A stretch of DNA of 64,000 bases from Hemiscyllium ocellatum (lineage: Eukaryota): positions 38,589,090 through 38,653,089 of the forward strand of contig NC_083435.1 in assembly GCF_020745735.1 (NCBI RefSeq), in the 5' to 3' direction. Position numbers and translations under genes: made by a program. Below are positions 1 through 64,000 of the stretch, piece after piece. Within the stretch, counting starts at the first letter, position 1; every line of letters begins with the position of its first letter. The notes beneath the pieces are model-generated. The model did not search any database and was not told the origin of the DNA. It worked only from the letters and a program-made list of their open reading frames with translations.

Positions 1-654
1 ACAGGGAACTCCCAAATTCCACTGTTTAAAAAAATCTTTAACTCCAAAGGAGAACATTAAACAATAATTATTTACAAATGTAAGGCTCCTTTCTCTTAAA
101 AACGTATCCACCTCCCACTCTATAGCAATATACTGATCCAATAAAGCCCCTATTAAATTTACATCAGCTTAATTTTCAAAACCTAACAACAACTGCCTGG
201 TTTCTGGTGTTGATCTTCCTCTGTTTCCCTGTATTATCTTAGGTCTTCTGCTGTAAAGATTTTTCATGTGAAAAAGGGTACCTTTCAGAGAGAAGAGTTG
301 TGGGCAGTCTGGATGACAATAGCTAACTGTTGAAAATGCCTGCTTTTATACCCCAAAACATTGGTTCATCTAATTGGTTTGATGCGGTCAAAACATTAAA
401 ATTCAAATTTGATTGGGTTTTAGTATCTTGGGGCATAATTAAGACTGATTAGCTAAATTCAAATTGTTTTGAAAACATAGCAACCCCAAGTCCTGGTAGT
501 TGTTTCACAGCCAAATACTTTCAATATTCTAGTACACTAGGTGCTTGCCAGCATTCACGCTTTCTTAAAGGTATAATACATGCCTACAACTTCATAACAT
601 TGAGTATGATGATATTTATGGAAGCCTCCTCTTCCAGTGAGTTGTTTAATCAGG

Positions 655-800
655 GAGAAAAAAATTAACCAGGAGATTAACTTCTACTCCTGTGAGGTCT
701 GACTCCGAGCTGGCTGGCCATAGCCAATGTGTACTATGGGTTTTTATTTTCTGAGAGAAAAAAATATAAGCAGGAGATTAGAATCTCCTCAGTCGAGAAT
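655..800. repeat. Unclassified dispersed repeat ('repeat X'), two tandem units
   Basis: Units resemble AAAAAATATATAACCAGGGGATTCAGAATCTCCTCACTTCAGGGACTGACTCCGAGCTGGCTGGCCACAGCC; the same units recur at 57250-59830 and 61690-61790. Confidence 0.6.
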
Positions 801-849
801 TGAATCTGATGAAAGAAAAAAAGAATGAGTTGTTTAATTGTCCACCTCT

Positions 850-1880
850 AATTCATGACTGGATGTGACACGACTGCAGAGCTCAGATCTGATCCATTGG
901 TTGTGAGATCACTTAGCTCTGTCTGTCTCTTGCTGCTCATGCTGCCTGTCATGCAAGTCGTTCTGTCTGGTGGCTTCACAAGGTTGACACCTCATCTTCA
1001 GGTATATCTGGTGCTGCTCCTGGCATGCCCTCCTCAACTCTCCATTGAACCAGGGTTGATCCCCTGGCTTATGGTAATGGTTGAGTGGGGAATATGCTGG
1101 GCCTTGAGGTTACAGTTCTGCTGCTGTTGATGGCCCACAGCGCCTCATGCATGCCCAGTCTTGAGTTGCTAGGTCTGTTCGAAGTCTGTTCTATTTAGCA
1201 CAGTGACAATGCCGCACAACACTATGGAGGGTATTCTCAATGTGAAGATAGGACTTTGACTCCACGAGGAGTGTGCAGTGGTTGCTCTTACCAATACCGA
1301 TATGGACAGATACGTCTGCAGCCGGCTTCCTTCAAGTGTTGTTCAACATGGAGGAGTACTGATTCATCAGGACAGTATGTAGTAATCAGCCGGAGGTTAT
1401 GTTGCCATATTTAACCTGAAGACGCAAGACTTCATGAGATCTGGAGTCAATGTTGTGCCTCCCAGAGCGACTCCCTCCTGACTGTATCCCACTGTCCTCT
1501 GCTGGGTCTGTCCTGACAGTGAGACAGCAATCATTAGAGTGGTGCTAAAAAAGCACAGCAGGTCAGGCAGCATCTGAGGAGCAGGAAAAAACTTTCTGTG
1601 CTTTTCCAACACTATTCTAATCTTGACTCTAATCTCCAGCATCTATAGTACCTACTTTCGCCAAGTGAGGCAAGACATATCTAGGGATGGTGATAGTGTC
1701 TGGGTCATTATCTGTAAGGTAGGATTCATGAGTATGACTATATAATGCTGTTGAATGACAATTTTGGCACCAACCCCCCAGATGTTAGTAGGGAGGCCTT
1801 TGCAAGGTCTTTTCCAGTGCCTGGGCTGATGCCAGGCGATCCGTCCAGTTCAATTTCTTTGAGACTTTGTAGCGATTGGT
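850..1880 (-). mobile_element. Decayed LINE fragment (CR1/L2 group)
   Basis: About 960-1070 is the reverse complement of about 2600-2710, which lies in a plus-strand copy whose 3' part has LINE RT-end sequence. Confidence 0.55.
1545..1665. mobile_element. Short Penelope-terminus-derived insert
   Basis: GCACAGCAGGTCAGGCAGCATC...CTCCAGCATCT..AGT..CTACTTTC matches the termini of the Penelope copies at 26302 and 46510. Confidence 0.55.
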
Positions 1881-2118
1881 ACAACTGAATTGGCTTGCTA
1901 AGGGCAGTTGAGAGTCAACCCAATTGCTGGTGTTCTGGAGTCACATGTAGGGCAAGTCAGGTAAGGATGGCAGATTTCCTTCCCTGAAGGACATTAGTGA
2001 ACGAGATGGGTTTTTCTAACAATTAACAATGGTTTTAGGGTCATCATTAGATACTTAATTCCAGATTTCTTTTTAAAATTGAATTTGAATTCCACCACCT
2101 GCCGTGGTGGGATTTGAA
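1880..2118 (-). mobile_element. tRNA-type SINE, same family as 12900-13180
   Basis: Reverse-complement similarity to 12900-13180 (GTGACTCCAGA, GTTCACTAAT, B-box-like GGTTCAAATCCCAC). Confidence 0.55.
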
Positions 2119-2239
2119 TCCGGGTTCACACGCCAAACAACCTTGTTATGCAGAAAATTGCTCACGACAAAATCTTTGGATTTCGGAGCTTTTCGGATTT
2201 TGGCATTTCGGATAAAATTGTGTACCTGTACCACTAGTA

Positions 2240-3335
2240 CTACTGATGGATTTGGTCAGGTCCTAAAGGACATAGCTGCTAAACTGGTCTGCAGCAGGTG
2301 GTGAGGGAACCAACAAGAGGGAAAAACATACTTAACATCATCCTTCCCAATTTGTCAGCTGCAGATGCATCTGTCCACAGCACTTGTGAGGACAAAGTCC
2401 CTCCTTCATGTTGAGAATAACCTTCATTGTTTTGTGTGGCACTATCACTATACTAAATGGGACAAACTTTGAACAGATCTAGCAACTCAAAACTGGGCAT
2501 CCATGAAGTGCATGAAGGTGCATCATCGGAGCAGAATTCAGTCCAACACAATCTGTAACGTCATGGCCCAGCATATCTCCAGTCAATCATTACCATCAAA
2601 CCAGGGGATCAACCCTCATTCAATGGAGAGTGCAGGAGGGCATGCCAGGAACAGCATCACGCATTCCTGAAGGTGAGGGGTCAACCTGGTGGAGCCACCA
2701 AACAGGAGTCCTTGGGTGCCAAACAGAATAAGCAGAAAGTGGAAGGCACTTATGTCAGCTCTAGGACATCTCTGCAGGAATTCCTTGGGAGTTCCTCCTC
2801 GGCCCAACCATCTTCAGCTGCTTCATCAATGACTTTCCATCATATGGTCAGAAGTGGGGATGTTCACCAATGATTGTTAAATGTTCAGTACCATTGGCGA
2901 CTCCTCACACACTTAAGCAGTCTGTGTCCAAATGCAACAAGATTTGAATAGCTTGGGCTGACAAGTGGCAAGTAACATTCAAGCCACACAAATGCCAGGC
3001 TATGACCATCACTAACAACAGACAATCTAATCACTGACCCTTGATGGTGTTACTATCACTGAATTCCCCACTGTCAATATCCTGGGAGTTATCATTAACT
3101 AGAAACTCATCTGAACTCACCACATAAACACAATGGCTACAGAGGTTAGGAACAGTACAGTGAGTTATCTGCCTTCTGAATCCTCCAATGCCTGTCCACC
3201 ATCAAAAAGGCACAAGTCAGGAGTGTGATGGAATACTCCCCACTTGCCTGGATAAGTACAACTCCAACAACACTCAAGAAACTTGACACATCCAGGAAAA
3301 AGCAGCCAGTAGATTTGTCGACCATAATTGCCCTT
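2240..3335 (+). mobile_element. Decayed LINE fragment (CR1/L2 group), RT 3' region
   Basis: Typical end-of-RT sequence TGGGCTGACAAGTGGCAAGTAACATTC...ATCCTGGGAGTT...CAGAAACT; no intact ORF. Confidence 0.55.
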
Positions 3336-3559
3336 TCAGAAGTCTCCGTCACTATTTTCCAAACACACTGCTATTAAATCTTTTAATAATGGACTCAAAC
3401 ATTTTCCCCAATAGTGACATCAGGCTAACCACTGTTCAAACTGGACAGCTCTGTACCAGTCTTAAAACCTGTCTTTAAAAGAGAATGACAAAATAACTTC
3501 TTAAAACCATAGCATCATCACAATATGAAAAGAAAGAACTAGTGAAGACAAATGTACAA

Positions 3560-6020
3560 AGAAAAAAGAAAGAGAACAAAGAAAATTTACAGCCCAGGAA
3601 CAGGCCCTTCGGCCCTCCAAGCCTGAGCTAATCCAAATGTACTGTCTAAACCTGTCGCCCAATTCCTAAGCATCTGTATCCCTCTGCTCTCCACCTACTC
3701 ATGCACTTATCCAGACGCATCTTCAATGAATCTATCGTGCCTGCCTCTACCACCCCTGCTGGCAGCGCGTTCCAAACACCCACCACACTCTGTGTGAAGT
3801 ACTTGCCACATGTATCCCCCTTGAACCTTCCACCTCTCACCTTAAAGCGTGACCTCTCATTATCGAATCCCTCACCCTGGGAAAAAGCTTGTCTCTATCC
3901 ACACTGTCTATACCCTTCATGATTTTATAAACCTCACTCAGGTCTCCCCTTAATCTCCTTTTTTCTAATGAAAACAATCCTAACCTACTCAACCCCTCTT
4001 TATAGCTCACACCTTCCATACCAGGCAACATCCTCATAAACCCTCTCTGCACCCTCTCCAAAGCGTCCACATCCTTTTGGTAATGTGGTGACCAGAACTG
4101 TACACAGTATTCTAAATGTGGCCGAACCAATGTCTTGTACAATGTTAACATGACCTGCCAGCTCTTATACTCAATACCCCGTCCAATGAAGGCAAGCATA
4201 CAATATGCCTTCTTGACCACTCTATTCACCTGTGCAGCAACCTTCAGGGTACAATGGACCTGCACTCCCAGAGCTCTCTCTGCCCATCAACTTTTCCCAA
4301 GGCTCTTCCGTTCATTATATAATTCGCACTAGAATTAGACTTGCCTAAACGCATCACCTCACATTTGTCTGGATTGAAATCCATCTGCCACTTCTCGACC
4401 CAACTCTCCAGTCTATTTATTTTCCCCTGTATTCTCTGACAGTCCCTTATGCTTTCTGCTGCTCCACCAATCTTCGTGTCATCTGCAAACTTACTGATCA
4501 TACCAACAGTGCCCTCTTCCAGATCATTTATGTAGATTACAAACAACAGTAGCCCCAACACTGACCCCTGTGGAACACCACTGGTCACTTTTCTCCTTTT
4601 CGAGAAACTCCCTTCAACTACTACTCTCTGTCTGCTGTTGCTCAACCAGTTTTTTATCCACCTGCTAGAACACTTGCACACCATGTGACTTCACTTTCTC
4701 CATCAGTCTACCATAGGGAACCTTATCAAACGCCTTACTAAAGTTCATGTATATGACACCTACAGCCCTTCTTCATCAATCAAATATTGGTCACTTCCTC
4801 GAAGAACTTTATTAAGTTGGTAAGGCACGATCTCCCCCGCACAAAATCATTTTGCCTTCACTGATAAGCTCAGTCTTTTAATGATATAAATAGATCCTAT
4901 CCCTCAGTACCTTCTCCAGCAACTTTCCCACCACCGACGTATCCCTACTACCCTTCTTGTACAGGGGACAACATGAGCAACCCTCCAGTCCACTGGCACC
5001 TCACCTGTGTTCATGGATGCCACAAAGATATCTATCAGGGCCCCAGCTATTTCCTCTCTTGCCTCCCTCAGCAACCTGGGAGAGATCCCATCTGGTCCTG
5101 GGAATTTGTCCACCTTAACACCCAACACATCTTCCCTACTTATGTCAACGTGATCCAGACTAATCAAACTTCTATCTCTAATCTCAAGATTCATCATGTT
5201 CCTCTCCTCAGTGAACACTGATGCAGAGTAATCATTCAGAATCTCACTCATTGTCTCAGGTTCAACACACAGCCTTCCTTCGTTATCCTTTAGTGGACCA
5301 ATCCTTTCTCTAGTTACCCGCTTGCTTCTTATATAAGAATAAAATGCTTTGGGATTCTCCTTAATTCTGCTCGCTAAAGCTATTTCATGACCCCTTTTAG
5401 CCCACTTGATTCTTCCTTTAAGACTTGTCCTACTCTTCCGAGATTCTTCAGGGCCCGTTCTGTTCTTAGCTGCCTAGACCTTATGTATGCTTCCCTTTTC
5501 CTCTTGGCTAGTCGCACAATTTCTCCTGTCATCCACGGTTCACAAATCTTACCCTTCCTATCCTTTACCTTCAACGGGACATGCCTATCCTGCACTATCT
5601 TTGAAAACCTCCCACTTCTGAAATGTGGACTTCCCTTCAAATAGCGATATCCAATCCACATTTCCCAGCTCCTGCCTAATTTTGATATAATTGGCCTTGG
5701 CCCAGTTTAGCACTCTTCCCTTAGGACCACTCTCTTCTTTATCTACGAGTATTCTAAAACTTACAGAATTGTGGTCCCTGTTCCCAAAGAAATCCCCCAC
5801 CGCAACTTCTACCACCTGTCCTGGCTCGTTCCCCAACACCAGGTCCAATATCTTCCCTCATCAGGCAATTAACATACTGCTCTAGAAAATTCTCCTGGGC
5901 ACTTCTTACAAATTCTATCCCACCCAGACCTCTGACATTAAGTGTATCCCAGTCAATGTTGGGAAAATGAAAATCTACCATCACCACCACCCTATTGCCT
6001 CTACATCTTTCCATAGATCC
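3560..6020 (-). mobile_element. CR1 LINE, ORF2 (endonuclease + RT) remnants with 3' tail
   Basis: Fragments read VDFHFPNIDW, SGVPQGSVLG, SKFADDTKIG and RPHLEYCVQFWSP; AAGAACAAAG microsatellite tail at about 3560-3585. Confidence 0.92.
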
Positions 6021-6169
6021 ATAGATCCCTTCAGAAACAGAAAGTTATAATGGGAGGAGCAAAGAGTTGACAGGCCAATTAAAAATATAATATAATTTTG
6101 TCCTCATAAAAGAGAACATAATTGGTACCCCAAAAATATTAGGAAACACATGAGAGAGAGGAACAGAAG

Positions 6170-6760
6170 GAAATCAGTATTAGTAGGGAAATGGTGTTGG
6201 GGGACGTTGAAGGGTTTAATGGACAGATCCCTTGAGCCCAATAATCTACTTCCTACAGTATTGAAGGAAGTTCCCCTAAAATGTGTGGATGCATTGGCTG
6301 TCATCTTTTTAGATTCTGTCGTTTCTAGAACTGTTGCTATGGATTGGACGGTAGCTAATGTAACCCCATTATTTAAAAAGGGAGACAGAGAGAAAACCAG
6401 GAATTATAGAGTGGTTAGCCTGATGTCACTATTGGGGAAAATGTTTGAGTCCATTATTAAAAGATTTAATAGCAGTGTGTTTGGAAAATAGTGACGGAGA
6501 CTTCTGAAAGGGCAATTATGGTCGACAAATCTCCTGGAATTTTCAAAGGATGTAACTAGTTCATTGGGGGAGTCAGTAGATGTGGTTTACCTGGACTATC
6601 AGAAGGTCCCATAGCATGTAAAATTAAAGTATATGAATTGACATGGATAGAGAGCTGGCTGTAGTCAGGAAACAAGAGTAGGAATAAATGGGTCATTTTC
6701 CGGTGGGCAGCCAGTGACCAGTGGGGTATGGTAGGGATCAGTGCTTGGACCCCAGCTAAC
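6170..6760 (+). mobile_element. CR1 RT fragment
   Basis: DWTVANVTPLFKKGDREKTRNYRVVSL motif. Confidence 0.85.
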
Positions 6761-6859
6761 ATGTGCAAGTCTGAAAGTGAAAAGCAAAGAACTAGAGTTT
6801 TAGATTTGTACACAGCCAACTTTAACAAAATCAAACAGAGACTATCCACGGTAAATTGG

Positions 6860-9060
6860 GGAAATCTGCCAACTGGTCAAACAACTGGAACACAGTGAAG
6901 ATTATTTAAAAAAAACATTCAAAACAATACAAAATCAGTTTACAATCCTGAGAGGGAAAAGCTCCATTTCACAGAAAAATACATCCAGGACAACTGAACA
7001 GATAAGAGTAAAGCTGAAATAAAGGACTTACAAAAATGAAAAATAAAAGCACAGAGTCTTCTGAATGGCAAAGATACAAAGACAACTCAAGAACCACAAA
7101 GCAGCTTATAGGAGTTATTGTAAAGGATTATTAAAGGAACGTTGACAGGAACATCAAAATCAAGAAGTGTTATAACTACATAAAGGAAATGGTCAGGAGC
7201 AATGTTTGCCTACTAAAGACTGGAAGTGGGGATAATGTCAATGACTATCAGGAAATGGCAGACATGTTGAATAATTACTTTGCCTCAATAGAAGAAAGTA
7301 AAACATTTACAGCAGTAAAGGAGAAAAGCTTGTCGGAAGTTAATAGTAGATTGGGAGCACAGATTGAATAAAAATTTACATTATATAACACATTCGGAAT
7401 GAAGAAATTAATGGAATTAAAGAGTGACAAATCCCGGGACCTGACGGTTTCCATCCAAGGATGTTAAAGGAAGTAGAGGAGCTTTCAGCGTTCGCCCTAT
7501 ACAGAAATCAACCCTTTAGATGGAAAAATTGTACACGTCGCTCTGCTCTTTAAGAAGGTAGAAAGAGGAAAGCCAGGAAAGTTTAGACCAGTTAGCCTAA
7601 TATCTGTGGTGGAGACATTGTTGGAGTCTATAATTAAGGATAGGTCACCTACACACCTTGAAAAGTTTCAGTTAATCAGGGAGAGCCAACATGGATGTAG
7701 TGACAGGTAGTTCATGCCTGACAAACCTCTTTGAAGTTTTTGGAAAGGTGATTAATGTCTATGGATGTTGTTTATATTGACTTCGAGAAGGCATTTGATA
7801 AAGTCCCACATAAGAGAGTGTTAACTAAGGTCAAAGCTTACAGAACTGAGAGCAAATTACTGATAGGGCTGGAAAATTCCTTGAGTGGCAGGTGACAAAG
7901 TAGAGATAATGGGTAGGTCCTCAAATTGGCAGGATAGGGCCAGCTGTCCCACATAGCTCTGTGTTGGTGCCTAAAGTATTCACGTTATTTATTACTTGGA
8001 TAATGGCATAGAAAGTCACATATCCAAATTTGTTGATGACAAAATTAAACAACATTATAAACAGTGTACATGGTGGCATATAATTACAAGTGATATTGAT
8101 AGACTAAGTGAATGGGTAAAACTGTGGCAATTACATAAGAACATAAGAACTAGGAGCAGGAGTAGGCAGCCCGGCCCTTTGAGCCTGCTCCACCATTCAA
8201 TAAGATCATGGCTGATGTTTTCATGGACTCAGATCCACTTACCTGCCCTCTCACCATATCCCTTCATTCCTTTAATCTTTAAAACCATTTACTGAAGTAG
8301 TGTTAACTACTTCACTACGCAAATTCAATCGAAGTAAGTGTGAGATTATCCATTTTGAAACAAAAAAAAGGCTAGATCATTTCTTGATGGTATGAAAGTG
8401 AATACAGTGGATGTCCACAGATTTGGGGGTTCAGGTGCATAGATCTTTACAATGTCACAAACAGCTGCACAAAATAATCAAGAAAACTAACCTTTATATC
8501 TAGAGAACGGAGTATAAGTTGCTGAAGTTACAGATGCAGAAGTTACACTACAGTTATAAACCCATAACTAGAACCCACTTGGAGTGCTGTGAGCAGACCA
8601 CACCTTAGAAAGGAAATAATCATCTTGGAGGGAGTACAATGCAGGTTTACAAGAATGATACCTGGACTTCAGGAGTTATGAGGTCAGATTGTAGAAATGA
8701 GGCTTCTCTTCATTGTAGAATTTAGAAGGTTAAGGGGTGATCTGATCGAAATTTTCAAGCTATTGACAGGCAAAGACAGGACTGATAAAGATAAACTATA
8801 TCCACAGGTTGGGGATTCCAGGATTAGGGTTACAGCCTGTCAATTCGGGAGGTTCACTAGAGATATTCAGAAGCACTTCTACACTCAAAGGGTAGTAGAT
8901 GTTCGGAACTCTCTCCGACAGGCAGCAGTGGATGCTGGATCAGTTGTTAATTTTAAATCTGACATAAATAAGTTATTGTTAAATCGAAGTGTTAAGGAAT
9001 GGGCCAAAGGCAGTACATGGAATTAGATCATGGATCAGCCATGATCTCACTGACTGGTGG
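6860..9060 (+). mobile_element. Heavily decayed CR1 ORF2, with an inverted CR1 tail nested at about 8130-8290
   Basis: DFEKAFDKVPH-like sequence at about 7775-7810, ISKFVDD, RRLRGDLIEIFK, and the CR1 3' UTR motif GATCAGCCATGATC. Confidence 0.8.
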
Positions 9061-10094
9061 AATTAGTCAAGTTCCATCTCATGACCCCACATCAGAGTTG
9101 ACCACACCATGTATAGAGAGAGCCATTCCATTGTCCTGGCCTGTGGTTCAAGGGTTATCAAAGAGAAAACAACTTTATCTTTCGAAACAATGATTCTAGG
9201 GAAGGAGCAATGGTTCAAACAAGACCACAGATGTGAACATGGGCTGCTTCAGTTAAATGGAAAAAGCTTGGGGGGAATAAAATGCCACAATATCTATAAT
9301 TGCTACTATTGAGATATTAATGAATTATTTGACCTCAAACACTATCACACTTACTTTGTAGGTATTGATTTAAATCTAACTTTTTAAATAAAATACAGCC
9401 TTAGTATGGCTTCTCTTCAAATCAAAAACTAAGCAGAAGTGAGGAAGTATAAAATTGACAAATCTAGTGCTTGCAGAGGGATGTGCACCAGAAAAAGAGA
9501 TTGACCAACTGGGAGGTGAGCAGTTACTGTGGCAATCCAAGTGGGATTGACCTTAGTTAAATGCCTCATTTTAGTGAACAGTGTGAAGTATTCAACCACA
9601 GTTTATCCATTAATTCATGTTTACCTCACATTACTTCTTGATGTTAGATTTGATTTGTGGGTTTTACCTATCTATCTTTAAAAAGAAAGTTTATCTTGTT
9701 TCTTTAAAACCATGAAATTTTGTGGCATCATTCTCTTACTAAGTACTTGGGATTTCAAACTTCATCTAATCAAAACAAAAATTACTGGTCCTAAACTGGA
9801 TTATTGCTAAATCTAGGGATTGGATCTGGGATCACAGCCTGTCTTAGAGAATTTAACCTCAGCTTGAGCAAAACTACGTGTTTGCTCAGTGAAAGTAGAA
9901 TCTGATAAACAATAAGGAAATCTGCCTGGAATAATCATGTATTTATATAATTCCTGACCTCACCACACTATCTGCTCTACATCACTAGATATGACAAAAC
10001 AGGCTGCTCAGTAGGAATATCACACAATCAAGTTGAAGGTCAGATCAAATAATTGTTTTTCAACAAATTACACAAATACCTATATAAAACCAGT

Positions 10095-10330
10095 TAAAAT
10101 CACCCAGCTAGCCATAGATGTCAGTCCAGTAGCCTAGGTTAGCCTTGTCCTAAAAAGACAAGAATGGAAACTCAACAACTGTTACAACGGCAAACCAGTC
10201 TCTAACACTTCATAGAACAATATTACTCATAAACAGTAAGTGCTCTCAATCAGATGAAGTATTTCATTCCTATTTGTATAAAGTGTGTCTGAAGTCACAA
10301 CTGATTGTATGCCATAAGTAATCCTTTTCA
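10095..10330 (+). mobile_element. Ancient Gypsy RNase H remnant
   Basis: Manual translation gives IDVSPVA* and NQSLT...EVFHSYLYK...IVCHK, resembling DASPVGLG...SRSLT...FHxYLYG...TDHKPL. Confidence 0.4.
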
Positions 10331-11199
10331 TAAACTACATGACAAGCCAACTTGTTAATCAAGTACGGAAAATCAAATTATAACAATACAAATTCATGCT
10401 GAGTACCAACCAGGCGAGCTCAACCCAGCAGATTATCTTTTGTGACACCTGTTGCTAACAGTCAGAATGCCTAGTTGTGTGGAAGAGGTTACTGTTCAAC
10501 ATTTCTTTTTACAAAAGGCTAAATACAGTGCCAAAGTCACTGGAACTAACAGATCAAATTGGCAATAAAACTAGCTCCTTAAAATGTTACAGCCGCCCTA
10601 ATCAAGTTAGCTTTCATTTCTTCTCTCTTTTACCTTTTATCATTTATAGTTGTTCTGTAATTATTTAATGCAATTCTTTAATATTAAGTCACTAATCCCT
10701 GTCACATTCAGGGTTGGGCTCTAAGTGAGACTGTATGAGCTTCCTTCTCTACACTGGGGCACTGAGACTGCATTCCCACATCCTGGGCAAAGTTCTGAGT
10801 CTTTTGCAGCTTTGAACATCAGTCTCCCAGCTGCTGTGTCCCAGACTTCTTCTGGACACATCCCTCACCAGCGTGGAACCCGTGACCTGTCCCTGCCATC
10901 CCAAGTCCCCAAGACCTTTCCCAAGCCCTGTCCATATGCAAAGTGCTCCTGGGATTTCAGTGACCCTTCAGTTCATTGGAACTAACTGCAACACCTTAGC
11001 TATATGGAGTCTCTAACTGTGTCTCTCCAACTGCTCCTGACTGACCCTTAACTGATCAGGGAGACCTGTCAAAACCCTTGCACCAAGCTTGCACATCTGT
11101 TCCAAGGCAGAATCAAATGTAACACCCATTGGGACATTTGGTACTTAAATGTTACAATCTCCACAAGTGATAACCTACCACAGCTAAAAAATATGATAA

Positions 11200-12800
11200 T
11201 TTTATCATGGACATTGTAGCCATGCGTGCAGCTGTGTCTCCAGCTCACTCAGTGTGCCCGCAGACTGGATTGTCATTATGTTTGTCTCCCCTTACAAGGC
11301 CCTGATGTACAAACTGAAATGCCTCAGCAGCTGAATGGATTCCAAAACTCAACCACTTCAATCCAAACATCTGAGTGCAGAATACTACAAGATACTGAAT
11401 TCATTCTACAAATGTCATTTGATGGTTTCCTGCATTGAGGTCAATTTTAGTGAAGTGTACTTTTCTGTGCTTTCTCTATTATGTTGTCAGTTGTCATTGT
11501 CTAAAGTCTTTCTCGCTTTATAGTTTATTAAGAGGATAGCAATGCAGATTCTCAGCTGTTTCTCACTCCTACGTTTGTTGGTGACTTAGGGGTAAATATA
11601 GGGCAGGGAGAATGGGTCTGGGTGGGTTACACTTCAGAGAGTTAGTGTGGACTTGCTGGGCCGAAGGGCCTGTTTCCATACTGTAAGGAATCTAATCTAA
11701 TGTGTGGGATGCAAAGTTTAGCCTCATCCTCAACTTTTGAAGTCATTTCAAAGAAATGCTGAGATTCCTCAGTTTGTTTTGAATGTGTTAAGTGTTAGCT
11801 GGGTGTCATTGCTGCACCGTTGGGGATATATTGACATCTATGTACAACTCACCTTCCAGTTTACCAAAGGTAGTAAAGCAGTCAGCGTCCCCACCGTCCA
11901 ACCCCACCGCCCCGTGGCTGCAAACTTCAACTCCCTCTCCCACTCCATCAAGGACACGCAGGCTCTGGGCATCCTCCATCAAACCCTAACCACCCAACGC
12001 CTGGAGGAAGAATGCCTCATTGTCTGCCTCGGGACCCTGCAACTACTTGGGATCAATGTGAATTTCACCAGTTTCCCCATTTCCCTTCCCCCACCTTATT
12101 CCAGTCACAAGCCTCCAACTCGGCACCGCCCTCTTGACCTGTCCTACCTGTCCATTTTCCTTTCCATTTATCTGCTCCTCTCTGATCTATCACCCTCCTG
12201 CCCTACCTCTATCTACCTATCGCCTTCCCAGCTACTTTCCCTCCCAACGCCACCTCCTCCTATTCATCTCTCAGCGCGGACCCACAAGCCTCATTCCTGA
12301 TGAAGGGCTTATGCCTGAAATGTCAATTCTCCTGCTCCTCAGATGCATCGTGAGCAGCTGTGCTTTCCCATCACCACACTGTCAACAGCGAGAAATACAA
12401 GAATGTTATTGGTATTGGTAGGAATTGTATATTTGATGGCAATCCTGTGCACACCTGTTTCAGTGTGAACACAACTGTGTCATATTCACTAGATGTGACA
12501 AACTACAGACTTCATTCTGGTATCTTTAAATCAGAGTGACATTTCAGAAGTTATGAGAAGTTTCAATTGTCTGTCTCTGTTATAAGGAAATTTTTACATT
12601 CTCTGGTTTGAAGTTTATAGTCTCCCAAAACATTTAAACCTGCTCTTGTATCAATCAGAGTTTTCCTGCCTGAGTAGTCGATGGTCACTGTAAGACATGG
12701 CTGATTACTGTATAATAAACAGAACACAAAATTATGATCAGGATCATTTGTCTCTATTATGGTGGCATTCTGTTGACGTTTCACTATGGCATGCATGGGG
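11200..12800 (-). mobile_element. Ancient Gypsy pol remnants (protease about 12630-12680; RT about 11250-11470), interrupted by a Penelope insert
   Basis: KTLIDTRAGLNVLG resembles LIDTGAxxNVL; FTKIDLNAGNHQ...LSFGIHSAAEAFQ resembles Gypsy RT motifs. Confidence 0.55.
11790..12385 (+). mobile_element. Penelope-like element, 3' fragment
   Basis: C-terminus PVAANFNSLSHS...QRLEEECLIVCLGTLQ followed by the CCTGATGAAGGGCTTATGCCTGAAA terminus. Confidence 0.8.
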
Positions 12801-12899
12801 GCAACCTCATGGTTTTACCAAATGATTGTGTTGATAAGTGACAAGAATGAGCAAAATGGTGAAGTTTACCACAAGATTTACTCTAATAGTTACCCATGG

Positions 12900-13180
12900 C
12901 AGAGGTGATGATGTGGTGGTACTGGGTTAATAATCTAGAATTGTAGACTAATATTCAGGGGACATGGGTTTGAATCCGACCAGATGGGGAAATCTGTATT
13001 TAATGAAATTATGGGTCATGTAACCACTGATTGTTGTAAAAATCCATCTGGTTCACTAATTTAGAGAAGAAAATCTGGCAGGCATACATGTGACTCCAGA
13101 CCCACTACAATGTTATTGACCTTAACTGCTCTCTGAGCAATTAGGACTGGACAATAAATGCTAGTCTAGTCTGGTCCACA
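12900..13180 (+). mobile_element. tRNA-type SINE
   Basis: B-box-like GGTTTGAATCC; shares its body with 1880-2118. Confidence 0.5.
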
Positions 13181-14605
13181 TCCAATGATTTTTTAAAAAT
13201 TAACAGGACACTCTGGTAGGATAAGTACCACCTCAATAGAAATATTGTTTAGCTACATCACAGCTCTGTTTGTGAAACATTTGTTTGTGTTTTAAGTTTC
13301 CCGGAATGTGAGCTATGAACAATGTTTACAGGAGTTGAGCTTGGGATAGGTTTAGTAGCCTCAACTTCAATGGCCCAGGATTCAGAGGGTGTTAATGATA
13401 TTGTGAGGTGCAGTATCTCTGTTAGCTTCCTATCATTACCAGTGCTTTCCAACATATTTTGCTGGAGAAATACCCACAATACTTTCCTTTTCACCTGCTC
13501 ACCAAACATCTGGCTGCTGGCTACCTCAGTATGTGACGGTACTGATTAATGGTCTCTTTTTTTTATTGCTTCATGTGCCTAAAAATGATTGCTTTGTAAG
13601 CTGCAGTCTTATTTCGCTTGAAATGAGACATTCGTACCAATGTAGCTGACTCAGTCATTTTTCTCAGGTGTAAGGATTTTGAAAATGTTTTATCATTCAT
13701 TGGTGGAAAGATAATATCACTTTCAGTTTGTCCTGTGAAATTGCAAAAGCTGCAATTGTTCCTTCAAAGTGTCTCCACGATGTTTGTCGGTATTGGAATT
13801 CAGAATCTCCAAACATGAGAATTAGGAACAGAAACTGAGCAGTTAGCCTCAATAGTCTGCTCTGTTACTCACAAAGATCATGCTTGGTCTGATTACTGTA
13901 TCCTCCTGCCTATCCCTGATATCCATTCACCCCCTTGCTTAACAAGAATCTACCTATCTCTGCCTTAAAAATATTGTATTGAATTGGCTGCCACTACCTT
14001 TAATGAGGGGGAATTCCAAAGATTCATAATCTTCACTCTCTGAATTGTTTCCACGGCATTTACATCCTTTTTTAAATGAGGTGACCATTTCTGTACACTG
14101 CCTCCCCAATGTCCTGTTTAACTGAAGCATAACCTCCCTACTCCCCTCGCAATAAAGTGTACCACCTGTTAGCTTTCCTGATTACTTGCTGTACCTGCAC
14201 ATGCTAACCTTCTGTGATCCATACAGATATCTCACTGCATCTCAGAGTACTGCCACTTCACAATTTAGATAATCTCTTTCATTCTTCTGATCAAAATGGA
14301 CAATTTCATTTTTTTCCATTTGTTAGATTTTTACACGTGGACCTATTTATATATTTTTTTTCAGGATGGCAGTGGAGTAGGGGGCTGAGCCTGGGACTCA
14401 TCTGCTTCTTTTTACTTTTGTTCTTTTACTCCTTTTTCTCAGGATACAAGGTGAACTTGGGGATATCTGCTGTGTGGTGAGTTGTTCTTGAAATGGCGTG
14501 TGATAAGATGAGGTCAGAATTAGATGAGACAGATGCCACATAGTTACGGAAGGGAATCAATAAGGTGAGTTTGGTTGGATATGGTGAGAGGAGTTTCTGG
14601 GCCTT

Positions 14606-15185
14606 TGTGATGAAGCTGCTCCTTTAACAAGGTTATTCTGTTCTTGGCTTTTTTTGAGAGGGGTTGTAAATGCAGAGGTTCCAATTTGTCTGGTCTGTAC
14701 GGGTTTTAGGGCCAATTCAGTGATAGTTAACAGATTGCCTCAGGCTAAAGGCTTTCAAGGTTTAAAAAAAAGTTGTACAATGAAACTCCCAGCTCAGAGT
14801 TTGGTTTAGTTTGGTTTTAGCAAGCAGTCTGTGGAAGCTGCTGGTAAAAGAGGTCTTGCCTGAATCTTCTCTGCCATCTGTCTCCTGCAAGAACCTGTGT
14901 TTGATCTTACCCTTTTTTTGCCAAAGGACTGTTGATGGTGATGTCGCTAGTAGTTGGAACAGCATCATTAAGTTGCAATAGAGTTGACTTGGTTTTATAT
15001 TATTCTAAATTTGGTTTTATTTTGTTCGTGTACAAATAAATTTTGTTTTGCTTAAAACTGAGTGGTTGGGCCAGCTGCATCACTCCTGGAATATCCACAT
15101 TAGACCGGCATAAAATAACTAACAAAGTTAGGGTCCAGGTTACTTTCTTGAAATGTTTTGAAGGAGCCTGGCCTGGTCCATAACA
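14606..15185 (+). repeat. Gypsy 5' LTR
   Basis: Starts TGTGATG and ends CCATAACA; homologous to 31536-32599. Confidence 0.88.
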
Positions 15186-15188
15186 GAC

Positions 15189-15206
15189 TGGGGGCTTGTC
15201 CAGGAT
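15189..15206 (+). promoter_or_regulatory. Primer-binding site, tRNA-Pro
   Basis: TGGGGGCTTGTCCAGGAT versus the canonical TGGGGGCTCGTCCGGGAT (two transitions). Confidence 0.9.
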
Positions 15207-15350
15207 TTGTTCTATCATTCCAAACTGGGATTAGGGTTGCTGGACTCAAAGTGGTAGGTATGAGAGTCTTTTGTTCCGGGTGTTGAATTCGGTTGGTTTA
15301 AGCAGCCTGGTGTAGTACTGTCGCTTTCAGTCACTGAGAGTTCCCTGGGA

Positions 15351-16257
15351 GTGGAAGTAATGACTTTCGGGCCTTTACAGAAGGTGAACCAGGAAAAGCT
15401 GTTGGAATTAACAGACAAGCTGGAGGTGGAGCTGTCTCCTTCTGTGAGGAAAGGAGAGATACTTACAGCAATAGCTCAGCATTTACATTTACTGGGAACA
15501 CCACCGAAATATTTGGAGATGGCTAAACTTCAACTGAGAATGGAACAGCTTGAGTCAGAGGCAAAAAAAAGAAAGGGCAAAAAAATGAAACCGTTTGCAT
15601 TACAATTAAAAGCAGAGGGAAGAGGAAAAAAACAAATCGCTTCAGTAGATCAAAAAGGAGAGAGAGGAAATGGAGAAGGAGAGAGCGTTTGAACTTCTTA
15701 ACTGGTACTTAGACAGGAAAGTTGGCTTAAAGGATGGAACCGAAGGCTGAGAGCAAGCTTGATGAGGAAGACAGTGAGGATGAGCAAACTCATCGTAGCT
15801 AAAGGCCTGATGGGGATCTTTTTAAATATATCCAATCATTGCCTAAATTTGATGAGAAGAATGTAGAAGCATTTTTCATCTCATTTGAGGAAGTGGTTAA
15901 ACAAATGCAGTGGCCACTGACCATGTGGATTTTGTTGATCCAAACAAAGCTGGTAGGTAGAGCTAGTAAGGTATTTGCATCACCAGCAGAGAAGTATCTA
16001 TGGAGTATGAGGAGGTGAAGAAAGACATCTTAAATTAATATCAGCTTGTGCCAGAAGCTTACAGACAATGTTTCCGGCATCCAAAGACACACCCTGGTCA
16101 AATGTACATCGAGGATCAAACAAAGCAAATTTGATAGATGGATCAGGGCATTAATAATTGAGCAAATATATGATGCTCTAAGAGAGACGATTATTTTGGA
16201 GAACATCAAAAATTCACTTCCTGAGTTAGTGAGAACTTGTGGAATAGTAGAGAGTTT
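15351..16257 (+). pseudogene. Gypsy gag, N-terminal/SCAN-like part (resumes at about 20209-20500 after the CR1)
   Basis: LPKFDEKNVEAFFISFEEVVKQMQWP...YQLVPEAYRQCF...LIIEQ; the frame LVRT-VE*-RV rejoins KTVRLAAEMAD at 20209. Confidence 0.8.
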
Positions 16258-19200
16258 TGCCGAGAGGTGTGAGGGATAAGCAAAGGACTGCTGGGAAGGT
16301 GAGTAAAAATGTTTTTGAACAGAGTGACAAGGAGAGAGGGCGGACAGAAACAAGGGCTGCCAGGAAGTTTTTAAGTGGGTGAGATCTAAACCTGAGACCC
16401 TACAAGGTAAGGTCTCACTGCCACCCACCTCCTCTAACTTTACTAAGAGTCCGTAAACTTGGTAAGTTTTCAGGTTTTCTCTTTTATTTATCTTCTCCTT
16501 CTTTGTTTAGACCTGTGCCGGCCTGCAGAGTAGCGGGATACGGATCTTAGGGCAGTTACAAGTTCCTCCTGCAGAAAGTGGTAGGGGAGAGACAGTTCAC
16601 ATGTCTCAGCCGACTACATCTGCGGGAAGTGCATCCAACTCCAGCTCCGCAAAAACCGAGTTCGGGAACAGGAGCTGGAGCTGGATGAACTAAGGATCAT
16701 CCGGGAAGCTGAGGGGAAAATAGAGTGAATGTACAGGGAGGTGATCACTCCCCAGACACAGGATAAGTACAGCTGGGTTACTGTCAGGGGGAGGAAAGGG
16801 AACCGATGGTCAGAGCTGGGATCCCCTATGGCCGCTCCCTTCAGCAATAAGTATACCGTTTTGGATACTGCTGGTGGGGACAGCCTACCAGGGGTAAGCC
16901 ATAGTTGTCAGGTCTCTGGCACTGAGCCTAGCACTGTAGCTCAGAAGGGAAGAGGGAGGGGATTGGAAAAGCGCTAGTGGTAGGGGACTCAATAGTTAGA
17001 CAGATTAACAGGAGATTTTGTGGTCAGGAATGGGACTCCTGGAAGATATGTTGCCTCCCTGGTGTCAGGGTCCGGGATGTCGCCGATTGGTTTACAGGAT
17101 TCTGAAGGGGGAGGGTGAGCAGCCAGAAATCGTGGTACATATTGGCACCAATGATATAGCCAGGAAAGGGACTGAGGATCTGTAAAGTGACTACAGAGTT
17201 AGGTTGGAAGCTGAAGAGCAGGATGAGTAGAGTAGTGATCTCAGGTTTGCTACCGGTGCCACGAGATAGTGAGGTAAGGAACAGTCAGCGAATGCTGCTT
17301 AACACATGGCTGCGAGGGTGGTGCAGGAGGGAGGGCTTCAGATAGCTAGACCATTGGGATACTTTCTGGGGAAGGTGGGACCTATACATGAAGGATGGGT
17401 TACACCTGAACTGGAGGAACACAAATGCCTGGGTGGGAGATTTGCTCGTGTGATTCTGGAGGGTTTAAACTAATTTGGCAGGGGGGTGGGAATCAGAGCC
17501 ACATGTCTGAGAGGGGGACAGTTGCAGATGGGACAGTGACAGGATGTATTGAATCTATCAGGAAGGTTTCTCACGTGATGAAACAAAGGGATCGGTTAAA
17601 GTGTATCTGCTTTAATGCAAGGAGTGTCAGAAATAAGAGTGACGAACTTAGCGCATGGATCAGTACTTGGGGAGACATTGTTGTGGCCATAACGGAGACG
17701 TGGGTGTCACAGGGGCAGGAATGGTTGCTTGATGTTCCAGGGTTTAGAACATTTAAAAAGAACAGGGAGGGTGGAAGAAGAGGAGGGGGTGTAGCATTGC
17801 TAATCAAGAGTGCATCACAGCTACAGAAACAAAGGTTGTTGAGGAAAGTTTGTCTACTGAGTCAGGATGGGTGGAAGTTAAGAACAGCAAGGGAACAGCC
17901 ACCACATTGGGGGTTTTCTACAGACCACCTCATAGCAGTAGAGAGATTGAAGAACTCATAGGAGGGCAGATTTTGGAAAAATGCAGATGTAACAGGGTTG
18001 TTGTTATGGGTGATTTCAACTTTCCCAATATTGACTGGAACCTCCTTAATGCAGATGGTTTGGATGGAGCCATATTTGTCAGGTGTGTTCAGGAGGGTTT
18101 CCTTACTCAGTATGTAGACAGACCGACGAGGGGAGGGGACATTTTGGATTTGGTGCTCGACAATGAGCCAGGACAGGTGTCAGATCTCGCAGTGAGAGAA
18201 CATTTTGGTGACAGTGATCACAACTGCCTCACATTTAGCATAGCCTTGGAGACGGAAAAGAGCAGTTACCGAGGGAAGATATTTAACTGGGGAAAAGGAA
18301 ATTATGACGCTATCAGACAGGAGTTAGGAAGTACAGATTGGGAGCAATTGTTCCACAGAAAGGGCATAACAGACATGTGGAGACTGTTGAAGGAGCAGTT
18401 GTTGTGAGTGATGCACAAATTTGTTCCTCTGAGACAGGTAAGAAGGGGTAAGGTTAAGAAACCTTGGATGATGAGAACGGAGGGATAGTGGAGGGAACTT
18501 GTGCATGGAGTTTGAGCAGATAGGGGAAGCCTTGAATGAGATTTTTGCTTTGATTTTCACTAAGGAAAGGGACGTTGTTGTGAATGAGAACTTTGAGGAG
18601 CTGGGATACAGTCTTGACCAGATCAAGATTGATGAAGTTGATGTGCTAGAAATTTTGGAAAACATTAAGATTGATAAGTCCCCAGGGCCAGACCAGATTT
18701 ATCCTAGGCTGCTCCAGGAGGTGAGAAAGGAGGTTGCTAAGCCGTTGGCAAGAATATTTGCCTCCTCACTTTCCACAGGAGTCGTACCAGAGGACTGGAA
18801 GGAGGCGAATGTTGTTCCACTTTTCAAGAAGGGTAAAATGGAAATCCCTGGCAATTACAGACCAGTCAGTCTTACATCTGTGGTCAGCAAAGTTGTGGAA
18901 AGAATTCTGAGGGATAGGATTTATGACTATTTGGCAAAGCATAGTGTAATTGAAGGCAGTCAGCATGGCTTTGTGAGGGGCAGGTCATGCCTCACAAATC
19001 TTATTGAGTTCTTTGAGGAGGTGTTAAGACAGGTCGACGACATTCGAGCAGTGGATGAGGTGTATATGGATTTCAGCAAGGCATTTGATAAGGTTCCCCA
19101 TGGTAGGCTCATTCATAAGGTCAGGAAGTATGGGATACAGGGAGATTTGGCTATCTGGATTCAGAATTGGCTGGCTGACAGAAGGCAGAGAGTGGTTGTA

Positions 19201-20208
19201 GATGGAAAATATTCTGCCTGGAGGACAGTGTTGAGTGGGGTCCCGCAGGATGCTGTTTTGGGCCTCTACTCTTTGTAATTTTTATAAATGACTTGGATGA
19301 GGAGGTTAGGGGTGGGTTAGTAAAATTTGCAGATGACACAAAGGTTGGAGGTGTCATCGATAGTATAGAGGCTACTGCAGGCTGCAGCGCTACATCGGCA
19401 GGATGCTGAGCTGGGCTGAGAAATGGATAAATGCAAAGTGATGCATTTTGGAAGGTCGAACTCGAATGCTGAATATAGGATTAAAGACAGGATTCTTGGC
19501 AGTGTGGAGGAACAGAGGGATCTGGGTGTGCAGGTACATAGATCCCTCAAAGTTGCCACCCAAGTGGATAGGGTTGTTAAGAAAGCATATGGTGTTTTGA
19601 CTTTCATTAACAGGGGGATTGAGTTTAAGAGCCATGAGGTTATGCTGCAGCTCTACAAGTCCCTGGTGAGGCCACACTTGGAATATTGTGTCCAGTTCTG
19701 GTTGCCCTATAATAGGAAAGATACAGAGGCTTTGGAGAGGGAGCAAAGAAGGTTTACCAGGATGCTGTCTGGATTGGAGGGCTTGCCTTATGAAGAAAGG
19801 TTGAATAAACTCGGACTTTTCTCTCTGGAGAGAAGGAGGAAGAGAGGAGGCCTGATAGAGGTGTACAGGGTAATGAGGGGAATAGATAGAGTCAATAGCC
19901 AGAGACTTTCCCCAGGGCAGGATTGACTGGTATGAGAAGTCATAGTTTGAAGGTATTAGGAGGAAGGTATAAAGGAGACATCAGAGGTAGGTTTTTTACA
20001 CAGAGAGTTGTGATTGCATGGAATGTGTTGCCAGTGGTGGTGGTGGAAGCAGTGTCATTGGGGACATTTAAGCAACTGCTAGGCATGCACATGGATAGCA
20101 GTGAGTTGAGGGGTGCATAGGTTGGGTTATTTTATTTTACATTAGGATTAATCCTCAGCACAACATTGTGGGCCAAAGGGCCTGTTCTGAGCTGTACTTT
20201 TCAATGTA
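16258..20208 (+). mobile_element. Near full-length CR1 LINE inserted in Gypsy gag
   Basis: ORF1 zinc finger and SGNH-esterase motifs (GDSIVR, HIGTND); ORF2 CFNARSVRNK, AITETW, MGDFNFPNIDW, YMDFSKAFDKVPH, KFADD; CR1 3' tail. Confidence 0.92.
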
Positions 20209-21199
20209 CTAAACAGTGAGATTAGCAGCTGAAATGGCTGATGTTTATGAGTTGGTTCATAAATCCAAGATTAGCTTCCAACATCAATTTCAATCTGTGA
20301 AGTATAGAAATTGGGGAAAAGAGAAATCCTCACATGGTAAGGGAACAGTAGATCTTGGTGAAGATAACAAAGGTAATGTACCACAGGGTAAAAAAGAAAC
20401 CAATGAGGGGGAAAGAGAAGTTAAAAAGCTCCAATAATAACAGAAAGTACAGGAGGCTAAAAAGCTGCACCAGAATGTACAAGCTGGTTGGAGGTTGGTT
20501 AAGGAGTAAGTGCAGATCTTCTTAAACCATATACCTGCAACAGTAAAGTCTACTCACATAGGCCAGGAGTAGCAGGTAAAGTGGTTACAATATTAAAATA
20601 TATAGGGTCCTCTCAATCTGTGATGTTGGAAGCATGAGGAGATGAGGAGATATGTACCCTTGAAGGAGTATTGCCAGAACAATGTGCTGGTAACGGGAAT
20701 TCATGGTGAGACAAGAAGCACTCAATTATGTAAAGGGAGGTTAAAGTGTTCAGTGAAGAGTGGGGGAGTTGTGGTAGGAGGACTGGAGAAATTCTCAGCT
20801 CCAGGAATACAATTCGTCCTTGGTAACTATATAGCAGGTTCACAGCGAGGAGTGCTGCCTACTGTGGGTGAAAAGCCAGTGGAAACTCAGGCAACTGAAC
20901 TAATGCAGGACACATATCCTGGGATTTTTCTGGATTGTGTGGTCACAAGGTCCAGTTAAAACAGGAGAGATCAAAAAGTACAAATAAGAAAGTTGAAGTG
21001 GAATTAGCAGAGACCCTGTTTGTTCAGATGGTTGAGACAAACCAGGAACAGATAGATGACAAAGTAGAAATCTTTAGTTCAGAGAAATTAACTGAATTAC
21101 AGCAGAAAGATGAGAAACTAAACCAATTGTATCAAAAAGCTTACACAGAGAGAGAATATGAATGTATCCCTGAATGCTACAAATTTCAAAATGATGTCT

Positions 21200-22330
21200 T
21201 AATGAGGAAATGGAGACCATCACATATCCAGGCAGATGAGAAATGGGCAGAAGTTCACCAAGGCTTATTTCTAGTGGGTTATAGAAAGGAGGTGTTGTGA
21301 GAGGCACATGAGCTACCACTAGGGGGTCATTTAGGAGTAAGGAAAACTCAAGCTAAAATACAAATACATTTTTACTGACCTGAACTGCAAAAGAATGTAA
21401 TTGAATTTTGCCAGACATGTAATACATGACAGGTAATTGGAAAACTACAGGCAGTAATAAAACCTGTATCTAAATACTATTCCTGCATTTGAGGAACCTT
21501 TACAAGAGTCTTGACTGATTGCATAGGACCCCGACCTAAAATAAAACATGGTAATCAGTATTTGCTAATAATAATGGATGTGTCCACTAGATTTCCAGAG
21601 GCAATTCCTTTACACAATATCACAGCCAAAATGACTGGAGAAGAGTGCCTCAAATTTTTCACGAGATATGGACCACCCACCGAGATACAATCAGATCAAG
21701 CAACAAACTTTACATCAAAATCATTCAAGAAAGTTATAGACAGCTCAGGAATAAAACAATTCACATCCACTGTGTACCATCCTAAATCGCAGAGAGCACT
21801 AGAAAGTTGGCATCAGACATTATAGACCATTTTAAGGGTTTATAGTCAAGACTATCCAGATGACTGGGATAAAGGAATTTTGTTTGTACTTTTTGCCATT
21901 AGAGATGCACAAAATGAATCGATCACTCCACTTGAATTAGTTTTTGGGCATGAGGTCAGAGGACAACTGAAATTAATTAAGGAGAAATTGGTGAGTCAGA
22001 ATTTAGAGACAACATATTTTGACTATGTTTCAAATGTTAAATAGAGCTGGGGAGTTGGCTAGACAGCATTTAAAATATCACAGTGAAACAGGAAGCAGAC
22101 AAATTGCTAATGGAGATAAGGTATTAATGTTACTTCCAGTGATAGGGGAACCTTTAAGAGCAAGGTTTAGTGGGCCTTATCAAGTCGAAAAGAAATTGAG
22201 TGAGATGAAATATTTAATAAGGATTCCAGACAGAAAGAAATCTCATAGAGTGTGTCATGTCAATATGCTCAAATGGTATTTTGACAGGGAAGGAAAGCAA
22301 AAAGAAAATATGTTACTGGTTACAACATAG
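21200..22330 (+). pseudogene. Gypsy integrase (located upstream of RT)
   Basis: H..GGHLG...C; YLLIIMDVSTRFPEAIPL; IQSDQATNF; YHPKSQRALESWHQTL; RARFSGPYQV (GPY/F). Confidence 0.9.
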
Positions 22331-22399
22331 AGTGAAGAACAAAGTTCAGAGGATTCTGAATTGGACATTCCTCAAATCAAATTGGACAATGAGGATGTT

Positions 22400-23812
22400 G
22401 TCAAAAATTGGGATAAATTATTGATTTGCTTTGTAAATGAAAATCAAAATGACCTGAAAGAGTTATTACTATCACATGGGGAGATATGTGAAAATAACCT
22501 GGGAAGTACTAACCTAATTGTGCATGATGTAGATACAGGAGTTGCTGTTCCGATTAAGCAACATCCTCACAAACATAACCCTCTCAAGTTGGCCCAGGTT
22601 CAGAAGGAGACTGAACGTATACTCCAAGACAACATAGTTACAGTGAGTTACAGTGAGTTACAGTGAGTTACAGTGACTGCAGTTCACCCATAGTCTTGGT
22701 ACCAACTAGATGGTACCCAATGGTTATGGGTGGACTATTGCAAAGTCAATGCACTTACAAAGACTGATGTGTATCCAGTTCCATGGTTGGAAGAGTGTGT
22801 TGAGAAGGTGGGACAAGCAACTTATATTTCTAAGTTGGACTTGCTCAGCAGATACTGGCAGGTACCTTTGTCAGAAAGAGCAAAGGTAATTTCAGCTTTT
22901 GTAACATTGGATGGACTGTATCAGTTTAAAGTCATGCCATTTGGTATGAAAAATGTGCCAGCCACATTTCAGAGACTAACCAATAAGGTCATTGTTGGAT
23001 TACCCAACTGTGTCATTTTATTGATGACCTGGTGATTTTTAGTCACACATGGAAGGAACATTTACAGCATTTATCAGACTTGTTTGAGCAACTTCAGAAG
23101 GCAGGCTTGCTGATAAACCTGGCTAAAAGTGAATTTGCCAAGTCACCTTCCTGGGCCATGTTATTGGACACGGACAAATAGCCCATGGGATGCAAAAACA
23201 AAGGTAATTGGGGAATTTCCCACACCGTTGACAAAATGAGCAATACTATGATTCCTGGGATTGAGTGGATTTTATGAAACATTCGTACCAAATTTAAGCA
23301 GTGTGGCTGCTCCACGCACTGAATTGCTAAAGAAATTCAAGATGTTTCATTGGACAGCAGTCTGTCAGAAGGTGTTTGACAGCCTGAAAGCTGTGTACCC
23401 ACTGCCCCAGTGTCAGTCACACCTAATTACACAAAGCCATTTAAGTTGGCTATCAATGCAAATGATATGAGTATCAGCGTTGTGCTCTTGCAAGAAGATG
23501 ATGAGAAGATAGAAAGATCTATCGGGTATTTCTCCAGGAAATTGTACATTCATCAGCAGAAGTATTCGACACTCGAGATGGAGACTTTGAGCTTGGTGTT
23601 GGCATTGCAACATTTCAACGTTTATGTTACCAGTAACGTGTCTGAGACAATCATATACACTGATCATAACCCATTCAAGTTTGTGGGAGAAATTTAAGGA
23701 CAAAAAATTCCAGTCTGTTTAGATGGAGCTTGTTATTACAGCCATTCAGTTTGAAAATTGTGCATGTGGAGGACGAGGAAACATGATTGCCGATGTGTTG
23801 TCGAGACTCGAA
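22400..23812 (+). pseudogene. Gypsy RT and RNase H
   Basis: DYCKVNALTKTD; ISKLDLLSRYWQVPL; YQFKVMPFGMKNVPATFQR; FKLAINANDMSISVVLLQ; TIIYTDHNP. Confidence 0.9.
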
Positions 23813-26301
23813 TGAGAATCAGAGGTGTTCGGTGGCAGGACTGAAACATAGAAGTGCATGTTTGCATTATTATTGTCAATGCAATGTATATTTGTGTTGT
23901 AGTGTACTAACAGTGTAAGATTAAGGCGGTTTTAAAAATGAAGCCATCTTTCGATATTGATGGTTCATTTTTTAAAAATATTTTTTAATTGAAAAACAGA
24001 TTTTTAAATATTACAACAAATACAAAACAATACAATTCAAAACAAATGTAAAAAAAACAAACCACCCTCCTACAAATGTATAAACATATATTTTAAAAAA
24101 TTTTACAACCCCAACTAAAGACTTAACTAAATAAATAATAACTGACAAATAAATAAAAATAATACAGCTCAGCCAAACAAAACACTAACTTTCAAATATG
24201 GAGAGTATTAATTTTCCCATACTCATGTATCCGCAGATCACCCCTCCCTGGGGATACTGGATTTGTAAAACACAATCATTACGGCTATATAAAAGCCCTT
24301 ATTAGTGTGGCAGACAGATCTGTGTCCAGGTAATCCAAAAAGGGCTGCTACGTCTTATAGAAATTCTCAGTTTTGTGGTGTAGTATATTTGTGAGACAGT
24401 CCAAGGGGATATGCTCCATAACAACCCGACAGGCCTGGGTGAGTTTCCCAACTGAACAAAATATTCTTTCTTGCGCAGGAAGTGAGGATATTGACAAGTT
24501 TTTTCTTATACGCATCTTCAGGGAACAGACTGGGCAGGCCAAGGAGAAGACAGAGCGGGTCCTTCTCCACCCTTATACCCAAACTCCCCTCCATTGCACA
24601 CGCTACAAGACCAGAGACATGCTGAAGATACCCCTGGTTTAAATTTTGACAAACGATCCATAGCCAAGTGGACCCTGTGGAGAATCTTCAACTGTAAAGC
24701 ATGGGTCCGATTGCAAATTGATATCTTCCTTGCATTCTCCCAAATATCGTCCCGTGTCTCTGAGGATTCAACACCCAGCTCTCTCTCCTACACCCTGCAG
24801 AGTCGATCAAATGCATCTGAGGGGGCACCCCCCAGTTGATGATATAAAATGCTGACAGAAAGTGTACTCTTACTACTGAGTACCCTCCTCTCTATGTAGG
24901 ATTTGTAGGGATCAGTCAAAAGTGTAGTCTTTTATTGAATAAAATCTCTAACTTGGAAAATATGAAAGAGGTCCCTATTAGATAGCTTGTATTTCTGTGC
25001 TAACTGATCTAAGGACATCATTGTGTCTCCATGAAATAAATCACCCAGGCAAGACACACCCCTAGCTGCCCAATGTTTGAATCCTGAATCTATCATCCCC
25101 GGTTGAAAACTCGGCATACCCACTATAGGTGTAAGAGAAGATGTTTTGCCAATATTACCTTCCCTCTACCGAATAGCCCTCCATGCTTTAACGGTATTGA
25201 TAGCTATTGGGTTATGGCATTATTCCCTAACCATCCTCATTTTGTCCAAAAACAGCAAGTTAATAAGGGGGCGCCCTGCCTGAGAGGTTTCAATACTAAC
25301 CATATTGAAAGAGGGTTCCCACAAGCCCAGTTACACACACACGATAAAAGCGAGCTTAGTTGGTATCTTTTAATGTCTGAGAGATCCACTCCCCGGAGTC
25401 TGTGAGGCAATTGCAGTTTAGCTAATTTAACAATTTAGCACTTACAATGTCAAATAAAAGAGCTGAACTAGCCATTCAGTCTCCTGAACATTTGCTTATC
25501 GAAAATTAGGGGGAGCATCCAGATAGGGTACAACAACTGAGGGAGAATATTCATCTTAATAAGCACTATCCGACCCAACCACGAGACCGGAAGCGCATCC
25601 CATCTTTGAAGGTCTTGTTTGATTTTGTCAATGACTGAACAAAATTGGCTTTAATCAACAGATCAAGAATTGGAGTGATGAATATACCCAAATACACAAA
25701 CCCCCCCACCCCCGTGAACGCTTAAAAGGAAATAGAGATTTACCCTTAAGACCTAGCACCTTTGTGAGACCACCTTTGTGAGATTTGACAAAAAAATGAG
25801 GACATCTTCCACATACAATGAAATCTTATGCGATTTTGACCACACATTTAGAGCCTGTATATTGGGATCTCTACTAGTGACCTCTAGGTAAAAACAATGA
25901 CTGCAGATGCTGGAAACCAGAGTCTAGCTTAGCCAATGGTTCAATCACCAGTGTAAATATTCACATCAATGGTGAAAGGGGACAGCCCTAAAAATGTTAA
26001 AATTGCTTGATCGTACCCCATTGGTGAGGACGGCAATGAAAGGGTCACTGTAGAGAACCTTTACCCATCTTATAAAGGCTATACCCAAGCCAAACCGCTC
26101 CAGAGTATAAAAAAGGTACGACCCACTCAACTCAGTCAAATGCCTCTCTGCATGTAGAGAAATCACCAATCCCTGTACAGACTGTTATTGACACACTTGA
26201 ATTACATTAAACAGCCTCCTAACATTATTGGAGGACCTGCAGCCATTTATGAAGCCTGTCTGGTCCTTTTTAACGAAAGACGTTAACACAAGTCTCCAGC
26301 C

Positions 26302-27514
26302 TGAAAATGTGTTGCTGGAAAAGGGCAGCAAGTCAGGCAGCATCCAAGGAGCAGGAGAGTCGACATTTCGGGCATGAGCCCTTCTTCAGGAATGAGGAAA
26401 TTGTGTCCAGCAGGCTAAGATAAAAGGTAGGGAGGAGGGACTTGGGGGAGGGGTGTTGGCAATGCGATAAGTGGAAGGAGGTAAAGGTGAGGGTGATAGG
26501 CCGGAGTGGGGGTGGGGTCAGGAAGAAGATTGCAGGTTAGGAGGGCAGTGCTGAGTTTGAGGGTTGGGACTGAGACAAGGTGGGGGGAGGGGAATTGAGG
26601 AAACTGGAGAAATATAAGTTCATCCCTTATGGTTGGAGGGTTCCTAGGCGGAAGATGAGGCGCTCTTCCTCCAGCCGTCGTGTTGTTATGGTCTGGCGAT
26701 GGAAGAGTCCAAGGACCTGCATGTCCTTGGTGGAGTGGGAGGGGGAGTTGAAGTGTTGAGCCACGGGGTGGTTGGGTTGGTTGCTCTGGGTGATCCAAAG
26801 GTGTTCTCTGAAACATTCCGCAAGTAGGCGGCCCATCTCCCCAATATAGAGGAGGCCACATCGGGTGCAGCGGATGCAGTAAATGATGTGTGTGGGGGTG
26901 CAGGTAAATTTGTGACGGATATGGAAGGATCCCTTGGGGCCTTGGAGGGAAGTAAGGGGGAGGTGTGGGAGCCCAAGTTTTACATTTCTTGCGGTTGCAG
27001 GGGAAGGTGCCGGGAGTGGAGGTTGGGTTGGTGGGGGGTGTGGACCTGACGAGGGAGTCACGGAAGGAGTGGTCTTTTTGGAAAGCTGATAGGGGAGGGG
27101 AGGGAAATATATCTCTGGTGGTGGGGTCCGTTTGGAGGTGGCGGAAATGACGACGGATGATACGATGTATATGGAGGTTGGTGGGGTGGTAGGTGAGGAC
27201 CAGTGGGGTTCTGTCTTGGTGGCGATTGGAGGGGCGGGGTTCAAGGACGGAGAAGTGGGAAGTGAAGGAGATGCGGTGGAGGGCATCGTCGATCACATCT
27301 GGGGGGAAGTTGCGGTCTTTGAAGAAGGAGGCCATCTGGGCTGTACGGTATTGGAACTGGTCCTCCTGGGAGCAGATGCGGCAGAGATGAAGAAATTGGG
27401 AATATGGGATGGAGTATTTACAGGGGGGCAGGGTGGGAGGAGGTGTAGTCTAGGTAGCTGTGGGAGTTGGTCAGTTTATAGTAAATGTCAGTGATGATTT
27501 AGTTGCCCAAGATC
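26302..27514 (-). mobile_element. Penelope-like element (RT C-terminus + GIY-YIG) nested in the L1
   Basis: IIYCIRCTRCGLLYIGEMGR..REH (GIY-YIG); PLVLTYHP; 11-bp direct repeat AGTCTCCAGCC at 26291-26301 and 27515-27525. Confidence 0.9.
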
Positions 27515-28467
27515 AGTCTCCAGCCCTAATGCAAGAGTCTTAGAGAGGATTTTAAAGTCCAATTTTAAGAGTGAAATGGCCCTGTATGAAGCACAGTCCT
27601 CCGGGACCTTCCCTTTTTCAGAAAATATTGGGTCTCTCTCAGAGATGGTGGGAGACAGTCATGACTGTACGAGTCATTGAACACGTTGTGCATCAGCCTG
27701 ACAATGTGTTTATAAATTCCTTATAGAATTTGCTGGGAAGTCCATCAGGACTGGGCCTCTTTCCATTCTGAAGCTGCCTCACAGCTTCCCGCACCTCTTG
27801 TTCTGATAAGGAGGCATTGCGAAAAGACTCTTGTTCGGGGGGTCACACCTGAGAGCTCCAGTCACTTGAAAAAAGACTCCATCCTGGCACGCCCCTCCTC
27901 ACAACCTTCAGATTAACTGAGAATAAAATCTCTGGAATGCCACATTCATCTTTTTGGAATCACATGCTAGGTTCCCAGACCCTTCCCTAATCACCGTAAT
28001 AGCTTAGGGGGTACTCATTTTCCTAGTGAGATATTCTAAGTATTTGCCTGGCCTGTCACCATGCTCATACAACCTTCGTTTTGCAAAAGTAAGCTCCTTC
28101 TTTGCTGTCTACATGAGCATGGAGTTCAGTGTGGACCGCAGCGCCGTAATCCTCTGTAGCTTGGCCAATGAGGGCCTGTCATAATAAGCTTTCTTGGCTG
28201 CCTTCAATTGTGCTGAGACGTTGCTGCTTCCTCCTGGCAGAGTAGGAAATAACTAACCCCATGGCATAGGCTGTGGCAGTTTCCCAAAAGACGGACAGGC
28301 TACTAACCGAGCTTGAGTTAATGTCTCGGAATGCCCGAAATTCCCTGGAGGAATACAAACTTACTATCCATAACGATAAAGGGATCCATTCGTCAGTGCC
28401 TCAGACCCGCTACAGCATCATTAATCTTAACCAACAAGTACACTGGAGCACGATTGGAGATGGTAAG

Positions 28468-28600
28468 ATTCCTGAAGAAGGGCTCATGCCCGAAACGTCA
28501 ATTCTCCTGTTCCTTGGATGCTGCCTGACCTGCTGCGCTTTTCCAGCAATACATTTTCAGCTCTGATCTCCAGCATCTGCAGTCCTTACTTTCGCCTAGT
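28468..28600 (+). mobile_element. Solo Penelope terminus
   Basis: CCTGAAGAAGGGCTCATGCCCGAAACGTC...CTCCAGCATCTGCAGTCC. Confidence 0.75.
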
Positions 28601-31526
28601 CAATGGTAATATTACCAATTGAACAAGATACCACCAAATCCAGGGTTGCCACAGGGGGTCAGACATCTGTGGTGTGACATCTGTGTGGATTGGAAAAAAA
28701 CGTAAAGTCCCTACCTGAAGGGTGGAGATGTCTCCAGACGTCCACCAACCCTAATTCCCTACACAGACCCACTAACTGTTTATTTTGTACAGAGGGTAGC
28801 GGGGAACCTTTGGATAACCTCTCTACCATGGGATCCATAAAACTGTTAAAATCTCCCTCTATATGGATATGTCGGGACTTGAGACTGATCAGTTAGAAAT
28901 CGCATCTACAGAAATTTGAGGAGATGGGCCAAAGGGCAATAAACAATTAAAACACCATTTTCTTCCCCATTTATCGGAGCTTTAAGAATTACAAACCTCC
29001 CGTGTGTGTCTTTAACACACTAATAAATTAGATGGGAGATTCCTCCTAATCAATATGGCCACTCCCCTACTTCTGGTATTAAAAGATGAAAAGTAAACTC
29101 AATCAAAGCCATTCTGCTGTAGTTTCATATGCTCCCTTTCATCCAAGTGTGTCTCCTGTAACAAAGCAATATCCACCTTTTCCTTTCTAAGACTTGAAAT
29201 TACCTTCTTCCTCTTAATTAGTGAGTGACTCCCCTTGATATTCCAGGTACACCATTTAATCAAGTCATTATCCTTAACCTTCTGCAGTAACACTTAAATT
29301 CAAGAGAGGAGGAACTCGAATTACAAATTACCAAGCCTCAATGTCGCAAGATACATCAAACATAAAAACCACATAAACTAAAACCACAAGTTAACAAAAC
29401 TACAGAGCCATTAAAACTTATATACAACAAAAACCAAAAAGATAAACCAACATATAAAACGCCAACGGTGCTGAATAAGGGAACTCACTTCCTGCCCAAA
29501 GAGGGCATCTACACATCCCAGAACCCAACTTCCCATCCGCTGCCAATACAGCAGTCAGGGCATTTAAATACCTGAAACGGGCATAAACTGCCCATAAGTA
29601 TGCATCTGGCCATCCTACCCATTTTCCCTCCTCACAGCTACAGCCGGACCACAAACACAAGCAGAAAAGAAAGAAAATACACCATAGAATAGCAATGTGA
29701 ATAAAGAGATTTTGAAAAAAAAATTAAAAACCCCACACATCCTTTGGTATAACTTAACTGAGAAATTGAAATTACACATCTTAACCACCCCGAACATAGT
29801 TTAGACCAGATTATTACCAATTTAAAAAAAGAAAGAAAGCCCTGTCTGGACTTTCTCTGTTTTTAAAGTAAAACAAAGACATACCCAAACAACATGACTT
29901 TTGGATATACTAAATTGTCCAGATTAAGTTAATTTGTCCGCAAAGTCTCTTGCCTTCTCCGACGTGTCAAAGAGATGTACGGATCCATCTAAAGTGAGAT
30001 GAAGCACCGCTGGATACCTCAGAGAGTACTGGATCCCAAGCTCCCTCAGTCTTCTCTTGACACTCTAATAAGATTTTCTTTCTGGATCACCCCCGCTGAG
30101 AAGTCCTGGAAGAACATGATCTTAGAGCCCTGGTAAATTAGGGCCTTTGGATCCTTCTCCTTGATTCTGGAAGCTTCCAGAATTCTCTCCTTACCCCTAT
30201 AATGATGGAACCGCGCCAAGAGAGGACGAGGACCTTGACCCAGATCCGACTTCCGTGCCGTGACCCGGTGTGCCCTCACGATCTTCAAGCCTCTCATTCC
30301 AGCCTCCAAGTTAAGGAATTTCAGCAACCAGTCCTCAATAAATTCCGCCAGCTGCTTACCATCATTCTCCTCTGGTAGACCGACGATCTGAATAATTTTT
30401 CTCCAACCCCTGTTCGAGGTCATCAACCTGGTCAAGCAAATTACCAACCTGCGTCTCCAGGGCCTGGATCCTATCCTTGGAGGAATCAGTATCAGCTTCC
30501 ACCACTGTGACCCTGCGCTCTACCTCATCCGTCCTTTTCTCCAGGACTCCCAGCTGCTGTTCATGCTTCTGCAGCATGATAGAGATTGGGGCCAACTTCA
30601 CATCTATCTGCTTCCCCAGTATCTCACAAGATTTTGAGTCCGAGGTTCCTGCAGGCTGGGCCACGGACCCGGCCTCAGACGTACCTCCGCCCTTCTTCGG
30701 CATCCCTGGATTGTGAAAACCAAGGTAAGTTGCTCTCTGACAGATTCCTGGGACACCACGACCTTTTCAGAGTCCCAGAATATCATGGCGGTCTGGATAG
30801 GGTGGGTGTTGGAGAAATTTGCCCAATAGGTAAGAGATCACAAAACACAGCTCAAAGTGAAATTGACAAACAGTTTATGGCAAGTGATATCACTGGAGGA
30901 GAAAATAGACTAGCTGACCCAGAACTGACAGTCTGCATAGAGAATTTGATTTCTCCTCCCAGAGCTGAGGATGAGGCCAGTTTCATAGGAATGCTGCACA
31001 ATGACACTGATTAAGAAATGGGAGAATACAATGTTTCTGAAAATGGAGTAATTTAGTTGCAAGGGCGCTAATTGGAAAACAGTTTCTTGGATGAATGTCC
31101 CATTCCTTCACACAATGCAACATCCTGACAGTATCATGGTTCCATTCATCTTCCCAGGTAGGTGTTAAAGTCTCTTCTGGAGTGGTCAGGTGCTTCCATT
31201 GCCCTGTGGTGTCTGTCTGTCTGTCCTACTCTTTGTGTGGCTTTGCTGCTCTTTGGTTGTGAAACTGCCCTGAGGACTTTGAGCCTCTGTCATGTCTATG
31301 GGAGTTTGAAAGTGTATTCCATTGTCTGACCTAGTTTGTGAACTGCTCAGGAATTCTGGGTGTCCTGTACAATTTGGCCAATTTGCTTTTGTGGACCTAT
31401 CATGGGTTAGCAAACCTTTTCCCACAGTGGGCTAGGACTTTGTCTCGCTTGCAATGCGGTGCTGAGCTCTGAAATGCCATCTTCCTAGATCACCACCATC
31501 TTGGATCCCCAATCCATTTTTTTAAT

Positions 31527-31535
31527 GGGGGGAGG
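31527..31535 (+). promoter_or_regulatory. Gypsy polypurine tract
   Basis: GGGGGGAGG immediately before the 3' LTR start. Confidence 0.8.
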
Positions 31536-32599
31536 TGGTGATAAACTTACCCCTTTAACAAGATTGTAAATGCAGAGGTTCTAATGTGTCTGGTTTGAAG
31601 GTTTTAGGGTCAATTTGATTATAGAGTTATAGAGTCACAGACATGTACAGCATGGAAACAGACCCTTCGATCTAACGTGTCCATGCCGACCAGATAGCTC
31701 AACCTAACCTAGTCCCATTTGCCAGCACTTGGCCTATATCCCTCTAAATCCTCCCTATTCATATAGCTAACAGATACTGCCTTTAGAAAAAGGCTTTCGA
31801 GTTTAAAAAATTGTACAATGAAAGAGGGATGGCCAGTTCTCCCAGCTCAGAGTTTGGTTTGGTTTGGTTTTAGCAAGCAGTCTGTGGAAGCTGCTGGTAA
31901 AATAGGTCTTGCCTGACTCTTATAGAGTCATACAGATGTACAGCATGGAAACAGACCCTTTGGTCCAACCCGTCCATGCCGACCAGATATCCCAACCCAA
32001 TCTAGTCCCACCTGCCAGCACCTGGCCCATATCCCTCCAAACTCTTCCTATTCATATACCCATCCAAATGCCTCTTAAATGTTGCAATTGTACCAGCCTC
32101 CACCATTTCCTCTGGCAGTTTATTCCATACATGTATCACCCTCTGTGTGAAAGAGTTGCCCCTTAGGTCTTTTTTATATCTTTCCCCTCTCACCCCAAAT
32201 CTCTGCCCTCTAGTTCTGGACTGCCCCACCCCAGGGAAAAGATTTTGTCTCGTTATTCTATCTATGCCCCTCATCTCTCCGACATCTCACCTGTAAGGAC
32301 CTGTGTTTGATTTTACCCTTTTTTTGCTATAGCAATGTTTATAGTGATGCTGCAAGCATAATTAATTTAGAACAGCATCATTAATTTGCGATAGAGTGGA
32401 TTCAATTTTCAAAAAGCTTTGTTATTCTAAATTTGGTTTTCTTTCGTTTGTGTATAAATAAATTCTGTTTTGTTCAAATTGAGTGGTTGGGCCAGCTGCA
32501 TCCCTCCTGGAATATACACCGGCTTAAAACAACTAACACAGTTAGGGTCCAGGCTACTTTCTTGAAATGTTTTGAAGGAGCCTGGCCTGGTCAATAACA
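31536..32599 (+). repeat. Gypsy 3' LTR, interrupted by two inverted CR1 3' ends (about 31620-31780 and 31920-32280)
   Basis: Matches the 5' LTR in segments and ends GGAGCCTGGCCTGGTCAATAACA; the inserts begin with TAGAGTCATAGA-type tails. Confidence 0.85.
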
Positions 32600-33749
32600 C
32601 CTTGCAGTGAAAAACCTTTGAAAAACACTTGAACACAACTCACACATAGTCAAATAATGTAAACCTCAGCCCAACGTTTCAATTATCTCACTAACAATTT
32701 CTTTAAAATATCCAAGATAAAGTTGATCCAATAACTCCAACTATTTGCTCAGTATGACTTTCCTGGTCATAATAATTTTCTTGAGTTTCTTTTTCCTTTC
32801 CACTCCCTGCTTTAGCTGTGACCCATATTACAGCTGTGTCTGGTATCCTCTACACTGAAGACTAAGGGGAAACACCCGTTAACTTCATTTCCATGAATTC
32901 TCCAGATACAATTTCTGTTGGACCAATTATCACTTAAAGTCTTTTCTTTTCCATAAATCTATAAAAACTCTTATTCTGTTTTTGTATTTCTAGCCATCTT
33001 TCTCCCTTACCCTAATTTCCCCTCCTTATTGATTTTTCAGTCATTCTTTGCTAACTTTACATTTTGTACAGTCTTCTGCCCTGTCATTTTTGCACAATTA
33101 TAAGCCTTTTCTTGAAGTTTTCTAATTAATGTTATTACATACCTCTGAAGCAAATGGGACATGAAACCAGGCCTTTCAGAGATAGGGGCTTGACCATTAC
33201 ACCACAAGAGGGCCCCTTAAGTTTAATACTATCCTTCATTTTTTTTAAAATTAAGGACAATCTGTCCCTTGTTTCTTTCCCATTGGCAAGAATGCATTCT
33301 GTGTATTCTGAAAGTATCCCTTGAGCATCTGCTGCTGCATCTTTATTGACCTAAGGCTTAATCTAATCTGTCAGTTCCTTTTTGCTTCAGAACATGTTGT
33401 TGTAAGAAACAACACCTAAAACATTCTATGGACTCCTTTTCTGGGTTGTCCTTGCCACTCTGATTTTTCCAATAGATACGGAGATTTAAATCCCCATCAT
33501 CTTTCAGATTAATACATTTCTACTTGCTTTGATGTGACTATTTGTTTTACCAAAGCTTCCCAAATTTGATACTTTGCCTCTGCCGCTTAATATAAAACTC
33601 TCTGCTTCCCACGTTATACAGCTCACTAGAATGTTTGATCCAGCACGGTTCAGATCACAACAGACCCAGCGGTACAGACCCCACTTACCTAAGTGCAAGT
33701 GCCACTGAAACACACTTCTACCACACCAGGCTTGAGCCAAGGCAATCAT

Positions 33750-34330
33750 TTAATGAGATAACGGGGTAGAAGGAAGCCACTCGGACCATCGAGTCAGCTC
33801 TGTCATTTAATGAGATCATGGCTGGTCTGGTCATCCTGAACTCCACTTTCCTGCCTTTTCCCCATGCCCTTGTCTATCTCAGCCTTGAATATACTTAATG
33901 ACCCAACCTCTCAAATTGTAAATGGTAAAGAATTCCACAGATTGACTATTCTCAGAGAAAACAATTCCTCCTCATTTCCATCTTAAATGTGTGAACTGTT
34001 ACCCTGAAATTATACCCTCTGGTGCTGGACTCTCTCACAGGGGAAACATCTACTCTGTCAGGTCCCTTAAGCTTCTTGAATGTTTCACTAAGAGCACCTC
34101 TGATACCTCTATATTCCAAATCTACTCAACCTCTCTCCATAAGGCAGACCCTCCATACATGGGATCAACTTCACAAACCTGCCTTCAACACCATATATCT
34201 TGCTTCCGATTAGGGGAACAGAACAGACCACAGTATTCCAGCTGTGGTTTTGTTAGTTCCTTGCATAGTTTTAGAAAGACTTCCCTGTTTTATACTCTAT
34301 TCTATTTGAACTAAAGATCAACATTTCATT
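33750..34330 (-). mobile_element. Decayed CR1 3' region
   Basis: GAGATCATGGCTG 3' UTR motif and ILWSVLFP-like RT end. Confidence 0.6.
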
Positions 34331-34875
34331 TGTCTTCCCTCTTATCCTGTCCACTTTGGCTTGTCTGTGAAAAATAGATTGTGAAACATTACAGTCATTA
34401 TGGTGGGTGATTCTGGTGGTGATAACTTTGGCAGTTGAGCAGTTGTTTGGAGATTCTAGGTTCTGCAATTAGCTGGAAGGAGTTTGTCCAGTTTCCTTCA
34501 GCAGTTTGCTAACTGGGCTCGCATTCAGTGTCAGAGAAGTTGAGTGTCCAGATCTGGATGGGACAGATTCATTATGTGTGAGGATGAGGGAGCTCTGGGG
34601 GTGAATGAAATTTGAGTGAGGCTGCTGGTGAATAGGCCAAGGTTCAGTGAAACTAAAGCATGATGGAGTGAGGGTTCAGAGTGATGGTGGAAAGGGTGAA
34701 GTTGATTGAGAAAGGGTGCAGGGTGGTAGCTTCAAACTCAAGGGTTAGTGTGAGACGTTCCAGGGACAGAGCTATGGCTTTAAAAGTCATCACAGAGTTT
34801 ACATCACCAGACTGATCCAGGGCTCTACAGAAGACATGGGGCATTCCAAAGTCAACAACTTCCAAATGCATCAAG

Positions 34876-35612
34876 AAGGTTACCAATGAGGAATACAGAA
34901 GGTTACCAATGGGGAATACAGAGGATTTCCAATGGGGAATGCAGAAGGTTACCAATGGGGAATACAGAAGGTTACCAATGGGGAGTACAGAAGGTTACCA
35001 ATGGGGAGTACAGAAGGTTACCAATGGGGAATGCAGAAGGTTACCAATGGGGAATGCAGAAGGTTACCAATGGGGAGTACAGAAGGTTACCAATGGGGAG
35101 TACAGAAGGTTACCAATGGGGAATGCAGAAGGTTACCAATGGGGAATGCAGAAGGTTACCAATGGGGAGTACAGAAGGTTACCAATGGGGAATGCAGAAG
35201 GTTACCAATGGGGAATACAGAAGGTTACCAATGGGGAGTACAGAAGGTTACCAATGGTGAGTACAGAAGGTTACCAATGGGGAATACAGAAGGTTACCAA
35301 TGGTGAGTACAGAAGGTTACCAATGAGGAATACAGAAGGTTACCAATGAGGAATACAGAAGGTTACCAATGGGGAATACAGAAGGTTACCAATGGGGAGT
35401 ACAGAAGGTTACCAATGAGGAATACAGAGGGTTACCAATGAGGAATACAGAGGGTTACCAATGGGGAATACAGAAGGTTACCAATGGGGAATACAGAAGG
35501 TTACCAATGGGGAGTACAGAAGGTTACCAATGAGGAATACAGAGGGTTACCAATGAGGAATACAGAGGGTTACCAATGGGGAATACAGAAGGTTACCAAT
35601 GAGGAATACAGA
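34876..35612. repeat. 23-bp minisatellite, about 32 copies
   Basis: Unit AAGGTTACCAATG(G/A)GGA(A/G)T(A/G)CAG. Confidence 0.97.
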
Positions 35613-36057
35613 AGAGTCAATCAACCTGTGAGCTTCACATGCCAGTCTGGCAGCCAGAGGTCTGTGTTTTACAGCAACTGCTAGTTTTTTTTAGGAATTG
35701 AGGCAATTTATTGGAGAAATTGGTCAGGTTTAGGGACCCTAGCAGCATTCACAGACTGAAAGGCCTTTCTCTCTCAATGTGTAGCTGGTCTGACATCACC
35801 AAAACCAAAACCCTCAGGTCTGCGCTCACTTCCCAGGGAGTCACATTCATCTATTCAAGATAAATGTATTAATCCTACAAGGAAATTATTTTCATTTGTT
35901 TTGATGTGATTTGATTTATTGTCCCATGTACTTAAATAAGTGAAAAAGCTGTACAGACAGATCATGGTAATCAAGGACATACAGATCATAGGGTGAGAGA
36001 AACTTGGGCTGAGTAAGGCAGACAGGTGAAGATCTGGACCCCCAGGGGGGTGGTCTC

Positions 36058-36674
36058 TGTCCTGTGATCGCTCAATAAGCACTCACAATCGGTCTGGTTC
36101 TTTAAGACTTCATTCTTTATTTTTCACACGGCCAGGCACAGATCATCCAGAAACACAGGGGTTAAACACTTCTGTGTTCCTCGGAGGAGCTGTGCACATG
36201 GCTTAAAACAAAGACATTTTTATACTTCTCTTAAAGAAAGGTACAGGCCAAAATCATATCGTACATTCAGATAAATACCTATAAACTTCCGAAATAATCT
36301 TAACTGACAGCTACTCGGTCCAATGATATTTTCTGGGAACCAACTTTGATTTCCAACACTTAAGCCACCTTTATCTCTCTAACCGAGTTATTGCACCTGC
36401 ATTTGAAGGTCAGTTATGATAGCCAGTAATGTCTTATCTAGTCTAGTTACTTCTATGCTGTAAAGGAAGCATTGGCAGCTAATCTCTGTTGAGGCACACT
36501 GTGGTTAGTCAATTATGCAGCTAAAACAGAGTTAAAAGCCATTTTATGCAGCTTTTAGCAGAATTGTCAAATTAAAGCCGAGAAGCCATTTTGTCATATT
36601 ATTTGCCTTGAGAAGCCATTTTGTTGCCACTTAAGTTTGTAAGAGCCTGTGTTTAGTGGTTGTTCCTGACAACA
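36058..36674 (-). mobile_element. Probable solo LTR of a second retroviral/LTR family
   Basis: TGT...ACA termini; minus-strand TATAAA and AATAAA in the expected order; internal AGAAGCCATTTTGT repeats; imperfect 4-bp TSD (TCTC/ACTC). Confidence 0.6.
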
Positions 36675-36699
36675 ACTCGTCACCTCAGCCTGTATTCAG

Positions 36700-37085
36700 G
36701 TTTCAGATCCTCACAGGTTTCACCACACAGAAAGTACACAAGGCAAGATCAGCAGTAACAACATCAGCATTATCTGAAGTTGGACAGTCCAACTTGGGTG
36801 GGAGGGGTCTTTGATGATGTTGGCAGCCTTTCCGTGGCAACAGGACATGTAAATGGAGCCCATGGATGGTCTGGGCTGTGCACACCATTTCAGTAGTTTC
36901 TTATGGTCCTGGGCAGAGCAGTTGCCCTACCAGGCCATTATGCACCCAGACAGTATGCTTTTTATGGTGTATCAGTAAAACTGGGTGAGGGTCCTTATGG
37001 ACATGCCAAATTTCCTGAGCTGCCCGAGGAAGAAGAGAATTTGTTGTGCCTTCTTGATTGTTGCATCCAGGACAGGTTGTCATTA
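36700..37085 (-). mobile_element. Rex1/L2-type LINE 3' RT remnant
   Basis: Minus-strand sequence resembles AQQRLYFLRRLRKFGMS...TI.SILSGCI..WYG. Confidence 0.55.
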
Positions 37086-37277
37086 ACATTGTCTAGAATC
37101 TTACAGGGCCAGAACAACATGGGCTATGATGTGAAAATTGGCAGCATCACATGAGAAGTCTCCTCCTGGAATAATAAGGAAAGTTGCTAAAGATGTAAAA
37201 GTCACTTTATAAATATTATTTATCACATTTAAAGTTTTTAAAAGATTATAGAAAGTAAGGAAGTTTTAAATTCTGCT

Positions 37278-37323
37278 GGGGTGGTATGGTGGCTCAATGG
37301 TTAGCTCTGCTATCTCAGAGCTC
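37278..37323 (+). mobile_element. HE1-type SINE, 5' half (A box), split by the ERV
   Basis: GGTGGCTCAATGGTTAGC; the SINE continues at 46210. Confidence 0.8.
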
Positions 37324-38112
37324 TGTTGAGACGGAAACCGAATGGTCTCGTCTCCACGTGTTCGTTGGAAGGAGAGATCAAACCGGCTAGAGTTTGGAGC
37401 AAAAACACCGTTTATTACAGAATCAAGACTGGCAAACTATACAACGAATTCAAAAGCATGCAAATTCGTTGGAGAAGGCGTTCTGTCTCTCCCTTCGGAT
37501 CTGGTGCAGTTATACTTCGCGCTTCCTCGAGTTCCCGGTCAGGTTCCCCTTGTTCGGCTCTTTCATTGGTCGGTTCACCTGTCTGTGAATGGATTAGTGT
37601 CTCTACTGGCTGCCCCGAGATACCTGTCCAGCTCCTGCTGTGCTGAACAATGGGCAGACATCCTGGGTTCGGCAGTTTCCGATCTTGTAAATTAAAAGTT
37701 TATTGTTTGGAAGGGTTTCCTCATTGCTATGTGTCTGGCTGTCTGGGCGTTCACAATAGTTCTCCATAGTTGAATATACAGATATTATCATTTAACATAG
37801 GACCCGAATGAGTTTGACGTCAGCGGAGGCATTAGCAAGTACTTTATCAATCAAGTGTAGTATCGGTGCGATTTACACTATCCGATAGTTACCGGTTTCC
37901 TTTATTAACAATGAGAGTGTAACAGGATGATCTGAAACTGACGGACATGTTCTAATCCCCCAGGAATGTGGCCCCAGGCAGACAGTCCTGCAGTGGCTGG
38001 GTTTATTTTACATGGCTGTGTTTTAGCTGGTATCTGACAGTGTCTGCTTTAATAATGGTGCTCCCCTCCCTAGCCCCAATGTAGGTACCCCGATAGCAGA
38101 TTCTCCCCAACA
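37324..38112 (-). repeat. ERV 3' LTR (789 bp)
   Basis: Near-identical to 45422-46209; minus-strand CCAAT, TATAAC (37509-37514) and AATAAA (37411-37416). Confidence 0.95.
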
Positions 38113-38123
38113 TTCCCTCCTTT
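38113..38123 (-). promoter_or_regulatory. ERV polypurine tract
   Basis: Minus-strand AAAGGAGGGAA abuts the TGTTG of the 3' LTR. Confidence 0.85.
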
Positions 38124-38199
38124 GGCCTCGAAAGAGGCCACACCCCCTTATCCCGTAAGGAACGCAACCCCACGAGGCGACCGGTGTCCGGTGTTGTAC

Positions 38200-39760
38200 C
38201 GACCAGACTCACCGGTTCTAAGGAGACAGTCATATGGGGATGAAAGGTGCCCTGAAAAACGCGCCGCTACACAATTAAGCAATAGATGGTCACAGCTGCA
38301 TGCTAAGCTAAACTAATCGTTGAAGTAATTGAGGCAGTGTCTGCAGAAATAACGAAAAGCACAGGATTAGACAAGCATTGCAATAAGTCATTCAGAGCTG
38401 GCGAAATGTACGCGAGTGCGTTAGAATGAGTAAGCCATTTAGTAAACGCAAGTCTGTAGTCCAAAGAGCCGGCAAATGTAAGTAGGTGTTGTAAGTTTGG
38501 AAAGGGAGTAGGAACAGCCTGGTACCAGCAGTTAGGTACCCGCTAGAGATCTGAAACCCAGTGTGAAACTGTACTGTGCCCCGGTGGTCCCGTAGATCAG
38601 TATGCTCCAGCGAGCAGCAGTGCTGTCCAACCGTCCGACACGGATGGAAGCAGGCAGAACTTGCATCAAACGGAGACGAACGGAGGCCACGCGTTCCGAT
38701 GTCAATGCGCGACTGTGCCTGTCTTAGGTTGTCCCTCGCCCGAGGGATCTTACCCGTCATTGGCTAACCAGTCGTGCTGCATTGAGTAATAGATGGTGAC
38801 ATCCATTTCACCGCCACAAGGACAGGCGTGGGCAGCTCAGTAGCATGGTCAGTGGCCTCCGAGAGTGGCTGAGGCCAGTCAGGAATATTGGACAGTCCGC
38901 AAGGGCCGCTTGCGAGAACAGCAGTGTTTCGATTGCCAGGGCGCACAGTACATCTCCCCCACCCACTGTTATGGAAGGATCAATTCACATATTCCCAATT
39001 TAAACGGGCAAAATAAATAAGTGGGGGCTCTTTGGACAGCCAGGCTTCATTCAATGTGGATGAAGATGAAAAGTTAGTCATGGGTACAACAGGATCAAAT
39101 GAATTCGGAAGAAAACCATTGAGAGAGCTGACATGCACCGGAGAGATAGCATGTACTACACCCGAATCGCGAGCTCACGCAAAGGCGGTAGTAGACCAGT
39201 GGAGAGACTAACTGGCAGGTCCCCCATCACCCGCCCTTAATGCAACCGGCCGCAAGCTAAAAACCCCGTATCATGGCTCACGAGTGGAAGTCGCATTACA
39301 GCATGTATTGGATATGTCCCTGTCCGTTTGTAGGAGGTCACGGACAGGCTGTCGTGTTGTCAGAGTTGGTGGCAGCGGCGCCTCCTGGTGGAGCTCAACA
39401 TATGGGGGTCCGGTTGAAAAGTAATGATACCTCATCACCTTTAAATCAGTGAGATGGGGCTGTGGGAATGCAGTAAAAAGGAGTCCCCGCATCACCAGGG
39501 TGATATATGGCGGGGTCAGTCAGGAACTATGTGACTACTATGGGAAGTAAAGTGTTGTGTTGCATAGGGTGTTTGGGGTGGCATGTCTGGGAGACCGGAA
39601 TGGACGGGAGGCGGTCCCCAAAATCTCCAGTCAGTACTCCTGAACATAAGGTCTGTGCTCATGTGGACTGTCAAATGCAACCAGGAAGAGTGTACTCAAC
39701 CATTTGTGCAAGAGGAATGGGGGGGGGGGGGGCAGATATAAAAAGACAATGGTGAAAATA
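38200..39760 (-). pseudogene. env remnant (SU-TM)
   Basis: FYICP..C near the start; a long frame with stops and N-glycosylation sequons; CRTVGQHCC (CX6CC) at 38614-38640; hydrophobic tail at about 38270-38450. Confidence 0.55.
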
Positions 39761-39899
39761 ATGAAGGTAGTCTGAAAGCCTTAACCATTCTTATGAGTTG
39801 CGGACCTGTACGTGGCAGTATTTCAATGAAAAATATCCACCAAAAGGAGTCACATAAATTAGAGAGAACTCTGTGTGAGATAGACGGAGTGGTTTCACG

Positions 39900-40700
39900 T
39901 AAGGGAAGGGGTACAACTTTACACAAAGGAAGTCAGAGGGATTCGTGATCTCAAATCAGAGAGAGAAAAAAAGCTCCCCAGCATGGGCTGCCACAAAAAA
40001 GCAGTCGAGGCAGGGGTAGCCAGATTATACTATAGGTGTTTTAATGTTCGTCGAATGCTGAAGAGGCAGAGGAAAAATGTAAAAAACGTAATCATGACAC
40101 TGGTCCAGTGTCGGTGAGGTAATTGTGGGGAGCAGTCACGCAAAAGGTGTCAAGTCGCAATATTCTGACAAAGTTGAAATCAAGTGTGCGCAGACTGTGG
40201 AAGACAATTTGTAGGATAATCCGTGTCCATTTGAGCAGCAGCACTACACGGGGTAGATGAAAGTCGGGACACTGATACAAATGCAAGATAGTACGAGTGG
40301 CAGTTATGACTCGGTGGGAATGTGTGCTAGCAGCTGCAGGAGCGCAGGCGCCTGTATGTTTTAAAACGCAATGTGTGAAGAGCAAAAACATTCGTCCAGG
40401 AGTTGTGTCGAAAAAAAATGGAGTAAGTCCCTCGAGAGGGAAGTGGGATTGGTAATAGTGAGAAGGGAACCACAATAGACTGCATAGGGGAAGGCAAACG
40501 GTACGCTTTGATAATGCACAGTAAGGGACACAAGTAGTTTCGATTAGCACACCGGGGAACTGCCGGTGCTCGGGGCGCACAACCAATGGTGTTGTCGTAG
40601 GACAATCGTTCGATGAGGCGCCCAAGGAGACCGTTTAGTATAAAGGTGGAAATGATGAGGATCCCCATCAACTCTGTGGCAATAGGACAATAGAGCAGGT
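39900..40700 (-). pseudogene. Retroviral integrase remnant
   Basis: FFDTTPG (about 40409) and SNGHGLSYKLSSTVCAHL (about 40230) lie about 58 codons apart, resembling the DTFSGW and SDNGPAF DDE residues; frameshifted. Confidence 0.45.
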
Positions 40701-41049
40701 AAATTTCCACCGTGTGGTTAGGGAAGACACAGCGCAGGGGATCCCCTAACCTCTCGGGGGCGCAGCATAAGCCTCAAGGCAGCTGGGACCCCCCTTTTGC
40801 AGGCAGGGCGGATTGTCGCCCCCAGACACTTGGGTAGGATATTGGAGCGGACCGCGACTGTAACTCAGAATATGGGTAATATCAGAAAAAGGCGCCTACG
40901 CAAGGGATAAAGACAAATTTAGACGAAAAGGGAGTTGAATCACCAACTAAAAAGGCACAGTCCTACTTGGACGGCGATTTGCCTGCTCACAGCGGAGTCC
41001 ATGATTAACAAGGTCGACCTCCCACGAGAAGGCCCAATGAAGAGTTTAG

Positions 41050-42420
41050 ACAGCAGAATAAAGTACAAGAAGAGCAAAGATATCAGTGAAACAGACCCAT
41101 TTCGGTGTAGAAGGGCAGCAACCCAAACCCTACGTAGAAACCGTGCCAAGGTGGGGTTGCATGATCCCCTCTCTTTCTGCACCTCCCCGTCAGGTCCCGT
41201 CTCATCGAGTGACTTTAGGGATATATTAGGTTGCGCCGACCTGGAGCAATGAGAGAAGTGGTGCGTGCGGTGGCCTATGTGTTTCCAGCCAGCTCAGTAT
41301 AAGATATGATGATGATGATTATGGAGAGGGGGACAATGTAAAACTCTGGGCAATTAGGAGATTTGTGGTGGGACGAAATTGGACTGTTTGCCTGAGGGGA
41401 CTTGTCCCCCCAAACGAGATACAGAACGAGAGGTGCAAGTATAATCCTTGTGTATGCAAGAACCTGTGTGTGTGAAGGGCCGTGTGTCATAGCCAAAAGA
41501 GAATGCGCAGGTGCTGCGGGCAGATTGGACTTCATCCCTGTGTAAAGGAGAGGGAGAGAGAGAGTATCATAAAAGGACGGTCAGACAGGTCAGGACAGAA
41601 ATTGTCTGTGTAGCACTTTCCTCCGTTTGACACTTGAGGATTTGATCAGTTTGCGGGTAGTAACAGCCCTTAAAAGATACCCCGGGAAAAGAATCATAAA
41701 GGAACCTGGTGATCCTGCCGTTCTCAGCGTGAACCTGCGCCTTGCAAAAGATATGAACGGATGAGTTGGAGAGAACTACTCGCAGTTGAAGAGACTGAAG
41801 GATTTGGGCAGGAGCTGAGCTTTGATCCCTGTGGGAGGCGATTGTATGTATAATGCCTTCAAGCAAAAGGCGAAGGCAAAGTGCTGCCGACACTGTAGGT
41901 GCGGTGGAGGGCAAAAGAGAGCGTCAGCCAGGACTGTAACAGAGCAAAACGATAGGCAGGCGTGAGCGCCCACAGTGCAACAGAGGGGTCGGGAACCTTT
42001 AAGTTTACAGTGGCCGTGGCTCCATTTATTATTTGGAGATGACGTGAGGAATCCTGGTAGCAAACCTCAGGGAGCATGAGAGTGGGGAAAGAAGCCATTT
42101 AGTTTTTTGGAGACGACATGACGAACCCTGGGAGGAAACCTCAGGGAGCATAAGACTTTGGAAAGAAGATGGGGCGCAGAGCACGGCAGTGGAAGCATAG
42201 TGAGTGAAATGCCCTAATGGAGAGATGAGGCCAGAAGATGAGTTACTGTGTCCTGGTAGAAAACCTCAGGGAGCGTAAAACCTTAAAAAAAAGAGATGGA
42301 GCGTAAGGATCCACGGATCCTCAATTCAATGAGAACCAGGTGAATTCAATGCAGGCTGAGTGAAGGACAAAGCTGAGACGACCTCAGATCCGGCGGTGAC
42401 CATAAAGTGTGTAGGTTTGG
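41050..42420 (-). pseudogene. Retroviral protease, RT and RNase H remnants
   Basis: KPTHFMVTAGSEVVS (PR, catalytic Asp lost, 42371-42418); LQIINGAT..VPDP, VLADALFCPPPHLQCRQHFAF and HYTYNRLPQG (LPQG at 41826-41837); FYTDGS restored by removing 2 nt at about 41093-41112. Confidence 0.8.
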
Positions 42421-42699
42421 GAGGAGACGATGAAGGGGTGTGACCACGGCGTGGGGGATGGAGAGCGGGGTTGTAGGATAAGGCAGTACAATCAGCAAGA
42501 GGAGTCTGTACTAGATTTCAACGGGAAGGTTTGGTACTGACTGGCAGTTACAGGTTGCATGTTAAACGCATCGGAGAGTGTAGCTTCAGCCAGGTAGACT
42601 GGCTGGCATCTTCACCCCGCACGGTTGTCAATACCCGCTTTAGGGACTGGAAATGGCAGTGTCTGTGGCAGGAGTAGCTCAACCCTCCCTAGCCGCAAA

Positions 42700-44560
42700 C
42701 TTGAGGAGGGGGGGATAAGTAGGAGGAGGAAATTGCTTTAAAATGAGCGTCCATAATGCTTTAGCGAAAGAAAAAATCTGTGGACTTGGGAGAAAGGATA
42801 AAAATGGGTTCGTGAGAAGGGGCAGAAAAATGTGGAGGGCATAGACGGAAGAAGGAGTAGGTGGGCCCCCCCCCTCGTTCTTGGCACTTTGTGAACACGA
42901 GGGGAAAAGGGATGGCCTAAACAATCATGTCGGCGGACAAAAAGATGAGTGAGCGGCCGCGAGGAAGAGAGATGGGCCAAGGACCCTGCTGTGTGCTGAG
43001 TAGCACGTCCTAATTGGAGGCCTGAGGCCTGTGACCAGCGGGGGAAAAAGAGAGAGAGAGACAAAAATAAGTGGGGTGGGGGATATTTGGGCAGTGGGAC
43101 GGCCAAACAGTGGACATACAAAACATTGTAAATGAAAAACGCACAGTATGGCGATACGGCAATGCGCATGTTGTTGGTCGGGACGTTATAGTTAATAGTA
43201 AAAGGTACAACCTGTCGAACAAAATGTGGTTAGAGGCATGATTCATATCGACATCCCAGTAACTGAAGAGGACCTGTTCATCGAGTAATGCCATGGAGTA
43301 GGGCAATGACGCTTGAGAGACCCATCGGTGTAGTGGTGGCGCGGTAGTTGAGGTAATGGGGTGGCGGAACGTCCGCAGGCGAGCAGCCCCTTCTAGACTG
43401 TGCAATCCTGCCAAGAGTGAGTATTCGCGCCAAAAGCGAACGGGCACCGCCCCAACTGAGCGTTTGCGCCAAAAGTCAGCTGGCCCCGCCCAACCTGAGC
43501 CTTCGTGCCAAAAGCAAGAAAGCCCGCCAAGAACTAAGGTGACCCGCCCAGAGAAGGGTGACCCGCCAAAACTAGGGTGAGCACGGGACACCCCGGGATT
43601 TACCGTCTTAGGATTCCACAACCGTAGTGTTATTAAAATAAAGGCTCAACCATCCCTTCCTGCGCCCCCTCCCTACATCCAGGTATTCCTTTACAAGTAT
43701 AAGAGTAATTAAACGTGATAGTGGGGGGACAAGCGGTATTTAATCCTAAAAATCAAGACGAGACTATGGAGAAAAATCCCAGACCATTAAGTGATCAATC
43801 CCAAACCGCTAAGTGTAGGGAACAATACTCACGTACTCCGACAGCAGTAAAACTGATTTTGGCTCACTCAGGCTGTCGGCGACGGTCCACTGTACACCGA
43901 GACCTGGGATGAAACATTTGCTGCGACACCTCCGTTCGCCACGTCTGTTAAAAATCACTGCACTCACTCACTCACTCCCTCTCTCACTGGGCCGGCCCCA
44001 CACTGGTTTTCATCCACATACATGCCAATCCATGCATACTGTCGGTGTGTCCGTACTCTCGTCTCAGCCTGTCGCAGTCCCCTGTCCCCAGTTTTAGTGA
44101 CATGTTTGGCAGGGGCGTCCGAAATGACTGGGGCTGTGGTGGAGGTACAGTGGCCCCCTTGCCACTGCGGGTTCAATGTTACTAACAGTTTCGTCTTCCA
44201 CCCCAGGGATTCATCGGCGGTCGGTGGTGCCCAATCAGTAGGGGATTTCCCTAGGGCTATTGTTTGCCGCACTGAATATTGCGGCGAGAATAGGAGACCG
44301 TTTAAAATCTTGGTCATTAGCGCCGTATCTGTGAAGGTCTCTTTTAGTCTCGTCAATATCAGGTCTTTTTGGGCGGGCGCTTGGTTAAATACTTGATCCA
44401 GTGCTGTCTTGTGCACTGTTACACTGTCCAGTAATAAATGAGCATGCCAAGTTACGTCTGTGCCAACCGTGAGGTGCCACCAGGGCACTCCGGGGCGTAA
44501 TGGTCGAAATTGGGTCATTTTTGGTGGTCCAAAGTTCAAGTCCCCCATGACGGATCTCAC
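42700..44560 (-). pseudogene. Probable gag remnant
   Basis: Position between the leader and protease; 198-aa and 203-aa open stretches; only weak capsid-like motifs. Confidence 0.45.
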
Positions 44561-44818
44561 CTGGTGGGTACCGCTTTAAACCCAGTGCGTTTTCAAAAGC
44601 CTGACCTTCGCGTGGCAGATTTCTGCTCTTAACAACCGGTCTAAGGCAAACGCCTGTGCAGGTAAACCCTATCCAGGAGATGAGATCCGCCCTCTGTCCC
44701 CTTAGGATGCTAGCAGCGAGTGTGTCTATCGATAGTTGTCAGAGATAAAGTGCTTACTAAAAAAGAAAGGATCCAATCAGTCAAGTGCGGTCAGCGCTGT
44801 ATTAATTAATTTCAGAAA

Positions 44819-45095
44819 GCGTCCAGGCTCCGTAAGCCACGCTTTACCTTAACTCAGAAAGCTGCGTCCAGGATCCGAAATCCACGCATAAACTTTACTC
44901 AAAAACCCGCGTCCAGGATCCGAAATCCACGCGTAAAACTCAAACTCAAAAAACTGCGTCCAGGATCCGAAATCCACGCATTAACTTAACTCAAAAACCG
45001 CGTCCAGGATCCGAAATCCACGCGTAAAACTCAACTCAAAAACCGCGTCCAGGATCCGAAATCCACGCGTAAAACTCAACTCAAAAAACTGCGTA
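44819..45095. repeat. About 45-bp tandem repeat, 6 copies, in the ERV 5' leader
   Basis: Unit GCGTCCAGGATCCGAAATCCACGCGTAAAACTCAACTCAAAAACC. Confidence 0.95.
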
Positions 45096-45401
45096 TTAAC
45101 GTAAGGCTAGCCATGGATCAATTAGTCACTTCAGTACCGCGAGAACAGGCAGGTATTAGTGAAGAAGTGAGAAAATAGCTTACCAGTATGGACTCTGCAA
45201 CGTTGCTGCCAAACTGATTTAAAAGTACTGTTTGTGTTGGTGAGGATCAGGGAGCAGACAAAGACTGACTAACTAAAAAATTTTACCTACTGGAAGTCTT
45301 TGCTTTAACAGGCGCTTCCTCACCTTTTAAAAGTTCGGCTGAAAGTTTGTCTGCCCTCCGGTCCGCCAACGTGGCCAACTTGCGGTCGTCTCTTTCCCTT
45401 C

Positions 45402-45419
45402 CCACGGTCAGGCTCACCA
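45402..45419 (-). promoter_or_regulatory. ERV primer-binding site (tRNA not assigned)
   Basis: TGGTGAGCCTGACCGTGG starts 2 nt after the 5' LTR. Confidence 0.7.
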
Positions 45420-45421
45420 TC

Positions 45422-46209
45422 TGTTGGGACGGACCCGTAGGGTCTCGTCTCCACGTGTTCTTTGGAAGGAGAGATCAAACCGGCTAGAGTTTGGAGCAAA
45501 AACACTGTTTCTTACAGAATCAAGACTGGCAAACTATACAACGAATTCAAAAGCATGCAAATTCGTTGGAGAAGGCGTTCTGTCTCTCCCTTCGGATCTG
45601 GTGCAGTTATACTTCGCGCTTCCTCGAGTTCCCGGTCAGGTTCCCCTTGTTCGGCTCTTTCATTGGTCGGTTCATCTGTCTGTGAATGGATTAGTGTCTC
45701 TACTGGCTGCCCCGAGATACCTGTCCCACTCCTGCTGTGCTGAACAATGGGTAGACATCCTGGGTTCAGCAGTTTCCAATCTTGTAAATTAAAAGTTTAT
45801 TGTTTGGAAGGGTTTCCTCATTGCCATGCGTCTGGCTGTCTGGGCGTTCACAATAGTTCTCCATAGTTGAATATACAGATATTATCATTTAACATAGGAC
45901 CCGAATGAGTTTGACATCAGCGGAGGCATTAGCAAGTACTTTATCAATCAAGTGTAGTATCGGTGCGATTTACACTATCCGATAGTTACCGGTTTCCTTT
46001 ATTAACAATGAGAGTGTAACAGGATGATCTGAAACTGACGGACATGTTCTAATCCCCCAGGAATGTGGCCCCAGGCAGACAGTCCTGCAGTGGCTGGGTT
46101 TATTTTACATGGCTGTGTTTTAGCTGGTATCTGACAGTGTCTGCTTTAATAATGGTGCTCCCCTCCCTAGCCCCAATGTAGGTACCCCGATAGCAGATTC
46201 TCTCCAACA
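45422..46209 (-). repeat. ERV 5' LTR (788 bp)
   Basis: About 18 differences from the 3' LTR, counted by eye. Confidence 0.95.
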
Positions 46210-46480
46210 GCACCAAGGACCTAGGTTCAATTCCACCCATAGGTGACTATCTGTGTGAAGTTTGCACATTCTCCTTGTGTTTGCATGGATTTCTTCCACT
46301 GTCCAAAGATGTGCTGGTTAGGTGGAATGGCTATGATGAATTGCCTATCATGTTCAGGTATGTGCAGGCTAGGTGGATTAGCTATGGGAAATTTAGGGAA
46401 AGGGTGGGATGCTCTTTGGAGGGTTGGTGTGAACTTGATTGGCTGAATAGCCTGCTCTCAGACTGTAGGGATTCTATGAA
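46210..46480 (+). mobile_element. HE1-type SINE, 3' part (B box and CR1-derived tail)
   Basis: GGTTCAATTCC...GTGACTATCTGTGTGAAGTTTGCACATTCTCC. Confidence 0.8.
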
Positions 46481-46509
46481 TAATTTCTCTGACAGAATCG
46501 TAAGTATTT

Positions 46510-47395
46510 AAAAATGTGTTGCTGGAGAAGTGCAGTAGGTCAGGCAGCATCCAAGGAGCAGGAGAATCGACGTTTCGGGCATAAACCCTTCTTCAGGAAT
46601 GAGGAGGGTGTGCCAAGCTTGCTAAAATAAAAGGTAGGGAGGGGGGACTTGGGGGAGGGGCGTGGGGAATGCGATATGCGGAAGGAGGTTAAGGTGAGGG
46701 TGATAGGCCGGAGAGGGGGTGGGAGCGGAGAGGTCGGGATGAAGATTGCAGGTTAGGAAGGTGGTGCTGAGTCTGAGGGTTGGGACTGAGATAAGGTGGG
46801 GGGAGGGGAAATGAGGAAGCTGGAGAAATCTGAGTTCATCCCTTGTGGTTGGAGGGTTCCTAGGCGGAAGATGAGGCGCTCTTCCTCCAGCTGTCGTGTT
46901 GCTATGGTCTGGCGATGGAGGAAGCCAAGGACCTGCATGTCCTTGGAGGAGTGGGAGGGGGAATTGAAGTGTTCAGCCACGGGGTGGTTGGGTTGGTTGG
47001 TGCCTGGGAACCCTCCAACCACACGGGATGAATGCAGATTTCTCCAGCTTCCTCATTTCCCCTCCCCCCACCTTGTCTCAGTCCCAACCCTCAGACTCAG
47101 CACCGCCTTCCTAACCTGCAATCTTCTTCCTGACCTCTCCGCCCCCACCCCACTCCGGCCTATTACCCTCACCTTGACCTCCTTCCACCTATCACATTCC
47201 CAATGCCCCTCCCCCAAGTCCCTCCTCCCTACCTTTTATCTTAGCCGGCTTGGCACACCCTCCTCATTCCTGAAGAAGGGCTTATGCCCGAAACATCGAT
47301 TCTCCTGTTCCTTTGATGCTGTCTGACCTGCTGCGCTTTTCCAGCAACACATTTTTAAGCTGATCTCCAGCATCTGCAGCCTTCACTTTCTCCTA
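46510..47395. mobile_element. Penelope 3' fragments arranged as an inverted pair
   Basis: About 46510-46866 is complementary to about 47003-47365; GIY-YIG C-terminus HPVAEHFNSPSH...EEERLIFRLGTLQP. Confidence 0.85.
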
Positions 47396-49364
47396 GCATC
47401 GTAAGTATTCTCAGCTTTTAATGCTCTTATCCAACAATCAAAGTTACTTTGTATAACTCTTTCAAACTCAGAATAAGCTTATCCAGACTGTTCCCATAAA
47501 TTCCAAAACTTCTGTCTGTATGCTTTGGGAAACAACTCATTCATGTTTGGAACATGATTTGGAATATGTTTGGAATAGCCCTTTTCACCTTATAATCCCA
47601 AGAACATTGCTCCAACTGGGATACATAACTCTCTTGTGCTTTAGCAGTTAATTTGGTCATTCTTCTGAATCTGCAAGGGTTCCATTCCTCAGAACCCTTC
47701 CGAATGATCACATTCGCCACTGCAGAACTTGATAAAAATAGAGGTTAAAAATCGCAGATATATGATTTTTGCCCGCGGATGTTGATTTTTGTTGTTATTT
47801 ATTGTTATGTCCAACCCGTCCATGCCCACCAGATATCCCAACCCAATCTCGTCCCATTCCCAGCATTTGGCCCATATTCCTCTAAACCCTTCCAATTCAT
47901 ATACCCATCCAAATGCCTTTTTAATGCTGTAATTGTACCAGCCTCCACCACATCCTCTGGCAGCTCATTCCATACACGTACCACCCTCTGTGAAAAAGTT
48001 GTTTCTTAGGTCCTTTTTATATCTTTCCCCTCTCACCCCGAACCTGTACCCTCTAGTTCTGGGCTCCCCCACTCTGGGGAAAGGACCATGTCTATTTATC
48101 CTATCCATGCCCCTCACTATTTTGTAAACCTCTATAAGGTCACCCTTCAGCCTCCGACGCTCCAGGGAAAACAGCCCCAGCCTGTTCAGTCTCTCCCCGT
48201 AGCTCAAATCCTCCAACCCTGGCAACATCCTTGTAAATGTTTTCTGAACCCTTTCAAGTTTCACAACATCTTTCCGATAGGAAGGAGACCAGAATTGAAC
48301 GCAATATTCCAACAGTGGCCTAACCAATGTTCTGTACAGCTGCAACATGACCTCCCAACTCCTGTACTCAACACTCTGACCAATAAAGGAAAGCATACCA
48401 AATGCCTTCTTCACTATCCTATCTACCTGCGACTCCACTTTCAAGGAGCTTTGAACCTGCACTCCAAGGTCTCTTTGTTCAGCCACACTCCCTAGGAACT
48501 TACCATTAAGTGTATAAGTCCTGCTAAGATTTGCTTTCCCAAAATGCAGCACCTCGCATTTATCTGAATTAAACTCTATCTGCCACTTCTCAGCCCATTG
48601 GCCCATTTGGTCCAGATTCTGTTGTAATCTGAGGTAACCCTCTTTGCTGTCCACTACACCTCCAATTTTGGTGTCTTTTGCAAACTCACGAACTATATGT
48701 CCTATGTTCTCATCCAAATCATTTATGTGAATGACAAAAAATAGAGGACCCAGCACCGATCCTTGTGGCACTCCACTGGACACAGGCCTCCAGTCTGAAA
48801 AACAACCCTCCACCACCACCCTCAGTCTTCTACCTTTGAGCCAGTTCTATATGCAAACGGCTAATTATCCCTGTATTTCATGAGATCTAACCTTGCTAAC
48901 CAGTCTACCATAAGGAACCTTGTCGAACACCTTACTGAAGTCCATATAGATCATATCTACCACTCTGCCCTCATCAATCCTCTTTGTTACTTCCTCAAAA
49001 AACTCAAATCAAGTTTGAGAGACGTAATTTACCACACACAAAGCCATGTTGACTGTCCCTAATCAGTTCTTGCCTTTCCAAATACATGTAAATCCTTTCT
49101 GTCAGGATTCCCTTCAACATCTCACTTACCTCCATTGTCAGGCTCATTGGTCAATAGTTCCCTGGCTTGTCCTTATCTTTCATAAACAGTGGCACCATGT
49201 TAGTCAACTAATGATACAAATATCTCAGTAATGGGCTCAGCAATCACTTCCCTCGCTTCCCACAGAGTTCCTGGGTACACCTGAGCAGATCCTGGGATTT
49301 ATTCACCTTCATGTGAGTTCAGCCATCCAGCACCTCCTACTCTGCAATATGGCCAAATTTAAAA

Positions 49365-50390
49365 CACCAGGTTATGGTGATTATTTAGAAGTACTAGGTT
49401 TTGCAGAGGTGCTCCTTCATCAGGTGGTTGTGGAGCAGGTTCATAAGACACAGAATTTATAGCAAAAGATTATAGTGTCACACATATATTGAACAAACTT
49501 AGATTGCTGTTAAGTCTTTCATCATTTAGAATGGGTTGCAGGTTTCAGTTCATTAATATGTAAATCCCAGAAGTTATCTTTCAAATGATTTGAAAAAAAT
49601 TAAGGTTTTATATTTTAAAAAGTGACATCTCAGCTCAGACAATGCATTAAAGATGTGAGGTTAGAGTGTGTATATATTGCAAACTTGAGTCAAACTAGTT
49701 CTATTTCCAAAGTAGGAATTTATAAAATGTTATATGGATTGACTGCCTGCAGATTGTGTGCTTTTGGAACAATATGGAATGTATCTGCAAATGCAAATTC
49801 ACCCGATAGAATTATATTGTGTGCATGGAAGGTATGGAAGGGAGGGAGGGAGAGAGACAGTATGTGTAAGGGGGAGAGCGTGTGAGTGTGTGCATGTGAG
49901 TGTGTTGGTGTGATTGAGAGTGTGTTTATGAGAGTCTACGTTTGCATGTGTGCACCTCTTGGGAGGTGGGTGTGTGTGTGTGTGTGTGTAACAGCATGTG
50001 TATGAGACAGGGTCCCTGTGAGTATGTGTGCACGTATGTGTATGCTTGTGAGTGTGTGTGTGAGAGCTAAAACCTTAAGTTTTCTCGGGAATGTGATTTA
50101 AAGGAAGTTCTGTGATTTACATACTAATGAACTGAAACCTGCAACCCATTCTAAAAGACAAAAAGACTTAACAGCAGGTTTGTTCAACATATCACATCAG
50201 TTGCATGCATGATACTGTAATCTTTTGCTATAAATTCTATGTCTTATGATCTTGCTTCACAACCAACTGATAGAAAGAGCAACACTCCGAAAGCCAGACT
50301 TCCAAATAAACGGGTTGGACTAAAATCTGGTATTGTGTGATTTTTAACTTTGCCTACCCCAGTCCAACACCAGCTCCTCCACATCATCTC
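49365..50390. mobile_element. Non-autonomous Penelope-associated repeat (second terminus family) with a GT microsatellite
   Basis: AACACCAGGTTAT, CCTTCATCAGGT and TGTGATTTTTAACTTTG motifs are shared with 59255-59400. Confidence 0.5.
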
Positions 50391-51090
50391 TGTAATGTAG
50401 ACGTTTTTCAAGATGTGACCATCTATTTCTCGACAGTCTATATCTTCCATATCCTTTTCCATCGTCAATACTAATGAGAAAAACTCGTTTAGTATCTCCA
50501 CATCTCCTGCGATTCTACACAAAAGCTGCCTTGCTGATCTTTGAGGGACCCTATACTGTCCACAGTTACCCTTTTGTCCTTACTGTATTTATAAAATCCC
50601 ATTGGATTCTCCCTAACTCTTTTTGTCAAAGCTATCTTATGTCCCCTTTCTGCCCTCCTGATTTCCCCCTTAACTATACTCAATACTGCTCTAAGGATTC
50701 ACTTGATATGTTTCTGCCTTACATATGCTTCTTCTTTTTCTTAACCAAACTCTCAATGTCGCTAGTCATCCAGCAGTCCCTATACCTATCAGCCGTTTCT
50801 TTCACCCTGACAGGAATATACTTTCTCTGGATTCTCATTATCTCACTTCTGAACACTTCCCATTTTCCAGCCGTCCCTTTATCTGCGAACATCTGCCTCC
50901 AATCAGCTTTCGAAAGTTATTGCCTAATACCGTCAAAATTAGCCTTCCTCCAATTTAGAACTTCAACTTTTAGATCTGGTCTATCCTTTTCCATCATTAT
51001 TTTAAAACGAATAGAATTATGGTCACTGGCCCCAAATTGCTCTCCCACTGACACCTCAGTCACCTGCCCTGCCTTACTTCCCACGAGTAG

Positions 51091-63064: not shown

Positions 63065-63612
63065 CTATCCTGGATTGAATATCATGTGCAGTTCTGGTCT
63101 CCTTCCTATCGGAAAAATGTTGTGAAACTTGAAAGGGTTCAGAAAAGATTTACAAGGATGTTGCCAGGGTTGGAGGATCTGAGCTACAGGGAGAGGCTGA
63201 ACAGGCTGGGGCTGTTTTCCCTGGAGTGTCGGAGGCTGAGGGGTGACCTTAGAGGTTTACAAAATTGAGGGGCATGGATAGGGTAAATAGACAAAGTCTC
63301 TTCCCTGGGTTGGGGGAGTCCAGAACTAGAGGGCACAGGTTTACGGTGAGAGGGGAAAGGTATAAAAGAGACCTAAGGGGCAACTTTTTTGGAGGGTGGT
63401 ACATGTACAGAATGGGCTGCCAGAGGATGTGGTGGAGGCTGGTACAATTACAGCATTTAAGAGGCATTTGGATGGGTATATGAATAGGAAGGGTTTGGAG
63501 GGATATGGGCCGGGTGCTGGCAGGTGGGACTAGATTGGGTTGGGATATCTGGTCAGTATGGACACGTTGGACCGAAGGGTCTGTTTCCATGCTGTAGATC
63601 TCCATGACTCTA
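63065..63612 (+). mobile_element. CR1 3' end
   Basis: EYHVQFWSPSYRK...RRLRGDL and the tail CCATGCTGTAGATCTCCATGACTC. Confidence 0.9.
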
Positions 63613-64000
63613 TATAGTGGTCACTGGCTTCAATTATTGAATTGTTAAATGCGCTGATGAGAAAGGTGGCTGTTTACATGTAAACATGGGCTTACATGGA
63701 ATGTTAAAGCTTCTTTAAAGACTGGTCATATCTCCTTCAATTCAGTTTTGGGCATTCAGCCTGGTTTTATTGGAGGTAATGTTGTGAGATAGAGGGGTTT
63801 TCTCTTCTCGGTAGAAACTGTCTTCTATTGAATCTTGAAGGCTGTTAGGTTTACTAACGTGCTGGAAGTCTGAATTTTAAAAATGATTAAGATATACTGG
63901 AAAAGCTCAGCTGAAATGAAAGCATTTTATTGAATGAAATGGTTGATGTTCCAGGTTAATTACTTTTTAAAAATGTAAAATAGAACATAGAACATAGAAG

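Follow-up and report, generated by a model that had tools for sequence, protein, structure and literature searches.

A probable helper-dependent LTR retroelement in a cartilaginous fish genome

Background

Mammals and plants are well-known hosts of non-autonomous LTR elements, but in cartilaginous fishes such elements have, to our knowledge, hardly been described. Surveys of ERVs in these fishes have been seeded with Pol and hence overlook elements that lack pol. The LARD and TR-GAG elements, which have been described in plants with Ty3 or Ty1 partners, carry LTRs, a primer site and a purine tract around a long inner domain with neither RT nor integrase. TR-GAG retains a single gag-like ORF. 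Precedents for a helper-dependent life are provided by ETn with MusD, VL30 with MLV, and MaLR (PMC6466679).

The element described here occupies positions 37324-46209 of the window (the whole 64-kb stretch of DNA that was analysed) and is of this already known kind (ETn, VL30, MaLR, LARD-like). By the structural criteria used for LTR elements, it combines cis signals with an inner region that has no RT or integrase coding capacity, as in the LARD, ETn and VL30 type, and it is probably a single copy of a non-autonomous, minus-strand LTR retroelement. With the LARD and TR-GAG elements it shares LTRs, a purine tract, a candidate primer site and a long interior without RT or integrase, and its ORF1 is gag-like by position only.

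Mouse ETn resembles this locus in its LTRs, primer site (a candidate here), purine tract and non-coding inner region, and also in having young copies that depend on the proteins of a coding-competent relative, which is MusD for ETn and a presumed partner here (PMC6466679). Unlike this element, however, ETn belongs to class II, is a proven multi-copy family and retains enough traces of homology to retroviruses for its partner to have been found, whereas the present element has one intact ORF, no retroviral trace and is known from one locus. Mouse VL30 is likewise non-autonomous, with retrovirus-type LTRs and a non-coding interior of several kb that is copied by a helper's proteins (PMC6466679), but it is tied to a known gammaretroviral helper and its inner region is shorter than the 7.3 kb found here. 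MaLR elements, which are linked to ERV-L, are short and occur in very large numbers, whereas this element is large and represented by the single locus. The elephant-shark ERVs (CmiERVs) share a chondrichthyan host and a similar LTR divergence (0.024-0.033 versus 0.022 here), but they are defined by Pol and Env homology, and the element has neither (PMC4422223).

An element of this type implies that pol-based screens undercount LTR-element activity in cartilaginous fishes. Its LTR, candidate primer site and ORF1 are handles for finding both the family and its helper.

LTR pair and target site

The outer boundaries of the element are defined by the following features.

37324-38112, minus strand: 3' LTR in the element's own orientation, 789 nt, TGTTG..CAACA
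45422-46209, minus strand: 5' LTR in the element's own orientation, 788 nt
37320-37323, no strand assigned: left copy of a candidate 4-bp TSD, GCTC
46210-46213, no strand assigned: right copy of the candidate 4-bp TSD, GCAC

The two long terminal repeats are direct, are 97.7% identical and have TG..CA termini. They differ by 17 substitutions (11 transitions, 6 transversions; 6 at CpG) and one 1-base indel, giving a K2P distance of 0.0219. A preliminary description of this locus, made by reading the sequence by eye, had counted about 18 differences between the LTRs, and this count holds. The LTR pair that it located is also real, with the start of the second member placed one base off 45422.

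Differences between the LTRs are clustered. One run of 286 nt, the longest, has no difference at all (P about 0.007), and individual segments diverge by 0 to 7.7%. Such a pattern suggests some conversion between the LTRs, uneven mutation or polishing of the assembly, and an age based on the LTRs is therefore a minimum. It would also fit an old provirus, autonomous at one time, which decayed at this site while gene conversion homogenised its LTRs. Even the most divergent LTR segment, however, corresponds to only about 4% decay per copy, and further evidence given below makes the chances of this explanation very slim.

A TSD had been claimed, and its candidate copies lie directly at both edges, but the duplication is imperfect. 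Three of four bases agree, and agreement at three or more would arise by chance about 5% of the time. No empty-site paralogue of the insertion site was found within the 64-kb window. The imperfect match would suit a homogenised old provirus, and it is also the expected trace of inter-element recombination. The latter raises the question of whether 37324-46209 is one element at all, or two LTRs of the same family (either solo LTRs or termini belonging to two proviruses) that bracket unrelated DNA, or a recombinant of two proviruses.

Orientation and cis signals

Signals at and between the LTRs are as follows.

37510-37514, minus strand: TATAA in the 3' LTR, a sequence match
37411-37416, minus strand: AATAAA in the 3' LTR, followed by a GT/T-rich stretch
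45607-45611, minus strand: TATAA in the 5' LTR, with CCAAT at LTR position 544
38113-38123, minus strand: polypurine tract AAAGGAGGGAA, 11/11 purines, adjoining the 3' LTR
38124-38139, minus strand: hairpin with a 6-bp stem, preceding the polypurine tract
45402-45419, minus strand: candidate primer-binding site TGGTGAGCCTGACCGTGG, a TGG-initiated 18-mer 2 nt past the 5' LTR

Read on the minus strand, the LTR carries CCAAT at position 544, TATAA at 599 and AATAAA at 697 of 789, so that sequence matches to promoter and polyadenylation signals stand in U3-R order. AATAAA is found in the 3' LTR only. The layout resembles U3-R-U5, with AATAAA about 100 nt beyond TATAA and the CA end about 90 nt further on. 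Because four independent lines, namely the purine tract, the TGG 18-mer, the order of TATAA before AATAAA and ORF1 (the sole ORF with a relative), all agree, the element is, on these sequence signals, assigned to the minus strand. A plus-strand reading was considered and rejected, because in that direction the LTR lacks both TATAA and AATAAA, and the tract that precedes the downstream LTR is rich in pyrimidines. The primer site, purine tract, TATA and poly(A) signals listed in the preliminary description thus exist, in the first case as a candidate, but all are on the minus strand, a placement that reading by eye did not report.

The complement of the candidate primer site, taken in strict register, is presumably unlike a canonical tRNA 3' end. 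No tRNA gene occurs within the 64-kb window, a literature search with its sequence matched only unrelated primer sequences, and a metagenome scan with a 15-mer taken from it gave 120 chance matches, none of them inside a tRNA.

These signals bear on two of the alternatives. The purine tract and the TGG 18-mer are intact outside the repeats, where LTR-LTR conversion would not reach, which argues against a homogenised old provirus. Both sit exactly at the inner LTR edges in an orientation consistent with ORF1, which would not be expected if the LTRs bracketed unrelated DNA.

Base composition and age

The observed/expected ratio of CpG is 0.62-0.71 in the LTRs and 0.71 in the inner region, compared with 0.21-0.24 in the flanks. 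Across the inner block it ranges from 0.55 to 0.96, and the change at the LTR edges is sharp. CpG thus stands near 0.7 in the LTRs and the interior alike, compared with about 0.22 in the flanks. This makes the entire insert young, its interior being no older in this genome than the LTRs. Decay sufficient to erase pol and env would be deep, and inner CpG at the host level would therefore be expected had an old provirus decayed in place. The observed value is LTR-like and three times that of the flanks.

Both GC and CpG shift at the outer rather than the inner LTR edges, which sets the DNA enclosed by the LTRs apart from its host surroundings. That retroviral genes are missing between the LTRs would fit a bracketed stretch of unrelated DNA or a recombinant, but together with the placement of the cis signals the compositional boundaries make such an origin quite improbable.

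The overall LTR divergence of 2.2%, with 7.7% in the most divergent segment, corresponds to roughly 1-4% decay per site. At the slow rate that the elephant-shark study assumes, 2.2e-10 per site per year, divergence like that of the CmiERVs equals about 50 million years (PMC4422223).

Coding content of the inner region

Most of the interior is taken up by a single block.

38124-43966, minus strand: inner block, about 5.8 kb, in which Pfam, PDB and protein searches recognised no coding capacity

Stop-to-stop open segments with a length of 28 aa or more number 175 (91 on the plus strand and 84 on the minus strand), and each was scanned individually against Pfam. Jointly these segments cover 96-97% of bases, counting a base that lies in at least one segment, although Pfam is blind to domains split into pieces shorter than 28 aa, and about 31-39% of frame-codons lie in such pieces. 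No retroviral family was found in any of the 175 segments on either strand, the only matches being chance ones with E of 0.035-0.25. Protease, RT, RNase H and integrase families are absent from these segments, as are envelope families. There is no Gag family by Pfam, and no CCHC pattern in any frame. As a positive control, the same scan recovers pieces of a decayed LINE endonuclease and RT elsewhere in the window.

Other searches agree. PDB searches with the five longest pieces returned no retroviral chain, and protein searches found no relatives of the 211-aa and 180-aa inner segments. Counts of short catalytic-type tripeptide and tetrapeptide motifs are at chance level, and late-domain motifs on the minus strand (4 seen versus 2.0 +/- 1.4 expected) show no enrichment. 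Rfam reports nothing at gathering thresholds in the window and a single chance match in the element (E 0.29). The inner block shows no similarity to the rest of the window.

Each of the six frames contains 75-116 stops per 2,436 codons, or one every 21-32 codons, and the lengths of open frames are near those of composition-matched shuffles. Period-3 power is at background except in ORF1 and in one interval near 38.7-39.3 kb. In stop density and period-3 signal, the inner region looks non-coding. The inner block is about 50% GC. In the element's sense orientation it is rich in pyrimidines, an uncommon bias for retroelement RNA.

Reading by eye had suggested protease, RT, RNase H, integrase and env motifs in different frames, and had taken them as remnants of genes far more decayed than the LTRs. 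Profile searches found no such remnants in the 175 segments, and thus no recognisable pro, pol or env sequence that could be called decayed. For the same reason, no RT phylogeny and no class assignment follow, and the description of the locus as a near-full-length class I ERV is not supported.

As an alternative, that description takes the locus for a near-full-length provirus of class I (gamma- or epsilon-like) in which frameshifts, stops and deletions have shattered pro, pol and env but left them recognisable, and which a helper copied in that state. The LTR structure and 8.9 kb size fit a provirus, a 4-bp TSD would fit class I, and non-autonomy itself is supported. Nevertheless, this version is very improbable, as none of the 175 segments matches a retroviral family although decayed LINE RT was detected in the same window. 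It is further opposed by the failure to match retroviral structures in PDB, the missing period-3 signal and the chance-level counts of catalytic-type and late-domain motifs.

An indel-rich or chimeric assembly that conceals intact genes is the least credible account. Clustered LTR identity could reflect polishing, but frameshift errors would leave pieces that match RT, integrase or other domains, and none do in Pfam. Stops also recur throughout every frame at the spacing given above.

Mobilisation in trans

Decay of 1-4% per site after integration contrasts with 75-116 stops per frame and the lack of any domain, and for this reason the replication proteins were most likely already absent when the element was copied. 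The evidence supports an inner region that was unable to encode replication proteins at integration and was copied by proteins acting in trans. The earlier proposal that the genome was coding-dead when copied and needed a helper is thus supported, by a stronger argument than the one first offered.

A helper-dependent element of this kind would be transcribed from its 5' LTR and polyadenylated in its 3' LTR. Its RNA would then be reverse-transcribed and integrated by Gag, Pol and integrase from a related autonomous element or virus. These proteins would have to be supplied from outside, because the element encodes none of them. The element itself would retain the cis signals, namely the primer site, the purine tract, the LTR ends and probably the leader. 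From this one locus we infer both a family and its trans-mobilisation. No second copy occurs in the 64-kb window.

ORF1, its stingray relative and the leader

One intact ORF lies between the inner block and the leader.

43967-44548, minus strand: ORF1, 194 codons, uninterrupted from ATG to its TGA stop codon at 43964-43966

ORF1 is the first sizeable ORF past the leader and lies where gag would begin. Its start codon has a purine at -3 and G at +4, and the ORF shows period-3 signal locally and is rich in purines on the minus strand. That it is open across all of its codons is a further point against an old provirus decayed in place.

A phmmer search relates ORF1 distantly to P0001 (XP_072894075.1, Hemitrygon akajei), with E 4e-13, the two being 33% identical across about 140 aa. 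The match is to a stretch within this stingray gene model. P0001 is the only true relative recovered in an exhaustive phmmer search, and the matching part of P0001, used as a query, retrieved only P0001. Protein databases contain no Gag-Pol relative of ORF1, and neither Pfam nor PDB gave a match. Exact-protein look-ups with ORF1, another inner ORF and a flanking ORF returned no record. Structure prediction for ORF1 and P0001 gave a mean pLDDT of 40.7, too poor for a fold search. Four 21-residue matches to ORF1 in viral contigs came from unrelated contigs and were judged to be chance. The stingray relative is consistent with the chondrichthyan host that the preliminary description proposed, although as evidence of the host it is weak.

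From its position alone, one may guess that ORF1 is what is left of the N-terminal part of gag, or that it stands in for that part. It starts with Met-Gly, but the residues that follow presumably misfit the usual N-myristoylation pattern.

Another reading, which we regard as doubtful, is of a family in cartilaginous fishes that would keep ORF1 as its one conserved, leader-proximal ORF. Its members would be large, CpG-rich and non-autonomous, with about 5.8 kb of non-retroviral cargo, and would have been copied recently. On this reading ORF1 would be old and probably functional, because 33% protein identity is common to the host and the stingray. In the stingray, the ORF1 domain may also have been co-opted as the C-terminal portion of an NLR immune receptor, and not simply be mis-annotated there.

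Upstream of ORF1, the leader contains a tandem array.

44549-45401, minus strand: leader, about 850 nt, reaching from the candidate primer site to ORF1
44819-45094, minus strand: tandem array of 45 nt x 6 within the leader, with a CpG observed/expected ratio of 1.55

LTR pair, orientation and cis signals

The window holds a direct repeat whose copies lie 8,097-8,098 nt apart. The bounds of the copies, which delimit an LTR retroelement at 37324-46209, were set by local and global alignment. The main landmarks of the element are as follows.

37324-38112: LTR copy of 789 nt, starting TGTTG and ending CAACA (3' LTR on the minus strand)
38113-38123, minus strand: polypurine tract, 11 nt and all purine, adjoining the 3' LTR
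ATG 44546-44548 to TGA 43964-43966, minus strand: ORF1, 194 codons with no internal stop, located where gag would start
45402-45419, minus strand: candidate primer site, a TGG-initiated 18-mer 2 nt past the 5' LTR
45422-46209: LTR copy of 788 nt, starting TGTTG and ending CAACA (5' LTR on the minus strand)

Aligned, the two LTRs show 17 substitutions, of which 11 are transitions and 6 transversions (6 of the 17 lie in CpG context), as well as an indel of one base. Their K2P distance is 0.0219, and the alignment thus confirms the 18 differences in 789 positions reported in the preliminary description. There are no runs of N within the window, and neither the LTR nor the inner sequence has a second copy elsewhere in the 64 kb. 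A candidate 4-bp target-site duplication exists as described, but the copies are not identical: only three of the four flanking bases agree (GCTC versus GCAC), so the duplication is weak evidence.

The signals listed in the preliminary description (primer site, purine tract, TATA box and poly(A) signal) do have candidates, but only on the minus strand. There, the LTR carries CCAAT at position 544, TATAA at 599 and AATAAA at 697. The AATAAA occurs in the 3' LTR alone, precedes a GT/T-rich stretch and lies about 90 nt from the terminal CA. This arrangement is the U3-R-U5 order that LTRs usually show. The sole ORF with a database relative also lies on the minus strand, in a stretch that is purine-rich on that strand and has a period-3 signal. 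Because the purine tract, the TGG-initiated 18-mer, the U3-R-U5 order and ORF1 all agree, we conclude from these sequence features that the element is oriented on the minus strand. The plus-strand orientation was rejected. Read that way, the LTR lacks both TATAA and AATAAA, the 15 nt ahead of the downstream LTR are only 47% purine, and the nearest TGG past the upstream LTR sits 10 nt off, within a hairpin.

The leader, which runs from the primer site to ORF1, contains an array of about six copies of a 45-nt unit (44819-45094), where the CpG content of the region peaks (observed/expected, o/e, 1.55). It also carries candidate 5' splice sites on the minus strand, at 45320-45335 and 44555-44565, that resemble the consensus.

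Coding content of the inner region

The sequence between the LTRs (38113-45421) was cut into stop-to-stop open segments in six frames, and pieces were searched singly, with frames unjoined and stops kept. The scan against Pfam, at E values up to 1, covered every piece that reached 28 aa, 175 in total (91 from the plus strand and 84 from the minus strand); shorter pieces, which hold 31-39% of all frame-codons, fell outside this search. None of the 175 matched a family of protease, RT, RNase H, integrase, Gag or envelope proteins. The handful of Pfam matches obtained (E 0.035-0.25, one piece each) belong to unrelated families and are at chance level for such a number of queries. Among PDB sequences, the five longest pieces matched no retroviral chain even at E values as high as 10, and a word-index protein search found no relatives of the 211-aa and 180-aa pieces. 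As a positive control, the same Pfam scan of other ORFs in the window recovered parts of endonuclease and RT from decayed LINE-like elements, at 17425-19275 and 47968-48819. These belong to the following features.

17425-19926, plus strand: decayed LINE-like element with Exo_endo_phos and RVT_1 pieces in several ORFs
47965-48819, minus strand: RT-bearing LINE-like fragment (RVT_1, E 3e-10)

The reading-frame statistics look non-coding. Open-frame lengths are near those of dinucleotide-preserving shuffles, with only the plus-strand maximum (0.03) and the minus-strand top-five sum (0.013) nominally high. Period-3 power is at background except in ORF1 and in one window near 38.7-39.3 kb, and reaches 2-5 in the LINE control. 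Per approximately 2,436 codons, the plus frames contain 111, 116 and 116 stops and the minus frames 75, 93 and 90.

Within the reach of profile methods, then, pro, pol and env genes are absent from the element. The PR, RT, RNase H, IN and env motifs listed in the preliminary description found no counterpart in the Pfam scan. Its proposal that the genes are more decayed than the LTRs loses its footing, since breaks cannot be counted in genes of which no remnant is recognisable.

The inner block of about 5.8 kb (38124-43966) resembles nothing else in the window, matches no RNA family and contains few internal repeats. Between 38300 and 43500, purines make up 55-67% of its plus strand, so that it is pyrimidine-rich on the sense strand of the element. 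The bias of ORF1 is the opposite, purine-rich on the minus strand.

ORF1 and its stingray relative

ORF1 is the first sizeable ORF past the leader, and its ATG has a purine at -3 and G at +4. Searched exhaustively with phmmer, a set of 1.84 billion representatives yielded one true relative (E 4e-13), the 'uncharacterized protein' XP_072894075.1 of the stingray Hemitrygon akajei. A second match, to a bacterial hypothetical protein, consists of five short matching stretches and is taken to be spurious. ORF1 and the stingray protein are 33% identical over about 140 residues (507-641 of the latter), and the conserved residues include tryptophans and prolines. The comparison shows ORF1 to have diverged as a protein. 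No Gag family, CCHC pattern or PDB match was found for ORF1, and its predicted structure is of too low quality for use.

The stingray protein carries a NACHT domain. Its similarity to solved NLRP structures stops at approximately residue 524, where the similarity to ORF1 begins. Because protein searches find no other relative of ORF1 or of the ORF1-like part, this stretch is not an ordinary NLR domain; most simply, it is a repeat-derived exon in the gene model. The protein can be read in two ways, as a gene model that is chimeric or as a true fusion between an immune receptor and a retroelement-derived domain. The match lends weak support to a cartilaginous-fish host for the element. A PPPY motif occurs at residue 880, in the tail of the stingray protein (residues ~507-893).

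Age of the insertion

Han (PMC4422223) assumed a shark substitution rate of 2.2e-10 per site per year, at which the LTR distance of 0.0219 corresponds to about 50 million years. At a mammal-like rate, it corresponds to about 5 million years. The argument turns on substitutions per site, and even the most divergent LTR segment leaves room for no more than about 4% change in each copy.

The LTR differences are clustered. There are none at positions 8-293 or 536-698, whereas divergence is 3.3% over positions 301-540 and 7.7% in the last 91 nt. If the 17 differences were placed evenly, an identical run as long as the longest one, 286 nt, would have P ~0.007. A likely cause is some conversion between the LTRs, uneven mutation or polishing of the assembly, which makes the LTR-based age a lower bound. 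The same clustering would fit an old provirus that decayed in place while gene conversion kept its LTRs alike. We nevertheless regard such a history as very improbable, for in-place loss of every pol and env trace would have erased CpGs, and the inner region retains a CpG o/e of 0.71. Moreover, the purine tract and the candidate primer site are intact, and conversion could not have maintained them because both lie outside the repeat.

The LTRs have CpG o/e values of 0.62 and 0.71, and 400-nt windows of the inner region range from 0.37 to 1.55, mostly 0.55-0.96. In the 10 kb on each side the values are 0.24 and 0.21, and the change falls at the outer LTR edges. Since CpG content is high throughout and both the purine tract and the candidate primer site are intact, we take the entire insert to be young and to have had no coding sequence other than ORF1 at integration.

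Mechanism and classification

The element thus combines a complete LTR-retroelement cis anatomy on the minus strand, in which the primer site is a candidate, with one ORF and no replication enzymes. Transcription would start in the 5' LTR and polyadenylation would take place in the 3' LTR, with reverse transcription and integration presumably carried out by the proteins of an autonomous relative. Such helper-dependent copying resembles the accepted mode for ETn (with MusD), VL30 (with MLV) and MaLR (PMC6466679).

By structure, the element is an LTR retroelement. On every gene-based criterion tested it falls outside class I of the Retroviridae, and the label of class I ERV first given to it is not retained. 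Its anatomy is that of a large non-autonomous LTR element, known here from one locus. Homology to Pol and Env is what has led to the elephant-shark ERVs described to date (PMC4422223). This approach would have missed elements of the present type, and other surveys seeded in this way would likewise overlook them.

Neighbouring features

Several other repeats surround the element.

34759-35758: minisatellite 1.6 kb left of the element, with a 23-nt unit, about 32 well-kept copies (93% matches) and decayed edges
46508-47358: foldback-like repeat whose inverted arms each measure about 358 nt and are 92% alike, beginning 300 bp right of the element
26297-26783 and 11892-12378: relatives of the foldback-like repeat (71-89% identity)
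60163-60758: inverted copy of the RT-bearing fragment at 47965-48819 (596 nt, 89%), about 11 kb away from it

The stretch at 52000-54000 has extreme GC skew (-0.61) at 54% GC and includes a 296-aa ORF (52764-53654) with no Pfam match; it is probably a low-complexity repeat.
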